64,000 nt of DNA, taken from contig DASXQR010000060.1 in the NCBI GenBank assembly GCA_036507075.1, forward strand, positions 1 to 64,000, given 5' to 3'. A program made the translations under genes and the position numbers. The stretch comes from Acidobacteriota bacterium. GTDB taxonomy: Bacteria; Acidobacteriota; UBA6911; JACQSX01. The notes under the pieces are model-generated. The model was not told the DNA's origin. It made no database searches and saw nothing but the letters and a program-made list of their open reading frames with translations. Shown here piece by piece: positions 1 to 64,000 of this stretch; positions within the stretch are counted from its first letter, which is position 1, and each line of letters opens with the position of its first letter.

Positions 1-129
1 CGCACCCAAAGATGCAGCCCATGTCGATCGCGTCGCCATCACCCGAGCCCTCATAGCGCTCGGTTTACTTGCTCTCAGGAGGAGGCGAATTACTCTACAT
101 GTTAACCGCTCTTTTTACGCAAGAATTAA

Positions 130-525
130 ATGAGGCCTACATTGAAAGCATCGACACTACCAATCGATGGATTACAAGTAGATTGGGAAGCGGGCGGAGT
201 TAAACAAGATAGAGTTATCTTCGGGAATGCATCCGCGCTCGTTCAAAATCTCTTACAGAACAATCGATTTACGTTCGATACGACGCCAGGTCAAAATAGT
301 TTCCGCGAGAACGCACCCTGGGGAAGCCTCGAAATAACATTGCGTGCGGATGGCCGTATCGATGTGGACATCGATCTGGGCAATCCGTCTATGTTGAGAT
401 CATTGATCCCTCATTTAGCAGAGCTAATCAATCCACAAAGTACGAACCCATTTGCTGTTTACAACGTTTTGACCCAGGTTAGATCAGGGATAAATCCGGA
501 GTACAACTGTGAATCGCCGAAGTAA
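130..525 (+). CDS. hypothetical protein, possible polymorphic-toxin C-terminal cassette
   Basis: 131-aa ORF in an AT-richer segment with no clear SD. It overlaps the next gene by 17 nt. The toxin assignment is inferred from context only. Confidence 0.45.
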   Translation: MRPTLKASTLPIDGLQVDWEAGGVKQDRVIFGNASALVQNLLQNNRFTFDTTPGQNSFRENAPWGSLEITLRADGRIDVDIDLGNPSMLRSLIPHLAELINPQSTNPFAVYNVLTQVRSGINPEYNCESPK

Positions 526-1639
526 TTCTGTACTGTTACACGGTGTCTTGGAATGGGCACTGGTTATCTTTATTCTTTTGTTTACTGCCTGCTCCGAGAC
601 GAGCAGTCTCGCCAAAGTATCCGAAACTCCCAGAGATTGCGAACCGATAGAACCATTTACCGGTTTGACTGCAGATGCTGAGCAGATCCACAACATCGCG
701 ATTTCGGCTGACGACAAATGGTTGCTGGCGGATTTCAGCTCAAAGACTTACATCTGGCGTGTTCAAGACCAGCAGCTTGTGCTGGAGCTCGATGGATATG
801 CGGTTTCCACATTTCTTCCGCCTGGTAATACCGTCGTGAGTGCGCGCGACCAATCACTTAAAGTGCTCTCAATTATGGAACAGAAGACGATTCACGAGTT
901 CGACATCGGCGACCGCGCCACAAGTGTTGGTTGGAAGGATGTGGTGGTCGCGCCCGATAAGCCAATTGCAGCAGTTATAAATTGGGTGAATCGTGGTGTA
1001 CCCAATGCGCCTGTCGAAAACTGGGTGACTATTGTCGATGTTTCAGGCGGTGGCAAAGTAACCGAAGTAGGGAGAGTCGAGGGTGATTCGATCTCTGCAA
1101 TAGCGCTATCCGGAGATGGGAAGTTTCTCGCTATTGGCAGAACGACAGAAGCCACCATCGATGTTTGGGATCTCTCAAATCGAAGCCATTTTGGTCAGTT
1201 TAAACCGACTGTAGGTCTCGCCGACGTTGTCTTCACTAGAAGGACGGCGGCTCTGGCAATTTCTCGGGATGGATCCCTGTTAGCCTCGGCTCATGGCGAC
1301 GGCAAGATCAGGATCTGGAATTTGCCGGGTCGAAAGGAGGTGGGTACGTTCGCGGCAGATTCTCCGGACTCTCAGTTCAAGCTTCGGTTCACATCCGATG
1401 CAAGGTTGTTGATTGCAATTGCCGGCGGCAGTCTGTTTGTGTTGGACATGAGGTCGATGAACAGTTTATGTGCGTGCAAGGGTGAGTTCTCCGCTCATGC
1501 ACTTTTTGTCTCTGACACGGGTACTACCGCCACCATAATGCTCCGACCGATAGCTGCCGATGGGGGTGCAGTCAAAACGGGCTTCCAGCCCAGGTTGGTA
1601 TGGATCAACTCGAATGCGCTTCTGCGGTTGCCGCAGTGA
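509..1639 (+). CDS. WD40-repeat lipoprotein
   Basis: Hydrophobic N-terminus with lipobox LFTAC and WD40-like blades (IAISADDKWLL, IALSGDGKFLAIG..IDVWDL, LAISRDGSLLASAHGDGKIRIWNL). Confidence 0.8.
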   Translation: MNRRSNSVLLHGVLEWALVIFILLFTACSETSSLAKVSETPRDCEPIEPFTGLTADAEQIHNIAISADDKWLLADFSSKTYIWRVQDQQLVLELDGYAVSTFLPPGNTVVSARDQSLKVLSIMEQKTIHEFDIGDRATSVGWKDVVVAPDKPIAAVINWVNRGVPNAPVENWVTIVDVSGGGKVTEVGRVEGDSISAIALSGDGKFLAIGRTTEATIDVWDLSNRSHFGQFKPTVGLADVVFTRRTAALAISRDGSLLASAHGDGKIRIWNLPGRKEVGTFAADSPDSQFKLRFTSDARLLIAIAGGSLFVLDMRSMNSLCACKGEFSAHALFVSDTGTTATIMLRPIAADGGAVKTGFQPRLVWINSNALLRLPQ

Positions 1640-1792
1640 CATCGGTCGGCACTTGGATCAATGTTATCGCCAAAGGATTTGCGCCGGTGATACGCGCGCT
1701 GATTCTGACGTATTCGATAGCAGGCGCCCGGACGCCCGGTTTTCCATCGCCATAGCGCCGACTCGTCTACCTGGATCAGTTTTGCGAATCGC

Positions 1793-2047
1793 TTGCGGGA
1801 CCCGCGTTTTACGACGTACGCGGATGGAATGGCCTTTACTCTTTACGGAGGACGCGCCTGGTTTGATCGCGCCGGAGTCTCCACAGATGGGAGCAGTGAC
1901 TCATTTGTGTGGGTAGAAGATGCAGTGCCCGCCGGCTCGCTCACGGCCGGGGAAAACGAGAGCTGGGTCTGGGGACCGGATTACGTTACCTATGATTATC
2001 TTCCCGTCATGGGACAGAACAAGCTGATCATCACGCAAGGGGAATAG
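1793..2047 (+). pseudogene. fragment of a larger secreted/RHS-associated protein
   Basis: Protein-like stretch GMAFTLYGGRAWFDRAG..WVEDAVPAG..ESWVW with no good start, too short for a full domain. Family recalled, not searched. Confidence 0.45.
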
Positions 2048-2054
2048 TGAAGAG

Positions 2055-2313
2055 GAGACCGAGCGCCTCTCACCATCGAGAATCGAAAATCCAAGTGTGG
2101 TGGGAGCTTGTGTAACTTTCGTGTTCTTTTTGAAGCGACGTTTTTGCCGACCTTCTCGCGCTTGACCACAATACAGCGGGGACTTTTGTGGTGACGGAAG
2201 GGTCCGAACTTTGAGACCAGGCCAGGCAGTGGTATTTGGACTGCTTGAAAAGAGACTGAGTGCCTCTCACCAGCGAGCATCAAAAATCCAAGCGTGGTGG
2301 GAGCTTGTGTAAC
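2055..2313 (+). repeat. 62-bp imperfect direct repeat, 2 copies (2055-2116, 2252-2313)
   Basis: gagac(c/t)gag(c/t)gcctctcacca..aaaatccaag(t/c)gtggtgggagcttgtgtaac occurs twice, 197 bp apart. Confidence 0.9.
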
Positions 2314-2557
2314 AACTGTTGCTAAACTTGCGCTTATGAAGAATAAAACAAGCCCGATGGTGAGAGGCCACTATTTTCACTATTTTACTATTTTATTTTC
2401 TCGCACAGGCCGAACCCCCCCCATCATGATGGTGGCCCATCCGGAATCTCATCCACCGCTTCCCTGGCCGAGCCGATCACTTTGTTCATCTCGAGTCTCC
2501 GGCGAAAAAGGAAAATCATAGCAGATTTCGGGGAGATTAAACCTTTGGCGAGTCTGG

Positions 2558-2604
2558 CTTGGTGTCTTGGTGGCTCAGTCTTTTTTTACCACCAAGACAC
2601 CAAG
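2558..2604. repeat. REP-like palindrome, CTTGGTGTCTTGGTGG/CCACCAAGACACCAAG family (also ~13530-13571, ~31955-32001, ~33769-33913)
   Basis: The same inverted motif recurs in four intergenic regions. Confidence 0.8.
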
Positions 2605-2682
2605 CTCTCCAACTCTCATGCTGCAAGATTGATGCGGGTTGCGGCCTACGCCGGGTTGCGCCTTCACGTGAGAATTTAACGG

Positions 2683-4377
2683 CTACCGCACACTCAGGCC
2701 CTTGTCCTCGTCTGCCAGATAGAACTTGTCGGCCGCCACATTCGCGAACTCCTGCTTTTTGCCGCTCGGCCAGAACAGCTCCACTCTGTCGACTTTGACG
2801 CTGCTGCCCAAGCCAAATACCAGCGGAAGCTGGCTCTGGCTGCAGTAGCTTGAACCGCTGTGCACGACCTGCTGCTGGGCGGTTCCGCCGCTCCAGATCT
2901 TTACCAGGGTTCCGATCCCGTCCCTGTTGCTGCGAGATCCCCGGGTCTGCACGCTCAACCAGTGATGGGCGTTGATTCTTCGATTCTCGAACAGATAGGC
3001 CGGACCGTTGTTGGTCGTGACCACCAGGTCCAGGTCGCCATCGCGGTCAAAGTCGCCGCAGGCGGCGCCGCGCGCCACTTTCGGCCTGGCAAATTCAGCG
3101 CCTGCCTGCAGCGCGACGTCGGTAAACTGCTTTCGAGAGCGGTTCCAGAAAAGATGCGGCGGCTGCGCGTAAGTGACACGCTTCTGAACTTTATTGATGT
3201 CGTTCTCCACATGCCCGTTGGCCACATAGATATCCGGCCGGCCATCCAGGTCGAAATCGAAAAAGAAGGTGGCAAAGGCGAGCGTGAGAAGACTTTGCTG
3301 CCCGATCGTCGTGCTGGGCGCCTCGTCCACAAACAGACCGTTGCCTTCGTTGTGATAAAGCGACAGCATTTCGTTTGAAAAATTTCCGATCACCAGGCTG
3401 AAGGCGCCGCTTCCGTCATAATCGCCGGCGTCGACGCCCATGGCCCCGCGCGCCACGCCTTCCTCGCTGTACGCGATGCCCGCCAGCATTCCCTTCTCGG
3501 TGAAGGTGCCGTTGCGATTGTTCTGATACAGCTTGTTCGGCTGCGTGTCATTGGCCACAAAAAGATCAGGCCAACCGTCGCGGTTATAGTCGACCACGCA
3601 CACGCCCAGTCCTTTGGACGTGGGATCTTCCAGGCCCGCTTTCCTGGTTGCATCTTCAAACTTTCCGTTTCCCAGGTTCCGGTACAGCCGCCCGCTGACA
3701 CCGTTATAGGACTCCGGCGTGCAGTAGGACTTGTTTATTCCGTCCAGCGTGCAGTAAATATCCTTTTCCGGGCTCCACGCCACATAGTTGGCCACGTAGA
3801 GATCCAGCCGGCCGTCTTTGTCGAAATCAAACCACGCGGCGCTGGTTCCAAAATCACGGCCCTTGAGTCCGCTTGCCGCCGTGACATCGCTGAAGGTCTC
3901 ATTGCCGTTGTTGCGGTACAGCCTTCCGCCGTTCAGGGCGGAAACGTAAATATCGTCGCGCCCGTCATTGTCGTAGTCGCCCACTGCGCAGCCCATGCCG
4001 TACAACTCCACGGCTAGCCCCGCCGAACGGGTCACGTTGACGAATTTTTTTCCGCCCACATTCTTGTACAGCGCCATGTAAGTCGGGCCCTTGCCGCTTC
4101 CGGGCCAGTGGGCGCTGTTGATCAGCAGAATGTCCTGAAAACCATCGCCGTTGAAATCCAGGAAGGCGCAGCCGCTTCCCATCGTTTCGGGAAGGAATTT
4201 CTTGCCCGCAGCGCCGGAATTGTGAGTGAACCGGATGCCCAGTGCCCGCGTGACGTCAACATATTTCACACTCAGCGGCGGAGCCGCCGCACTGGGGGGA
4301 TTCAGGCGTGTCGGTAAAAAAGGCGCTAAAACCAGCAAAGCAAGCAGGAGGCGATTGTGGGATTCTAACTTCAACAT
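2683..4377 (-). CDS. CRTAC1-family ASPIC/UnbV + FG-GAP repeat protein
   Basis: Signal peptide after MLKLESHNR, repeated DxDxDGxxD motifs (DFNGDGFQDI, DYDNDGRDDI, DFDKDGRLDL) and C-terminal GSSYCSQSQLPLVFGLG..VELFWPSG. Start moved to ATG 4377, just after the upstream gene's stop. Confidence 0.9.
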   Translation of the reverse strand: MLKLESHNRLLLALLVLAPFLPTRLNPPSAAAPPLSVKYVDVTRALGIRFTHNSGAAGKKFLPETMGSGCAFLDFNGDGFQDILLINSAHWPGSGKGPTYMALYKNVGGKKFVNVTRSAGLAVELYGMGCAVGDYDNDGRDDIYVSALNGGRLYRNNGNETFSDVTAASGLKGRDFGTSAAWFDFDKDGRLDLYVANYVAWSPEKDIYCTLDGINKSYCTPESYNGVSGRLYRNLGNGKFEDATRKAGLEDPTSKGLGVCVVDYNRDGWPDLFVANDTQPNKLYQNNRNGTFTEKGMLAGIAYSEEGVARGAMGVDAGDYDGSGAFSLVIGNFSNEMLSLYHNEGNGLFVDEAPSTTIGQQSLLTLAFATFFFDFDLDGRPDIYVANGHVENDINKVQKRVTYAQPPHLFWNRSRKQFTDVALQAGAEFARPKVARGAACGDFDRDGDLDLVVTTNNGPAYLFENRRINAHHWLSVQTRGSRSNRDGIGTLVKIWSGGTAQQQVVHSGSSYCSQSQLPLVFGLGSSVKVDRVELFWPSGKKQEFANVAADKFYLADEDKGLSVR

Positions 4378-4384
4378 TTTCTGT

Positions 4385-7279
4385 TCAATTCTGGTATCCA
4401 GGCGAGGCTTTGAGATCGGCATAATCGAGGGCATTATAATGAACGTGAATTGGCTGGCGCTCGTTATTGTCATGCAGGTTCTGCCGGCGATAGGCGCCGG
4501 TGATAAACTGCGCCGCTTCTTCAGCCTTAAAGCGGCGGTAAAGCTTCTGCTCGCGCAGCGCGTTGGCCTCATCGCCAATTCCCTGGTAACAGAGCATCAG
4601 GTTGTAGTGGGCCTGCAGATCCTCCATGTCTATCTTCAAAGCCTCCTGAAACTCGCCAATGGCACTCCGAAAATCACGCTTCAGGAAAAGGACGCGCCCT
4701 GCCTGGTTTCGCACCACGCGATCGCGCGGATATGCGGAAAGCGTCTTTCGAAAATGCGCCAGGGCTTCGTCATAACGCCCCTGGGTCTTCAGAGTCAGCC
4801 CGTAGAAAAAGTGGGCGCGCGGCAGCGCAGGGTCCAGTTGCAGTGCCTTTTTGAGATACTCCTGCGCGCCCTCCGGATTGCCTTCCTGCACCCGCACTCT
4901 GGCCACGTTGACCCAGCCGTCCACGTATTGCGGCTCAATCTTCGTGACTTGCTGGAACACCCACTCGGCTCCTTTCAAGTCTCCCTGGAGCAGCAGGCCG
5001 ATTCCAAAATCATTCCAGCGTTCGCGTTCCTGCAATCGGGCATCGGCGACCTGGTCGAGTTTCTTTGCCACCTGGAGGCTCTTCTGATCCTCGGCCATTA
5101 CCACGATCGGCAGGTCCGGAATCTCTTTCAGCTCTCCGCTCACGTTCGAAGTGTCTCCGGTAAATATCCAGCGACCGTCATCGTGCGCGGCCGTCAGCGA
5201 GAAATCCTTGTGCTCGGGATCCCGCACTCCGGCATAAGCCCACTGCGTGTTCCACCAGGCGAACTTGCGATAGTTCACTTTGGCGGTAAATCGGATTTTC
5301 CCGGAAACGCCTTCCGGGATTTTCACGTTGAAGTGCACTGTGTCGGCGGCTCCGGGCGGAATCAGGCGCACGTAAAGAACGGAACGGGTCGCCCAGGCGT
5401 TCCGCTTGGTGATCGGGTTGCCATGTTCGTCCAGTTGAAACGATTTGTAGAAATGCGCTCCCGGTTCGACCGGCCCTTTTCGGCCGTTGTCGGGCGGATC
5501 CTGCGTCATGCCGCTCCAATAGAAGACATTTCCCTTCTCATCTTCGCCTTTCAGCTCGGTCCAGACGTCGAACGCGTCGACCGTTCCGCCGGGAAAAAAG
5601 TGGCCGATGCCGCGCGTTCGTACTACCACATGCACATTGACGGTTTCACCGGCGCGCACGGATGTTCCCTCTTTCGGCAGTGGAGCCACAAGCCTTGACG
5701 GATCGGTGATGGACCCGGCCGCCGCCGCTCCGCCCAATGACTCTTCACCCACGGCAAAGGTGCTGGAGAGCGCTACGTCACCCTCACCGGAACGCCTGCG
5801 CGCCTCTTCCTTGACGCCCACCGGCGCCGTGCCTTGGTGCGTGATTCCAAAAATATCCACCGTGAGCTGCTTGGCCTTCAAGAATTCTTCCACCACCTTG
5901 AGCTGCTCGGAATCCCTGTTGGCGACCGGAAGCGCCGTGTTGGCCCCAGGGAAACGATGCGAGTGAACTTTGCCGTTCACGTTGCCCGCGTCCCTTGAGT
6001 CCACCAGCGGCATATGGCAGCCCACGCACTTCTTTGGCTCCTTGGGATAGTAGAAGGACCTGGCGCCCTGGCCGGATACCCCGCTCGCCTGCCAGTTGTC
6101 GTAATCATTGAATCCGCGCACCCAGCGATAATGGTTCACCGGCACATCGAGGTGGACCTTGTGGCAACTGGAACAAAACTCGGCCGTGTTGTTCCGCACG
6201 AAAGGCTTCAAGAAGGTGCGGCGATGCGGCTTGGGGTTGATGCGCACCACAAAATCGTGCACTCCCTTGATGATCGGATTCTTGCTCACGGCAAGATCAT
6301 GCAGCGGCGGATACTCGATCACGAACCCGCCGTTGCCCATCGAATTCTTCACCTCCACAATGCTGTGGCATGAAGTGCAGGCCAGGCCGGCCTGGGCCTC
6401 CGGAGTGTTGATCTGGGGCTTGATCGGCTTTTCAAAACGGCCGTTGAAAAAAACGGCGTGATCGTGGCACCCGGCACACCACTTTGACGGAGTGGTGCCG
6501 ACAACATCCTGCATGTACTCGACGGACTTCCGGTACCACTGGTTATTGAAGGACGAAAAATGATGGGCAGAGGAAAACCACTGCTTGTAAATATCCGCGT
6601 GGCATCCTGACGTAGCGCACGAGTCCGAGTGCATGAAAAAGTTCGATGGGATGATGTTGCGCGTGTTCGTGTCGGAACTCGACGGGAAGAACGGTCTTGC
6701 CGTTCCACCCGCCTCTTCTTCCATCGAGAGCGGCGTCTGGATCTCGTTGTCGATGCTGTCAACCGGATCAGGATAAAAGCGCTGATAGGTCTTCACTCCC
6801 GTCGGAAGCAGAATCCCCAGGGCCATCAGAGTAAGCACAGAAAGCGCAAACCGTCCTCCGGGGATGCCTCCCGCGGAAGCAAGGTTCCGCTCGGCCGCTG
6901 CAGACTCATCGGCCTGAGCGGGTTTGTCCCGGCGCATGAACTGGTGCAGGCTTGACGCCAGCCAGGTGACGCTGCCAGCTGTCGCCAGACCTATGTGAAC
7001 GTAAACGAGCATCATATTGGCCCGCAGTGCGCCCACAAAAGTAAGCCAGATTCCCAGCGCGCCTCCCAACAGGAAAAGCAGGTAGCCCGCCTTCTGAAGC
7101 GAAGTGGAACAGAGCCTTCGACCGACTATCACAAAGAAGGCCAGCAGCGCCCATCCGCCTACCACATGCACCAGCGTGTTTAACACGTAGAGGACGGTGG
7201 GATCCGTGAAGGCGAAAACGTAGCCACTGTTGAGAAGAAAGAGCGCCACAGCCAGTGTGGCCAGTCGCCTGAGCGTCAT
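4385..7279 (-). CDS. membrane-anchored multiheme c-type cytochrome with C-terminal TPR repeats
   Basis: N-terminal TM helices, heme motifs CAGCH, CTSCH, CSSCH, CVGCH plus atypical CATSGCH, and TPR helices (AHFFYGLTLKTQGRYDEALAHF). Start moved to MTLRRL at 7279 because the upstream codons are repeat-derived. Confidence 0.88.
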   Translation of the reverse strand: MTLRRLATLAVALFLLNSGYVFAFTDPTVLYVLNTLVHVVGGWALLAFFVIVGRRLCSTSLQKAGYLLFLLGGALGIWLTFVGALRANMMLVYVHIGLATAGSVTWLASSLHQFMRRDKPAQADESAAAERNLASAGGIPGGRFALSVLTLMALGILLPTGVKTYQRFYPDPVDSIDNEIQTPLSMEEEAGGTARPFFPSSSDTNTRNIIPSNFFMHSDSCATSGCHADIYKQWFSSAHHFSSFNNQWYRKSVEYMQDVVGTTPSKWCAGCHDHAVFFNGRFEKPIKPQINTPEAQAGLACTSCHSIVEVKNSMGNGGFVIEYPPLHDLAVSKNPIIKGVHDFVVRINPKPHRRTFLKPFVRNNTAEFCSSCHKVHLDVPVNHYRWVRGFNDYDNWQASGVSGQGARSFYYPKEPKKCVGCHMPLVDSRDAGNVNGKVHSHRFPGANTALPVANRDSEQLKVVEEFLKAKQLTVDIFGITHQGTAPVGVKEEARRRSGEGDVALSSTFAVGEESLGGAAAAGSITDPSRLVAPLPKEGTSVRAGETVNVHVVVRTRGIGHFFPGGTVDAFDVWTELKGEDEKGNVFYWSGMTQDPPDNGRKGPVEPGAHFYKSFQLDEHGNPITKRNAWATRSVLYVRLIPPGAADTVHFNVKIPEGVSGKIRFTAKVNYRKFAWWNTQWAYAGVRDPEHKDFSLTAAHDDGRWIFTGDTSNVSGELKEIPDLPIVVMAEDQKSLQVAKKLDQVADARLQERERWNDFGIGLLLQGDLKGAEWVFQQVTKIEPQYVDGWVNVARVRVQEGNPEGAQEYLKKALQLDPALPRAHFFYGLTLKTQGRYDEALAHFRKTLSAYPRDRVVRNQAGRVLFLKRDFRSAIGEFQEALKIDMEDLQAHYNLMLCYQGIGDEANALREQKLYRRFKAEEAAQFITGAYRRQNLHDNNERQPIHVHYNALDYADLKASPGYQN

Positions 7280-7310
7280 GATGCAGAGCAGTAATTGAAA
7301 TTGAGGACTG

Positions 7311-7361
7311 AAATTGGGGACTGTCCCCAATCTAAATTTAAAAGGGGGACTGTCCCCAATT
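7311..7361. repeat. GGGGACAGTCCCC/GGGGACTGTCCCC palindromic REP cluster (also ~19884-19969, ~40715-40773)
   Basis: Two to three copies of the 13-bp palindrome, or a close variant, in each of three intergenic spacers. Confidence 0.85.
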
Positions 7362-7389
7362 AAGCGCAGCAATTAAGCGCATCTCGAAC

Positions 7390-8439
7390 TCAGAACCGGT
7401 GCGAATAACCGATCAGAATGATGTAATCCGCGAACGCCGCATCTCCTTGACGACCGACAAGAATATCGGACACGCTTCGCGTACGATTACGAGAAATCGC
7501 AAATGGGACGCTGAATCCGACCGTATCACCACCGCGAGAGAGGACCCAACCCGGCTCCAGGGAAACCGCATAACCGGGACGCCGAAATCCATTGCTCTTT
7601 CCGATCAAATCTCTTGCCGGGATCCCTTCCCAGCGCCCGGCCATAGTAAGCGAGAATCCATGCTCGGGAAAGATGGGATAGGATACGCCCAGGCGCAAAA
7701 GATACTGGTCAGCCACCGACATGATGGCCTCGGAGGGTCGACCGCGAAAAGTAGGCACTCCGTTTGTGTCTTTCGGGTTAAAGAGGTAGGTCCCCGCCAG
7801 CGTTACCGTACTCCTCTTGATCCGCTTGAATGCCATTGTATCCAGTATGAAGCCGTAACCGCCATCACCTGCCTGGATCGATTGATCAACCGTGCGTACC
7901 TGCGGACCGGACGCCGTCAGAAACGTATCGCTATTCCCCGGCTCCCCCGTGGGAAACTTTACTCCCAAACCCACGGATATATTCTGCTGCGAGTGCGTTG
8001 ATGGGTTACCCAGCCAGGTTCTTCCCGACACAGCGAGGTCCCCGATTCCATTTGTTTCGGTGGTGAAGCGGCTTCCAGCGGACCGTTGCGACCGATCGGC
8101 GATGAGCAGCGGCATACTGACTGACATGCTTAACCGTTCATTAAAGGAATACGTGGCGCCGAAATCCATCAAGTGAATGTTATTGAGCACTTCACTGCCC
8201 TCACTCAGACGGTTCTTCTGCTCTACTTTTCCGACAAAGTGGCGGTCCGATCTTTGGAATCGATAGCCTGTAAAGACCTGCCATTTCCCTTTGGCGAGAA
8301 ACGGGCTCCTGTCTGTGCCAATCACGGGCACGCTTGCGCGGGCGGCGACTCAACCTTGGCCGGAGGCGGTATTGGAGAATCCGGCGAAAAGGAAAGCCGC
8401 AATGTTCAGGGACGCTAAGCCGCGACAGAAATGGGACAT
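7390..8439 (-). CDS. outer-membrane transporter-like protein (MetA-pathway/'transporter' type), putative selenoprotein with in-frame TGA at codon 30
   Basis: SD GGAAGGAGAGG precedes ATG 8439. Signal peptide MSHFCRGLASLNIAAFLFAGFSNTASG is followed by QG-TGA-VAARASVPV, in frame with the 313-aa ORF. The body has GIGDL and GLGVKFPTG motifs and a barrel-type terminal YSHRF. Confidence 0.8.
8310..8349 (-). promoter_or_regulatory. candidate bacterial SECIS element
   Basis: Hairpin GTGCC-CGTGATT-GGCAC whose G-containing loop starts ~23 nt 3' of the TGA at 8350-8352. Confidence 0.5.
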
Positions 8440-8512
8440 TGATCCTCTCCTTCCACGCGTCATGTTTTCTTGAACAATCTGAGGCAAACAACACCGATTC
8501 GGCTAAGCCGAA

Positions 8513-8528
8513 AGCATCTGCCGTGCCA
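8513..8528 (-). promoter_or_regulatory. sigma-54 (-24/-12) promoter
   Basis: TGGCACG-GCAG-ATGCT versus consensus TGGCACG-N4-TTGCW, ~75 nt upstream of ATG 8439. An NtrC-type activator is encoded divergently. Confidence 0.75.
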
Positions 8529-8696
8529 AAAAGGCCTCCAGCCGAGTTCGTCTTTGTAAATATCTGTCTATAAAAGATAAAAGCGACCCACGGTGGCCGC
8601 TCTTCAAGCCTAAGGTGTTCTCTTTTCTCATAATCCATAAGAACTCCCTTAAGCTAATGACAGTCTTTATGGAGCGAGTCTCGCATTGACAACCCG

Positions 8697-10364
8697 TTGT
8701 TTCTAAGAATATCCTCGATGAATCCTGAGCTCTTAGATCCTATGAACAGTTCGTTCCGTGTCACTGGGTGGTTTCAGACTCCGCACATAAAAATTACGAT
8801 CCTTCTTTTCCTGGCCGTTCTTGTGATCAATATTCTCGCGGTATGGGGAATCATTTCGGCCCATCGCAGTGCTCGATCTACCGCACTGCACGACCTGCAG
8901 CTTGAAACTTCAGCGCACGCTCGTTCTCTGGAAGCACTGCTTGCCTCGCGTCGCGGCGATGCTTTATTTCTGGCGCAGTCGCGGCCTTTCGCAAACGTTT
9001 CTTCCCTCTTCTCAAGCTCGAATCCCCTGATCCGCCGATGGGGTCGGATCGACCTGGAGGCATCCATTTTGCTTTTTATGGGAGCTCATCCTGAGATCGA
9101 GCGAATCGTCCTTCGCGATCCAAGCGGGCAACCATTGCTGGTTGGCGGGCGGCGGCAACAGTTTCCCGTTTTGCTGCCTGCTCAGAACGTCGCGTCAGAC
9201 GACCAGAACAGAACATTGAAGGGAATTTTCCCACTCGACACGGGTGGCAGACAGGAAGGTACGCTCGAAGTTCTACTTGGTGTACCCAAACTGCTGGCCA
9301 TTGCCGCTCCGGGAGTGAGATCCGGTTTTGCCATTCAGGAGCGGGCCTCAATCCAGCCTTCCTCTTCAATCACGGGTGACGTGATGGTGGTTTCAGCCCC
9401 GATTCGTGATTCAGGCTGGAATCCCCCCGTTCAGTGGACGCTGGTTGGACGCGAAAGCGAAAGCCGGCTGCTTCAATCCATCGCCGCTCTTGCCGTGCGA
9501 TACCGCACTACCGTAATTCTGAACCTGGTTGTTATAACGCTCGCCCTGCTGGTCGGCGTCGTCGCCTTCCATCAAGTTCGCAGCCGGGTGACGCTGGAGG
9601 AAGACGGGCGCCATCAGGCGGAACTTCGGAGGTTGGAGCACCAGTTAATGCACAATGAAAGACTTGCCAGCGTGGGAAGAATGGCCGCCGGCATCGCGCA
9701 TGAGATAAACAATCCGCTCGAAGGAATGGCAAACTATTTGAGCCTGATGGAAGACGACCTTCAGAGCGGCCATACCGCCGAAGCTCTGAAAATCAGCGGC
9801 AAAGTCCGAGAGGGACTGGATCGGGCCGCCGGCATCATCCGCCAGGTATTGACGTTCTCGGGACCCGGTTCGCTCCCCAGCGCTCCGGTGGAATTGAAAG
9901 ACGTGCTGCGTGAGACCGTGCAATTCGTCCGCTCCCACCCATCTTTCAGAAACGTAGACGTGAAGCTTGAAACTCCTCCCGATGAGCTTTGGCTCGCAGG
10001 CAACCGTATCACGCTCGGCCAGTTGTTTTTGAACCTGATGATCAATGCGTGCGAAGCCCAGCCCTCGGGCGGGAAGGTGGAAGTTAGATTGAGTCGCAGC
10101 GGACAAACGGCATCGATCACCGTATCGGACGAAGGACCCGGCATTCCGGCCGACGCTCTTACGCGCATATTCGAGCCGTTTTACTCGGCAAAAGGGTCCG
10201 CCGGGTTAGGCCTTTTTGTCTGCCACGGCATCGTCGGCCAGCATCACGGTCAGATCCGCGCCCACAACCGGCGCGACCGGGGAGCGATCTTTGAAGTTGA
10301 ATTGTCCGGACTTATTGCCGAACAGGCCACACTGAGGCAACTGGAACATCGGGCGGCGGTTTGA
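8697..10364 (+). CDS. membrane sensor histidine kinase (NtrB-like)
   Basis: Two TM segments, H-box ERLASVGRMAAGIAHEINNPL, N-box QLFLNLMINACEA, DEGPGI and GLGL. The start may be 8718 or 8742. Confidence 0.92.
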   Translation: MFLRISSMNPELLDPMNSSFRVTGWFQTPHIKITILLFLAVLVINILAVWGIISAHRSARSTALHDLQLETSAHARSLEALLASRRGDALFLAQSRPFANVSSLFSSSNPLIRRWGRIDLEASILLFMGAHPEIERIVLRDPSGQPLLVGGRRQQFPVLLPAQNVASDDQNRTLKGIFPLDTGGRQEGTLEVLLGVPKLLAIAAPGVRSGFAIQERASIQPSSSITGDVMVVSAPIRDSGWNPPVQWTLVGRESESRLLQSIAALAVRYRTTVILNLVVITLALLVGVVAFHQVRSRVTLEEDGRHQAELRRLEHQLMHNERLASVGRMAAGIAHEINNPLEGMANYLSLMEDDLQSGHTAEALKISGKVREGLDRAAGIIRQVLTFSGPGSLPSAPVELKDVLRETVQFVRSHPSFRNVDVKLETPPDELWLAGNRITLGQLFLNLMINACEAQPSGGKVEVRLSRSGQTASITVSDEGPGIPADALTRIFEPFYSAKGSAGLGLFVCHGIVGQHHGQIRAHNRRDRGAIFEVELSGLIAEQATLRQLEHRAAV

Positions 10365-10365
10365 A

Positions 10366-11754
10366 ATGATCAAGTTTCGTGGAACTGTTTTGATTGTCGA
10401 CGACGAGTCCTACGTAAGGGAATCGCTGGCGACCGTGCTGGCGCGTAAGGGCTACCAGGTACGGACGGCAGCCGGCGTCGAAGAGGCGCTGCGGGACGGG
10501 ATCCTGGAAGGGCTCGACGCCGTCATTACAGATCTGCGCATGCCGGGAACCGGAGGCCTGGAGTTGATCCGGAAGCTCGCCGCCGCCGCGCCCGGACTTC
10601 CCGTAATCGTGTTGACCGGCCACGGAACGGTTCCTTCCGCGGTGGAATGCATAAAAGAGGGCGCCGCCGACTACCTCCTCAAGCCTGCCAATCCGGAAGC
10701 TCTGCTGCTGATCCTGGAGCGCGCGCTGGCGCAAAGCACCATGCGGCGCGAGCTGGAATACCTGCGCGTGGGAAATCGCCGCGCCGCGCACCGCGAACCT
10801 CAAGGGGTCAGCGCCGGATGGAAGACTGTGATGGAAATGGTGGAAGCCGCCGCTCCCACCGATACGACCGTGCTGCTGCTGGGCGAATCCGGCACCGGCA
10901 AAGAGGAGGTCGCCCAGGTGCTGCACCGAAGGAGCAGCCGCGCCCGCTTTCCGTTCGTCAAGGTAAATTGCGCCGCCATCCCGCTCGAGTTGTTTGAAAG
11001 CGAATTCTTCGGCCACCGCCGCGGGGCCTTCACCGGCGCCACTGCGGACCGCGACGGCAGATTTCGCATCGCAAACAACGGCACACTTTTCATGGATGAG
11101 ATCGATTCGATGCCCGAAGCGGCCCAGATGAAAGTACTGCGCGTTCTTCAGGATGGAGTATTTGAGAGAGTGGGCGAAAGTCACCCCACCTCTGTGAATG
11201 TGCGCATCATTGCGGCCAGCAACTCCGATGTGGAAGCCGAAGTCGAGGCCGGCAGATTTCGAAGCGATCTTTTTTACCGCATCAACGTGATGACTATTCA
11301 TGTGCCGCCGCTGCGTCAACGACGCGAGGATATTCCGGTGCTGGCAAGCCTGTTTCTGGAGGAATTCTCCGCACGCATTCAAAAGCCTGTGCGCGCGATC
11401 AGTCCTGAGGCCATGAAGCATCTGGAAAGCTACAGATGGCCTGGAAACGTCCGCGAGCTTCGCAACGTGATCGAGCGCGCCGTGATCCTGGAGAAAACTG
11501 AAGGACTCCTGCCGTCAAGCCTTCCATTTAACCTGGTCCAGGAGGGCCGTCCCGAGCACGTCAACGACCTGAACCTGAGATCGCTGCTTGCCGCCGAAGA
11601 GCGCCGCGTGCTGCAGGAAGCGTTGCGGCGAAGTAAGGGGGTAAAGCGCGAGGCTGCGCGGTTGCTCGGAGTGGACGAGCGCAATCTGGGTTACTTCATC
11701 AAGAAGCATGGATTGCAAAAAGAATCTTCTCAAAAGCGCGATCTGCATAACTGA
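10366..11754 (+). CDS. sigma-54-dependent response regulator (NtrC family)
   Basis: Receiver domain (VDDE, TDLRMP), Walker A GESGTGKE, GAFTGA, WPGNVREL and C-terminal HTH. Confidence 0.95.
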   Translation: MIKFRGTVLIVDDESYVRESLATVLARKGYQVRTAAGVEEALRDGILEGLDAVITDLRMPGTGGLELIRKLAAAAPGLPVIVLTGHGTVPSAVECIKEGAADYLLKPANPEALLLILERALAQSTMRRELEYLRVGNRRAAHREPQGVSAGWKTVMEMVEAAAPTDTTVLLLGESGTGKEEVAQVLHRRSSRARFPFVKVNCAAIPLELFESEFFGHRRGAFTGATADRDGRFRIANNGTLFMDEIDSMPEAAQMKVLRVLQDGVFERVGESHPTSVNVRIIAASNSDVEAEVEAGRFRSDLFYRINVMTIHVPPLRQRREDIPVLASLFLEEFSARIQKPVRAISPEAMKHLESYRWPGNVRELRNVIERAVILEKTEGLLPSSLPFNLVQEGRPEHVNDLNLRSLLAAEERRVLQEALRRSKGVKREAARLLGVDERNLGYFIKKHGLQKESSQKRDLHN

Positions 11755-11760
11755 GAGGCT

Positions 11761-13509
11761 GTGAACAGAAAATCGCTGCTGATCATCCTGCTGCTGATCG
11801 CCGGTTGCCGCCCGGAGGGGCCTCCCCGGCAGGAAGCGACTCAGTCGTCCCAGCCCGATTCCATCAAGGAGGCGCCCCGCTCCACCCCGCAACAGACTGC
11901 GGTGATGGCCCCACCTCCATCTGAAGGCATTTTTACCAACATCACTGCAGCCGCGGGCATAAAGTTCTCTCACTTCAACGATGCTTCGGGCCGAAAGTAT
12001 CTGCCTGAGACGATGGGGTCAGGCGCGGCTTTCTTCGATTATGACGGAGACGGCAGGCCTGACCTGTACCTGGTCAATGGCTGCCCCATTTTGGGCGACC
12101 GGCACGGCGCCAAAAGCGGCGTCCTGTACCGCAATCTGGACGGGCTTCACTTCCAGGACGTGACTCGCCAGGCCGGACTGGCGGAAGTTTTCTACGGGAT
12201 GGGGGCCGCGGTGGGCGACATCGATAATGACGGTCACATCGACTTGTTTGTTGCCGGGCTTGACGGAGACCGTCTTTTCCGCAACCGAGGGGACGGAAGT
12301 TTTGAAGACGTGACCCAAAAGATGGGGTTGGCCGACCGAGGCTTCGGCTCCAGCGCCGCTTTCCTGGACTATGACAGAGACGGATACCTTGACCTTTTCG
12401 TCGGCCGCTACGTGCAATGGAGTCCAGCCACCGACATCGCTTGCAAACCCGACGGAGTACACCGCGTCTACTGCACTCCGGAAGTGTATCGCGGGCAGAG
12501 TAATCGCCTTTATCACAACATCCGGGGACGCAGGTTTGAAGACATCACCCGCAGCTCAGGTACTTATAATCCTGACGGAAAAACTCTGGGCGTGGCTATC
12601 CTCGACCACAACCGCGATGGATGGCCGGACATTGCTGTGGCCAACGACACGGCACGGAATTTTCTGTTTATCAATAACCGCGACGGTACCTTCTCGGAAA
12701 TGGGCGTCATCTCCGGGATGGCATACAGCGAATCGGGAGCGACGCGCGGCGGAATGGGAATTGATGCCGCCGACGTGGACGGCGACGGCTACACCGACAT
12801 CGTTATCGGCAATTTCGCCAACGAAATGTCGGCATTTTACCGCGGCTCTCAAAACGGCTACTACACCGACGATGCCGCCCAGGCAGGCATCGGCTTTCCC
12901 AGTCTGATGAGCCTGGCGTTCGGAACGCTCTGGGTCGACTTCGACAATGACGGATGGCTTGATCTGGTGATCGCCAACGGGCACATTGAACCTGATATTT
13001 CCAGCAGTCAGAAACTGCAAACCTATGCTCAGAAGCCTCAGTTTTTCAGAAATGACGGGCATGGGAACTTCGTCCTCGTCACTGGGGGGAAGGCCGGCCC
13101 GCTGGAAACTCCCATAGTGGGACGGGGTCTGGCCGCTGCAGATATTGACGGCGATGGCGATCTGGATCTGCTCATTACGCAAAACGGCCGGCCTCCCCGG
13201 TTGCTGCGAAATGATGCGGCACCTCACCGCTGGCTTCGAATTCAGTTAATCGGGAGTGCGAGCAACCGGACCGGATACGGAGGGACAGTTCGCGCACTCC
13301 AGGGCAGCCGAACCTGGACCCGGTCTCTTACCTCCGGACGTTCCTATCTTTCCGCTTCTGAGCCGGTGCTGAGCTTTGGTTTTGGGTCTCTTTCGAAACT
13401 GGACCGTCTGGAAATCACATGGCCCTCGGGAGCCGTGCAGACAATTCACAACCCCCCGCTCAATCAACTCCTGGCAGTGCGCGAACCACGACGCGGCAGT
13501 AGCCCTTGA
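11761..13509 (+). CDS. CRTAC1-family ASPIC/UnbV + FG-GAP lipoprotein
   Basis: Lipobox LIAGC, FG-GAP DxDxDG repeats and C-terminal GRSYLSASEPVLSFGFG..ITWPSG. Paralog of 2683-4377. Confidence 0.9.
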   Translation: MNRKSLLIILLLIAGCRPEGPPRQEATQSSQPDSIKEAPRSTPQQTAVMAPPPSEGIFTNITAAAGIKFSHFNDASGRKYLPETMGSGAAFFDYDGDGRPDLYLVNGCPILGDRHGAKSGVLYRNLDGLHFQDVTRQAGLAEVFYGMGAAVGDIDNDGHIDLFVAGLDGDRLFRNRGDGSFEDVTQKMGLADRGFGSSAAFLDYDRDGYLDLFVGRYVQWSPATDIACKPDGVHRVYCTPEVYRGQSNRLYHNIRGRRFEDITRSSGTYNPDGKTLGVAILDHNRDGWPDIAVANDTARNFLFINNRDGTFSEMGVISGMAYSESGATRGGMGIDAADVDGDGYTDIVIGNFANEMSAFYRGSQNGYYTDDAAQAGIGFPSLMSLAFGTLWVDFDNDGWLDLVIANGHIEPDISSSQKLQTYAQKPQFFRNDGHGNFVLVTGGKAGPLETPIVGRGLAAADIDGDGDLDLLITQNGRPPRLLRNDAAPHRWLRIQLIGSASNRTGYGGTVRALQGSRTWTRSLTSGRSYLSASEPVLSFGFGSLSKLDRLEITWPSGAVQTIHNPPLNQLLAVREPRRGSSP

Positions 13510-13605
13510 CCTGTTTGTTGACCTGGCTAGGTGCCTTGGTGGTGAAAAAATTGAACCACCAAGACACCAAGCTATCAAATCGAAAGTGTGTTAATTTGAA
13601 TAGTT

Positions 13606-14343
13606 ATGATTTGGAAATTGTTTACAGGAACAGACCAGCCGACGCGCAGCCAGATTGACCGCCAGGTCAAGAAACTGGTGCATCCGCACGGCGAATCGGC
13701 AAACCGCATGGCCGCAGTGGAGCAATTGCTGGAGTGGAACACGCGGGAAAGCATAGCGGCCATCCTGAAGCGGTTCACAGTTGTCGCTTCGCCTGCCACG
13801 CTCGACCTGGAAGAAAAGCAGCACGTCTGCAATCTGCTGATTGGCCTGGGTCGGGAGATCGTCGATCCGGTGAAGGCATTTTTGCTGAGCGAGGTCCAGG
13901 TTTACTGGCCCGCCAAGGCTCTTCAGGGCGTCCTGAGCGCAGACGAATTCAAGGAGACGATGGCGGAAATTCTGCTGCACCTGCAGAACTCCTACGTGCG
14001 GGTTTCCGACCAGAAGCGCGACTTGATCCGTCAGGTCCACGGACTGGAGCATCCCAGGCTCTTTGAAATCGGCGAGAACTTCCTGACAGACGCGAGCGAT
14101 GATGTGCGTATCGCGGCGCTCGAGTATCTCTTCTCAGTACCCAACGATCATCGACGCTCGGCGATCCTGAACGCTATCTTTGCCGATGAGCAATCCGCCA
14201 GGTTCTGGCTGCGCTTTGCAGACTTGGCGGCGCAGAAAAACTGGAAAGTCCCTTCGGAGCACCGCGACAAGATGCAGAAGCAGTTGCCCCCCGAGTTTTA
14301 CATGACCTCGCATGGAGAATTGAAGCAGCGACCTAAGCGGTAA
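13606..14343 (+). CDS. HEAT-repeat-like hypothetical protein
   Basis: 245-aa helical ORF with HEAT-like NRMAAVEQL and DASDDVRIAALEYL. Confidence 0.7.
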   Translation: MIWKLFTGTDQPTRSQIDRQVKKLVHPHGESANRMAAVEQLLEWNTRESIAAILKRFTVVASPATLDLEEKQHVCNLLIGLGREIVDPVKAFLLSEVQVYWPAKALQGVLSADEFKETMAEILLHLQNSYVRVSDQKRDLIRQVHGLEHPRLFEIGENFLTDASDDVRIAALEYLFSVPNDHRRSAILNAIFADEQSARFWLRFADLAAQKNWKVPSEHRDKMQKQLPPEFYMTSHGELKQRPKR

Positions 14344-14350
14344 GGCCTCA

Positions 14351-14410
14351 AATGCGGATTTCGGAATGCGGAATGGGGAATAAGAAGTAGCATCCCGTAT
14401 TCCGCATTCG
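14351..14410. repeat. GCGGAAT/ATTCCGC heptamer inverted array (also 22808-22915, 27146-27324, 34984-35226, 51981-52094, 55294-55550)
   Basis: Runs of (GCGGAAT)n followed by (ATTCCGC)n at six loci. Confidence 0.9.
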
Positions 14411-14482
14411 TAAGTATGCTCGAAAACCGTACTAAAAAGCACGAATTTGCCAACTTGCCACACAGAGGATAGAACTGCACCC

Positions 14483-16831
14483 TCACCGCTCAAATTTCCC
14501 AAAGACGGCGTCTCTTCCCTTGGTCGAAAGTTCCTTCCGCAGATTTTCAACCGCTACGCGTACTACGTCCCGATGATGGACCTCGGGATGGGCGCCCGCG
14601 GTAATCTCCAGCCAGATCTGATGAATCAGATTGATATCTTCCTGCGTCAGGTTGGGGGCGTGCGCGCCCAGGTAGTACGTTCGAACGTTGCCCGGAGCCA
14701 GCACCACTTTAAGGGCGAGCTGCTTGCGTTTTCTGTCAGGAAGGCTCTCCCATATGGCGCCGATGCGCCGGGCCTGTTCGTCGGGACTCATTTTGGCGGA
14801 TGCGCCCGCCACAATTTCACTCACCTGCAGATTGTCGGCGGTCTGCGCAATAGCCTGAAAGATATCCGTGGTCGGCACCACCATCAGCTTGACCGGCTTG
14901 CCGTGCTTTTCGGAAATCGCGACGACTTTCGAGAAAAGAAGCTGTTCGTATTCGGAAAATACCGCCGCGCCGCCTGAGAAATCAATTCCTCCGGACGCGC
15001 CGCGCACCACCTTGGCAGTCATTACCACAACGTCCCGCAGCTCGGTGTTGACCCGGTTCAGCACCCAGTCCAGATGATCAAGCGTGTTGTAATCGCGCAC
15101 CGGCGCCAGAATTCCTCCCGGGCGGGTGTGCATCACTCCCGCATCCACTTCCTCCTTCTCGGAGAGGCGAAACTGGTCGGTCACCTCGCCCTTGCGCGCC
15201 CGCCTCCTCTCGTTTATTCGCTCCGATACGACAAACAGAGAAAAGAAGATCAGGGTGAAAGCCACGCCGCTGATGGTGGCGACCTCCTTGGTGATCAAAT
15301 TAATCACCGCAATGGAAATCAGGATCAGCGTGATGATCCCCAAGCCGAGCGGAATTTCAGTCCTGCCAACCGGAATATTCAGGGGAACTTTCCATTCGCG
15401 CGGCATCTTCGACCGGAAACGAAGCACCGTGGTGGCCAGCCCATTGAACACGAATGACCAGATCACGCCAAAAGCATAGGCTTCACCCAATGCGTAGGTA
15501 TTTCCCCGGGAAGCGATGATGGCGATCAACTGCAGAGCCACGACCATGTTGATCATTCGATACGTCGTGCCGTACTTTCGATGCGGGGCTCGGAACCAGT
15601 CTGTCAGGACACCGTCTTCGCTAACACGGTTAAGAACGCTGTTGGACCCGATCATTGCCGTGTTTACCGCGCCGGCAAGCATCAGAAACCCGACGATTAC
15701 GATAAAGGCGTTAAACAGCAGGCGCAGCGGAAGGGGTCCCACCAGGTGCATCGCGACTCCGCTGATCAGGTTTTCATAATATTGCGGTCTGACGGACTGA
15801 GGAATGATGGCATAAGCGAAAAATGAGACCAATGCGGTAAAGCAGATGGAGAACACAAAGATGACAATCGCCGCGCGGACCAGATTCTTATGCTTGGGAT
15901 GTTCCAGTTCCCGATAAACCTGCGCCAGGGACTCCTCGCCCGACATGGCCAGGATGGAATGCCCGAAGGCGATCAGGATCCCGATAAGCCCGAGGAGTGT
16001 GCCTGCGTTCGGCGGCAATCTAAATCGATGCTCTTCCCGCGCATTCTCCGATGAGGCGGTCAGGGTCGGTGTGTCCGGGTTGGCCTCGATGCGCAGCGCT
16101 CCGGGAGCAATCTTAGGCAACCAGCCTACCGCATCCGGATTGAAGGAAAGATTGCGGCCCACGGGCGCGGGAGGCAGGCGACGATTCTCCGGCCTTGAGA
16201 CGATCGTGAGGCTGCTCCAGAAGATCAGTATCACCACCATCGTCGTGGTCACATACATGATCTTCAACGCATCCTCTGAAGATTCGTGAATGCCCTTGGT
16301 ATTTCTGCGCCAGAAGTAGCACGTAATGAGAACCGCTATGACGGCTGCCAGGAGATTGAGGCTTTCTTCGGCGGGAGCCCAGCCGTATCCGAAATAGACC
16401 AGCGTGGCCTGCAGCAGCTTGACGATGTACTGGCCGGCGGCAACACCGGAAATCGGACCGGTGAGAATGTAATCAAACATTAAGGCTGAAACTGACACCT
16501 TTGCCAGAGTTGAGCCCATCGCTTCACGTACCACGCGATAAACACCGGCGCGCGTAAACATCGCACAAGACTCAACATAAATGGCTCGTACGGCCGTGGA
16601 GAAAAGCATCACGCCCAGAATGAACCATGGGGCCGACTGCCCTACCGCCTTTTCAGCTATTCCCCCGGCGTAAAAGGCCGACGAGCCCAGATCATTCAGC
16701 ACGATGGCGGCGGCGCGCCAAAAAGAAATAAAACTGAGCATGACGGTGGTCGCAACCACCACTTTGACTTTGGTTGAGGTTCGAGGCTGTGACTCTGCAG
16801 GAGGTGAGCCAGGCGCCGGAGTATCCACCAT
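14483..16831 (-). CDS. APC family permease with cytoplasmic USP-like C-terminus (YdaO/KimA-like), copy 1
   Basis: Multi-TM protein with AAAIVLNDLGSSAFY, LAMSGEESLAQ and LGEAYAFGV motifs and a soluble C-terminal domain. Confidence 0.85.
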   Translation of the reverse strand: MVDTPAPGSPPAESQPRTSTKVKVVVATTVMLSFISFWRAAAIVLNDLGSSAFYAGGIAEKAVGQSAPWFILGVMLFSTAVRAIYVESCAMFTRAGVYRVVREAMGSTLAKVSVSALMFDYILTGPISGVAAGQYIVKLLQATLVYFGYGWAPAEESLNLLAAVIAVLITCYFWRRNTKGIHESSEDALKIMYVTTTMVVILIFWSSLTIVSRPENRRLPPAPVGRNLSFNPDAVGWLPKIAPGALRIEANPDTPTLTASSENAREEHRFRLPPNAGTLLGLIGILIAFGHSILAMSGEESLAQVYRELEHPKHKNLVRAAIVIFVFSICFTALVSFFAYAIIPQSVRPQYYENLISGVAMHLVGPLPLRLLFNAFIVIVGFLMLAGAVNTAMIGSNSVLNRVSEDGVLTDWFRAPHRKYGTTYRMINMVVALQLIAIIASRGNTYALGEAYAFGVIWSFVFNGLATTVLRFRSKMPREWKVPLNIPVGRTEIPLGLGIITLILISIAVINLITKEVATISGVAFTLIFFSLFVVSERINERRRARKGEVTDQFRLSEKEEVDAGVMHTRPGGILAPVRDYNTLDHLDWVLNRVNTELRDVVVMTAKVVRGASGGIDFSGGAAVFSEYEQLLFSKVVAISEKHGKPVKLMVVPTTDIFQAIAQTADNLQVSEIVAGASAKMSPDEQARRIGAIWESLPDRKRKQLALKVVLAPGNVRTYYLGAHAPNLTQEDINLIHQIWLEITAGAHPEVHHRDVVRVAVENLRKELSTKGRDAVFGKFER

Positions 16832-17034
16832 ACAAGAATTATTATTCTACGCCGCAGGCGCTGCAATGCGGAAGGGCGAGCGGGAGGAAATGACCGAGAC
16901 GCGCGCGTGAGCTAGCGGACTCTGGATGGTCATTAGTCATTCGTCATTCGTTTTTGTGCAAACTTGGCTGAACTTTCGCACAGTTAATGACTGATGATTA
17001 ATGACTATCGACACCACAGGGTCCGCTTGCTTAC

Positions 17035-17217
17035 GGGCGTGTTGCCCAAATCGGAACAGAATGGAGACGGCTACATTCTGTTCACCGCAGAGCCGCCGAG
17101 AACGCCAAGTTTCGCTGAGGTTGTGATGAAACTCTGCGGAAACTCGGCGTTCTTTGCGGCTCTGCGGTGAATACAACGTGTCCGTCTACGGCCGGCTTCG
17201 TTTTGGGCAACACGCCC
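17035..17217. mobile_element. MITE A (183 bp), 16-bp TIR GGGCGTGTTGCCCAAA, TTAC target duplication
   Basis: Perfect TIRs at 17035-17050 and 17202-17217, with TTAC at 17031-17034 and 17218-17221. A near-identical partial copy lies at 62679-62828. Confidence 0.85.
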
Positions 17218-17249
17218 TTACGCGCGCGGCTCGGTCGGTAACACTTAGC

Positions 17250-19580
17250 TCATTCCTCAAACCGCTTGAACACTTCATCTCTTCCACGGGAACGAAGTTC
17301 CTGGTTCAACTCTTCAATGGCAAGACGAACCACATCCCGATGATGAATTTCCGGATGTCCCCCGGCGGTAATTTCCAGCCAGACGGAGTGAATCAGACTG
17401 ATGTCTTCCTGCGTGAGATTGGGAGCGTGGGCACCCAGGTAATAAGTGCGGACATTGGCCGGGCCCGAGACGATTTTCAAGATGAGCTGCTTTCTTGTCC
17501 TGGCCGGAAGCCCTTCCCAGGCGGAGCCCGTGCGACGGCCTTGCTCATCCGGGCTCATCTTAGCCGATGCGCCGGCAACGATTTCGGCGACCTGGAGATT
17601 GTCGGCTGTCTGAACAATTGCCTGAAAGATGTCCGTTGTTGGAACCACTACCAGCTTCACCGGTTTGCCGTATTTTTCAGCCATGGCAACCACTTTGGAA
17701 AAGAGCATCTGTTCGTAATCAGAGAACGTGGAGGAATATTCCGTTCCTCCGGTAGTGCCCCGGACCATCTTTGACGTCATGACCACAACGTCACGCAGGT
17801 CGGGATTTACACGGTTCAAAACCCAGGCTAGGTGGCCCAGAGTATTGTAGTCCCGCACCGCCACAAGGATGCCGCCCGGCCGGCACTGCATCACACGGGA
17901 ATCGACTACTTCCTTTTCGCTCAGGCGGAACTCATCGGTCATGGGCTTGTCGGCGCGGCGTTTTTCGTTGATTCTTTCCGAGACCACGAAAAGGCAGAAG
18001 AAAACCAGCGTGAAGGCAACACCGCTGATCGTCCCAACCTGCTTGGTGATCAGGTTGATTCCCGCGATCGACAGCAGAATCAGAGAAGTAATTCCGAGTC
18101 CCGCGGGGATTTCAGTCCTTCCAACTCGAATGTTAAAAGGGGCTTTCCATTCTCGCGGGGACTTATCCCTGAATCGAAGGATCAGAGTCGCGAGCGCATT
18201 AAATGTAAACGACCAAATCACGCCAAAGGCATACGCTTCACCGAGAGTATAAACGTCACCTTGTGAGGCGATGATCGCAGCCAGTTGCAGGATCACAATC
18301 AAATTGATCATCCGATAAGGAGTGCCGTATCTGCGATGCGGAGCGCGGAACCAGTCGGTCAACAAACCGTCCTCACTGACACGGCTAAGCACTCCGTGGG
18401 AACCGATAATCGCCGTGTTAACCGCACCCGAGAGCATGAGAACACCGACGGTCACGATGAAAGCGTTAAATAGCAGCCTCAGCGGCAGGGGACCAATCAG
18501 GTGCATGGCGATGCCGCTGATAAGGTTTTCGTAAAACTGGGGCCTGATGGATTGAGGGATAATGGCGTAAGCAAAGAATGAAACCAGCGAGGTGAACACG
18601 AGTGAATAAACGAAGATCACAAGACCTGCCCTGATCAGATTCTTGTGCTTGGGATGTCCCAGCTCCCGGTTCACTTCAGCCAACGACTCCTCGCCCGACA
18701 TAGCCAGAATCGAATGGCCGAACGCCATTAAAATTCCGATCAGAGCCAGCAGTGCGCCGCGCGTTGGATTCAGACCGAAGCGCCATTCGCCCTTGTCTTC
18801 GGGGGCTGAAACGGCGGCACTCGCCTCGGGCGAGATAGGATGGACAGCATCCGGTGAGATTTGTGGAAGCCATCCCACTGCATCCGCGCTGAACGACAGA
18901 TTGTCCGGTATCGGCGCAGGCGGCAGTCGTTGTGTCTCAGGCAGGGTAACGATGGTCGCCGTGCTCCAGGCGATCAGCAAGACCACCATCACGGTGGCCA
19001 CGTACATGATCTTCAGACCGCCGTCGTAAGATTCATAAATCCCTTTGTTGTGGCGCCACCAGAAATGCAGCGTCACTGCGATGGCAATCCCGGCCGCCAA
19101 CAGATTCATAGTGGCGACCGGAGGTTTCCACGGATGGCCCAGGTAAGTAGCTGTCTCGGACAGCAGCCTGACAATGTACTGTCCTGCCACTACTCCGGAA
19201 ATCGGACCGGTCAGGATGTAGTCAAACATCAGCGCCGAAACAGACACTTTGGCAAGGGTCGAGCCCATCGCCTGGCGCACTACCCGGTAAACGCCGGCCC
19301 GGGTAAACATCACGCACGATTCGACATACACTGCGCGCACAGCATATGAAAAGAGCATTACTCCAAGAATGAACCAGGGAGCCGAATGGCCAACGGCCCT
19401 TTCCGCAATACCGCCCGCGTAAAAGGCCGAGGAGCCCAGATCGTTGAGGACAATAGCGGCTGCGCGCCAGAAGGAGATGAAGCTAAGCAGTACGGTGGTG
19501 GCAACCACCACCTTCACTTTGGGCGAGCTTTTAGGCTGTGAGTCTGCGCGTTCTGAATCCGCTACCGGTGCATCCCCCAT
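17250..19580 (-). CDS. APC family permease with USP-like C-terminus (YdaO/KimA-like), copy 2
   Basis: Full-length colinear paralog of 14483-16831. Confidence 0.85.
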   Translation of the reverse strand: MGDAPVADSERADSQPKSSPKVKVVVATTVLLSFISFWRAAAIVLNDLGSSAFYAGGIAERAVGHSAPWFILGVMLFSYAVRAVYVESCVMFTRAGVYRVVRQAMGSTLAKVSVSALMFDYILTGPISGVVAGQYIVRLLSETATYLGHPWKPPVATMNLLAAGIAIAVTLHFWWRHNKGIYESYDGGLKIMYVATVMVVLLIAWSTATIVTLPETQRLPPAPIPDNLSFSADAVGWLPQISPDAVHPISPEASAAVSAPEDKGEWRFGLNPTRGALLALIGILMAFGHSILAMSGEESLAEVNRELGHPKHKNLIRAGLVIFVYSLVFTSLVSFFAYAIIPQSIRPQFYENLISGIAMHLIGPLPLRLLFNAFIVTVGVLMLSGAVNTAIIGSHGVLSRVSEDGLLTDWFRAPHRRYGTPYRMINLIVILQLAAIIASQGDVYTLGEAYAFGVIWSFTFNALATLILRFRDKSPREWKAPFNIRVGRTEIPAGLGITSLILLSIAGINLITKQVGTISGVAFTLVFFCLFVVSERINEKRRADKPMTDEFRLSEKEVVDSRVMQCRPGGILVAVRDYNTLGHLAWVLNRVNPDLRDVVVMTSKMVRGTTGGTEYSSTFSDYEQMLFSKVVAMAEKYGKPVKLVVVPTTDIFQAIVQTADNLQVAEIVAGASAKMSPDEQGRRTGSAWEGLPARTRKQLILKIVSGPANVRTYYLGAHAPNLTQEDISLIHSVWLEITAGGHPEIHHRDVVRLAIEELNQELRSRGRDEVFKRFEE

Positions 19581-19968
19581 AACAGCAGATTTATTCTATT
19601 CACACTGGTGAGCAATAGCCAACGAAGAATTGCAAGAATCCGCAAAAGACGGCGTATATTGGAAGAAACAGGCAAAAACAAGCAGTGGCTGGGCTCCCAC
19701 CTGCACAAAGGCCGGTGGAGGGCAGAGTTTTGGACATTTTTGGAGAGACGGCCCGATGGCCGTCTCGGGCGAAGTCGACTGCAGCCATCCTCCGACTCTC
19801 CCCGAGACGTCCCCCAGGACGTCTTTCCGCGGCGCTGCAAACGACCTTTTTTCGCGCCTTCGCGGTTAAGCTTTCAGCGAATCAAAAATGGGGACAGTCC
19901 CCTTTTTTTAGTCAAAATGGGAGTCAAATGGGGACAGTCCCCAATTTAAAATGGGGACAGTCCCCAAT

Positions 19969-20763
19969 TTAGCGGACGCCCAGCGCCTCTCGGGTTTTGT
20001 CATCGGCGCGTCCGGTGACCGGTAAATTATTGTCCCTCTGGAAGTTCATCAAGGCGCGGCGTGTCGCCGGCCCGATCTTTCCATCAATGGCACCCGTGTA
20101 ATAACCCTTGTCCTTGAGCGCCCGCTGAATGTCACTGGCCGAGCTGCTCGACATTACTTTGCCCTGGGGCGCTGCAATCGTGCGCACCGAAAGTTCGGTT
20201 CCGACCGGCAGGTCGAGATCCTTGCTTCCCTGAGCCATGATTGATCCGGCCCCTGCAGCTCCTCCCACCAGGATGCCGATGGCCGCTCCCTTGGCTCCCC
20301 CGGCAATGGCGCCAATTACGGCTCCTGTCGCCGCTCCGATCCCGCCACGCTTGATCGTTTGTTTGCCGCGGCTGTGGCTTTCGACCCGGCCTTCAGGATC
20401 AACGCGGCTGACCGAATCTCCTCCCGACTCCCTTACCTGCACTACTTCCCCCCGGAACGGAGTGCTTTCGCCGTCGGTATACTGGATGCTGTCGAATGCC
20501 AGGCGCATGCTCGTGCGTCCCTCAAACTTCCCGCTCTTATTGATTGAAGCGATATGTCCGGTTACTACCGCGTCGTTGAATTGGCTGGGCGATGTTACCG
20601 AAGCGGAAAAGGTGTCGCCGACCTTGTTTGTGTGGCTGCTGATCGAATCGCGCAGCCTAATCGTAAGTTCCGTGCCTCTGGTGACGCGCTGGGCCGCGAA
20701 AACCGAAATCACTACAGCGGCAAACATACAATGTAAAAGAAAACCTTTTTTGAATGTGGTCAT
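19969..20763 (-). CDS. secreted protein with glycine zipper and C-terminal peptidoglycan-binding domain
   Basis: SD GAGGAG before MTTFKKGF, signal peptide, GAATGAVIGAIAGGAKGAAIG zipper and PG_binding_1-like IQRALKDKGYYTGAIDGKIGPATRRALMNFQRDNNLPVTG. Confidence 0.85.
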   Translation of the reverse strand: MTTFKKGFLLHCMFAAVVISVFAAQRVTRGTELTIRLRDSISSHTNKVGDTFSASVTSPSQFNDAVVTGHIASINKSGKFEGRTSMRLAFDSIQYTDGESTPFRGEVVQVRESGGDSVSRVDPEGRVESHSRGKQTIKRGGIGAATGAVIGAIAGGAKGAAIGILVGGAAGAGSIMAQGSKDLDLPVGTELSVRTIAAPQGKVMSSSSASDIQRALKDKGYYTGAIDGKIGPATRRALMNFQRDNNLPVTGRADDKTREALGVR

Positions 20764-20844
20764 ATCCGATCTCCTCTTTTTCAGTCTAGCATCGAGCACG
20801 AGTGAACATCTTTCAACGGACTGCAAGATGCTACAATCCGGCTT

Positions 20845-22080
20845 ATGCATTGGGACGTGGTGATTGTCGGCGGCGGTCCTGCGGGAGCGATGGCCGGCAT
20901 GCGTCTTGCCGGGAGCAGCCGCGTGCTGATCCTGGACAAGGAGTCGTTTCCGCGGGACAAACCGTGCGGCGGCGGCGTCAGCGCACGCATCGTGACCCGG
21001 TTTCCTTCCCTCCAACCGCTGCTTTCCGGCATTCCAGTCCGGCAGGTACACGGCGTAATCCTGCATTCGCCTTCGGGGCTGCGCTGCGCCTATCGACAGG
21101 CAAGTCCTCTTTACCTGATGATCCGGCGGGTGGAATTCGACCATCTGTTGTTAAGGGAAGCCGAAAGGCGCGGATGCACAGTGCGCTGTGAGACGGCCGT
21201 GCAGGTGCAGGCGGACAGCAGCGGCTGCCGTGTAAAAACGCGCCACAGCGACTACAACGCAAGTTTGGTGCTGGGCTGCGACGGGGCCAACAGCGTTGTT
21301 GCTCGAGTCACCGGATTGCGCCGCCGGTGGGATGACGAGAGCATGGCAATCGATATGATGGAGGAAACCCCCTACACGCGCCTCAATTACAGGGACCGTG
21401 ACGTAATGGAGATCTTCTATGGTTTGGAAGACTCGCCTGGATACGCCTATGTTTTCCCCAAGACCGATCACCTGAACGTAGGCGTGGGGTGGAGAATGGA
21501 TTACTTCAAGCGCCTTAAAAGAGGACCCGCCTACAGCCACCATCGTTCGACGGTCGACTCCTTGATTCGAAGCGGCCGTCTCGAAGGATCTTCCGATCCT
21601 GATCGATTCCAGCCATTTGTCGTTCCGGTTGGGGGCGTACTGCGACGAACCTATGCGGATCGAGTGCTGTTGTGCGGCGATGCCGCCGGTTTTGTTAACG
21701 CTTTTACTGCCGAAGGCATTTACTACGCGATGGTGTCGGGCGAACTGGCGGCTGAGGCCGCACTGCAGGCACTGCGGAACGGGAAGTTCGCAGCGTCTTC
21801 TCTGCGCATTTATCAAAAACTTTGGAACAAGGAGATTGGACCGGAGCTAAGTTTTTCCGTCAAGGTTCACCATCTGCTGTTGAATGACACCGGACGCATC
21901 GATCGCATTGTCGAAGCCGCCAACCGGGACCCTGGACTGCTCAAGACACTGGTGGATTACGTCACGGGCCGGATGGCGCATCGCGCTTTTCAGATATTTC
22001 TGCTGCGTCACGGCATGAGACAATCGCTGAACCGATACTGGAAGCCGGCGGCATTCCGTGAACGGGAGACACATTTATGA
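20845..22080 (+). CDS. geranylgeranyl reductase family FAD-dependent oxidoreductase
   Basis: DVVIVGGGPAG, FPRDKPCGGG, GCDGANS and LCGDAAGFVNAFTAEGIYYA motifs. Confidence 0.88.
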   Translation: MHWDVVIVGGGPAGAMAGMRLAGSSRVLILDKESFPRDKPCGGGVSARIVTRFPSLQPLLSGIPVRQVHGVILHSPSGLRCAYRQASPLYLMIRRVEFDHLLLREAERRGCTVRCETAVQVQADSSGCRVKTRHSDYNASLVLGCDGANSVVARVTGLRRRWDDESMAIDMMEETPYTRLNYRDRDVMEIFYGLEDSPGYAYVFPKTDHLNVGVGWRMDYFKRLKRGPAYSHHRSTVDSLIRSGRLEGSSDPDRFQPFVVPVGGVLRRTYADRVLLCGDAAGFVNAFTAEGIYYAMVSGELAAEAALQALRNGKFAASSLRIYQKLWNKEIGPELSFSVKVHHLLLNDTGRIDRIVEAANRDPGLLKTLVDYVTGRMAHRAFQIFLLRHGMRQSLNRYWKPAAFRERETHL

Positions 22081-22772
22081 AATGGACGGAGAGCTCCACC
22101 TTCAACTGGACCTCCACGATCACAAATCTGGAAAGCAAAAGGAAAGTGGCAAGGCTGATTGCCCAACGGGTGAATACGGGTGACGTGATCGGCATAGGTT
22201 CGGGTTCTACCGCCTATGTCGCTCTTGAGGAAGTTGCGGCCCGGATGCGCTCTGAAAAACTGGATTTTGTCGGCATCCCCACCTCCTACGAAACGGAACT
22301 GGCATGCCGGCGCTTCGGCATCCGCTGCGCTTCGCTGCTGGAACATCGGCCGGACTGGGCCTTCGACGGAGCCGATGAAATCGACGGCGACGGAAATCTG
22401 ATTAAGGGACGGGGCGGCGCCCTTTTCTCCGAAAAGCTCGTCGACGGCGCCGCAGCCAGGCTTTTTATCATCGCCGACCGAAGCAAGCTGGTTTCGCGAC
22501 TGGGAACGACCTTTCCTATTCCGGTTGAAGTCCATCCGCCGGCGGCGCGTTGGGTGGAGCATCAGATTCGCGAATTAGGAGCGACGGAGATTCAGGTCCG
22601 CTCGGCATCGGGCAAAGACGGCCCTGTTTTCACCGAGCACGGCAACATAATGCTCGACGTCAGATTCCAACAGATCGGTGCGTCGCTGGAAAAGGACCTG
22701 AAATCCATCTGCGGCGTCATTGAAAGCGGGCTGTTCTGGGGCTACCGGCCGGAAGTGATTGTGGCGGATTAG
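22077..22772 (+). CDS. rpiA: ribose-5-phosphate isomerase A
   Basis: GIGSGSTA, DGADEID, IKGRGGALFSEK and KDGPVFTEHGN motifs. Confidence 0.93.
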   Translation: MKWTESSTFNWTSTITNLESKRKVARLIAQRVNTGDVIGIGSGSTAYVALEEVAARMRSEKLDFVGIPTSYETELACRRFGIRCASLLEHRPDWAFDGADEIDGDGNLIKGRGGALFSEKLVDGAAARLFIIADRSKLVSRLGTTFPIPVEVHPPAARWVEHQIRELGATEIQVRSASGKDGPVFTEHGNIMLDVRFQQIGASLEKDLKSICGVIESGLFWGYRPEVIVAD

Positions 22773-22954
22773 AAACCGCCAGGTTTTCGCCTGAATCACG
22801 ATATTTGCGAATGCGGATTGCGGAATGCGGAATGCGGAATATAGACAACTTAATTCTTTAGAGCTGAGACTAACTCGGCGCTTATTCCGCATTCCGCATT
22901 CCGAAATCCGCATTTGATGCGGCGTTGACAATGGCCTGCGGCATCACACTTTGC

Positions 22955-23668
22955 ATGATTCACCTGCGCGCTGTTTCAAAGATTTTCCATCTTCGCAAAC
23001 CGGTCGTCGCCCTTCAGAATGTGGATCTTTCCATATCCTCAGGTGAAATGGTCGGCGTGATGGGATCGTCAGGATCCGGAAAAAGCACGCTGCTGAACCT
23101 GATCGGCGGGCTCGATCGCCCCACTTCGGGGACCGTCGAGGTAGCAGGCTCCGTGCTCAACACGCTTAAGGATGACGCGCTGACCAGGCTGCGCCGGGAG
23201 AAGATCGGGTTCATTTTTCAGTTTTTCAACCTGATCGCGACCCTCACCGCGTTTCAAAACATCGCGCTTCCCTTCCTGCTCAGGCATAAGTCCCGCGGCG
23301 AAATCAGTGACGGCGTTTCCAGGCTGCTCGAACTGGTCGGCCTCGCGGATCGGGCCGACCACCTGCCGGATGAACTTTCCGGTGGAGAACAACAGCGCGT
23401 CGCGATTGCGCGCGCGCTCGCATTTTATCCGCCCGTGCTGCTCGCCGACGAACCGACCGGAAACCTGGATTCAGAAACCGGCGATGAAATATTGAACCTG
23501 CTCCGCGATGTACAGCAACAGTTCCGGACCACCGTCGTGATGGTGACCCATGATCCCAGGGCTGCCTCTTTCTGCGAGCGCCTGATCCGGCTCAAGGATG
23601 GCCGCATCATTGCCGACAGCCGCAACTCTGAAAGTCTAAAGTCTGAAAGTCGAAGGTCGAAAGTCTGA
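22955..23668 (+). CDS. ABC transporter ATP-binding protein (LolD/MacB-type)
   Basis: GSSGSGKST, LSGGEQQRVAIARAL, LADEPTGNLD and VTHD motifs. Start set at ATG 22955. Confidence 0.93.
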   Translation: MIHLRAVSKIFHLRKPVVALQNVDLSISSGEMVGVMGSSGSGKSTLLNLIGGLDRPTSGTVEVAGSVLNTLKDDALTRLRREKIGFIFQFFNLIATLTAFQNIALPFLLRHKSRGEISDGVSRLLELVGLADRADHLPDELSGGEQQRVAIARALAFYPPVLLADEPTGNLDSETGDEILNLLRDVQQQFRTTVVMVTHDPRAASFCERLIRLKDGRIIADSRNSESLKSESRRSKV

Positions 23669-23774
23669 AAGCAAACCGCGAAGGCGCGAAGGCACGAAGA
23701 GAATTTGCTTGTTCGCGCCTTCGCGCCTTCGCGGTTAAGCTTTTCGTTCGGACTTTCAGACTTGGAGAATTTGA

Positions 23775-26330
23775 ATGGGCCTCTGGCTGATCAGCTTTCG
23801 AAATTTCAGGATCAACTGGCTTAAGAACCTGCTTACTACTTTCGGCATTGTTCTCGGCGTCGCCGTGTTTTTTGCCATGCGAACGGCAAACCTGTCGTTG
23901 CGAGAAGGTTTCCGCAACACGCTTGATCGAGTGGCCGGCAAAGCTCAATTACAAGTCACGGCCGGCGAGGTAGGCTTGCCGGAGGAACTGCTCGAGAAGG
24001 TGCAACGCGTTGAAGGCGTCGATATGGCTGTTCCGGTAATCGAGGCCGTCGTTCAAACCGAGATCCGCGAGGAAGGTAACCTGCTCATCCTGGGAGTCGA
24101 TTTCACGGGAGACACCCGGCTGCGCGGATATCAGTTGGAAGATCAATCCAATGCTGAGATTGATGACCCGCTGCTATTCCTGGCGCAGCCGGACTCGATC
24201 TGCCTGACGCACGAATTTGCGCTGAGAAACCACATCCAAGTGGGCGACGCAATCACTGTGGAAACAGCGCTTGGACCGCGGCGCTTTGCAGTCCGCGGCT
24301 TGATAGCGCCCGGCGACCTGGCGACGGCGTTCGGCGGAAACGTTGCCGTAATGGACATTTATGCGGCGCAGTACATGTTCAGCCGCGGGCGACACTTTGA
24401 CCGCATCGATATCACCCTGCAACCCGGCATTGCCATTGATTCGGCGCGTTCCGCCCTGAGAAGGCAACTGGGAGTCGGTTTCAAGGTAGACACCCCGGAC
24501 CAGCGCGGCAAGCAAATGGAAAACCTTACCTCAGGATTTAGCATCGGCTTGTTCCTCAGCAGTCTGATCGCGTTGTTGGTGGGCGTTTTCCTGATCTTTA
24601 ATTCTTTTGCTGTTTCCGTGACGCGCCGGCGCAAAGACATCGGCATCCTGAGGGCGCTGGGAGCCACCCGCCGTCAGATTGAGTGGCTTTTCATCGCGGA
24701 AGCTCTATTTATGGGAACAGCCGGATCGTGCGCCGGAGTTGCCATCGGATGGTACGCCGCCCGTGGGGTAATTTCTTTCATGGACCGGGTGGTTCGCGAA
24801 TCCTACAACGTAAGCGTCAAGACGGTCACGGTGCAAACCTCCCTTGCTTTCATTGTTCTTGCCGTAGCTCTTGGAATTTCCGCTTCTCTGATAGGCGCGC
24901 TGATTCCGGCGCGCGCGGCTGCCCGGGTCGATCCCGTGCTCGCCTTGCAGAAGGGAAAATTTCAGATGCTGATGGCAGGCGAATCACGACGCAGGCGCCT
25001 GATTGGGGGCACGCTGCTGGTCGCCGCGCTTGCGTTTTCATTTTTTGCTCCGGGAGCAGGGCTTACCGCGCAATATGCCAACTTCATCCTCGTTTTCGTG
25101 GGATTGGCCCTGCTGGTTCCCTCCATCGCGCATGGCCTGGCACGGTTGCTGCGGCATCCCTGGCAGCGATTTTTCGGCGTGGAAGGAGCACTCGCCTGTG
25201 ACAGCCTGATCCAGGCGCCGCGCCGCACCTCGTCTACGGTCGGAGCCCTGATGTTCAGCCTCGCCTTCACCGTCTCAAACAGCACGCTCACCGTGAGCAT
25301 CAAGCAGTCTTTCCTCAACTGGATGAAACAGACCATAAATGCCGATATGTTTGTCACCTCCACGGAAAACCTTGCGTCGCGCGTCTTCCATTTCCCCCCT
25401 GCAATGGCGGCCGACCTTGCCGCCGTCCCCGGCGTCCGCCAGGTCGATTCAGTGCGGATACTGAACCATGATTATCGCGGGAATCCTGTTCTGCTCTTCA
25501 GCATCGAGATGTCACACTTTTTCCGGCGAGCGAGTTTCATACTAAAAGAGGGCAACGCAGGCACCATCGAGCGCGCCCTGACGGGATCGGATGCGGTGAT
25601 CGTATCGGACAACTTTTCCTATCTCTACAATATTCATTCCGGCGACACACTGGAGCTTGCCACGCCCACCGGTCTGGTGCGATTTAGAGTCGCGGCTGTG
25701 ATGGAGGATTACGGATCGGACAAGGGGACGGTCGCGATGGACCGGCAGACCTACGTCAGGCACTGGAAAGATGATCTGGTGGATACCTTCGACCTGATGC
25801 TCGAACCGGGCGTATCGGCTGAGAATGTAAAACGCCTGATTTTGTCCCGTCTCGGGCTCCAAAAACGCTTGTTTGTTCTTACCAACGAGGATTTTCGCGC
25901 AAAAATCATCGCTATCATCGATCAGTTCTTCGCTCTCTCCTACGTACAGATCATCGTCGCCATGGCAGTAGCGATCCTGGGGATTATCAATACGCTGTTC
26001 ATCTCTATTTCGGATCGACGTCGTGATATTGGAATCTTCAAAGTGGTGGGAGGGTTGCAGCGCCAGGTTCGAAAAATGATTCTGCTGGAAGCCTGCTGCA
26101 TATCGCTGATTGCCACATTGCTGGGGGTCGTTTCGGGGGCTTACCTTGCTTATTTCACAAACCGAACCATCGGCCTCACATTTTCGGGATGGTGGATTCC
26201 CTACACCTTCGCCTGGAGCACGGCGCTGCTGATATTCCCCATTATGGTCGCCGTGGGCGTGCTGTCGGCATGGTACCCTGCAAATACCGCGGTCAAACTG
26301 CCACTGGTGGATGCGCTCGGATATGAATAA
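23775..26330 (+). CDS. ABC transporter permease, double FtsX/MacB-type
   Basis: Two periplasmic + TM modules, each with RRxDIGI(LRALGA/FKVVGG). Confidence 0.92.
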   Translation: MGLWLISFRNFRINWLKNLLTTFGIVLGVAVFFAMRTANLSLREGFRNTLDRVAGKAQLQVTAGEVGLPEELLEKVQRVEGVDMAVPVIEAVVQTEIREEGNLLILGVDFTGDTRLRGYQLEDQSNAEIDDPLLFLAQPDSICLTHEFALRNHIQVGDAITVETALGPRRFAVRGLIAPGDLATAFGGNVAVMDIYAAQYMFSRGRHFDRIDITLQPGIAIDSARSALRRQLGVGFKVDTPDQRGKQMENLTSGFSIGLFLSSLIALLVGVFLIFNSFAVSVTRRRKDIGILRALGATRRQIEWLFIAEALFMGTAGSCAGVAIGWYAARGVISFMDRVVRESYNVSVKTVTVQTSLAFIVLAVALGISASLIGALIPARAAARVDPVLALQKGKFQMLMAGESRRRRLIGGTLLVAALAFSFFAPGAGLTAQYANFILVFVGLALLVPSIAHGLARLLRHPWQRFFGVEGALACDSLIQAPRRTSSTVGALMFSLAFTVSNSTLTVSIKQSFLNWMKQTINADMFVTSTENLASRVFHFPPAMAADLAAVPGVRQVDSVRILNHDYRGNPVLLFSIEMSHFFRRASFILKEGNAGTIERALTGSDAVIVSDNFSYLYNIHSGDTLELATPTGLVRFRVAAVMEDYGSDKGTVAMDRQTYVRHWKDDLVDTFDLMLEPGVSAENVKRLILSRLGLQKRLFVLTNEDFRAKIIAIIDQFFALSYVQIIVAMAVAILGIINTLFISISDRRRDIGIFKVVGGLQRQVRKMILLEACCISLIATLLGVVSGAYLAYFTNRTIGLTFSGWWIPYTFAWSTALLIFPIMVAVGVLSAWYPANTAVKLPLVDALGYE

Positions 26331-27126
26331 AACTCTTTTCACCACAAAGACACAAAGGGCAGCAAGAGTCTTTGTGATCTTTGTGTCTTTGTGGTTCATC
26401 CTTTGCTTTGCCCACGTAAATGCGGCCAGCGCCCTGGAGATGATGCAGAAGGTAGACCAGCAGGCGCGCAGCCACAGTGAGCAGCACCTGGGAAGCCTCG
26501 AAGTTCACGACAAGGGGGGTAAGGTCCTGAAAAAAGCGTGGCAGTCGTGGCGAACCGGATTCGGCGGCAACAGCAAAATCATAGTGCGGTTCACCGCGCC
26601 CGCCGAAGTAAGAGGTGTAGGCCTGCTGATCATAAACCACACGCGCGGCTCTTCAGACCAGTGGTTGTACACCCCTTCTATCCAGCGGGAGCGGCGCATC
26701 GCGCCGCAGGACCGCTCGGTGCGCTTTCTGGGAACGGACTTCTCCTACGAAGACATGGAGCAGCGGGACATCAACGACAGCGAATACGAACTGCTGGCAG
26801 AGGAGACTCTCACCGGCAGCAGCGTTTACAAGATCAAGGCAACACCGAAAAAGGACGTCCGTTCGCAGTACTCGTTTCTCTTCCTTTGGGTTGATAAGAA
26901 CACCTGGGTAATTCCGGTGACCGAGTTTTACACTGACGGCAAGCTGATAAAGAAGCTGTTCGCCCGTTCGGTCGAAAAAATCCAGAACATCTGGACTCCC
27001 CAGGAGTTTGAAATGCAGGACGTAAGGCGCAGCAGTCGCACTATTATTCGATTGTCCGGAGTGCAGTACAATCAGCCCGTCTCCGACGATATTTTCACTT
27101 TGCGCAGTCTTCGATCCAATCCGTGA
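26323..27126 (+). CDS. outer-membrane lipoprotein-sorting (LolA-like) protein
   Basis: RFTAPAEVRGVGLL, DQWLYTP, RRIA and FLGTDFSYED motifs. ATG 26323 overlaps the end of the permease. Confidence 0.88.
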   Translation: MNKTLFTTKTQRAARVFVIFVSLWFILCFAHVNAASALEMMQKVDQQARSHSEQHLGSLEVHDKGGKVLKKAWQSWRTGFGGNSKIIVRFTAPAEVRGVGLLIINHTRGSSDQWLYTPSIQRERRIAPQDRSVRFLGTDFSYEDMEQRDINDSEYELLAEETLTGSSVYKIKATPKKDVRSQYSFLFLWVDKNTWVIPVTEFYTDGKLIKKLFARSVEKIQNIWTPQEFEMQDVRRSSRTIIRLSGVQYNQPVSDDIFTLRSLRSNP

Positions 27127-27148
27127 CTGAATTACGAAATGGATCCAA

Positions 27149-28624
27149 ATGTGGATTTCGGAATGCGGAATGCGGAATATATCCAGGTTAAGCTTCGGAA
27201 GACGAGATCGAATCTCTGGCCCATTTCGCATTCCTTACTCCCAAATCGGCATTCGGATACATACGGCATTCCAGAATCTACATTTGGGTCCATTCCGCAT
27301 TCCGCATTCCCAAATCCGCATTTTCGAACAGCGCCTTCGGCGTTTGATTTTTCTTCTACTGCCGAACCTGGCCATCAACGCATCACTCAGTGCCGCCGGA
27401 AAATGGACGGTTGAGGGCTTTTGGGAAAACCGCGGATTTCTTTACGCTGCAAATTCCTGCTCCGGCTGTCCTCACACCGAGGCAGACAGCCATCTTCAGA
27501 CCCAAATACAATATCGATTCGGCAAAAACATCTTTGTTTTCGAGCCCAGCATCTGGATGGACACGCGCCATCAGGTGAGGAGAAACCAGGCGAGCTATTC
27601 CGATCGAACAGACCAAAGGCCGGTTCTTTCGACAAATGAGTTCTATTTGCTGATACCCCTCGGATCCCTGGACCTTCGGGTGGGAAAACAGAAAATTGTC
27701 TGGGGGCGCGCCGACGGTTTCAATCCAACCGATAATCTCACGCCATTCGATTATCTCGATTTGATGGAGAACGAGCGGATCGGCGTTACTGCTCTGCGAG
27801 CCCGACAGTACTGGGGCTCGGCCAGTCTTGACATGGTGTGGATTCCCACTTTCACCCCTACCCGTCTCCCTTTGCTGGCACAGCGGTGGTTCCCATTGCG
27901 CGCGCGAGACCAGGCCCGTGGTGTGGAAGTTCGATCCAGTGTGAAATATCCTGCAACCACACCGGCACACTCGCAGGTCGCGCTGCGCTGGGATGACAGC
28001 CGCAGAGGCTGGGATTACTCCGCGTCTTATTTCTCCGGCTGGAATGACATCCCTGACTATAACATTCAGTTCGCAGTTTCGTCCCGAAGCGTGCAGCTTG
28101 ATCTGGCGAGAAGCTTCAGCAGATTGCAGGTGATCGGAGCTGATTTTGCCGGAGTGCTGGGAGGGCGGGCATTGCGAGGCGAGTTTGGTTTCTTCCGGCC
28201 CGAAAGGAAAAATAACTTACCGCTCATCAACGATCGGCGAAACTATATCCAGTACGCTCTGGGAACTGATTGGCGCTGGGGCGACTGGTATGCAATCGCT
28301 CAGTGGGTAGGTGACAACTCGCTGGGAACTCGCTCCACCTTCGACATTCCGGGAGGACCACCCCGGTTTCCCGACCGGGGCTTCGGGCAGGCGGTCCTGG
28401 GAAGGGTGGAGAGAACCCTGAATTCCTGGAGCAGCGTCCACGTCAATGCAGTGATACGATTTCAGGATGCGGATTTCCTGCTGAAGCCGGAATATCTTTA
28501 TGATATTTCACAGTCGTGGAAACTGCAGGCGGGATTCCTGATTTTGGGCGGGCACAGGAGTGGCTTCCTCGGCCAGTACCATGAAAACAGCCGCATGTAC
28601 ATCAGATTGAAGCAGAGCTTTTAG
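27149..28624 (+). CDS. outer-membrane beta-barrel protein (DUF1302-like); start uncertain (alternative TTG 27344)
   Basis: LRVGKQKIVWGRADGFNPTD motif and terminal YIRLKQSF. The first ~60 codons are heptamer-repeat-derived. Confidence 0.8.
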   Translation: MWISECGMRNISRLSFGRRDRISGPFRIPYSQIGIRIHTAFQNLHLGPFRIPHSQIRIFEQRLRRLIFLLLPNLAINASLSAAGKWTVEGFWENRGFLYAANSCSGCPHTEADSHLQTQIQYRFGKNIFVFEPSIWMDTRHQVRRNQASYSDRTDQRPVLSTNEFYLLIPLGSLDLRVGKQKIVWGRADGFNPTDNLTPFDYLDLMENERIGVTALRARQYWGSASLDMVWIPTFTPTRLPLLAQRWFPLRARDQARGVEVRSSVKYPATTPAHSQVALRWDDSRRGWDYSASYFSGWNDIPDYNIQFAVSSRSVQLDLARSFSRLQVIGADFAGVLGGRALRGEFGFFRPERKNNLPLINDRRNYIQYALGTDWRWGDWYAIAQWVGDNSLGTRSTFDIPGGPPRFPDRGFGQAVLGRVERTLNSWSSVHVNAVIRFQDADFLLKPEYLYDISQSWKLQAGFLILGGHRSGFLGQYHENSRMYIRLKQSF

Positions 28625-28659
28625 TATTCAGTTGTGCCAGTTTGGTACGTGGCATTTTG

Positions 28660-28790
28660 GCCACGAAGGCACGAAGACACGAAGAACAAAGATTGAGTTA
28701 GAAGTGCCGCTTCTCCGACAACCCGATCGAGTTATGAGAAGTGTCACTTCAAAATAACTAGTGATTCTTCGTGTCTTCGTGCCTTCGTGG
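28660..28790. repeat. REP-like inverted pair CCACGAAGGCACGAAGACACGAAG (related motifs at ~23677-23737, ~39278-39440, ~44030-44167, ~61581-61603)
   Basis: The motif at 28660-28684 and its reverse complement ending at 28790. Confidence 0.8.
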
Positions 28791-28820
28791 CAAACTCCAC
28801 TTCATACAGAAGGAGAACTC

Positions 28821-29192
28821 ATGCAGCACAGTGAGGGCTTTTTGAAAATCGTGAATGCTTCGAAGGCGAGAATCAAACAAACCAATGTGGACGAAGTGGC
28901 GCGGCGACTGGAAAAAGGCGAGAAGCTTGTCCTGATCGACGTTCGTGAAGACAACGAATGGGAAAAGGGTCATGCCAGGGGGGCGGTGCATCTGGGCAAA
29001 GGCATCATAGAAAGAGATGTCGAAAGCACCTTTCCCGACAAGAACCAGGAGTTAATTCTGTACTGCGGCGGAGGCTACCGGTCCGCGCTGGCGGCCGATG
29101 CCCTGCAGCAGATGGGCTACAAAAACGTGATCTCAATGGATGGGGGCTGGAAGGCATGGAAGGGTAGAAATCTGCCCACGGAAGGGGACTGA
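28821..29192 (+). CDS. rhodanese-like domain protein
   Basis: SD AAGGAG, LIDVREDNEW..GH, active-site YCGGGYRS and MDGGWKAW. Confidence 0.92.
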   Translation: MQHSEGFLKIVNASKARIKQTNVDEVARRLEKGEKLVLIDVREDNEWEKGHARGAVHLGKGIIERDVESTFPDKNQELILYCGGGYRSALAADALQQMGYKNVISMDGGWKAWKGRNLPTEGD

Positions 29193-29446
29193 GGGATGAG
29201 GGATGGAGGAACGTAGGGATCGAGGGATCGAGGGATGGAGGGATCGAGGGATCGAGGGAGGGAGGGATGGAGGGATGGAGAGATGGAGGGATGGAGGGAT
29301 TGAGGGATACAGATTTCGGCTCTCAGTCCCTCCCTCCCGCAGTCCCTCAGTCCCTCAGTCTCTCAGTCTCTCAGTCCCTCAGTCCCTCCCTCCCTCAGTC
29401 CCTCCCTCTCTCAGTCCCTCAGTCTCTCAATCCCTCAATCCCTCAA
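29190..29446. repeat. 8-bp tandem array GAGGGAT(G/C) followed by inverted TCCCTCA(G/A) array
   Basis: Directly visible purine-rich arm followed by a pyrimidine-rich arm. Confidence 0.9.
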
Positions 29447-29465
29447 TATCCTTTATACTCTCGTT

Positions 29466-30596
29466 ATGCCTTCAAAAACGGAATCGGCCAGCCATCAGGA
29501 ACCGCATGAAGAGAGCCGGAGGAATTCTGAGTTTCTCAGTAAATTAATCTCCAGTTCAAACGACGCTATCGTAACCACGGATCTGCACGGCCGAATCGAT
29601 TTCTGGAGCAAGCCGGCCGAGCAGATGCTCGGTTATACCTTGCGCCAGGCCCTGGGAAAACCGGTGACCGAGATTTACTTTGCCGGCAAGCAGGAGGCAG
29701 AGCGCGTGATGCGGCATCTTCTCAGCGGCGCGAAAGTGCAGAACTGGGAGACCGTATTGAAGAAGGTCGACGGCAGCTCCATTCACGCCAGCATCTCGAT
29801 TGCGCTGCTGAAGAATGAAGCCAGCGAGGCGGTCGGGACGCTGGGAATTGTGCGCGACATTTCCGAAGTCAAGCAACTGCAGGAGCAGGTCCGCAGCTCC
29901 GAGCGCATGGCTACCATCGGTGAGCTTTCGACTCATATCGCACACGAAATCCGCAACCCGCTTTCCTCCGTGAAGATGAACATGCAAATCCTGGCGCGAT
30001 CACAGGAATTGCAGGGCCGCGCCCGCGAGCACCTGAACATTGCCCTGCAGGAGATTGATCATCTGGAGTCGATTCTGTCGGAGATCGTCGATTTTGTGCG
30101 GCCGCAGAAGCTGGAAAAGGAGCAGGCCTCGCTGCGGCAGATCATGAGTGAAGCCTTGCTGATGGCAGAAGATTCTCTGAGCAAATCGGAAGTTGAAGTC
30201 GTTCAAGACTACGATGCAAAGCTGCCGCCGCTGCGGCTCGATCCGGTGCGGATGCGGCAGGTTTTCCTGAATTTGATCCTCAATGCGATTCAGGCAATGG
30301 CAGGTCGAGGAAAGCTTTCTATCGCCATCCGCCCTGCAAGCGAGTCCCGATCGGCTGAGTCACAATCCAGGACCGGCGCTTTTCAAGTGGCTGAAATCCA
30401 GGATACTGGCAGCGGCATTCCCGCGTTGCGCCTTGCTCAGATATTTGAGCCTTTCTTCACTACGCGCAGCGACGGCACCGGTTTGGGACTCACCATCACA
30501 AAACGGATCATCGAAGCGCACCATGGCAGTATCCATGTCGAGTCGGCGGAAGGAAGCGGGACGACTTTCCGAGTCTTTCTGCCTGCCGGCCAGTGA
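29466..30596 (+). CDS. cytoplasmic PAS sensor histidine kinase
   Basis: PAS (SSNDAIVTTDLHGRI..AEQMLGY), H-box IAHEIRNPL, NLILNAIQA and GTGLGL. Confidence 0.92.
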   Translation: MPSKTESASHQEPHEESRRNSEFLSKLISSSNDAIVTTDLHGRIDFWSKPAEQMLGYTLRQALGKPVTEIYFAGKQEAERVMRHLLSGAKVQNWETVLKKVDGSSIHASISIALLKNEASEAVGTLGIVRDISEVKQLQEQVRSSERMATIGELSTHIAHEIRNPLSSVKMNMQILARSQELQGRAREHLNIALQEIDHLESILSEIVDFVRPQKLEKEQASLRQIMSEALLMAEDSLSKSEVEVVQDYDAKLPPLRLDPVRMRQVFLNLILNAIQAMAGRGKLSIAIRPASESRSAESQSRTGAFQVAEIQDTGSGIPALRLAQIFEPFFTTRSDGTGLGLTITKRIIEAHHGSIHVESAEGSGTTFRVFLPAGQ

Positions 30597-31945
30597 CCAT
30601 GCGCGACAAAATCCTGGTTGTCGATGACGATCCTTCCATAGTCCGCACGCTGACGTTGTATTTCTCGGACCGGGGGTTTGAAGTACAGAGCGCCCGCACG
30701 GCGCATGAGGCGCGGCGGCATTTCACCGAAGATGCGTGGGATGCCGTGCTGCTGGACATACGGCTGGCGGACGCGAACGGGCTTGAGTTGCTCGGCGAGA
30801 TACATCGGCAGGACTCCAGTGTCCCGGTCGTGGTGATGACCGCCTTTCATGACATGCCTACCGCCGTCCAGGCGATAAAGCTGGGCGCCTGCGAATACAT
30901 CCACAAGCCGATCGCGCTCGAAGAACTGGATGACGCGCTGGCCAAGGCGCTGGCAATGCGTCAGATGGCCCAGCGAGCCGACCGGTCCTTCGCCAGCGTG
31001 CCATCAGAATTGAAACTGGAGGATCTGGTCGGCAAAAGCAAATCCATGCTCGCTATTTTCAAAACGATCGGCATGGTTTCCAAGAGTAAGACGACCGTAT
31101 TGATTACCGGTGAAAGCGGGACAGGCAAGGAGTTGATCGCTCGGGCCATCCACGATTTCACGGATCCGCAGCAGCCCTTTATAACCGTGAATTGTTCAGC
31201 CCTGGTGGACAATCTTCTGGAAAGCGAGCTGTTCGGTCATGAAAAGGGCGCCTTCACCGGAGCTTATGCGCCCAAGCCGGGCAAATTTGAGCTCGCTGAC
31301 AAGGGAACGCTCTTCCTCGACGAAGTCGGGGAAATGTCGGCTGCGATGCAGGTAAAGCTGTTGCGGGTTCTTCAGGAGCGGATCTTCGAGCGCGTGGGAG
31401 GCACACGGCCGATCAGCACAGACGTGCGAATCATCGCGGCGACTCATCGTGATCTGGATGCGATGGTGCGGCGCGGGCAGTTTCGCGAAGACCTGTTCTA
31501 CCGTTTGAATGTCGTCAACATCCGAGTGCCGCCGCTGCGGGAGAGGCGCGAGGACATTCCCGACCTGGTACAGCACCTGGTAAACCGGATCAACCATGAA
31601 CTGAATCGGAATGTGAGGCGTATCCCGCGCGAGACAATGCAAAAGCTCCAGCAGCATGCCTGGAACGGCAACGTCCGGGAACTGGAAAATTATTTGCGCA
31701 GGGCGGTGCTGATGTCACCGGCGGACATTCTGCTGGAACAGGAGTTCGATCTGTTTCAGGAAGAGCGATCGCATGAGGAAACCGCCGCCGGCCGAAGCGG
31801 CGGATTTGCGCAGTTGGAGGAGGTGGAAAAGGAGCACATTCGCAAGGCGCTCGAGCACGCCCATGGAAACAAGAGCATGGCCTGCCGCCTGCTGGGCATT
31901 TCCCATCCCACACTGCAGAGAAAGATTCGCAAGTATGGGCTGTGA
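30593..31945 (+). CDS. sigma-54-dependent response regulator (NtrC/AtoC family)
   Basis: Receiver domain, GESGTGKE, GAFTGA, WNGNVREL and Fis-type HTH. Confidence 0.95.
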   Translation: MTMRDKILVVDDDPSIVRTLTLYFSDRGFEVQSARTAHEARRHFTEDAWDAVLLDIRLADANGLELLGEIHRQDSSVPVVVMTAFHDMPTAVQAIKLGACEYIHKPIALEELDDALAKALAMRQMAQRADRSFASVPSELKLEDLVGKSKSMLAIFKTIGMVSKSKTTVLITGESGTGKELIARAIHDFTDPQQPFITVNCSALVDNLLESELFGHEKGAFTGAYAPKPGKFELADKGTLFLDEVGEMSAAMQVKLLRVLQERIFERVGGTRPISTDVRIIAATHRDLDAMVRRGQFREDLFYRLNVVNIRVPPLRERREDIPDLVQHLVNRINHELNRNVRRIPRETMQKLQQHAWNGNVRELENYLRRAVLMSPADILLEQEFDLFQEERSHEETAAGRSGGFAQLEEVEKEHIRKALEHAHGNKSMACRLLGISHPTLQRKIRKYGL

Positions 31946-32066
31946 GGAACCTGGCTTGGTGTCTTGGTGGTTGAGATTTTTTTCACCACCAAGGCACCAA
32001 GCTCCTGAACTTCCTTACTGCATGACTAAGATCAATGACGAATGACCATTGACCAATGACCTATTC

Positions 32067-33746
32067 CTACAGATCCGCTCGTGTGATGGCGCCTTCCGAG
32101 GCGGACGACACCTGTGCCGCATATTTGGCAAAAACTCCAGAAGTGTAGCGCGGCGCTTTCGGTTTCCATGAGGCCAGTCGCGACTGGATCTGCTCGGGAG
32201 ACAGGTCAACCTCCAGGCGGCGATTGTTGATGTCAATCACGATCGTGTCTCCTTCCTGGATGAGGGCAATCGGTCCTCCCTTTGCAGCCTCCGGTGCAAC
32301 ATGTCCGATCATCAGGCCTCGCGTGGCTCCGCTGAAACGTCCGTCCGTGACCAGAGCGACTGATTCGCCCAGCCCCTCGCCGACAATGGCAGCCGTGACC
32401 CCGAGCATTTCACGCATGCCTGGTCCTCCGCGAGGACCTTCGTATCGAATCACCACCACGTCTCCCGCCCGCAATCCGTGTGAAGTTAGCGCCTTCATTG
32501 CGTCCTCTTCACAATCGAAAACGCGGGCCGGCCCGCGATGCTCCGTCCGCTCGTGTCCTGCTACTTTGACCACTGCTCCATCCGGAGCCAGATTCCCGCG
32601 CAGAATGACCAGGCCGCCGGTCGACTTTATCGGTTTGCTCACCGGCCGCACCACGTCCTGCCCGGGTGTTTCCACCACATTCCGAACACCTTCGGCCAGC
32701 GTGGTGCCCCCCGCGGTCATCTGCTTTCCATCCACCAGCCCCGCATCGATCAGGCGTTTGACGATAATTGGAATACCTCCCGCGCGATCGACGTCTACGG
32801 CGACATACTTTCCACTCGGCTTCAAATCGGCAATCAATGGAGTGCGCCTGCTGATGCTGTCGAAGTCTTCCATCGCCAAAGGAATGCCTGCTTCTGATGC
32901 CATCGCCAGCAAGTGCAAAACGGAATTAGTAGAACCTCCGGTCGCGGCAACGCCGGCAATGGCATTCTCGAAGGCCTTGCGCGTGACAATGGCGCTGGGG
33001 CGAATATCGCGCCGCTGCAGTTCCATGATCATCTTCCCGCAACGGACGGCAACTTCGTTTTTACGGGGATCGGTGGCTGCCACGCTGGCAGTTCCCAATG
33101 GCGCAAGACCGATGAACTCCATTACCGTGGCCATCGTGTTGGCTGTGAACTGCCCGCCGCAGGCCCCCGCCCCGGGACAAGCCACGTTTTCCAACTCGTA
33201 GAGATCCTGGTCGGTCATTTTTCCCGCGGCGTTGGCGCCGATCGCTTCATAGACATCCTGAATCGTGACGTCTTTACCTTTGTATTTGCCCGCGGCGATG
33301 GACCCGCCGTAGAGAATCAGACCCGGAACGTCCAGGCGAAGGAGCGCCATGGCCGCGCCGGGAATGGTTTTATCGCAGCCCACCATCGCGACTATGGCGT
33401 CAAACATGTAGCCTCTTCCGACAAGCTCGATGGAATCGGCGATCACTTCGCGGCTGATCAGCGAAGCCTTCATCCCCTCGGTTCCCATGGTTACTCCATC
33501 GCTGATGGAAACCGTGTTGAACTCCATCGGAGTTCCCCCCGCGGCGCGCACTCCCTCTTTGACCTTTGCAGCAAGCTGGCGCAGGTGAAAATTGCAGGGC
33601 ATCGTCTCAATCCAGGTGTTGGCGATGCCCACAATGGGCTTTCGCAGGTCTTCGTCGGTAAAGCCGATGGCCTTCAGCATGGAGCGGGCACCGGCCCGCT
33701 GGCGACCTTCCAATATGGTGCGACTTTGAAGTTTGGGAGTATTCAT
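32067..33746 (-). CDS. ilvD: dihydroxy-acid dehydratase
   Basis: [43 protein letters not shown] and TDGRFSG motifs. Confidence 0.97.
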
Positions 33747-33946
33747 ATTTCTCCTGGAAAGAGATTTTCACCACCAAGGCACCAAGACACAAACAGACGA
33801 GTGGCAGGGAGTGGCCGGTCAGCCCCGCAACATCGCGCCAAGCCCCCAGTTGCATGGCTGACCGGCCACTCCCTTCCACTCGTCTCCCTTTGTGCCTTGG
33901 TGCCTTGGTGGTGAAAATTTCATGCGCGAATTTCTGCAACTAACTG

Positions 33947-34975
<1,029 letters not shown>

Positions 34976-35189
34976 CTAAATTCAAATGCGGAATGTGGAA
35001 TTCGGAATGCGGAATGTAGAATCTACACAAATGCGGAATGGGGAATAGACACAAATGCGGAATGGGGAATGCGGAATTCGGAATAAAAGGAAGTAACCCG
35101 GTTTAGCTTCGACGACCTTGCCTGAAGATTATTCCGCATTCCGCATTCCAAATTCCCATTTCGTATTCCCCATTCCGCATTTCGAACTC

Positions 35190-35741
35190 TCATTCCGCAT
35201 TCCCCATTCCGCATTCCCCATTCCGTATTTCTTCCCCTGTATCCGGCTGTTCCTGCTTTAACAGCGGCTCGCCCCGTGCCATGGCCACACTTCCGGTGCG
35301 AACCATTTCCAGAATCCCGAACGGCCGGAGCAGGTCCAAAAGAGCCTCTATCTTAGCCTCGCTTCCCGTAACTTCAAGAATTAACGTGGTAGTGGTGGCA
35401 TCCACAACCCGAGCGCGGAAAACGTCCACAATTTGAAGAATCTCCGAGCGGGTGTCGGCAGCCGCGCGCATTTTGATCAACGCCAGATCCCGGATCACCG
35501 ACGGAATTTCGGTGACATCGTCAACGCGCAACACATTTACCAGCTTGTACAGGTTCTGTTCCACGCGTAAAACACTGGTTTGATCGCTGTCGATCACAAT
35601 CGTCATGCGTGACACGCCAGGTTTTTCGGTATGACCCACGGTCAGAGACTCAATATTGAAGGCGCGCCGCCGGAACAACGACGCCACGCGATTGAGCACT
35701 CCGGGTTTGTCCTCTACGTAAGCCACCAGTGTATGCAGCAT
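35190..35741 (-). CDS. ilvN: acetolactate synthase small subunit
   Basis: ACT domain VEDKPGVLNRVASLFRRRAFNIESL and EMVRTG. Confidence 0.95.
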   Translation of the reverse strand: MLHTLVAYVEDKPGVLNRVASLFRRRAFNIESLTVGHTEKPGVSRMTIVIDSDQTSVLRVEQNLYKLVNVLRVDDVTEIPSVIRDLALIKMRAAADTRSEILQIVDVFRARVVDATTTTLILEVTGSEAKIEALLDLLRPFGILEMVRTGSVAMARGEPLLKQEQPDTGEEIRNGECGMGNAE

Positions 35742-35774
35742 TAGTTACTTTTTCAGGCGGAATCTTGCTAAAAA

Positions 35775-35896
35775 GTTACGGGTTACGGGTTTTGGGGTTG
35801 CGAGTTGGCCCTGTTCTCTCTGTGTCCCTGTGGTGAAAAAGACCGGCATGGAGCCGCACTGAACTCGGAACCCGAAAACCCGTAACCCGCAAACCA
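35775..35896. repeat. GGGTT(A/G)C heptamer inverted array (also ~39248-39274, 44621-44873, 54087-54370)
   Basis: Runs of cgggtta/cgggttg followed by aacccgt/aacccgc. Confidence 0.85.
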
Positions 35897-35905
35897 GTTG
35901 CGAAG

Positions 35906-37615
35906 TTACGGATCGGCGCCCGTTTCGGCCAGCGGGGTAGGACGGCGGATCATCTTTTCCAAATCTGCTCCGGCAGGAACCATGGGAAATACTGAATCTT
36001 CCTGCTCCACGCAGAAGTCTACAATCACGGCTCCCGAGTCTTCCATTGCCTGCTGGTAAGCTGATGCAACGTCAGCGCGCCTGGTGACTTTAATGCCTTT
36101 AAGACCGTGCGCCTCTGCCAATTTGACGAAATCGGGGTTGCGCAGCGGAGTGGCGGCATAGCGCCTTTCATAGAAGAACTCCTGCCATTGCCGCACCATT
36201 CCAAGGTACCCGTTATTTATAATGGCGATGTTGATTTTGATATTCTCCTGAGCGGCCGTCGAAAGCTCCGCAGCCGTCATCTGAAACCCGCCGTCTCCCA
36301 CAATCGCCCAGACGTTGGCGTCGGGCCGGGCGAATTTTGCGCCGATAGCGGCTGGAACTGCAAATCCCATGGTTCCCAACCCGCCCGATGTAATCAGGGT
36401 CCTCGGCCGGCTGTGCTTGTAGTATTGGGCTTCCCACATTTGATGCTGCCCCACATCGGTGACGACCACGGCGTCTCCTTTGGTGAGCCGCCACAGATCG
36501 TGGATCACGTGTGCCGCGTAGAGGTGGCCCTCATCCGGCAGGCACTGGATATCGCGCACGGCAACTTCACCTTTCATCTCGTTGATGTGAGTTATCCAGG
36601 CGTCGTGACTCTTCTCGGAGACATGCGGTAACAGGTCAAGCAGTCCCTCTCGCAAATCGCTGATAATCGCCACGTCGACTTTGACATTCTTATTGACCTC
36701 TGACGGATCAATTTCAATGTGGATCTTCTTGGCGTTGAGGGCATAGGTTTTCAGGTTTCCGGTAACGCGGTCGTCAAACCGCATGCCGAATGCGAGCAGC
36801 AGATCAGCCTCCTGAATCGCGTTATTCACCCATGCCTCGCCATGCATTCCCATCATTCCGAGATTCAGGGGGTGCGCGGCCGGGATGCCTCCCAGACCGA
36901 GAAGCGTCATGGCGATGGGGGTTCCGGTCTTTTCGGCAAACTGGAGCAGCTCGCTTCCGCTGTTGGACATGATTACGCCATGGCCCGCCAGAATGAGCGG
37001 GCGCCGGGCGCTTGCGATCAATTCAGCAGCTTTTTTCAGGTCCGCGGAAAACGCGCGCAGCTTGGGTCGATACCCTGGCAGGCGCAGTGGTGTTTCGTTC
37101 CACTGAAACTCGGCGCTTGCCTGCTGGGCGTCTTTGGTGATGTCGACCAATACGGGCCCGGGCCTGCCCGATTCTGCGATGAAGAAAGCCTCGCGAATTG
37201 TCTCCGCTATTTCCTCGGCTCTCGTTACCAGAAAGTTGTGCTTGGTAATCGGAAGCGTTATACCTGTGACATCCACTTCCTGAAACGCATCCGTTCCAAT
37301 CACTTTTGATCCGACCTGGCCGGTAATGCAGACGATGGGAATGGAATCCATCATAGCGGTTGCAATTCCGGTGACCATGTTCGTTGCGCCGGGACCGGAA
37401 GTGGCGACCGCGACGCCGACTCTTCCCGAAGCCCGGGCGTATCCGTCGGCCATGTGTGTGGCGCCTTGCTCGTGGCGCACCAGGACATGATGGATTGGAT
37501 AGTCCAACATGGCATCATAAGCAGGCAGAATCGCCCCGCCGGGATACCCGAAGACTACTTCCACTCCTTTTTTAACCAAGCTTTCCCAAATTATCTGAGC
37601 GCCTGTTCGTTTCAT
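35906..37615 (-). CDS. ilvB: acetolactate synthase large subunit, biosynthetic type
   Basis: FGYPGGAILP, RHEQGA, TSGPGATN, TDVGQHQMW, GGLGTMG and GDGGFQM motifs. Start set at ATG 37615. Confidence 0.97.
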   Translation of the reverse strand: MKRTGAQIIWESLVKKGVEVVFGYPGGAILPAYDAMLDYPIHHVLVRHEQGATHMADGYARASGRVGVAVATSGPGATNMVTGIATAMMDSIPIVCITGQVGSKVIGTDAFQEVDVTGITLPITKHNFLVTRAEEIAETIREAFFIAESGRPGPVLVDITKDAQQASAEFQWNETPLRLPGYRPKLRAFSADLKKAAELIASARRPLILAGHGVIMSNSGSELLQFAEKTGTPIAMTLLGLGGIPAAHPLNLGMMGMHGEAWVNNAIQEADLLLAFGMRFDDRVTGNLKTYALNAKKIHIEIDPSEVNKNVKVDVAIISDLREGLLDLLPHVSEKSHDAWITHINEMKGEVAVRDIQCLPDEGHLYAAHVIHDLWRLTKGDAVVVTDVGQHQMWEAQYYKHSRPRTLITSGGLGTMGFAVPAAIGAKFARPDANVWAIVGDGGFQMTAAELSTAAQENIKINIAIINNGYLGMVRQWQEFFYERRYAATPLRNPDFVKLAEAHGLKGIKVTRRADVASAYQQAMEDSGAVIVDFCVEQEDSVFPMVPAGADLEKMIRRPTPLAETGADP

Positions 37616-37846
37616 ATGTTCCGGCAAGGTTTTGTGGACCCTGCGTTAAAGGGTCCTAGAGTATACCAGATGCCCCTGACTCCAAATGTGCCGCGCGCCA
37701 CGGAGCGACCCCGGCACCTCAGCAATTCCTGTGCCGGAGTGACTGGGTCTCCAAAGCCAGGGAAAACAGCAGGTTCAGCGATCCCCCGGCTGAGTCCTTG
37801 CACGAAACGTTTGAACAAAACGTTCCGGCTTGGCCCTATTGCGTTG

Positions 37847-37893
37847 GAAAAAATCGACGCCACCGGGACAAGCCCGGTGGCGTCGATTTTTTC
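37847..37893. repeat. perfect 21-bp-stem palindrome (REP-like)
   Basis: GAAAAAATCGACGCCACCGGG-ACAAG-CCCGGTGGCGTCGATTTTTTC between divergent genes. Confidence 0.85.
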
Positions 37894-37961
37894 GCACGTT
37901 CTAAGGACGTGTTGCCTAAATCCGAAGCGATCCTTTGCCGCTTTGTGATTAAATCCTGACG

Positions 37962-38417
37962 ATGTCAACCAATTCGGAAAAGAGCTGCGGATTCTGTGAG
38001 ATTCTCGATGGAACCGTCCCAACGCCTTACGTGTTCCAGGACCCCGTATCCGCTGCCTTTTTGGACCATCGCCCCCTGTTTCCCGGTCACTGCCTGCTGG
38101 TACCAAAATCTCACTACACCACTCTGACAGATTTGCCCGAAGACTTGCTTGCGCCTCTGTTTTCAAATGCGAAGCTGCTGGCTCGTGCTGTTGAAATTGC
38201 GTTGAAAGCCGAAGGCAGTTTTGTGGCTATCAACAATCGGGTTAGCCAAAGCGTTCCACACTTCCATATCCATATCGTGCCCCGCCGGCGCAAGGACGGA
38301 TTAAAGGGATTTTTCTGGCCACGGCACGCATATCCGGATGCTGAAGCGATGCACAGCGTTCTGCACGATCTTCAGCAGACGGTCAACAAGCTTCGGAACA
38401 GTGCCGGATCACTGTGA
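37962..38417 (+). CDS. HIT family protein
   Basis: CGFC, PLFPGHCLLVPK and histidine triad QSVPHFHIHIVPR. Confidence 0.93.
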   Translation: MSTNSEKSCGFCEILDGTVPTPYVFQDPVSAAFLDHRPLFPGHCLLVPKSHYTTLTDLPEDLLAPLFSNAKLLARAVEIALKAEGSFVAINNRVSQSVPHFHIHIVPRRRKDGLKGFFWPRHAYPDAEAMHSVLHDLQQTVNKLRNSAGSL

Positions 38418-38432
38418 TAAGAATGTGCGGAT

Positions 38433-39245
38433 ATGAGGAAATTCTTCCAGGGCCTGATTGCTCTCGGCGGTTTTGCCCTGCTCTGGTATCTAGAGCAGGC
38501 CCATCCTTTACGCCCTAACACGCTGCAGAAAAAGAAACGCGCGCTTACCAACAGCGGGCTGGCGATTGCCGGAGCAACTACCATCGCCGTTTGTAATTAC
38601 TTCATTGTCAGGCGCACGGTGCGAATCGCGGATCGCAAGCGCATCGGCCTGCTCAACCGCATCCCACTTCCGGGCTGGGCGAGAAGGATTGCGGCGCTGC
38701 TGTTGCTCGACTATACGCTCTATTGGTGGCACCGGATGAACCATGAAGCCGGCGACCTGTGGCGTTTCCATAACGTGCACCACACCGATCTGGACATGGA
38801 CAGCACCACGTCCATCCGTTTTCACTTCGGTGAGCTCGCGCTCTCTATTCTCTTCCGGACAATCCAGGTGGCCCTGATCGGCGCACAGGCTGTGGACCTG
38901 ATGGTATTTGATAATTTTCTTCTGGTCGCCATTCGTTTTCATCACAGCAATCTGAGGTTGGGTCGATGGGATCGCCGGATTCAGTGGCTGGTCGTTACGC
39001 CGGAGATGCACGGCATCCATCACTCGCTTGTGCTGGAGGAAACAAACAGCAACTGGTCGACCATCTTCAGCTTCTGGGACCGCATTCATGGCACACTCAA
39101 AACGGGAATTCCGCCGTCCGAGATCACCATCGGGGTTCCGGCGTACAGAGATCCGGAAGAGTTAACCCTGCCCGAATTGGTGGTGATGCCGTTTCACCCG
39201 CAGCGCCCCTGGGCGCTGCCCGACGGCTCGGCCCCCAAAAGGTAG
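38433..39245 (+). CDS. sterol desaturase / fatty acid hydroxylase family protein
   Basis: His boxes YWWHRMNH, FHNVHH, FHHSN and HGIHH, plus WDRIHGT. Confidence 0.9.
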   Translation: MRKFFQGLIALGGFALLWYLEQAHPLRPNTLQKKKRALTNSGLAIAGATTIAVCNYFIVRRTVRIADRKRIGLLNRIPLPGWARRIAALLLLDYTLYWWHRMNHEAGDLWRFHNVHHTDLDMDSTTSIRFHFGELALSILFRTIQVALIGAQAVDLMVFDNFLLVAIRFHHSNLRLGRWDRRIQWLVVTPEMHGIHHSLVLEETNSNWSTIFSFWDRIHGTLKTGIPPSEITIGVPAYRDPEELTLPELVVMPFHPQRPWALPDGSAPKR

Positions 39246-39666
39246 GCGGGTTTGCGGGTTCCGGGTTGCGGGTTGAACCGCCAAGAACGCGAAGAACGCT
39301 AAGAATTTCTTTTTCAGTCCGGCACCCCAAATGTTGCTGCACTTTACACGCAACACTTCTTCAGACCTTTCAATTGCTCGCAGTCAGACGGTTGCTCTCA
39401 TCCATGATGAGCTTAGCGTTCTTCGCGTTCTTGGCGGTTCAACCTGCCAACTCGCAACCCTTAACCCTTTCCGGAAGTGTCATGCACAAGAAGGAGAAAT
39501 TCAATTAAAGGACCATGATTTAGATGCCGATGTCGAACAAGTTGTGATGCGCCGGCGGCCGCACGTATTGACAACTCTTCCACCTCAGGATTGAATAATT
39601 GTGGATTGGTGTTAGCCAGCCTGTAACTTCGGCATCCAAAGCACTTATCTGCACAACAGGAGGAAT

Positions 39667-40668
39667 ATGGCCGAACCTGTTCTACGCCAGGAAAAAACCG
39701 ACCGCAAGCCGATCCGCAAACCCAGCGCTGGAAGGACTCCGCCTGCCCAAAAAGGCAGAACAGCAGCACAACGTCCCGTCTTGCTGCCGGCCGACATCAT
39801 TATTGCGAATGCCCCGGATCCGGTCTTTGTTTCCGATCTGGAAGGTAAGATCCTTCAGGCGAACGACGCCGTTTCTCAGTTGCTCGGGTTCCGCCAGGAT
39901 GAGGTGCTGGAACAATCTCTTTCGCAATTCATCAGCGCCCAGGAAACGCGCGAGTTGATGGCGGCGTTGGATGAAGTGGTGGAACACGGCGTGACCCGTA
40001 ACGTCATCCTCAATCCGAAAAGCGCTTCGGGCGAAAACATACCAACTGTTTTGAATGCATCCGCTCTGCGGGATGCCCAGGGAATAGTGATCGGTGTGAT
40101 TGGAATCCTGCGCGACATGCGCGAGCTTGACAAGGCCCGGGCATACGCGGAGAGCCTGATCAAGAATGCACCCGATCCGGTATTCGTCAGCGACCTTGAA
40201 GGCAAGATCCTGCAAGCCAATGACGCCGTTTCGCAGCTTCTTGGTTTTCGACAAGACGAAGTATTGGAACAGTCCCTTTCAAGATTCATCAGCGCTGAGG
40301 AAACCAGGGAGTTCACGGCGGCCTTAAGGGAAGTTGTCGAAAGGGGCGTTACACGAAACGCGCGCCTTAATCCGCGCAGCGCCAGCGGTGAAGTCATTCC
40401 CACGACGCTCAACGCCTCCGCGCTGCGGGATGGGGACGGCAAAGTTATAGGCGCAATCGGCATCCTGCGCGACATGCGCGCTTACGAACAGGTTGTGCGG
40501 GATCTTCAGGCGTCCAAGACTGAGCTTCAGGAGAAAATTCTGGACCTTGAAAAGTTCGAAGAAGTCGTTGTGGGCCGCGAGCTCAAGATGATTGCGCTGG
40601 AAAAGGAACTGGAAGTCCTGCAACAGGAAGTCGAACGGCTGCGCGGCCAGTTGGCGCGGGGAGGATAA
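39667..40668 (+). CDS. stand-alone tandem PAS domain protein with C-terminal coiled coil
   Basis: SD AGGAGG, two 119-aa PAS/PAC repeats and C-terminal VVGRELKMIALEKEL. No output domain. Confidence 0.88.
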   Translation: MAEPVLRQEKTDRKPIRKPSAGRTPPAQKGRTAAQRPVLLPADIIIANAPDPVFVSDLEGKILQANDAVSQLLGFRQDEVLEQSLSQFISAQETRELMAALDEVVEHGVTRNVILNPKSASGENIPTVLNASALRDAQGIVIGVIGILRDMRELDKARAYAESLIKNAPDPVFVSDLEGKILQANDAVSQLLGFRQDEVLEQSLSRFISAEETREFTAALREVVERGVTRNARLNPRSASGEVIPTTLNASALRDGDGKVIGAIGILRDMRAYEQVVRDLQASKTELQEKILDLEKFEEVVVGRELKMIALEKELEVLQQEVERLRGQLARGG

Positions 40669-40779
40669 AAGCAGGGAGGGGTCAGGTCTTGAAATTTGAA
40701 TTCGAGGAAAAAGAGGGACAGACCCCAATTAGGCAATTAGGGGGTAAATTTAATTGGGGTCTGTCCCCATTTTTCCGCT

Positions 40780-42417
40780 GTGGTGATGAATAGCGTTGCT
40801 ATGAGGAGAGATCAACACGACTCATCTGAACTGGCCCGGTTGCGGCAGTTCGGCAATCACCTGAGGACTCTCTCGGATATTAAATCCGTCCTGGAGCTGA
40901 TGGTCAGGGCCGTAATGGAATCGCAGCGCGCCGACATGGGGTCGGCGATGCTGTTCGATCGCGGCGGAGGCGAACCTTGGCCCGCTGTCTGGATTGGGTT
41001 CCCCGAACAGTACCTCCATACGGTCAGGCGCATCCCCACAGATATGCCCGCATGCGACAGTTCTGACGCCGATCGCGGAATGCCGGGCGCAGATCTCCGC
41101 ACTACTCCTTGCTCTACCACGCGAGACGCCGCCGCCCGGGCGGCGGGATATCGTACCATTTGCAGCGTGCCCCTTTGCATCTACCCCAACAATGCCTTGG
41201 GGATACTTGCGGTTTACTTCCGGCATCGGGAAAAGCCGTCGGAACACAAAATCAGCCTGATGGAGCTGTACGCATTGCTGGGGGCGGCCTCGATCAGGAA
41301 CCTGCAACTGGCAGCGCAGTTGGAGACGGACCGCGAGCAGTTTGAGGCTAACCAGCGGGATCTGCAAAGCAAGGTCAAGCGGGCCGAAGAACGCAGGCAC
41401 GCTTTGATCCACATCATGGGGGACATGAACGAGTTCAACAAGCGGCTCGGTAATCAGCGCAAGGCGATGTTGCACATCCTCGGTGATTATGAACGCGACC
41501 GAAGTCGCCTGGGGCGGCAGAGGGAACGACTCGACAATTCCCGGCGCGCCCTGATGCACATCCTCCAAGACTCGCACCATTCCAATCTTCGGCTGGAAAA
41601 AAGCCGTAAGGCGATGATCCACATCATGGGAGATCTTCGCGAAACCACCGCCGAAATCCAGAGGCGCGAGCATGAGCTGAGAGACAAACATGAACAATTG
41701 ATCCAGGCCGGCAAGCTGGCAACGCTGGGAGAACTGGCCACCGGCGTGGCGCACGAGTTGAATAACCCTCTCAACAATATCGGCCTTTTTTTAGGAAACG
41801 CGATTGACCTGATTGAACTGGGACGGTTTGACAAGCCTCACATTCTCAGGGAGCTGCAAAATGCCATGCAACAAGTTCGCAAGGCCGCCGAAATCATTTC
41901 TCATTTGCGTACATTCGGTCGAGTTGCCCCTACCACCCACGAGCTTGTCTTGATAAATCAGATCATCGAACGGGCGGTATCCTTAATGAGCGAGCAGTTA
42001 AGGCTGCGTCAGACTCGAATCGAGGTAGATTTGAGTCCGAAAAGTCCGACCATCATGGGAAACGCGATTCAACTGGAACAAGTCTTGATCAACCTGCTGA
42101 CCAACGCGCGCGATGCAATGGCGAAATCCGAACGCAAGGAAATCCATATTTCGACGCGAGTATGTGACGACTCAGTCGAGGTGAGTTTGAGCGACACCGG
42201 GCCGGGAATTCCCGCCGGAGCGGAGCAAAGAATATTTGACCCGTTTTTCACCACCAAGGATGTGGGAGCGGGGACCGGCCTGGGACTGTCGATCACCTAC
42301 GGGATCATCAACGACCACCAGGGAAATATCCAGGTCATCAATCGTCCCGGTGAAGGGGCCACTTTTGTGATTCAACTCCCCCGGGCAGCCGAGGAAAAAC
42401 TGGAAGCAGCGATATGA
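40780..42417 (+). CDS. GAF sensor histidine kinase with repeated coiled-coil motif
   Basis: N-terminal GAF-like region, H-box GVAHELNNPL, NLLTNARDA and GAGTGLGL. Confidence 0.9.
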   Translation: MVMNSVAMRRDQHDSSELARLRQFGNHLRTLSDIKSVLELMVRAVMESQRADMGSAMLFDRGGGEPWPAVWIGFPEQYLHTVRRIPTDMPACDSSDADRGMPGADLRTTPCSTTRDAAARAAGYRTICSVPLCIYPNNALGILAVYFRHREKPSEHKISLMELYALLGAASIRNLQLAAQLETDREQFEANQRDLQSKVKRAEERRHALIHIMGDMNEFNKRLGNQRKAMLHILGDYERDRSRLGRQRERLDNSRRALMHILQDSHHSNLRLEKSRKAMIHIMGDLRETTAEIQRREHELRDKHEQLIQAGKLATLGELATGVAHELNNPLNNIGLFLGNAIDLIELGRFDKPHILRELQNAMQQVRKAAEIISHLRTFGRVAPTTHELVLINQIIERAVSLMSEQLRLRQTRIEVDLSPKSPTIMGNAIQLEQVLINLLTNARDAMAKSERKEIHISTRVCDDSVEVSLSDTGPGIPAGAEQRIFDPFFTTKDVGAGTGLGLSITYGIINDHQGNIQVINRPGEGATFVIQLPRAAEEKLEAAI

Positions 42418-44003
42418 GTTCTGCGCAGGTTCTGATAGTCGATGACGACCCGGCATTGCTCCTTGCCCTCCCGGAAGCGATTCGCTTGAGGACCGAAGGC
42501 ATATCCGTCGAGAAAACTGATTCGGCCCTGTCAGCGCTCAGTCTCATCGAGAACAATGACTACGACGCCATCGTGACCGACATCAAGATGCCAGGGATGG
42601 ACGGACTGGCGCTGCTTTCGCGAATTCGTGAGATCCGCCCCAATACTCCTACGCTGCTCATCACGGGCCATGGCGAATACGATCTGGCCGTGGAGGCCCT
42701 TCGTGGCGGCGCCAATGATTACATTCCCAAGCCGATCGACCGCGAATATTTCGTGATTTCTCTGAAACGCGCCATTCACATGCGGCAGTTGAGCCGCAAA
42801 ATAGAAGAACAGCAGGCAGCCCTGGAACACCATGCGTCCAACCTGGAGCAGACCGTGCAGGAACGCACTCGAGAGTTGCAGGAAGCCAACAAGGCCAAGG
42901 ATGAGTTTCTGGCGATGCTGGCGCACGAGCTTCGCAATCCACTCGCCCCCATTTCCAACGCGATGGAGGTTTTGCGGCTTCGACGGGATCTTGATCCCAG
43001 CCTGCAGCGTGTGCGGGATATTGTGCAGCGGCAGGCGGCCCACATGTCTCGCCTTGTGGACGACCTGCTCGATATTTCGGGGATTACCCGCGGAAAAGTG
43101 GATCTCCGTCGCGAGATAGTCGACCTGGATACGATTGTCGGCTACGCTGTGGAAGCCGCAAACCCCTTGATTAGATCCCGCAATCATGCGTTGGAAGTTT
43201 CACGGGCGAAGACTCCTGTCTACGTGGACGCCGATCCCACGCGGCTTGAACAGGTCATCGGGAATTTGCTGAGCAACGCGGCCAAATACACCGATCCCGG
43301 TGGGGGCATCTGGCTGAATCTGGATTCCAGGGACGGCAATGCGATCATTGAGGTCAGGGACACAGGCGTGGGGATCTCCGCCGAGATGCTGCCGAAAGTC
43401 TTCGACTTGTTTACGCAGGCCAATCAGTCTTTGGCGCGGTCCCGTGGAGGTCTTGGCATTGGCCTGACATTGGTGAGGCACCTCGTGGAAATGCATGGTG
43501 GAAGCGTGGAAGTGTCGAGCGGGGGGAAGGGCCTGGGAAGCCTGTTTGTGGTAAAGCTTCCCCTGGCGCAGGCTAAAGCACAACGCCTGCATTCGAGCCT
43601 TCGGGATCAACGTGTCGATTTGCCCCAGGAACCCAGGCGCGTATTAATCATCGAGGACAACCATGACAGCCGCGAAACGCTTCGGCAGCTTCTCGAGTTA
43701 TGGGGTCACCAGGTGGAAGTCGCCGAAGACGGCGCGCGGGGACTGGAAAAACTGCTTGAGAGCAGGCCTGAAGTGGCCCTGGTCGACATCGGAATCCCCG
43801 GATTGGACGGTTATCAGGTGGCCCAACTCGTGCGCAGCAAACTTGGACGTGGAAATTTTCTAATAGCCTTGACCGGCTACGGGCAGCCCAGCGACCGGCA
43901 ACGGGCGCTGGAAGCAGGTTTTGACGCGTATCTTGTCAAGCCGGTCGATGTTCGGAAACTTTCGCTTCTCCTCAATGAAATCTCCCGGCAGCCGGCGACG
44001 TAG
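42414..44003 (+). CDS. hybrid REC-histidine kinase-REC protein
   Basis: N-terminal receiver (VDDD, TDIKMP), H-box LAHELRNPL, GGLGIGL and C-terminal receiver (IEDN, VDIGIP, KP). Confidence 0.93.
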   Translation: MSSAQVLIVDDDPALLLALPEAIRLRTEGISVEKTDSALSALSLIENNDYDAIVTDIKMPGMDGLALLSRIREIRPNTPTLLITGHGEYDLAVEALRGGANDYIPKPIDREYFVISLKRAIHMRQLSRKIEEQQAALEHHASNLEQTVQERTRELQEANKAKDEFLAMLAHELRNPLAPISNAMEVLRLRRDLDPSLQRVRDIVQRQAAHMSRLVDDLLDISGITRGKVDLRREIVDLDTIVGYAVEAANPLIRSRNHALEVSRAKTPVYVDADPTRLEQVIGNLLSNAAKYTDPGGGIWLNLDSRDGNAIIEVRDTGVGISAEMLPKVFDLFTQANQSLARSRGGLGIGLTLVRHLVEMHGGSVEVSSGGKGLGSLFVVKLPLAQAKAQRLHSSLRDQRVDLPQEPRRVLIIEDNHDSRETLRQLLELWGHQVEVAEDGARGLEKLLESRPEVALVDIGIPGLDGYQVAQLVRSKLGRGNFLIALTGYGQPSDRQRALEAGFDAYLVKPVDVRKLSLLLNEISRQPAT

Positions 44004-44174
44004 CGTGGCCTCCCGGCAAAAGCCTTGAACCGCGAAGGCGCGAAAGCCCGAACATAAGATATTACTTGGCTAGCGAGATGGGACGAAGAGCTGGAATTTA
44101 CTCGTTCCCAGTCATTTGGTAAAAACTAGAGCAACTTTTACTTTCGCGCTTTCGCGCCTTCGCGGTTCCGGCCT

Positions 44175-44585
44175 TTATTCCCTGTGGTGCTTTCTTTCTA
44201 CTGCTTTTTCCACGTGCTCCTCTTTCCGGCGCACGCGCTTCTGCAGTCGCCTGAATTCTTCTTCAAGCTTTTCGAGCTCCTCGTCTGACAGCTCTTCCAG
44301 ATCCACCAGACTGGTTCTGGCTCCCCGAACGCCGCGGATCAATTCGTCAAGCTTCAGGTGCATTGCTTTGGCGTCCCGATTCTGGGTGTTCTGGATGAGA
44401 AAAACCATCAGGAAGGTGATGATTGTCGTACCGGTGTTGATAACCAATTGCCATGTGTCCGAAAAGCGAAACATGGGACCGGTTGCTGCCCAGACGACAA
44501 TGATTGCCAGCGCCATAATGAAAGCCCACGCGTTGCCGGCTGCCACGGAAATCACAGCGGCAAATCTTCTGAATATGTCGTTCAT
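44175..44585 (-). CDS. low-affinity iron permease (Fet4-like) family small membrane protein
   Basis: FSDTWQLVINTGTTIITFLMVFLIQNTQNRD..KLDELI signature. Confidence 0.9.
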   Translation of the reverse strand: MNDIFRRFAAVISVAAGNAWAFIMALAIIVVWAATGPMFRFSDTWQLVINTGTTIITFLMVFLIQNTQNRDAKAMHLKLDELIRGVRGARTSLVDLEELSDEELEKLEEEFRRLQKRVRRKEEHVEKAVERKHHRE

Positions 44586-44883
44586 GCGCTCATTATACGC
44601 CGCGGTCGGGGGCGGATTGGCGGGTTGCGGGTTATCGGGTTGCGGGTTATTGAGTTATTGAGTTACGGGTTGCGAGTTATCGGGTTACGGGTTGCGAGTT
44701 ATCGGGTTACGGGTTGCGGGTTGATGAATCACTGGTTGCGGAAACTTAAAGATTCACGAGTTCAAGGAGAAGTTACCCAAAGTGCCAACCTCCGGGGTCC
44801 AATAGTTCTTAATTTTAATTTTTCCGATTCGTCAACTCGTAACCCGTAACCCGATAACTCGCAACCCGCTAACCGGTAGTTTT

Positions 44884-46104
44884 CTAGCGGACAAGTTCCT
44901 TGTGAAGTAGTGAAAGGAAAAGCCCGACATCAGTGACAATGCCGATGGCTTGCGCGCTTCCGCGATCGCTTAATTTGGTTACGGTGGCTGCATTGATATC
45001 GACGCAGACGGTTGTCACCCAGGAAGGAATCATGTTTCCAACGCCGATGGAATGCAGCATGGTCCCCAGCATCAAAATCATTTCCAGATTTTTCACTGAG
45101 TTTGCGTAAGCTTCCTGGGCCTCAATCAGGTCCATCATTGTTTCGGGAAGCGGTCCATCGTCCCGAATACTGCCCGCCAGCAGAAAAGGGACCGGTTTGC
45201 GAATGCATTCGTACATGATCCCTGATTTCAGGGTTCCCTGCTCTACCGCACTTGCAATTCCTCCGGCGTGATAAATGATATTGATGGCGCGCATATGATT
45301 CTGATGGCCGTCGCGCACCGGAATGCCTGTTTCAAGATTTACACCCAGCGATGTTTTAAAAAGCGCGTGTTCGATGTCATGAACCGCGAGCGCGTTTCCA
45401 CTCAGCAAAACGTCCACAAAACCGCGCCGGATCAAGTCAGAAAGATAGGAAACACCACCAGTATGTACTACCACCGGCCCGGCGACCAGGCCGATCCGGC
45501 CGCGGCGCGCCTTGATGTCCTTCATCATCTGGGCCAGTTTGGCAGTTGAGATTTCCACGCGACGTTCCGTTGACACGTCGCTGGCCATAAAGGCGAAGCC
45601 ATAACGGTCCCGGGACTTGAATTCAGGCTGCACTCGAATGCCTTCCACGCCGCATATCACGTGATTTCCCGCGCGCAGGTCGCGCAGTTTGCGACATTGT
45701 GCCCGGCCTCCCTCAACCACCACCAGCGCGTCCATTCGCTGATCCTCGACTTCACGCCAGTCTCCGGCGACCCGGACGTAAGTTCGGTGGTTCGTGGTGG
45801 AATAAAAGTCCTCCGGCGCGCAGCGGTCGCGCGCAGCCGGTCGAATGGCTGCATCCTTTTCTATAGGAACATAACAGCCAAGCGACATCAGTTCTTCCAA
45901 CAGAGAGACAAGCAATTCCTTGCTGGGCGCGCTGATACGCAGTTTGGCGATGGAGAAATCCTGGTTGGTGCGACCGATTTCGAAATTCAGAATCTCGAAC
46001 TGACCCTGCAACTCAATGACCTTGTCAAAAATCTTTGTCATCAGTTGTGAGTCAATAAGATGTCCGCGCGCCTCTACGATCTCTGAAGTCTTGTTCTGAG
46101 ACAT
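44884..46104 (-). CDS. TIGR00300 family protein (LOR/SDH-like, ornithine cyclodeaminase-type)
   Basis: GHLIDS, FYSTTNH, QRMD, GNALAVHDIE, LAGSIRDDGPLP and KLSDRGS motifs. Confidence 0.88.
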   Translation of the reverse strand: MSQNKTSEIVEARGHLIDSQLMTKIFDKVIELQGQFEILNFEIGRTNQDFSIAKLRISAPSKELLVSLLEELMSLGCYVPIEKDAAIRPAARDRCAPEDFYSTTNHRTYVRVAGDWREVEDQRMDALVVVEGGRAQCRKLRDLRAGNHVICGVEGIRVQPEFKSRDRYGFAFMASDVSTERRVEISTAKLAQMMKDIKARRGRIGLVAGPVVVHTGGVSYLSDLIRRGFVDVLLSGNALAVHDIEHALFKTSLGVNLETGIPVRDGHQNHMRAINIIYHAGGIASAVEQGTLKSGIMYECIRKPVPFLLAGSIRDDGPLPETMMDLIEAQEAYANSVKNLEMILMLGTMLHSIGVGNMIPSWVTTVCVDINAATVTKLSDRGSAQAIGIVTDVGLFLSLLHKELVR

Positions 46105-46129
46105 AAGGGTGGAGATTATAGCTCAGGGG

Positions 46130-46230
46130 GAGGAAGGGTGATGAAGGGGAAGGAAGGGTTATGAGGGGAAAGAAGGGTTATGAAGGGGAAAGAAGGGTTA
46201 TGAAGGGGAAGAAAGGGTTATGAAGGGGGC
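46130..46230 (+). repeat. ~20-bp purine-rich tandem repeat (ATGAAGGGGAAAGAAGGGTT), ~5 copies
   Basis: Directly visible, with no spacers. A related motif lies at ~47544-47575. Confidence 0.9.
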
Positions 46231-46587
46231 ATGAGGGAGGGGCGTAAGTGATCTGGTTTGTGCGGCTATATCGAGGGCTTCACCCCAGAGGCTTAGCGCG
46301 GCGAAGCCGCAACCAAAAGTCAAGGAGAGACGGCCTGAGGGCCGTCTCTCTGAGGTGTCCTGCCAAGCTGAGACGGCCCTCAGGCCGTCTCTCCGCTCCC
46401 GAATAACTTGCGCAGGCCGCGAAAATTCTCATGGTTAGTAGTACAGAGAACACGGAATCGTCCGTTGCCAGTGGTCCGTTGTCGGTGGTTCTTGCATACT
46501 GGTCGTCAGGAGTGACAACTGACAACGGGCACTGACAACGAACAATCCTGTGTCCCCTGTGTAACCTGTTGGCAACCTCTTGTTTTT

Positions 46588-46793
46588 TTGACAAGATTTC
46601 AGAAGACAAAACCGCCCACGTCGACTTTATCCGTCTACGGCGACGTACGGCGACGTGCACGTCAATGTCCACGGAACACGTCCAAGCTGCTTGAGGGATT
46701 TAGAGCTTAATCATTTTGGTCAACATCGACAGGATGCGTTCGACGAGTTGCCTTCTGGCTACCTAACCGGGGCTGTGCCTCTGCGGTGAAGTC
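46588..46793 (+). repeat. dispersed ~200-bp repeat; inverted copy at ~58996-59288
   Basis: tgacaagatttcagaagacaaaaccg..ggaacacgtccaagctgcttgagggatttagagcttaatcattttggtcaac..gacaggatgcgttcga matches the reverse complement of ~59110-59288. Confidence 0.85.
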
Positions 46794-46888
46794 CCTCCCT
46801 CTACAGGCAACGCAATAAAAAGGGCGCGAAAGCAGGAGGATGCAAAAATTGCGGTCTTCGCGCCCTTTCGCGCGTTGGCGGTTTAGAA

Positions 46889-47041
46889 TTACAAAACCGG
46901 TCTGCGGCCCGTGATTATGTTGATCAGGATCACGATGATGGCCAGCACCAACAGCAGGTGAATAAACCCGCCGATCGTGTACGACGAAACCATCCCGAGC
47001 AGCCACAAAATCAAAAGAATCACGGCTATCGTCCAAAGCAT
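46889..47041 (-). CDS. lmo0937-family (DUF5670-like) 50-aa membrane protein, absent from the ORF track
   Basis: SD AGGAGG; translation MLWTIAVILLILWLLGMVSSYTIGGFIHLLLVLAIIVILINIITGRRPVL. Confidence 0.88.
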   Translation of the reverse strand: MLWTIAVILLILWLLGMVSSYTIGGFIHLLLVLAIIVILINIITGRRPVL

Positions 47042-47054
47042 ATAAACCTCCTGT

Positions 47055-47492
47055 TTATGATTTATGAGCTCGCTTTGCGTGTGATACGGGTTCTGCCCCG
47101 TGCGGCACCATCAGGTTTGACGTCACCCGTTTTACACCGTCCACGCTGCGGGCAAGTTCAACGGCACGGTCCGCTTCCTGTTTACTCGCCACCTGCCCGT
47201 TCAGCGTGACCATACCATCTTTTGTATCGACGTTTATTTTGGTTGCCGAAACTTTGTCATCATTGGCAAACTTCAATTTGACGGCAGCGGTAATCGTCGC
47301 GTCGGCCGACATTTCTCCCGCCTTCTTTGCCAGTTCTTTGGCCTCTTCACCTACTTTTTCGGCGTTCTTCGCGATGATTTGTCCGGCATCCTTGGCGGCG
47401 CTTTTTGCCGCGCCGGCGGTATCACTATTCTTACTGCAGCCTGCTGCAACCACGAAAAGCAGAAACAAGCCGCATAGACAGAACTTTTTCAT
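47055..47492 (-). CDS. BON domain lipoprotein (OsmY-like)
   Basis: Lipobox AAGC and BON domain DATITAAVKLK..INVDTKDGMVTLNGQV..ARSVDGVKRV. Confidence 0.9.
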   Translation of the reverse strand: MKKFCLCGLFLLFVVAAGCSKNSDTAGAAKSAAKDAGQIIAKNAEKVGEEAKELAKKAGEMSADATITAAVKLKFANDDKVSATKINVDTKDGMVTLNGQVASKQEADRAVELARSVDGVKRVTSNLMVPHGAEPVSHAKRAHKS

Positions 47493-47680
47493 GGCCGAAA
47501 CCCTCCTTCATTGGGGAGGTTCTCTTTCCCTTAGTTATTCAATCATGAAGGGGAAGGAAGAGGAAGGATGAAGGGATACCAGTCACCAGCCGAACCGCGC
47601 GCGTAAGCAAGCGGACCCTCGCAGTTGGCGATTACAGTCAAGACTGGTTGGAAGTGCGACATCGAGGGTCCGCTTGCTTA

Positions 47681-47879
47681 CCCGGATTATTCACAAACTG
47701 CAGGAACTAGCCGCCGATTTACGCGGACAACGCTGGTGGTATCGGGGTCGAGGGATGGGCGTCGACGCTCGGCGAAACTAACACACTGCCGTGATGGAGC
47801 CCATCCCTCGACCCCGATACTAATCCGTGTTTTCCGAGTAGATCAGCGGCCAATTCTTTCAGTTTATGAATAATCCGGG
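47681..47879. mobile_element. MITE B (199 bp), 20-bp TIR CCCGGATTATTCA(C/T)AAACTG, CTTA target duplication
   Basis: TIRs at 47681-47700 and 47860-47879 (1 mismatch), with CTTA at 47677-47680 and 47880-47883. The CC-ends resemble IS1380-family termini (inference). Confidence 0.85.
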
Positions 47880-47935
47880 CTTACGCGCGCGGTTCGGCTG
47901 GCGCGGCTCGTGTCCCGCTTCCCGCCGAGTCGACT

Positions 47936-50900
47936 TTACGGCCTTCCGTTCTTCTGGCCCAGTTCTTTCAGCAGCTCTTGGACCGCTGTTTCAAGTTGGC
48001 GATCGCGGCCGACGAGATTATCTTCGGGCGTATTTTCAACCAGAATATCCGGGCGGACTCCGTAGTTTTCCATATTGGTACGCTTCGCATCGGCCAGGAA
48101 AACTCCTACGCCTGGAGTTCGTACCGTTGAACCGTCGATCAGTGAATAACTGCCCGTGCCGATCACCGCTCCCATGGTAGGTGTCCCGATGACCTTTCCT
48201 AACCCGAGCGCCCGGAAACCAGCCGGGAACATCTCCGCATTGGAGGCGGATCTCCAGTTTTGCAGCACTACTTTGGGACCGAAGAAGCCGGCAAACGGTC
48301 GGAGCGTCGGCTCGGTCCCGCGCGGTTGCCACACCTGGTACTGGCGCTGCACTAGAATTCCAAGCAGTTCCTGTTCGATGTTTCCGCCGCCGTTCCAACG
48401 TTCGTCAATGATGAGAGCCTCTTTGTTTCTGTTTTCTCGCAGTTCCTTCTCGAATTTGCGAAGTGAAGCCGGATTCATCGCCTGGATATGGAGATATCCG
48501 ATCCGTCCCACTGACAACTTATCGACCATCTCGCGGCGCGTTTTTACCCAGTGTTCGTACCGCAGTTGGCCGTAATCCTGCGAAGAAACCGGCTCAATGC
48601 GCGTCTTCCAGGCGGCCTCGGCAGCCGGTTTGTCATTGAAGGTAACATCGACCTTTCGATTCAGCCGGTAATTCAACAGCGGCCAGTAATTGTCACCCGC
48701 CCGGATTTCTTTGCCGTTAATCGCGATCAGGTAATTTCCGGGACCGACGCGCACCCAATCCTTGTCGGCCGGTCCATTTTCATAAACGTGAGAGACGCGG
48801 TAACGGCCGGCGTTTTCGTCGCTCACCAGCTCCAGTCCCAGATTTCCGCTGCTCACACCTGCTCCCCTGGAAAAAGGCGGAGGCGCCGCGCCTGTGTGGG
48901 ACGCATTCAGCTCCCCGATCATCTCGTTGATGATATTCAACAGTTCCTGACGATCGCCGACATGCTCCACCAGGGGTTGATACTTCGATTTCATGGCGTC
49001 CCAGTCATGGCCATGCATCTTGGGATCGTAGAAGCGGTATTTCATCGTGCGCCAGGCATCTTCGAACATCTCGGTCCATTCCTCAGGACGATCGACCTTT
49101 ACCTTGGCAACAAAGTTGACGCGGCGGCGCGCACCCTCGCCACCCCTGCCGGCGTCCGCAGTTCTGGAAATTTCCGTGGTGCGCGATGTGTCGCCTCCGC
49201 GTCCAAAGCCGATCCCCGAAAAACCACCGGCACCCGCGGAAGCAGGCATAGAAACGGAGTAAACCGATTTTCCCTCCTTGAAGAACAGGGATCTCCCGTC
49301 GCGAGAGAATCGAAAACCGGAAATCCCTTCTCCGAAACCGAAACGCTGAGGACTTCCGCCGTCCTCTGAAGCGGAGGCCGCTCCCGCGGTCACACGAGTG
49401 AGATTCCTCCCGTCATCTTTGATCGAGTAGATCACCGGCGTGGTACGCGTGCCCGACGGCTCGCTTGTCAAAAAGACAATCGTGCGACTGTCGGGAGCCA
49501 CGGCAAAAGTTCCGACAGCAAACGGCATGCGGGTGATCTGACGGGTTCGTCTCTTCAATCCGGGCCAGTCAATCTTGATTTCCCGCGCCGGCTGGTTGCG
49601 CAGTCCCTGCCTGCGGCTCTCTCCCTCCCGGACCGCTGACTCCGCGCCACTATCTGAGGGATCCGTCGATTCCAGACGCTCTTCGGGTTCATTGGGATCT
49701 CGCTCTTCCCGTTCGAGCGTAATCGCATAAATCTGGGAGGAAGCCGAACTGCCAAACGCGCCGCCGCCAAAACTCCCTTCTGAGCGGATAAAGAGCAGCT
49801 TGCGGCCGTCAGGAGAAAAGCGTGGATTGAAATCATTGTACGAGTCAAACGTGACCTTCCTCTCCTCACCCCCAGGCGAAGGGATCAGATAGATGTCTGA
49901 ATTACGGGTCGGGTCCGATTTGGAAAACGCGATCCAGCGCCCATCGGGAGACCATGCCGGCGCGCCGATGCTGCCGTACGGCGACGAGGACAGCTCCACG
50001 GTTTGTTTATTCTCCAGATTATACCTGCGCAGCTTGAGGTCCGAGGATGTGAAAGCGACCTCCTTTGACTGCGGCGACCAGGCAAAAGAGAATTTCAGGG
50101 CGTCCAGATCTGTGATTTTCTGCGGCTCTCCGGCGCCATCCGAGGCCGAGAGGTAGATCTCCTCGCGCCCGCTGCGGTCCGAGACATATGCGATCCACTT
50201 CCCGTCCGGAGAATACTGCGGATCTTTGTCGCGTGCCGGACCCTCGGTGATCTGCCTCAGATCCCCCTCTTCCACGGGAGCCGTGAATATCTCGCCATGA
50301 GTGGAAAGCACGATCCTTCGAACCGCGGGGGAAAGATCGTAATCGTCCAGTTCGGAGACAAAGTCGCGAACTTCGGTAAGATTCTCCTGAGTTTCCGCCG
50401 TGATATCGAACTTCAGCGGCGTGATTTTACGGCTCGGAAGATCCAGTTTCCATATGCCGAAATCGTGCTCGAACACGATCACCTTGCCGTCCGCGCTGAT
50501 TGCGGGCCAGCGCGCGTCTCCGCTGGTGAAACTGGTGACGCGTTCCGCTTTCCCGCCGTTTTCAGGCACCCGCCAGATATTTGTCAGGCCGGCGCCTTCG
50601 CGATCGCTCACGAAATAAATGTGCCCGTCGGTGCTCCACATAGGCCACGAATCGATTCCCTCAAAGTTGGTCAGCTCCGAAAATTTCCGGGCGGCGATGT
50701 CCATCACGGTAATGTCGGTCTGGTAGGCGCCGCGATAATACTTGCGCCAGTACTGCTGCGCCTTCCGATTGAGTGCCAGCTTTCGGCCGTCGGGCGAATA
50801 GCTGGCCCACACCCCCATATCGGCGCCCGCATTTCTCTCCCGCCTGTCGTCTATGGAAACCAGATACAACTTGCCCATGAAATCTTCGCCCCGATTGGTG

Positions 50901-51268
50901 GCAAAGAGTACGGCACGGGAATCCGGTGACCAGGCCAGAACCGTGTCGTCGGCTGAATGGAACGTCAGTTGTTTTGGAGTGCCGCCCGAGGACGGCACCA
51001 CAAATACGTCCAGGTTACCGTTGCGGTCGCTGGAGAACGCGATCCATTTGCCATCGGGAGAAAAACGCGGATACACGTCCCGTGCTTTGTGCACTGTAAC
51101 GCGCCGAAGATTCTGCCCATCCTCGTCCCCGGTCCAGATATCCCCAAGATAAGTGAACGCCACACGTCCCTGGTGGTAGTGAGGATAGCGAATCAGCTTT
51201 GCTTCGCGAGCCGACACAGACGCCGGCAATGACAACAAGAAAAATACGATGACACTGAGCTTTTTCAT
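47936..51268 (-). CDS. tricorn-like S41 family peptidase
   Basis: Signal peptide, PD40 repeats (PRFSPDGKWIAF), EMIGELNASH, PDZ, IDERWNGGG and catalytic SASNAE..IGTPTMG. Start set at MKKLS. Confidence 0.92.
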   Translation of the reverse strand: MKKLSVIVFFLLSLPASVSAREAKLIRYPHYHQGRVAFTYLGDIWTGDEDGQNLRRVTVHKARDVYPRFSPDGKWIAFSSDRNGNLDVFVVPSSGGTPKQLTFHSADDTVLAWSPDSRAVLFATNRGEDFMGKLYLVSIDDRRERNAGADMGVWASYSPDGRKLALNRKAQQYWRKYYRGAYQTDITVMDIAARKFSELTNFEGIDSWPMWSTDGHIYFVSDREGAGLTNIWRVPENGGKAERVTSFTSGDARWPAISADGKVIVFEHDFGIWKLDLPSRKITPLKFDITAETQENLTEVRDFVSELDDYDLSPAVRRIVLSTHGEIFTAPVEEGDLRQITEGPARDKDPQYSPDGKWIAYVSDRSGREEIYLSASDGAGEPQKITDLDALKFSFAWSPQSKEVAFTSSDLKLRRYNLENKQTVELSSSPYGSIGAPAWSPDGRWIAFSKSDPTRNSDIYLIPSPGGEERKVTFDSYNDFNPRFSPDGRKLLFIRSEGSFGGGAFGSSASSQIYAITLEREERDPNEPEERLESTDPSDSGAESAVREGESRRQGLRNQPAREIKIDWPGLKRRTRQITRMPFAVGTFAVAPDSRTIVFLTSEPSGTRTTPVIYSIKDDGRNLTRVTAGAASASEDGGSPQRFGFGEGISGFRFSRDGRSLFFKEGKSVYSVSMPASAGAGGFSGIGFGRGGDTSRTTEISRTADAGRGGEGARRRVNFVAKVKVDRPEEWTEMFEDAWRTMKYRFYDPKMHGHDWDAMKSKYQPLVEHVGDRQELLNIINEMIGELNASHTGAAPPPFSRGAGVSSGNLGLELVSDENAGRYRVSHVYENGPADKDWVRVGPGNYLIAINGKEIRAGDNYWPLLNYRLNRKVDVTFNDKPAAEAAWKTRIEPVSSQDYGQLRYEHWVKTRREMVDKLSVGRIGYLHIQAMNPASLRKFEKELRENRNKEALIIDERWNGGGNIEQELLGILVQRQYQVWQPRGTEPTLRPFAGFFGPKVVLQNWRSASNAEMFPAGFRALGLGKVIGTPTMGAVIGTGSYSLIDGSTVRTPGVGVFLADAKRTNMENYGVRPDILVENTPEDNLVGRDRQLETAVQELLKELGQKNGRP

Positions 51269-51596
51269 GGCACCCCCCAAAGCGCACCTTGCCGGCTTGT
51301 GCCCTTCAACCTGTGCCACTTTCAGTCACAGCGCGGCGCACGACTCAAATTTGATCCGTATCTCACTACCATAATACTTCTCGCCCGTACTGCACAAATG
51401 TTTGACGTTTTACGGAAATAATGACGCCTGGTGAAAAGTTTTCACATTCTGGAAGGTTGGTTTCAACCGGCATATCCGGACAGGATCACGGTAAACCGCT
51501 TGCGCGGAAAGAATTTACACCGCCGCGTACAAGGAAAGGCGTCCGGGATTTCGGAGATCTTCAAATGGGTCCCGAACTTGCTTTCAACTCCCTTGC

Positions 51597-51830
51597 ATGA
51601 CTGAAGCGTTAATGGAGCGGAGGAAGGAAAACTTGACCTGCAGATTTGTGAAAGGCGACCGCGTGCGGTCCGTTGTCCCCCCCGGTTTGGAAGGTGAAGT
51701 CACCGAATGGTGGGCGGACGGATTTAACAGCTCGCACAGAGTTTACGTCGTTGTCCGTGAGCAGAACGGAAACTGTTTTTGTGCCTCTCAGGACCACGTG
51801 GAACTTGTCGGGAATCGTAGCGCGGCTTAG
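51597..51830 (+). CDS. small hypothetical protein
   Basis: 77-aa ORF with SH3/KOW-like VKGDRVRSVVPPGLEGEV, convergent on the tRNA. Confidence 0.45.
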   Translation: MTEALMERRKENLTCRFVKGDRVRSVVPPGLEGEVTEWWADGFNSSHRVYVVVREQNGNCFCASQDHVELVGNRSAA

Positions 51831-51836
51831 GGGAAA

Positions 51837-51907
51837 CTGCCCGGCAAGGATTCGAACCTCGATAACCTGGTTCAGAGCCAGGCGTGTTGCCGTTACACCA
51901 CCGGGCA
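51837..51907 (-). tRNA. tRNA-Gln (anticodon CTG), CCA not encoded
   Basis: TGCCCGG/CCGGGCA acceptor stem, TGGTGTAACGGCAACA D-arm, CCTGG-CTCTGAA-CCAGG anticodon arm and GGTTCGAATCC T-arm. Confidence 0.96.
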
Positions 51908-52101
51908 GCACAAGAAATTCACAACAATTTAGCATTTAGATTTTAAGCAAAACTTCCCGCCAACTCAAGAAACGCTACCCAAATGCGGATTTTCGAATGC
52001 GGAATAGCCCAGTAATTTGTTCTTGCAGCTTAGCTTGAATCGTTCCGAATTCCTCGTTCCGCATTCCGCATTCCAAATTCCGCATTCCGCATTTGTCCCC
52101 T

Positions 52102-52533
52102 TTAGCCACCCATGCGGCTTATGCCGGATTTGCTTGCCACCTGCAAACGGTTGACCGCTTTTTCAAGGGCGATGCGGGCGCGCTCAAAATCAACGTCCGG
52201 ATCCTTGGATTTGAGTCGGTTTTCTGCCCGTTCCTTGGACTGTTCGGCCCTCGACACGTCAATGTCTTCGGGTCGTTCGGCAATCTCGGCAAGCACAGAC
52301 ACGCGGTCGGGCAGGACTTCCAGAAAGCCCCAGGAGCAGAAAAGATAAGTCCGTTTGTCTCCCTGCCGGTACATGATCTCTCCAATCTTCAATTCCGAGA
52401 GAAGCGGGGCATGACCCGGCAGAATCCCCAGATAGCCTTCCACTCCGGGAACCGACACTTCATCCACGTCGCCGGAAAACAGCAGCCGGTCGGGTGAAAC
52501 GATTTCAAGTCTTATTTTTTCAGGCAGAGCCAT
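52102..52533 (-). CDS. atpC: F1 ATP synthase epsilon subunit
   Basis: LEIVSPDR..PGVEGYLGILPGHAPL motif. Confidence 0.96.
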   Translation of the reverse strand: MALPEKIRLEIVSPDRLLFSGDVDEVSVPGVEGYLGILPGHAPLLSELKIGEIMYRQGDKRTYLFCSWGFLEVLPDRVSVLAEIAERPEDIDVSRAEQSKERAENRLKSKDPDVDFERARIALEKAVNRLQVASKSGISRMGG

Positions 52534-52604
52534 GTGTTGTTACGCTTTCAACATAATTGGAGCCAACCAGGTCAGTACCACGTTCTGCCTTCCGCTTTCC
52601 GCTT

Positions 52605-54065
<1,461 letters not shown>

Positions 54066-54370
54066 TCAAACCTCGATTCTCCACTTCGTTACGGGTTTTC
54101 GGGTTAACGGGTTACGGGTTAACGGGTAACGGGTTACGGGTTTTCGGGTTGCGAGTTGCGGGTTTTCGGGTTGCGAGTTGCGGGTTTGCAGTCAACCCAC
54201 CGCTCATTGATCCCTCGACCTCCATGGAAAACTCCTAACCCAGAACCCGAAACTCGAAAACTCGAAAATTCGCAACCCGAAACCACAACTCGAAAACCCG
54301 CAACCCGTAACCCGCAACTCCAAAACCTGTAACCCGTAAACCCGCGACCCGAAAACCCGCCAACCCGCAA

Positions 54371-55237
54371 CTATTCGGCGAGCGCATTTGCGCCGCTGAC
54401 GATTTCGATAATTTCCTTGGTGATTGTCGCCTGGCGAATTCGGTTCATATTGAGCGTCAGCCTCTCGATCATGTCCTTGGCGTTGGAAGTCGCCGCGTCC
54501 ATGGCCGCCATGCGCGCCCCATGTTCAGAGGCGGCAGATTCCAGCAAAGCGCGGAAAATCTGCACTTCAACGTGGCGCGGCACCAGGTGGCTGAAGATCA
54601 CCTGGGGCTCCTGCTCGTAGATATAGTCGAGGCTGACGCCGGTCTTTTCCTCGATATCGTGGATCTCGCCGATGGGCAGCAGCTTTTCAACCACGATGCG
54701 CTGCTGGATGACCGACTTGAACTCGTTGTAAACGAGATGCACTTCGTCCAGTGTTTCGGCCTCGTACTGTTCGATCACCGACCTGGCCACGCGGCGCGCT
54801 TCCTGGTAATCAATCCTGGCCATTACATTGATGTAGTGTTCGCGGATCTTGTATGGGCGGCGCTTGAAATAGTCATAGCCCTTCCGTCCGACGGCGGTGA
54901 GCTGCAGCTCAGAATTGGAATGCTGTGTCAGGAACAAGCTTGCCGCCTTCACGATATTGGTATTGAAGGCCCCGCACAAGCCTTTATCGGCGGTAATCAC
55001 CACCACCAGAATCCGATCTGACCCGCGCCGCTTCAAAAGCGGATGTTCTTTGTCTTCGACGCGTGTAATCACGCTGTTCAGCACGGCCAGCATCCGGTTG
55101 GCATAGGGGCGCGCCGCGATGATCCGGTCCTGGGCGCGCTTCAGTTTGCTGGCGGAGACAAACTTCATTGCGCGGGTGGTTTTCTGAATATTTTTGACGC
55201 TCCGGATGCGCCTGCGGACGTCCCTTAAGTTTGGCAT
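54371..55237 (-). CDS. atpG: F1 ATP synthase gamma subunit
   Basis: RIRSVKNIQKTTRAMK, DKGLCGAFN, SEHGARM and RQATITKEI motifs. Confidence 0.97.
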   Translation of the reverse strand: MPNLRDVRRRIRSVKNIQKTTRAMKFVSASKLKRAQDRIIAARPYANRMLAVLNSVITRVEDKEHPLLKRRGSDRILVVVITADKGLCGAFNTNIVKAASLFLTQHSNSELQLTAVGRKGYDYFKRRPYKIREHYINVMARIDYQEARRVARSVIEQYEAETLDEVHLVYNEFKSVIQQRIVVEKLLPIGEIHDIEEKTGVSLDYIYEQEPQVIFSHLVPRHVEVQIFRALLESAASEHGARMAAMDAATSNAKDMIERLTLNMNRIRQATITKEIIEIVSGANALAE

Positions 55238-55613
55238 CGGTTCAATAATCCAAAGGGGTGCAGCCGAAACCGCGACTAAGAACCCGGGAATAATTGCGGA
55301 TTTCGGAATGCGGAACCTTGGACAAATGCGGATTTCGGAATGCGGAATGCGGAATAAAAAAACATGATCGGCCGGTGACTCTGACTTTCATCTCTTATTC
55401 TATGCGCGTATCCCGCATTCTTTACAGCCTGCCCAATCCTCACTCCGCGTTCGACATTCCGAATTCCGCATTCCCAATTCCACATTCCCAATTCTGCATT
55501 CCACATACCACATTCGGCATTCCGCATTCCGCATTCTACATTCCGCATTCTCAAGGTACTCTGAGTATCCTGCTTGAACTGCAGCATTTGCCACCCAGCT
55601 CAACAGCGTTTGT

Positions 55614-57684
<2,071 letters not shown>

Positions 57685-57685
<1 letters not shown>

Positions 57686-58383
57686 TACCTTATCGCCTCC
57701 ACTTCCGAGACGAACTTTTTCAGCATGCGTTCCTGGTCGTTTTGATCTATGTTTTTCCTGATGATATCGCCCGCCAGTTCGACGCTCAATTTGCCGGCAT
57801 AACGTCTCAGCTCCTTCTGTGCCGATTTCACCATACCATCGACCTCCCTGCGAGCTACTGCCAGAATCTTCTCGGATTCCTGGCGCGCCAATTCCTCGAG
57901 CCGGTGAGCCTCGTCGAGTATCTCCTGTTCCGATCTGGCCCGAATTTCGGCGAGCTGCTCTTCGATACGGTTCATGCGAAGCTCAATTTCCTGGATCTTG
58001 CTTTCCGCTTCCCGCAGGCGGCGCGCGGCCTCAGCCAGTTTGCGGTGAATTTCCTGGCGCCGCTGTTCAAAAAAAGCCCCCGCCGGCTTTCGTACCAAAT
58101 AAATCAACCCACCGAAAAGAAGGAACAGGTTAAAGAAGCGACCGACCGTCTCCCAGACGCCCCAGCCCGCTTCCGCCTCCGCGGCTGTTTCGGCAGCAAA
58201 CACCGGCGCCGCACAAAGAAAAACCACAGCACCTTGTACAAGAATCGAACGTCGAACTAAGGTTTTCAAACTACTGCACCAATCTGTTTTCGTCAGCGTA
58301 GACGTAGCCGTAGACGTTGACGTGGTCGTGCACGTAGACGTCCTTCTCTTTGAGGCCTTTGGCCTGGACCTCTGGGAATTCAT
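57685..58383 (-). CDS. atpF: F0 ATP synthase subunit b (start uncertain)
   Basis: TM FFNLFLLFGGLIYLVRKP followed by a long coiled coil, plus operon position. The N-terminal ~35 codons include a repeat. Confidence 0.85.
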
Positions 58384-58811
58384 CCTATCTCACGCCCCAA
58401 AATAGCTCGCCCGATTTGCACCGCAATCTGCCTTGCCTCAGATTCGAGAGGCGCCTTCAGTTTTTCCATCTGAGTCGATATTTCCTTCCTGGAGTCGGCA
58501 ATCATCTGGTCCGCCTTTTTACGGGTCTCAGCGATGGCCTGTGCCCGGCGGGCAATCGCTTCATTACGGCGTTGTTCCTGAAGGCGATAACTTTCAGACT
58601 TCTGCTTACGGACTCGATTTTCGTAATCCTCGCTGAGCCGGCGGTAACGTTCCAGAAGCCGTTCGGACTCTTCAAGCTGCCCCGTTGTGCGCGCTTCGCG
58701 CTCCTTCATTATTCGTATGAACGGCTTGAAGAGAATCGCGTTCAAACAGAAAAGAGTAAACAGGAAAATGCCTGCCGCCGCGAGCAGCTCGTAAAGGTGG
58801 ATTTCAATCAT
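58380..58811 (-). CDS. F0 ATP synthase subunit b'
   Basis: MIEIHL..IFLFTLFCLNAILFKPFIRIMKERE followed by coiled coil and terminal ILGREI. Start set at 58811. Confidence 0.85.
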   Translation of the reverse strand: MIEIHLYELLAAAGIFLFTLFCLNAILFKPFIRIMKEREARTTGQLEESERLLERYRRLSEDYENRVRKQKSESYRLQEQRRNEAIARRAQAIAETRKKADQMIADSRKEISTQMEKLKAPLESEARQIAVQIGRAILGREIG

Positions 58812-59360
58812 CGCAAGTTTCGGGTTCTGCACCCCGGGGCAAGCCAAGAGCAACCGCCTCGGATCGATCCTAAACGCAAATACAAAAAGAAGTTTTGTAG
58901 CACAAAAGCGGGCTAAAGGGAAAGTGTTCTGAGGATTACAAAAACTAACTTTCGGAATAAGGGTCAGAGGGGAAGCTGGCCGCCATCGGGAAAAAGACTT
59001 CACCACAGAGGCGCAGCCCGGCCGTAGGCCGCAACGACAGACCTCAACGATAGACGTCAACAACCACCTCCACGCTAACGAAGAAAAACTCGCAAGCTTA
59101 CCAGCAGCACGGTTAGGGATGCCAGGAGGCAACTCCTCGAACGCATCCTGTCGAAGTTGACCAAAATGATTAAGCTCTAAATCCCTCAAGCAGCTTGGAC
59201 GTGTTCCGTGGACATTGACGTGCACGTGGCCGTAGACGGATAAACGTCGACGTTGACGCGGTCGGTTTTGTCTTCTGAAATCTTGTCACAACGGACCACT
59301 GACAACGGACAATCCCGTGCCCCTTTGTGTCCTTTGCGTCTTTGTGGTTTGATACCCGGT

Positions 59361-61565
59361 ATGTCTAAGAACCTCCCGCTCTCCAGGCGCGAGTTTGCCG
59401 CTGCCCTTCTCGCCGGCGGCGCTGTTGCAGCCCGAACTTACGCTTTCCCTCAGTCTGCGGTAAGCCCCGCTGCCGGCCCGGGATGGTTTGACCGCCCCAT
59501 GCGGTGGGCTCAACTGACGTTGGTGGAAAACGATCCCGGGAGCTACGATCCGCAGTTCTGGCTTAACTATTTCAAGCGCACGCACTCGGATGCCGCCTGC
59601 TTGAGTGCCGGCGGCGTGGTGGCTTATTACCCGACGCAGATCGCTCTCCATCACCGCAGCGCCTGGATGCGTGATAGCGATCCGTTCGGAGAGCTGCTTG
59701 CCGGCTGCCGCAGGATGGGAATGAACGTGATCGCCCGCACGGATCCGCATGCCACACACCAGCAAACCTATGAGGCGCATCCCGACTGGATCGCAGTAGA
59801 CGCGGAAGGCCGAAGGCGGCGCCACTGGGCATCTCCCGAGCTTTGGGTTACATGCGCATTGGGGCCTTATAACTTTGAGTTCATGACCGCGGTGCATCGG
59901 GAGATTATGACGCTGTATCGAGTCGATGGAATCTTTTCCAACCGCTGGGCGGGCTCGGGAATGTGCTACTGCGAACATTGCCGGAAGAACTTCGCCGAAG
60001 CGACCGGCATGAAGCTTCCCCGCACCGCCGATCCGCAGGACCCGGAGCGCCGCCAATACATTCTCTGGCGGCAGCAGAGACTATTTCAGTTATGGGACCT
60101 CTGGGATTCCGAAATACGCAAAGTCAATCCCAACGCGCGATTCATTGCCAATTCGGGCGGCGGCGCCCTGAGCGACCTCGACATGAAAGAAATCGGACAG
60201 CGCGCCAGTATTTTGTTTGCCGACCGGCAGGCCCGGCGCGGCCTGGCAGTCCCCTGGGCCAACGGCAAGAACGCAAAGGAGTATCGCTCGACACTGGGAC
60301 GTAAACCGGTGGGCGGCATCTTCAGCGTCGGGGTGGAAGAGCCCTATCGATGGAAGGACTCGGTGCAGAGCGAAGCGGAAATCCGCATCTGGGTGGCCGA
60401 CGGCATCGCGCACGGCATGCGTCCCTGGTTCACTAAGTTCTCGGGGACGCTTTACGACCGGCGATGGCTCAACATCGTCGAACACATTTATGACCGGCAT
60501 TATCGCGCCCAGCGCTACCTGCGAAATGAGACCCCGCTGGCTCGTGTAGGCCTGGTCTACTCACAGCAGACAGCCTGGTTCTACGGCGGGCCGCGAGCGC
60601 AACAGAAAGTGGAGGATCATTCCCTGGGTATGTATCAGGCTCTGGTTGAGGCACGCATTCCATTCGAAATGGTGCATGACCATCTGCTGGATCCCGAGCA
60701 CACAGGCTCTTTCAAACTGCTGATCTTGCCGAACGTGGCCGCACTTTCGGATCTCCAGTGCGAGCAGCTTCGAGCTTTCGCCGGAAATGGAGGCAGTATT
60801 CTGGCAACTTTCGAAACATCGCTCTATGACCAGTGGGGAGTGCGGCGCAAGGATTTCGGCCTGGCTGATCTTTTCGGCGTCACCTACCAGGGGCGGCTGG
60901 ACGGACCGATGCAGAACTCCTATCTGAGCGTCCGGAAAGATCCCGTTACTGGAAAGTACCATCCGGTGCTGCGAGAGCTGGAAGACACCCCGCGGATCAT
61001 CAACGGTGTCTGGCGTGTTGTCGTGGAAGGGACAGGAAAATTTCCCAGCCCTCCGCTGACCCTGATTCCCACATACCCGGACCTCCCGATGGAGATGGTT
61101 TATCCTCGCGTCAAGGACTCAGACAAGCCCGAGCTGTATCTGCGTGAAAATGGAAAGAGCCGGATTGCGTATTTCCCATGGGATGCTGATCGAACATTCT
61201 GGGAAGTGCTGTCGGTGGATCACGGAAAACTGCTGCGCAATGTAATTGACTGGTCCACGAATGAAGAACGACCGGTAAGCGTGACGGGTCCGGGAGTAAT
61301 CGACGTCGCCTTCTGGAAACAGAAGGATTCAATGACCGTGCACCTGGTGAATCTTACAAACCCGATGATGATGAAGGGCCCGTTTCGTGAATTGATTCCG
61401 GTGGGCGAACAAAAGGTTCGACTGAAGCTGCCATTGGGCACCAGACCACGGAGAGTACAGCTTCTCTCAGGGGCCAGCATTCCATCGGTTACCGAGTCGA
61501 ACGGTTATATAAATATCACTGTGCCCTCGGTGCTCGATCACGAGATCGTTGCGATTGACATATAA
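59361..61565 (+). CDS. Tat-exported putative glycoside hydrolase (GHL6/GH42-like with beta-galactosidase trimerization domain)
   Basis: Twin-arginine LSRREF, GGVVAYYPT, CYCEHC cluster and GATase-like LLILPNVAALSD..GGSILAT. Confidence 0.82.
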   Translation: MSKNLPLSRREFAAALLAGGAVAARTYAFPQSAVSPAAGPGWFDRPMRWAQLTLVENDPGSYDPQFWLNYFKRTHSDAACLSAGGVVAYYPTQIALHHRSAWMRDSDPFGELLAGCRRMGMNVIARTDPHATHQQTYEAHPDWIAVDAEGRRRRHWASPELWVTCALGPYNFEFMTAVHREIMTLYRVDGIFSNRWAGSGMCYCEHCRKNFAEATGMKLPRTADPQDPERRQYILWRQQRLFQLWDLWDSEIRKVNPNARFIANSGGGALSDLDMKEIGQRASILFADRQARRGLAVPWANGKNAKEYRSTLGRKPVGGIFSVGVEEPYRWKDSVQSEAEIRIWVADGIAHGMRPWFTKFSGTLYDRRWLNIVEHIYDRHYRAQRYLRNETPLARVGLVYSQQTAWFYGGPRAQQKVEDHSLGMYQALVEARIPFEMVHDHLLDPEHTGSFKLLILPNVAALSDLQCEQLRAFAGNGGSILATFETSLYDQWGVRRKDFGLADLFGVTYQGRLDGPMQNSYLSVRKDPVTGKYHPVLRELEDTPRIINGVWRVVVEGTGKFPSPPLTLIPTYPDLPMEMVYPRVKDSDKPELYLRENGKSRIAYFPWDADRTFWEVLSVDHGKLLRNVIDWSTNEERPVSVTGPGVIDVAFWKQKDSMTVHLVNLTNPMMMKGPFRELIPVGEQKVRLKLPLGTRPRRVQLLSGASIPSVTESNGYINITVPSVLDHEIVAIDI

Positions 61566-61604
61566 GGGCAGCGAAGTGAAACCGCGAAGGCGCGAAAGCG
61601 CGAA

Positions 61605-62531
61605 ATGAATGAGATGAACATCGATCTTTCTCAATACCATCATCCGGTGGGCAACAACTTCAAGCTTCCTTCGACGCCCGAAGAATGGAACCGCTGCCTT
61701 CTGAGCCAGGATCAGATCAATTTTTATCGGGATAACGGATATCTCGCCGGGATTCGAATTCTGACCGACAAGCAGGTGGAAACATTGCGCGCAGAACTCG
61801 CTTCGCTGGTCGACGGCTCCCATCCCAACCGGCATCTTTTCTACGAATACCATTCCAACGAATCGACCGATCCTTCCAGGGTGCTCTTTCACGCGCTGGG
61901 CGCGTGGCGCATTACCCCCGGCTTTCATGACATATTGTGGAGTCCCGCCTTCACCGTCGCAGCGTCTCAGTTGCTGGACGGACCCGTCCGCTTCTGGCAT
62001 GATCAACTTTTCTGCAAACCGGCGCGCCACGGCGGTGTCGTCTCCTGGCACCAGGACTATTCTTACTGGACGCGGACACAACCGCTGGCGCATCTGACCT
62101 GCTGGATCGGGCTGGACGACGCCACAGTTGAAAACGGCTGCCTGCAATATATTCCCGGCAGCCATCACTGGGACCTGCTGCCCATCACCGGCCTGGCGGG
62201 GGAAATGGACGCCATTAGAAAAGTGCTCACAGAAGAGCAAGTAGCCGCCTTCAAGCCGGTTGCAATCGAGCTCAAGAAGGGTGAGTGCGCCTTCCATCAT
62301 CCGCGCATGATCCACGGCTCTTCAGAGAATCGAACAGAACGGCCGCGCCGGGCGACGGTGATCAACGTCTTTCGCGACGGTGTCCGGTCAGCGTCAAATG
62401 ATCCGTTATTAGAAGGGGTGCCGGCAATCCCCAGCGGCGAAAAGATGGGCGGTCAATTCTTTCCGCTGCTGTTTGACCCGGAGGAGGTATTTGGGAGGGA
62501 TGGGGAATCACCGGGACCTAAAACCAAATAA
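61605..62531 (+). CDS. phytanoyl-CoA dioxygenase family protein
   Basis: [25 protein letters not shown] and HGSSEN..RR motifs. Confidence 0.92.
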
Positions 62532-62678
62532 AAAGCCGTCTACGTTCACGTGCACCACCACGTCAATGATCACGCTCCACGTCCACGGTGACGAAAGACG
62601 TTCACAGCGACGCGTAGACGTTTTCCGTTGATTTAGTCGTCACGACTGTCCAAATCGGCTTCAGGATTACAAGAAAAA

Positions 62679-62828
62679 GGGCGTGTTGCCCAAATCGGAA
62701 CAGGATGGAGACGGCCACATTCTGTTCACCGCAGAGGCGCCGAGAACGCCAAGTTTCGCTGAGGTTGTGATGCAACTCTGCGGAAACTCGGCGTTCTTTG
62801 CGGCTCTGCGGTGAATGCAACGTGTCCG
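62679..62828 (+). mobile_element. truncated copy of MITE A
   Basis: Near-identical to 17035-17184 but lacks the right TIR and the TTAC duplication. Confidence 0.8.
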
Positions 62829-62853
62829 TGCGCAACGCAAGCCGAATGATCCT

Positions 62854-64000
62854 ATGAAAAAAATCTGCACTTTCTTTCTTCTCGTCTTTTTCTTTTTATT
62901 AAGCTCCCAGGCAAATCAGGCTCCGGCGCCCGAGCGTTTTAACATTATTTCGATCGTGACGGATGACCAGGCACGCTGGTCTCTCGGCTGCTATGGAAAC
63001 AGGGAAAGCCGCACTCCCAATATGGATCGCCTGGCCGCTGAAGGAGCGCGCTTCCTGAACGCCTTCGTGGCCACGCCGGTTTGTTCTCCCAGCCGTCTTG
63101 CATTCCTGACCGGGCTCTACGGCACCGAAGTTGGAATTACCGACTACCTTAACCCGGTCGAAGAGCAGGCCGGCCTTGGTATTCCGGCAAATGCCACCAC
63201 CTGGCCTCAGGTTCTCCAGAAACACGGTTACCGGACTGCACTTGTTGGAAAGTGGCATCTGGGGAGCCAACCCCGGTTTCATCCTACTCAGCACGGCTTC
63301 GATCACTTTTTTGGCTTTCTGGGTGGCAGCAGTCGTCCGATGGATCCCACGCTCGAAACCGATGGCAGGCAACAGCAATTCAGGGGATCCCTTCCAGACC
63401 TGTTGACGGACGACGCGCTGCGTTTTGTTGCCGACAACCGTGAGCGCGCCTTTGCTTTGCTGATTCACTTCCGCGAGCCTCATCTGCCTTATGGACCGGT
63501 GCCGGAGGAAGATTCCGCGCCTTTCTCGCAACTCGACCCGACTGTTCCCCAGGCCGCCGGTGCAGATGTGTCGCAGGTGAAGAAGTGGACGCGTGATTAT
63601 TACGCCAGCATTCATTCCGTGGACCGCAACATCGGACGCCTGTTGAAACATTTGGATGAACTCAATCTTTCCCGGAAAACAATCCTTCTATTCACCAGCG
63701 ATCACGGATACATGATCGGTCATCACGGCCTGCACACGAAGGGCAACGCCTGGTGGGCAGCCGGCGGCGTGCAGGGCCCGAAGCGGCCCAACATGTTCGA
63801 CGACTCTTTGCGCGTTCCGTTGATCGTTCGATGGCCCGATGTGGTAAAACCGGGCAGCCAGATTCAGGAGCAGGTGGTGAACCTGGACACCTTCGCTTCG
63901 GTGCTTGGAATGTTGGGTATCCCCCTACCCAACGGGACACGCCAGCATGGGCTCGATTTTTCCACCATACTGCGCAGCCCGGTGGTGGCTCACTGGCGCG
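62854..64000 (+). CDS. sulfatase (runs off the window end; absent from the ORF track)
   Basis: Translated [49 protein letters not shown], including the formylglycine motif CxPxR. Confidence 0.93.

Follow-up and report, generated by a model that had tools for sequence, protein, structure and literature searches.

The locus analysed here lies in a 64,000-nt stretch of DNA (the window), likely from a soil acidobacterium, and consists of three units and a promoter: an outer-membrane barrel gene, a cytochrome gene with a CRTAC1-like gene (asp1), and a sensor kinase and activator followed by a second CRTAC1-like gene (asp2). Barrel, cytochrome pair and regulator probably form an unstudied import-and-redox system. 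Judged by its gene sequence, the barrel almost certainly carries a selenocysteine (Sec) at mature residue 3.

All six genes proposed in an earlier note on this DNA are present, as are the −24/−12 site and the gaps of 1 and 6 nt described there. On the minus strand lie asp1 (2683..4377), the gene for an inner-membrane pentahaem-TPR cytochrome (4385..7279; ATG at 7279 with no obvious ribosome-binding site), assigned by motif, hydropathy, Pfam and haem-domain profile, and the barrel gene (7390..8439; ATG at 8439), which is preceded by a strong ribosome-binding site in the sequence (8444..8452) and a sigma-54 −24/−12 promoter element (8514..8528), both on the same strand. Cytochrome and barrel genes are separated by a 110-nt gap holding a pair of REP-like palindromic repeats that form a strong hairpin (7316..7357; folding z −4.5). 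The repeat occurs in 70 copies in the genome and may uncouple the barrel from the cytochrome. A candidate sigma-70-like promoter of the regulator operon (8686..8715; consensus match 10/12) precedes, on the plus strand, the genes for a sensor histidine kinase (8718..10364; start at 8718 or 8742), an NtrC-type sigma-54 activator (10366..11754) and asp2, a predicted lipoprotein (11761..13509), with 1 nt between kinase and activator and 6 nt between activator and asp2. Longer TTG starts were rejected at 7372 (it would cross the variable repeat), at 4578 (overlap with the cytochrome gene) and at 8697 (within the sigma-70-like candidate). Public soil data include a contig that covers 6198-9743, differing from the window in two letters and by 16 nt inserted into the REP-like repeat; the adjacency of barrel, cytochrome and regulator is thus no assembly artefact, although the window itself may stem from that soil run. 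The single RNA run among the public data yielded short contigs alone, including a 180-nt one that falls on the barrel, and is uninformative on expression and co-transcription.

Codon 30 of the barrel gene, located past the signal peptide in a Q-G-Sec/Cys motif, is an in-frame UGA (8350..8352, minus strand). At this position 95 distinct alleles divide into 76 with TGA and 19 with Cys, and the frame upstream of the TGA is open in 74 of the 76. A SECIS-type hairpin is present in 72 of the 76 TGA alleles vs none of the 19 Cys alleles, with mean energies of −11.8 and −6.8 kcal/mol, respectively. In the hairpin alignment 93% of the cells are paired and 5 of 7 pairs show two-sided changes; on four of five measures none of 500 shuffles reached as high a value, and slid controls gave 18-54%. 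The Pro codon (CCC, 72/72) and the Val codon (GTG, 66/66) are fixed, while adjacent Ala and Arg codons vary. Published SECIS criteria are a loop of 3-9 nt, a stem of 4-16 bp, a G in the first two loop positions, a distance of 16-37 nt from the UGA and a free energy ≤ −7.5 kcal/mol (PMC13188914). The window hairpin (8315..8331, minus strand; 5-bp stem, 7-nt loop, G at loop position 2) lies within these ranges for loop, stem (5-7 bp), G position and distance (loop 23 nt after the UGA), and its free energy is −7.3 kcal/mol over 30 nt (z −0.4). Both the hairpin pattern and the promoter pattern used below were set after the data were seen.

The source genome encodes selA, selB, selD and tRNA-Sec (selC). 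All 14 other genomes with a TGA barrel have selA, which is weak by itself (p 0.02) because selA occurs in 229 of 300 genomes; the six barrel genomes lacking selA, five of them from one family, have Cys only. The barrel family is absent from the 119 prokaryotic selenoprotein families in Table 1 of a 2026 review, where the outer membrane is represented by an MtrB/PioB-type barrel and a TonB-dependent receptor (PMC13188914). A search of the main texts of freely accessible papers found no selenoprotein link to this barrel type, PF13557 or the outer membrane of Acidobacteria; the barrel may already figure among the candidates of surveys that look for selenoproteins by deep learning. The barrel profile matched 374 clusters at E 1e-30, and the N-terminal Cys motif is kept in 10 of the 119 best homologues, database entries being mostly shortened.

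The predicted barrel structure (pLDDT 86) matched Pput2725 best (Z 23.8, rmsd 2.7, 254 aligned), and FapF was found both by structure comparison (Z 21.1, rmsd 3.4, 252 aligned) and by profile search (E 1e-8). The model predicts a COG4313/FapF fold, as in the COG4313/PF13557 channels Pput2725 (4RL8) and FapF (PMC4493636), from which the window barrel differs by an identity of 13-15% and by its N-terminal motif. PF13557 was not matched by the window barrel at E 0.01 and is on record for several of its homologues. Model residues 1-42 fall below pLDDT 50 and the alignment to 4RL8 begins at residue 36 vs residue 2, so the placement of the Sec in a plug is borrowed from Pput2725.

The cytochrome has four membrane helices predicted by hydropathy and likely a fifth, weaker one, four CxxCH motifs and one Cx4CH motif for c haems, a Pfam match to PF13435, a beta-rich and likely Ig-like domain after the haem motifs, and a C-terminal TPR region. 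Its membrane domain, for which a Pfam search gave nothing of note, likely binds one haem b, an assignment that for this reason is drawn from two near-invariant His residues only. Neither a conserved Cys beyond the haem motifs nor an in-frame TGA was found in the cytochrome. The nearest solved haem domains are those of 5ZE8 (profile match at E 2.7e-6, covering haems 1-3 and profile positions 26-129 of 287 only) and MccSep (weak similarity at haem 1, E 0.015). A single-sequence PDB search with the N-terminal half gave no match, the full-length profile found TPR proteins only among the 60 matches listed, and NF040886 was not among the matches listed at E 1. Membership in MccSep was dismissed, since the cytochrome has no conserved distal Cys on haem 2 and no conserved Sec or Cys in the C-terminal domain. 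A single-sequence AlphaFold model (pLDDT 36.5) was unusable for fold or haem packing.

The gene for asp1, which carries FG-GAP repeats and a C-terminal ASPIC/UnbV domain (Pfam), immediately follows the cytochrome gene at 72 of 79 loci. For the cytochrome TPR region and asp1 a complex was predicted with a score of 0.83 vs 0.00 for the best of three controls; the mark applied to this score was reached by 116 of 157 solved pairs and 2 of 215 mismatched pairs. Contacts agreed to at least 88%, the partner pLDDT was at least 91, and among asp1 orthologues the predicted interface is more conserved than the remainder (64 vs 57%). On these models the two proteins very probably form a complex, and synteny and predicted binding together back the suggested partnership of TPR-cytochrome and CRTAC1-like protein. 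The earlier note had named both CRTAC1-like proteins as partners, which is supported for asp1; the asp2 gene goes with the regulator. In a quick tree without bootstrap, in which two asp2 rows are of odd composition, asp1 and asp2 group together to the exclusion of 22 paralogues from their own genome (SH-aLRT 100); by its sequence, asp2 is a duplicate of asp1 kept behind the activator. Its identity to asp1 is 36% at the predicted interface and 46% elsewhere, and a role as second subunit on the same TPR face was dismissed because the predicted binding face has diverged. Human CRTAC1 (PDB 9ETN; match at E 2e-20) and bacterial ASPIC/UnbV proteins, which are abundant in Acidobacteriota, share the FG-GAP propeller and ASPIC domain with asp1 and asp2. 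Unlike known CRTAC1 proteins, a dedicated orthologue group is here predicted to bind a cytochrome TPR, and its duplicate is tied to a kinase. Neither a function of bacterial CRTAC1/ASPIC proteins nor an ASPIC/UnbV-cytochrome link was found among the freely accessible papers searched.

The kinase contains HisKA and HATPase domains and a periplasmic domain resembling dCache, the activator a receiver, an AAA+ sigma-54 activator domain and a Fis-type HTH, and rpoN is present in the source genome. Divergent layouts are common among sigma-54 two-component systems. The pair shares its domain architecture and divergent −24/−12 promoter with AtoS/AtoC, ZraS/ZraR and NtrB/NtrC-type systems; unlike these, the kinase belongs to a sensor-domain group of its own, present in 17 of 300 genomes of the phylum, and both proteins score below every NCBIfam equivalog cut-off listed. 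The strict −24/−12 pattern occurs once in the window vs 0.38 expected, and 32 of 100 shuffles also had one. The site alone is within chance, and its support comes from conservation at kinase loci: of 28 such loci, 13 carry the pattern on the divergent strand and 3 on the opposite one, against a background of 1.9% per 450 nt; where the divergent gene is a cytochrome or barrel, the pattern is present at 10 of 12. It is absent from 15 of the 28 kinase loci and from the 450 nt upstream in all of 78 cytochrome loci. Sigma-70-like sites in the region show no excess over chance (3 seen, 4.0 expected), and visual inspection of the intergenic alignment showed no obvious activator-binding repeat. From this pattern of conservation, which bears out the proposed cognate pair with a divergent sigma-54 site, the activator probably controls the promoter at 8514..8528.

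The six genes had also been proposed as a self-contained module, which genome comparison does not support. None of the other genomes examined shows the exact layout; one genome (G276) has five of the six genes in a different order. Conservation extends to two parts, namely cytochrome with asp1, as given above, and kinase-activator-asp2, intact in 21 of 22 scorable genomes of the class, and not to the six-gene set: the cytochrome pair mostly stands without barrel or cognate kinase, each of which was found in 2 of 79 cytochrome loci. On the genome level, 12 of 14 Sec-barrel genomes have the cytochrome (1.9 expected; nine families), vs 2 of 10 Cys-only barrel genomes. Of 17 kinase genomes, 10 have the Sec barrel (0.8 expected) and 13 the cytochrome (2.3 expected); all these counts refer to 300 genomes, and p-values for them overstate the associations because related genomes are not independent. 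In 10 of the 17 genomes, barrel or cytochrome is found no more than about 10 kb from the kinase; in the other 7 neither was present in the stretch searched or on the same contig.

We lean slightly towards the barrel working together with the cytochrome. At a little under an even chance, we read the locus as a regulon under sigma-54 whose products take up a small substrate and convert it by redox chemistry in the periplasm. The dCache-like kinase domain would sense a small molecule, the lipoprotein asp2 would play an accessory part, and the activator would fire the 8514..8528 promoter and so switch on the Sec barrel channel and the five-haem cytochrome. The N-terminal Sec, which would lie on the periplasmic-side plug segment of the barrel, might act as soft nucleophile or ligand. 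The cytochrome is predicted to hold the asp1 propeller on its TPR arm, and electrons would move among quinone, a single haem b and the five c haems, such that a small extracellular substrate is captured at the pore and then converted in the periplasm. A sulfur species or soft metalloid is the leading, though rather doubtful, candidate for the substrate. Hints on the substrate come from the haem-domain relatives 5ZE8 and MccSep and from the redoxin and NMT1-type ABC genes that face the regulator elsewhere.

It is distinctly less probable that the regulator governs the cytochrome-CRTAC1 pair while the barrel is a separate channel, recruited behind the promoter in some lineages. This would fit the rarity of the barrel at cytochrome loci, its absence from 26 of 40 cytochrome genomes (profile search included), its varied and mostly different neighbours, the REP-like hairpin, and the TonB-type, redoxin, ABC and RidA-like genes that occupy the divergent slot elsewhere. 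Against it, the barrel adjoins the cognate regulator in G120, G318, G005, G276, G285 and contig L227, in three layouts, and the cytochrome accompanies Sec barrels far more often than Cys-only ones. We consider it unlikely that the locus serves to sense and repair envelope redox or metal stress, with the Sec plug as sensor or metal trap and the cytochrome feeding electrons to envelope thiols instead of a respired or imported substrate. Redoxin genes do face the same regulator in G304 and G348, a second Cys lies near the Sec/Cys site in 43 of the 76 TGA alleles and 39 of the 69 Cys representatives of full length, and the first-strand region of the barrel holds a conserved His; however, the window barrel has no second Cys in its mature chain, the kinase sensor resembles small-molecule domains, and invariant His, Tyr and Lys residues in the cytochrome outnumber the needs of five haems, which suggests a catalytic site. 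That the TGA is a true stop or lesion, that the barrel gene is defective or lacks its head, and that common gene types have merely come together by chance would agree with the 26 ASPIC ORFs in the genome and with a promoter and hairpin that are non-significant in the window alone, but is highly improbable and already contradicted by the TGA at one codon with its open upstream frame and Cys in the other alleles, the covarying hairpin, the frozen synonymous codons, the asp1/asp2 clade and the synteny.

The uptake and redox reading finds its closest likeness in Geobacter extHIJKL, in which the porin ExtI occurs with the pentahaem selenoenzyme MccSep/ExtKL (PMC13510729, PMC11976967): an outer-membrane channel gene lies near a periplasm-facing five-haem cytochrome, with Sec in the set. 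In that system Sec is on the cytochrome, whereas here it is predicted on the barrel; the window cytochrome lacks the conserved extra Cys for His/Cys ligation, is membrane-bound, likely carries haem b, and has a TPR arm as well as a predicted CRTAC1 partner. The window barrel has the predicted COG4313 fold, and a sigma-54 two-component pair is attached. The PHC family and the penta-haem cytochrome c552 (5ZE8) of Thermochromatium tepidum, described as periplasmic (PMC11976967), also have five c haems; the window cytochrome adds a membrane domain and TPR. A search of freely accessible papers found no Acidobacteriota multiheme-TPR cytochrome under sigma-54.

A more speculative and improbable extension is a split selenoenzyme, in which a Sec-less, MccSep-like cytochrome would use the Sec of the channel plug to catch an S-S or metalloid substrate at the pore. 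The substrate would be passed to the quinol-fed cytochrome-CRTAC1 complex under one sigma-54 switch, and the accessory sensor asp2 would derive by duplication from the propeller subunit of the enzyme itself. If true, Sec in a channel plug would for the first time be given a role in transport, and a bacterial CRTAC1 protein its first function. The locus gives a bacterial CRTAC1 protein a predicted binding partner, and the unstudied barrel and cytochrome units a candidate regulator; the ligand of the kinase should therefore indicate the substrate of both pore and cytochrome.

The earlier note had described six genes around a -24/-12 promoter, and all six were found in the orientation it gave. 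The minus strand carries a barrel gene (7390-8439) for an outer-membrane protein of the COG4313/FapF fold with a predicted selenocysteine (Sec) at an in-frame TGA (8350-8352), a gene for a pentahaem membrane-TPR cytochrome (4385-7279) and asp1 (2683-4377), encoding a CRTAC1-like protein with FG-GAP and ASPIC/UnbV domains. On the plus strand a kinase gene (8718-10364), an NtrC-type activator gene (10366-11754) and asp2 (11761-13509), encoding a second CRTAC1-like protein, a predicted lipoprotein, are separated by the claimed 1 and 6 nt. The promoter element is indeed present at 8514-8528, as the sole pattern match in the window (0.38 expected by chance). The favoured reading of the locus is a regulon, the members of which are mostly dispersed elsewhere and lie side by side here by happenstance. 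Public runs matching the window best are soil metagenomes, and the closest cytochrome relatives among the matches listed belong to the Acidobacteriota.

The barrel and cytochrome genes are 110 nt apart, and this gap holds two REP-like repeats. Such palindromes form intergenic clusters at 7316-7357, 19890-19965 and 40756-40768, and exact copies number 70 genome-wide; one public contig has a different number of copies at 7353. Beyond asp2 lie a gene for a 245-aa protein with a weak HEAT-repeat match (13606-14343, plus strand), a homologue of which is found ~4 kb behind asp2 in two compared loci (L131 and L149), and two tandem amino-acid permease paralogues of ~780 aa (14486-16831 and 17253-19580, minus strand; PF13520 for the first).

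The periplasmic domain of the kinase resembles dCache. Among the 136 other genomes in the class, 27 carry a kinase orthologue. In 21 of these 27 asp2 follows the activator gene; it is absent in one and cut off in five. Opposite the kinase, class relatives carry the cytochrome gene in eight cases, counting one distant paralogue, and the barrel gene in two, and two more loci hold the cytochrome gene elsewhere; other kinase loci face TonB-type, redoxin, NMT1-type ABC or RidA-like genes. Outside the class, kinase, activator, cytochrome and asp1 genes are consecutive in three genomes (G037, G204, G276), with the barrel gene ahead in G276. A Cys barrel lies opposite the kinase in G005, and in G285 the activator gene is convergent with a Sec barrel. 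On the divergent strand the sigma-54 pattern was detected at 13/28 kinase loci, window included, versus 3/28 on the opposite strand and a background of 1.9%; it is present at 10 of the 12 kinase loci facing cytochrome or barrel. It precedes 11 of 81 barrel genes (1 in antisense orientation) and none of 78 cytochrome loci in a wider scan of the best-scoring loci among the matches listed.

Several of these neighbourhoods hold further genes. In L146 of a same-family genome (G304, 318-14058) the genes run in the order TonB-type receptor, vWA protein, Sec barrel, alginate-export-type porin, cytochrome and asp1. In the two genomes of one family (G146, contig C101; G186, contig C132) a distance of 9-10 kb separates selA and the cognate kinase. 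An ABC transporter adjoins the kinase in L127 (10581-15263; an NMT1-type binding protein plus a TauE exporter) and L130 (184-2615), and a carbon-nitrogen hydrolase gene lies between asp1 and kinase in L254 of G058 (3771-8084).

Co-occurrence was counted in an even sample of 300 phylum genomes (G023, unpublished, was used in counts only), with related, non-independent genomes included. Barrel, kinase and close cytochrome are carried by 24 (14 with TGA), 17 and 40 genomes, respectively. Kinase genomes contain the Sec barrel in 10/17 cases (0.8 expected) and the cytochrome in 13/17 (2.3 expected). The cytochrome is carried by 12 of 14 Sec-barrel genomes, from nine families, versus 1.9 expected (2.4 within selA genomes), and by 2/10 genomes with Cys-only barrels. 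All three occur together in nine genomes of six families, and in 10/17 genomes no more than ~10 kb separates the kinase from a barrel or cytochrome gene. The cytochrome gene lacks UGA, but selA is present in 39/40 cytochrome genomes; 26 of these 40 gave no barrel match.

Translation of the barrel gene from ATG 8439 yields a signal peptide, Q-G, the in-frame TGA and then 319 residues. From 108 local matches, 95 alleles remained after removal of four without the motif and nine duplicates; the Sec site is TGA in 76 and Cys in 19. A hairpin 23 nt past the UGA is present in 72/76 TGA alleles and 0/19 Cys alleles, by a scoring rule set only after the first alleles had been viewed. Across the 76 TGA alleles pairing holds in 93% of cells (slid controls 18-54%), with two-sided changes at 5/7 pairs, and four of five measures exceeded all 500 shuffles, with 47 shuffles reaching the fifth. 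Within the hairpin a Pro codon (72/72) and a Val codon (66/66) are invariant and adjacent codons vary. The geometry agrees with the bacterial SECIS model in the accessible part of PMC13188914; the window's own hairpin is marginal (-7.3 kcal/mol). The genome encodes selA, selB, selD and tRNA-Sec, selA occurs in 14/14 other sampled genomes with a TGA barrel, and the six barrel genomes without selA have the Cys form only. This association lends modest support to the Sec reading, since selA is present in 229/300 genomes and five of the six selA-negative barrel genomes are one family. The barrel family is absent from Table 1 of the selenoprotein review PMC13188914, has no NCBIfam model and is not mentioned in the accessible part of bioRxiv 2022.07.06.499078. 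The predicted structure (pLDDT 86) best matches the channels Pput2725 and FapF. In Pput2725 the periplasmic side of the lumen is closed by residues 1-14 as a plug (PMC4493636); as residues 1-42 are not resolved in our model, we infer by analogy that the Sec may sit on a lumen plug.

A second barrel paralogue of the genome (C132:44088-45143, L028; 37% identical) also has Q-G-TGA; its hairpin is a variant that encodes other amino acids, and no module genes are nearby. The genome's selD (C59:4836-5753) has an in-frame TGA plus a downstream hairpin. A group of soil barrel genes has as neighbours a large propeller sensor and a different regulator, of NarL type (families named from reading of the sequences), in 11-12/72 loci (L152, L154-L157, L160, L165, L167, L169, L175, L194).

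The cytochrome combines five c-haem motifs with a TPR arm. Its membrane part has two near-invariant His (each in 91/92 rows) compared to four in a more distant paralogue, and thus the group has probably retained a single haem b. The number of invariant His, Tyr and Lys exceeds what haem ligation requires. A haem-domain profile search retrieved the penta-haem cytochrome c552 5ZE8 (E 2.7e-6) and, weakly, the Geobacter selenoenzyme MccSep (0.015). MccSep reduces polysulfide using a distal Cys and a Sec, as described in the accessible part of PMC13510729, but neither is present in the window's cytochrome. In the 79 best-scoring loci among the matches listed asp1 directly follows the cytochrome gene in 72, three are interrupted by contig ends and four are without asp1. 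Complex prediction for cytochrome residues 530-963 with asp1 scored 0.83 (best control 0.00); 116/157 solved and 2/215 mismatched pairs reach this mark, counts that are approximate for the alignments used here. Runs share at least 88% of contacts, nearly all on TPR helices, with partner pLDDT of at least 91. PDB searches showed no comparable complex among the matches listed; TPR folds abound in the PDB. At the 47 interface positions identity is 64% in asp1 orthologues (57% elsewhere in the protein), 36% in asp2 (46% elsewhere) and 21% in other paralogues (37% elsewhere).

The genome has 26 ASPIC ORFs, including three TPR-ASPIC fusion paralogues. A quick tree unites asp1 and asp2 in a single clade (SH-aLRT 100) separate from 22 paralogues. 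This grouping connects the regulator operon with the cytochrome by evidence other than synteny. The asp2 group (support 99) is nested beside asp1 of G285, G204, G037 and G276, suggesting an ancestral kinase-activator-cytochrome-asp operon from which asp2 derives by duplication.

As a likely course, a small molecule would enter the periplasm and be detected by the kinase, perhaps with asp2, and the activator would switch on the sigma-54 promoter. The Sec-plugged channel would let in or trap the substrate, which the cytochrome-asp1 complex would oxidise or reduce against the quinone pool. The weakest step is the substrate, at best guess a sulfur species or soft metalloid, given Sec chemistry, the kinship with 5ZE8 and MccSep (accessible part of PMC11976967) and the selA link. 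The system would work like the Geobacter ExtI-MccSep porin-selenoenzyme set without belonging to it. What the locus contributes is the link of the Sec barrel family with the cytochrome-CRTAC1 pair and a regulator, the asp1/asp2 duplication and the predicted TPR-asp1 interface.

Follow-up and report, generated by a model that had tools for sequence, protein, structure and literature searches.

On the reverse strand of the window (the whole stretch of Acidobacteriota DNA analysed here, 64,000 nucleotides in length), positions 8439..7390 very probably constitute one intact gene for an exported selenoprotein of 349 residues, in which an in-frame UGA is read as selenocysteine (Sec). A preliminary description of this DNA had proposed Sec in an exported outer-membrane protein, and the comparative sequence evidence assembled from homologous loci supports that reading.

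Gene layout

The preliminary description had noted that the open reading frame called at this locus lacks a signal peptide although it ends like a beta-barrel protein, and that extending it in the 5' direction through one TGA supplies a Shine-Dalgarno sequence, an ATG, a signal peptide and QG-TGA-VAAR; all of these elements are present (Table 1). The read-through frame of the window translates as the ATG-initiated MSHFCRGLASLNIAAFLFAGFSNTASG-QG, the TGA at 8352-8350 and VAARASVPVIG, and signal peptidase I would cut before Q28. The bacterial lipobox consensus is [LVI][ASTVI][GAS]C. A lipoprotein, with the Cys or Sec as the lipidated +1 residue, was considered and rejected, since the residues preceding C/U are (A/G/S)-Q-G with an invariant Q and form no lipobox.

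Table 1. Features of the putative selenoprotein locus (window coordinates)
Feature	Position	Strand	Remarks
Selenoprotein gene (probable)	8439..7390	-	Shine-Dalgarno sequence, ATG, signal peptide, Q-G-TGA-VAAR, predicted 12-stranded barrel, YSHRF end
Called ORF	7390..8331	-	313 aa, GTG start, no signal peptide, C-terminal GYSHRF
Shine-Dalgarno sequence GGAGAGGA	8450-8443	-	3 nt 5' of ATG; read directly
ATG start codon	8439-8437	-	In frame 5' of the called ORF
Putative signal peptide	8359..8439	-	Residues 1-27 including start codon, ending ...NTASG; read from sequence
N-terminal segment of the predicted mature protein	8284..8358	-	Residues 28-52, starts Q-G-(U/C) then V-A-x-R; precedes first barrel strand
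In-frame TGA, probable selenocysteine	8350..8352	-	Residue 30, putative mature residue 3; comparative evidence
Candidate SECIS hairpin	8315..8331	-	Stem GUGCC/GGCAC, loop CGUGAUU, over V-P-V-I-G-T codons; RNAalifold, covariation
Predicted outer-membrane beta-barrel	7393..8283	-	12 strands, residues 53-349, C-terminal Phe motif YSHRF; AF2, Foldseek
True stop, likewise TGA	7390..7392	-	No SECIS-type hairpin 3' of the stop
Terminator-like hairpin GGGGACAGTCCCC with T-run	7345..7357	-	33 nt 3' of the stop; consensus scan only
Terminator-like hairpin 5' of the gene	8579..8604	-	Consensus scan only
Sigma-54-type -24/-12 element, TGGCAC-N5-ATGCT	8513..8528	-	74 nt 5' of ATG

The codon at the selenocysteine site across homologs

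The codon aligned to the window TGA is, in the window gene and 80 homologous loci (n=81), TGA in 41, TGC in 20, TGT in 20 and nothing else, while nine further metagenome loci carry TGA in seven and Cys in two. The exact correspondence of TGA with Cys anticipated by the preliminary description is thereby borne out, as is its statement that related proteins begin QGCVA(I/A)R: 40 of the 81 have TGC or TGT, mostly within AQGCVA(V/I)R. The Q, the G and the C/U are invariant in all 81 and in 91 of 91 aligned sequences, and the reading frame downstream of the TGA is fully conserved in the alignment. Upstream, each of the 40 other TGA loci has a start codon, a hydrophobic leader, a small-x-small motif and then QG.

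The TGA form is also broadly distributed among relatives, being shared by 40 other genomes (protein identity 41-62%) and by a second paralog of the source genome (37% identity) at the same site; its carriers belong to Acidobacteriota classes and to Planctomycetota, Verrucomicrobiota, Armatimonadota and Deferrimicrobiota. Sampling the phylum evenly showed the family in 11 of 200 other genomes, with 12 matches, of which seven contain one TGA, four cover the site and contain none, and one, from an unpublished genome (G128), stops short of it. A FastTree phylogeny requires at least six changes between the Sec and Cys states. All TGA-bearing relatives found derive from metagenome-assembled genomes (MAGs) or metagenomes, and all cultured strains among the 80 loci have Cys. 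The TGA is identical in contigs from two soil runs, which answers the concern over sequencing error.

The SECIS hairpin

A hairpin follows the codon. The window copy pairs GTGCC (8331-8327) with GGCAC (8319-8315) around the loop CGTGATT (8326-8320), and the TGA-to-loop spacing of 23 nt is as originally described. In the 41 TGA sequences RNAalifold predicts one helix of 6 bp whose offset is fixed, and a hairpin of 6-7 bp with a 7-nt loop, CGUG(C/A)UU, is kept in 41 of 41 TGA genes, the window stem having 5 bp. Over a 7-bp helix, 92% of 287 cells are paired, compared with 17-53% when the partner is slid; double-sided changes occur in five of seven pairs (16 cells), and the covariation score of 0.234, compared with 0.167 in shuffles, was reached by none of 500 shuffles.

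Whether the RNA or the peptide is conserved was decided at synonymous sites. Across the 41 genes, third-base entropy in the hairpin codons is 0.50 (A), 0.00 (P), 0.00 (V), 0.38 (G) and 0.57 (A); for P, G and A codons of invariant motifs elsewhere in the same genes it is 1.18-1.68, with one Gly at 0.73. To judge from these alignments, the synonymous sites at the hairpin are frozen. Among 11 loci of the metagenome scan, no Cys form retaining the P-V-I-G peptide (P0004-like) was found.

Folded alone, 40 of the 41 hairpins have an energy of -7.5 kcal/mol or less (median -11.3), and the window copy, at -7.3 kcal/mol, is the weakest of the 41 and falls just short of that value. The window stretch from the UGA to +43 folds at -12.0 kcal/mol, but with a pairing that differs from the SECIS hairpin, and the single-sequence fold of the window SECIS region gives z = 0.18. 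Because the window hairpin taken alone is not beyond chance, the case for a SECIS element rests on the comparative data, which are far beyond it. The rules for bacterial SECIS elements summarised in section 5 of PMC13188914, a bSECISearch-type model, specify a loop of 3-9 nt, a stem of at least 4 bp, a G at loop position 1 or 2, a UGA-to-loop distance of 16-37 nt and a free energy of -7.5 kcal/mol or lower; the window hairpin falls within those for loop, stem, position of the G and spacing.

Decoding machinery and alternative decoding

The source genome contains selA (428 bits), selB (380 bits), a tRNA-Sec gene (selC; 71.7 bits, anticodon tca) and a selD that has one in-frame TGA and is itself Sec-containing, so that the set of sel genes on which the original proposal depended is complete. 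Across the comparison, selB exceeds the cut-off in 34 of 40 TGA genomes versus 9 of 40 Cys genomes; the six TGA genomes without it are all MAGs, three of them with partial matches. The Sec machinery thus tracks the TGA state.

Decoding of the UGA in another manner, by near-cognate read-through as Trp or Cys or under a reassigned code, would also hold the frame open, but nothing specific speaks for it. Since TGA also terminates the window gene itself and 22 of the other 40 TGA genes, the codon acts as a stop in these genomes, and this alternative is further opposed by the Cys that always occupies the aligned position in the remaining homologs, by the conserved covarying hairpin 3' of the codon, and by the presence of a Sec machinery that follows the TGA state. 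On this evidence, non-Sec decoding is very improbable.

Database annotation and family novelty

Among the 120 best database proteins, 110 start within about 25 residues after the Sec site and are therefore probably truncated calls, as the preliminary description had expected of gene callers, while the other ten are full-length and have Cys. Most database entries of the family would accordingly lack a signal peptide because they are cut at the Sec codon. The called starts nevertheless define a second alternative, in which the gene begins past the TGA at GTG 8331 and the 45 codons upstream form a small ORF of their own or a leader, as gene callers have chosen for the window and for those 110 proteins. 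Such a start would yield a short product without a signal peptide despite the predicted outer-membrane barrel; moreover, a signal peptide and the invariant QG lie upstream in 41 of 41 TGA genes, the upstream frame is continuous with the barrel in 40 of 40 Cys genes, and the called starts vary (VAARQ, MAARQ, VIG, MPVIG), as expected of arbitrary first start-like codons, making this account even less credible than non-Sec decoding. A recent nonsense mutation, pseudogene or sequencing error, the usual suspicion when one sequence shows an in-frame stop and the least probable account of all, is effectively refuted by the recurrence of the TGA in 40 genomes, seven metagenome loci and the paralog, by the agreeing contigs of two runs and by the conserved downstream frame.

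With regard to novelty, the view that this is not a classical selenoprotein family agrees with its absence from the 119 families of a 2026 catalogue (Table 1 of PMC13188914), and with searches of the window protein against NCBIfam release 20.0, which matched no selenoprotein model and gave a single weak FapF match, and against Pfam, which returned no family at E <= 1. No description of the family was found in the openly available literature searched, one supplement of the BSepDB paper included. Altogether, this seems to be a widespread family of soil bacteria that is routinely shortened by gene callers.

Transcription and genomic neighbourhood

The terminator-like hairpin upstream of the gene (Table 1) ends the preceding transcription unit, so the selenoprotein gene should have its own promoter region, and the one after the stop suggests a monocistronic unit. 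The sigma-54-type motif has one match in the window against 0.12 expected, and a divergent gene for a sigma-54 activator is located at 10366-11754; a promoter of this type for the window gene is a lead rather than a finding. The motif is absent within 250 nt upstream in 79 of 79 related loci, which rules it out as a family-wide feature. A single RNA-library contig of 180 nt, possibly DNA carry-over, spans 7439-7618 and is not taken as expression, and the region of the TGA is uncovered by such contigs.

A conserved neighbourhood as a clue to function was likewise set aside. The nearest ORFs of TGA loci are heterogeneous, the multihaem cytochrome-TPR neighbour of the window gene recurs in 4 of 80 loci and FG-GAP/ASPIC in 5 of 80, and recurrence is otherwise confined to a TlpA/ResA-like redoxin, found nearby in 6 of 40 TGA loci and no Cys loci, and to a four-gene cluster beside Cys forms in Bacteroidota. 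No fap genes lie near the window gene.

Predicted fold and possible role of selenocysteine

Structure prediction with AF2 (pLDDT 90.6 and 92.4 in two models) yields an outer-membrane barrel with 12 strands that belongs structurally with COG4313 and FapF. Foldseek gave as best matches FapF (5o67, E 2.7e-14) and the COG4313 channel 4rl8 (E 4.5e-11), with a TM score against 4rl8_C of 0.58 by query and 0.74 by target. In both models the N-terminal segment is of low confidence (pLDDT below 50; residues 1-16 in the model of the mature protein).

In the mechanism proposed here, the ribosome would read the UGA at 8352-8350 as selenocysteine, with the small SECIS hairpin recruiting SelB that carries Sec-tRNA(UCA). 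Export and loss of the 27-residue signal peptide would leave a mature protein beginning Q-G-U-V-A-A-R, whose N-terminal segment of about 25 residues, followed by the 12-stranded outer-membrane barrel, probably reaches into the lumen from the periplasm, by analogy with the COG4313 channel of known structure. Acting there as a redox-active nucleophile, the one invariant Sec/Cys would make and break a bond, selenenyl-sulfide or disulfide, to a Cys nearby, to a substrate or to a partner; reductases of the TlpA/ResA type in the periplasm would keep it reduced, and redox cycling would gate or assist passage through the channel. The preliminary description had suggested a metal- or redox-active ligand; a redox-active role of the Sec on the N-terminal segment is put forward tentatively, at somewhat short of an even chance.

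Support for the redox role was drawn from the TlpA/ResA-like redoxins in six TGA loci and from second cysteines, which occur at mature positions 4-12 in 33 of 50 Cys forms and at positions 13-25, mostly position 17, in 13 of 41 Sec forms. However, the mature protein has no other Cys in 19 of 41 Sec forms, including that of the window, and in 14 of 50 Cys forms, so that an intramolecular redox pair is not a general mechanism.

The same selenoprotein may instead use its Q-G-U mature N-terminus as a soft-metal site that captures or senses metal at the channel, either as an amine/amide/selenolate chelate analogous to X-X-His (ATCUN) or as a Cu(I)/Hg/Ni thiolate ligand. The fixed third position of Sec/Cys in the putative mature protein, with Q and G invariant, is consistent with such a site, and the Sec forms that have no partner Cys, 19 of 41, are easier to reconcile with a ligand than with a redox pair. 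TlpA-type reductases prepare the Cys ligands of copper proteins, which fits the redoxin neighbours in six loci. In addition, metal binding or transport is the function of several catalogued selenoprotein families (Table 1 of PMC13188914). Against the metal site, no metal-handling gene is a conserved neighbour among the loci compared, the third position depends on the predicted cleavage site, and cyclisation of an N-terminal Gln may remove its amine; the idea appears rather unlikely.

A broader and more doubtful proposal is that the selenol at mature residue 3 forms the working part of the outer-membrane channel, carried on a COG4313-type plug, where it could serve as a selenium-based gate or could capture a metal, a metalloid or a reactive species of sulfur or oxygen.

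Significance

The bacterial selenoproteome would gain a widespread family in Acidobacteriota, Planctomycetota, Verrucomicrobiota and Armatimonadota, phyla with few catalogued selenoproteins, together with a simple annotation rule: QG-TGA-VAAR followed by the hairpin GCGCC-CGUGCUU-GGCGC. A single invariant Sec/Cys at the extreme N-terminus of a predicted outer-membrane channel is an unusual spot for a catalytic-type residue, and the Cys form in cultured Bacteroidota offers a tractable entry to the function of the many uncharacterised 'MetA-pathway/transporter' barrels; Spirosoma, Algoriphagus and Flectobacillus are among the cultured carriers of a Cys homolog. Should the working selenol prove real, it would represent the first Sec-dependent transport or gating function at the cell surface and reveal a major use of selenium by soil Acidobacteriota that has gone unrecognised.

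Comparison with known systems

The hairpin resembles the consensus bacterial SECIS in being a stem-loop directly 3' of the UGA and inside the coding region, with a 7-nt loop, a G at position 2 followed by U, a stem of 5-7 bp and a spacing of 23 nt. It departs from that consensus in its short, family-specific sequence and in the low stability of the window copy when the hairpin is folded alone.

At the protein level, COG4313/PF13557 ('MetA-pathway of phenol degradation') has a 12-stranded barrel of similar size to that predicted here, and both proteins have an N-terminal segment before strand 1, which in Pput2725 of Pseudomonas putida F1 (PDB 4rl8) occludes the lumen (PMC4493636). A precomputed PF13557 hit accompanies 20 of the 120 homologs listed, and Cys homologs from cultured strains bear the names 'transporter' or 'MetA-pathway of phenol degradation'. 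The window protein itself has no Pfam match at E <= 1; its identity to 4rl8 is about 13%, its N-terminal segment has about 25 residues versus about 14, and the invariant Q-G-(Sec/Cys) N-terminus is undescribed for COG4313, the word 'cysteine' occurring nowhere in PMC4493636. FapF, the Pseudomonas amyloid secretion channel (PDB 5o65, 5o67), is the best structural match (TM 0.71 by target) and the sole NCBIfam match, but a score of 15 bits against a cut-off of 700 for NF058560 means that the window protein is not a FapF member, and it differs further in lacking nearby fap genes and a common Sec/Cys motif.

Two predicted outer-membrane selenoproteins are listed in Table 1 of PMC13188914, the GSU2204 family CXXCH-containing MtrB/PioB-type barrel (NF041027) and the FCYXU-type TonB-dependent receptor (NF049945). 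The present family differs from both in fold class and size, in matching neither NCBIfam model, and in placing its putative Sec at mature residue 3 within QGU, outside a CXXCH or FCYXU motif; as both are outer-membrane barrels, selenocysteine in an exported barrel protein nonetheless has precedent.

Gene layout and annotation

The window gene is, with high probability, a genuine and intact selenoprotein gene, and the elements from which the preliminary description had assembled it (called ORF, SD, ATG, leader, QG-TGA-VAAR and hairpin) all lie where it had placed them. It had also named sequencing error as an alternative; in contigs spanning 7300-8600 from two soil runs belonging to separate studies, one or both of which may be the source sample, the TGA is unchanged, and differences from the window occur only at 7369 and as a 16-nt insertion after 7353. 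Because this insertion is an extra 16-nt unit, repeat number in the 3' spacer varies; the first palindrome there is followed by a T-run and is terminator-like. The sigma-54-type element faces a divergent histidine kinase and sigma-54-dependent response regulator and has no counterpart upstream of 79 related genes, and no sigma-70-like promoter was found in window 7200-8700.

Features of the window gene, its surroundings and related loci
Feature	Position	Strand	Remark
Terminator-like hairpin	8604-8579	(-)	upstream of gene
Sigma-54-type -24/-12 element	8528-8513	(-)	74 nt 5' of ATG
SD GGAGAGGA	8450-8443	(-)	
ATG start	8439	(-)	
Leader MSHFCRGLASLNIAAFLFAGFSNTASG	8439-8359	(-)	27 residues
Q-G, in-frame TGA, VAARASVPVIG	TGA 8352-8350	(-)	
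Hairpin GTGCC-CGTGATT-GGCAC	8331-8315	(-)	
Mechanically called ORF	7390..8331	(-)	GTG start, 313 aa; first base is the hairpin's first base
YSHRF, stop TGA	7392-7390	(-)	frame open to here
3' spacer	7316-7380	(-)	two copies of GCGCTTAATTG, two of palindrome GGGGACAGTCCCC
Cytochrome-TPR ORF	2683-7372	(-)	ORF of 995 aa within this region, several CxxCH motifs, cytochrome c554-like match, C-terminal TPRs
Histidine kinase and response regulator	8697-11754	(+)	
Two flanking FG-GAP/UnbV_ASPIC proteins	regions 2683-7372; 11761-13509	(-); (+)	
selD	C59:4836-5753	(+)	locus L020, one in-frame TGA
Second paralog, window's genome	C132:44088-45143	(+)	locus L104 about 1479-2556, 37% identity
DUF3179 gene	L026:6119-7375	(+)	9 nt 3' of Sec barrel
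Bacteroidota four-gene cluster	e.g. L072:1766-6050		around Cys barrel, loci L065-L102
Cluster gene, membrane-anchored			182 aa, C-terminus SPPPQFS, no family match
Cluster gene, second barrel-like			roughly 300 aa, no family match
Cluster gene, PAP2/vanadium-haloperoxidase-like			roughly 512 aa

Truncation by gene callers, likewise anticipated, is widespread: in 110 of the 120 closest database entries neither leader nor QGC is present, and the sequence begins at a start-like codon up to about 25 residues past the site (VAARQ..., MAARQ..., VIGVQ..., MPVIG...), the other 10 being full-length Cys forms. Relatives are recorded as 'hypothetical protein', 'transporter' or 'MetA-pathway of phenol degradation'.

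Codon state and phylogenetic distribution

A search of 5.8 billion proteins yielded 3580 relatives, and 80 loci were fetched with an alignment of 27 of them from one-genome-per-species contigs, the aligned codon being located after translating each locus upstream through stops. Across 81 genes, the window's included, this codon is TGA in 41 and TGC or TGT in 40 (20 each), with no other codon, exactly the Cys/TGA correspondence that had been proposed. All 40 other TGA genes possess an upstream start codon and hydrophobic leader, whose end before the TGA mostly reads (A/G)QG, and an alignment of 91 sequences shows no variation at Q28, G29 and C/U30 and very little at V31 and R34. Metagenome loci reaching the N-terminus comprise seven TGA and two Cys forms (n = 9). 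Furthermore, among 200 other high-quality genomes sampled evenly from the phylum, 11 hold the family (12 matches), seven matches with one TGA, four covering the site without TGA and one (genome G128, counted solely in this tally) short of it. The second paralog in the window's genome reads ...NAFSQG-TGA-VPAR, with its TGA at the aligned site and a hairpin, GCGCUC-AGUUU-GGGCG, offset as in the window gene.

Conservation of the TGA in relatives extends across Acidobacteriota (Blastocatellia, Pyrinomonadaceae, Thermoanaerobaculia, Holophagales, Vicinamibacterales, Bryobacteraceae) and to Planctomycetota, with single members of Verrucomicrobiota, Armatimonadota and Deferrimicrobiota. Bacteroidota and Verrucomicrobiota supply most Cys forms. 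The FastTree phylogeny (91 rows) requires at least six Sec/Cys changes and nests Cys forms within Sec clades, among them the window gene's four closest Cys proteins. In the same tree, the barrel of locus L026, from a record titled uncultured Heliomicrobium (Bacillota), falls among genes of Pyrinomonadaceae and other Acidobacteriota; given this position and its cytochrome-TPR neighbour, the bin label looks doubtful.

The hairpin and the decoding machinery

On comparative evidence, the hairpin behaves as a SECIS would. The alignment of the 41 TGA genes is gap-free between the TGA and about +45, and RNAalifold gives a 6-bp helix (columns 27-32/40-45) with loop CGUG(C/A)UU. In a 7-bp version 92% of 287 cells are paired, versus 17-53% after sliding the 3' arm by 1-3 columns; in five of seven pairs both partners change (16 cells; G-C becomes A-U at two positions, for instance), the window's U-A pair being one compensatory case, and the covariation score of 0.234 (0.167 +/- 0.014 in shuffles) was reached by none of 500 shuffles. 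Since the helix overlaps codons for A-P-V-(L/I)-G-(A/V), peptide and RNA constraint were separated by third-base entropy in the 41 genes: values are 0.50, 0.00, 0.00, 1.62 (in the loop), 0.38 and 0.57, against 1.18-1.68, with one Gly at 0.73, for control Pro/Gly/Ala codons in invariant motifs elsewhere, and selection therefore acts on the RNA. Section 5 of a 2026 review (PMC13188914) gives bSECIS rules of a 3-9 nt loop with G in its first two positions followed by G or U, a stem of 4 bp or more, a distance of 16-37 nt to the UGA, and -7.5 kcal/mol or lower; the hairpin conforms in loop, stem, loop G and spacing, and by itself satisfies the energy rule in 40 of 41 genes, only the window copy (-7.3 kcal/mol) falling short. 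The window sequence alone folds no better than shuffles (z = 0.18).

The machinery for decoding is in place and follows codon state. The sel genes sought in the window's genome (95.7% complete) are all there: selA (428 bits), selB (380 bits), selD and tRNA-Sec (71.7 bits, anticodon tca, ARAGORN). Given its in-frame TGA, selD is itself a selenoprotein gene, and the organism makes at least one classical selenoprotein. A selB above the curated cut-off occurs in 34 of 40 other TGA-form genomes versus 9 of 40 Cys-form genomes; relatedness makes these genomes non-independent, hence bare counts. Six TGA genomes lack one; all are MAGs, three with partial selB-like matches.

Fold and possible role of Sec

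The predicted fold class has good support: given the family alignment, AlphaFold2 produces a confident barrel (full-length pLDDT 90.6, pTM 0.85; mature form 92.4, 0.89). The top Foldseek match is FapF (5o67, E 2.7e-14), followed by the COG4313 channel Pput2725 (4rl8, E 4.5e-11), with FadL-type channels far weaker. Pput2725 is described as a barrel of 12 strands, its ~14 N-terminal residues being folded from the periplasmic side into the lumen (PMC4493636), whereas the window protein has about 25 residues before strand 1, the first being Q-G-Sec. We infer from homology only, because AlphaFold2 leaves this segment unplaced (pLDDT <50 in both models), that it may lie inside the lumen.

Cys patterns, gene neighbours and catalogued families together favour a Sec that is redox-active or binds a soft metal, carried on an N-terminal segment that is mobile. 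The mature protein has no other Cys in 19 of 41 Sec forms, the window's among them, and in 14 of 50 Cys forms; a second Cys falls at mature positions 4-12 in 33 of 50 Cys forms and 13-25 in 13 of 41 Sec forms. A TlpA/ResA-like periplasmic redoxin is encoded near the barrel gene in 6 of 40 TGA loci. The window's neighbours (multihaem cytochrome-TPR protein, two FG-GAP/ASPIC proteins, divergent histidine kinase and sigma-54 activator) recur in few loci, the cytochrome-TPR gene also adjoining the barrel in L023, L026, L028 and L033. For the PAP2 protein of the Bacteroidota cluster, a Bryobacteraceae relative (L066) matches vanadium chloroperoxidase domains. Most known Sec/Cys pairs sit in redox or metal sites (PMC13188914, Table 1). 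A redox role is the slightly favoured but tentative reading; a metal ligand is a little less likely, and the remaining probability falls to functions other than either. A lipoprotein reading does not hold under the lipobox consensus, position -2 being invariably Q.

Two side observations concern neighbouring genes. The cytochrome-TPR ORF probably begins further in than listed, since its TTG at 7372 overlaps the terminator region. Locus L026 carries two adjacent selenoprotein genes, the Sec barrel and a gene of the catalogued selenoprotein family DUF3179 with an in-frame TGA (...VATY-U-TLCH...), whose product a plain ORF call shortens to 169 aa.

Comparison with known selenoproteins

The claim that this is not a classical selenoprotein family agrees with the catalogues: Table 1 of the 2026 review (PMC13188914) has nothing alike, NCBIfam/Pfam models of the review's families do not match the window protein, the available text of the deep-Sep and BSepDB papers mentions no outer-membrane, porin or barrel family, and no description of the family was found in the literature. 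Among the 119 prokaryotic families of that Table 1, two are outer-membrane barrels, the GSU2204 family and the FCYXU-type TonB receptor (PMC13188914). Having no counterpart in this catalogue, its models or the literature searched, the window gene's family is classed here as new, though of an established type, with canonical bacterial decoding.
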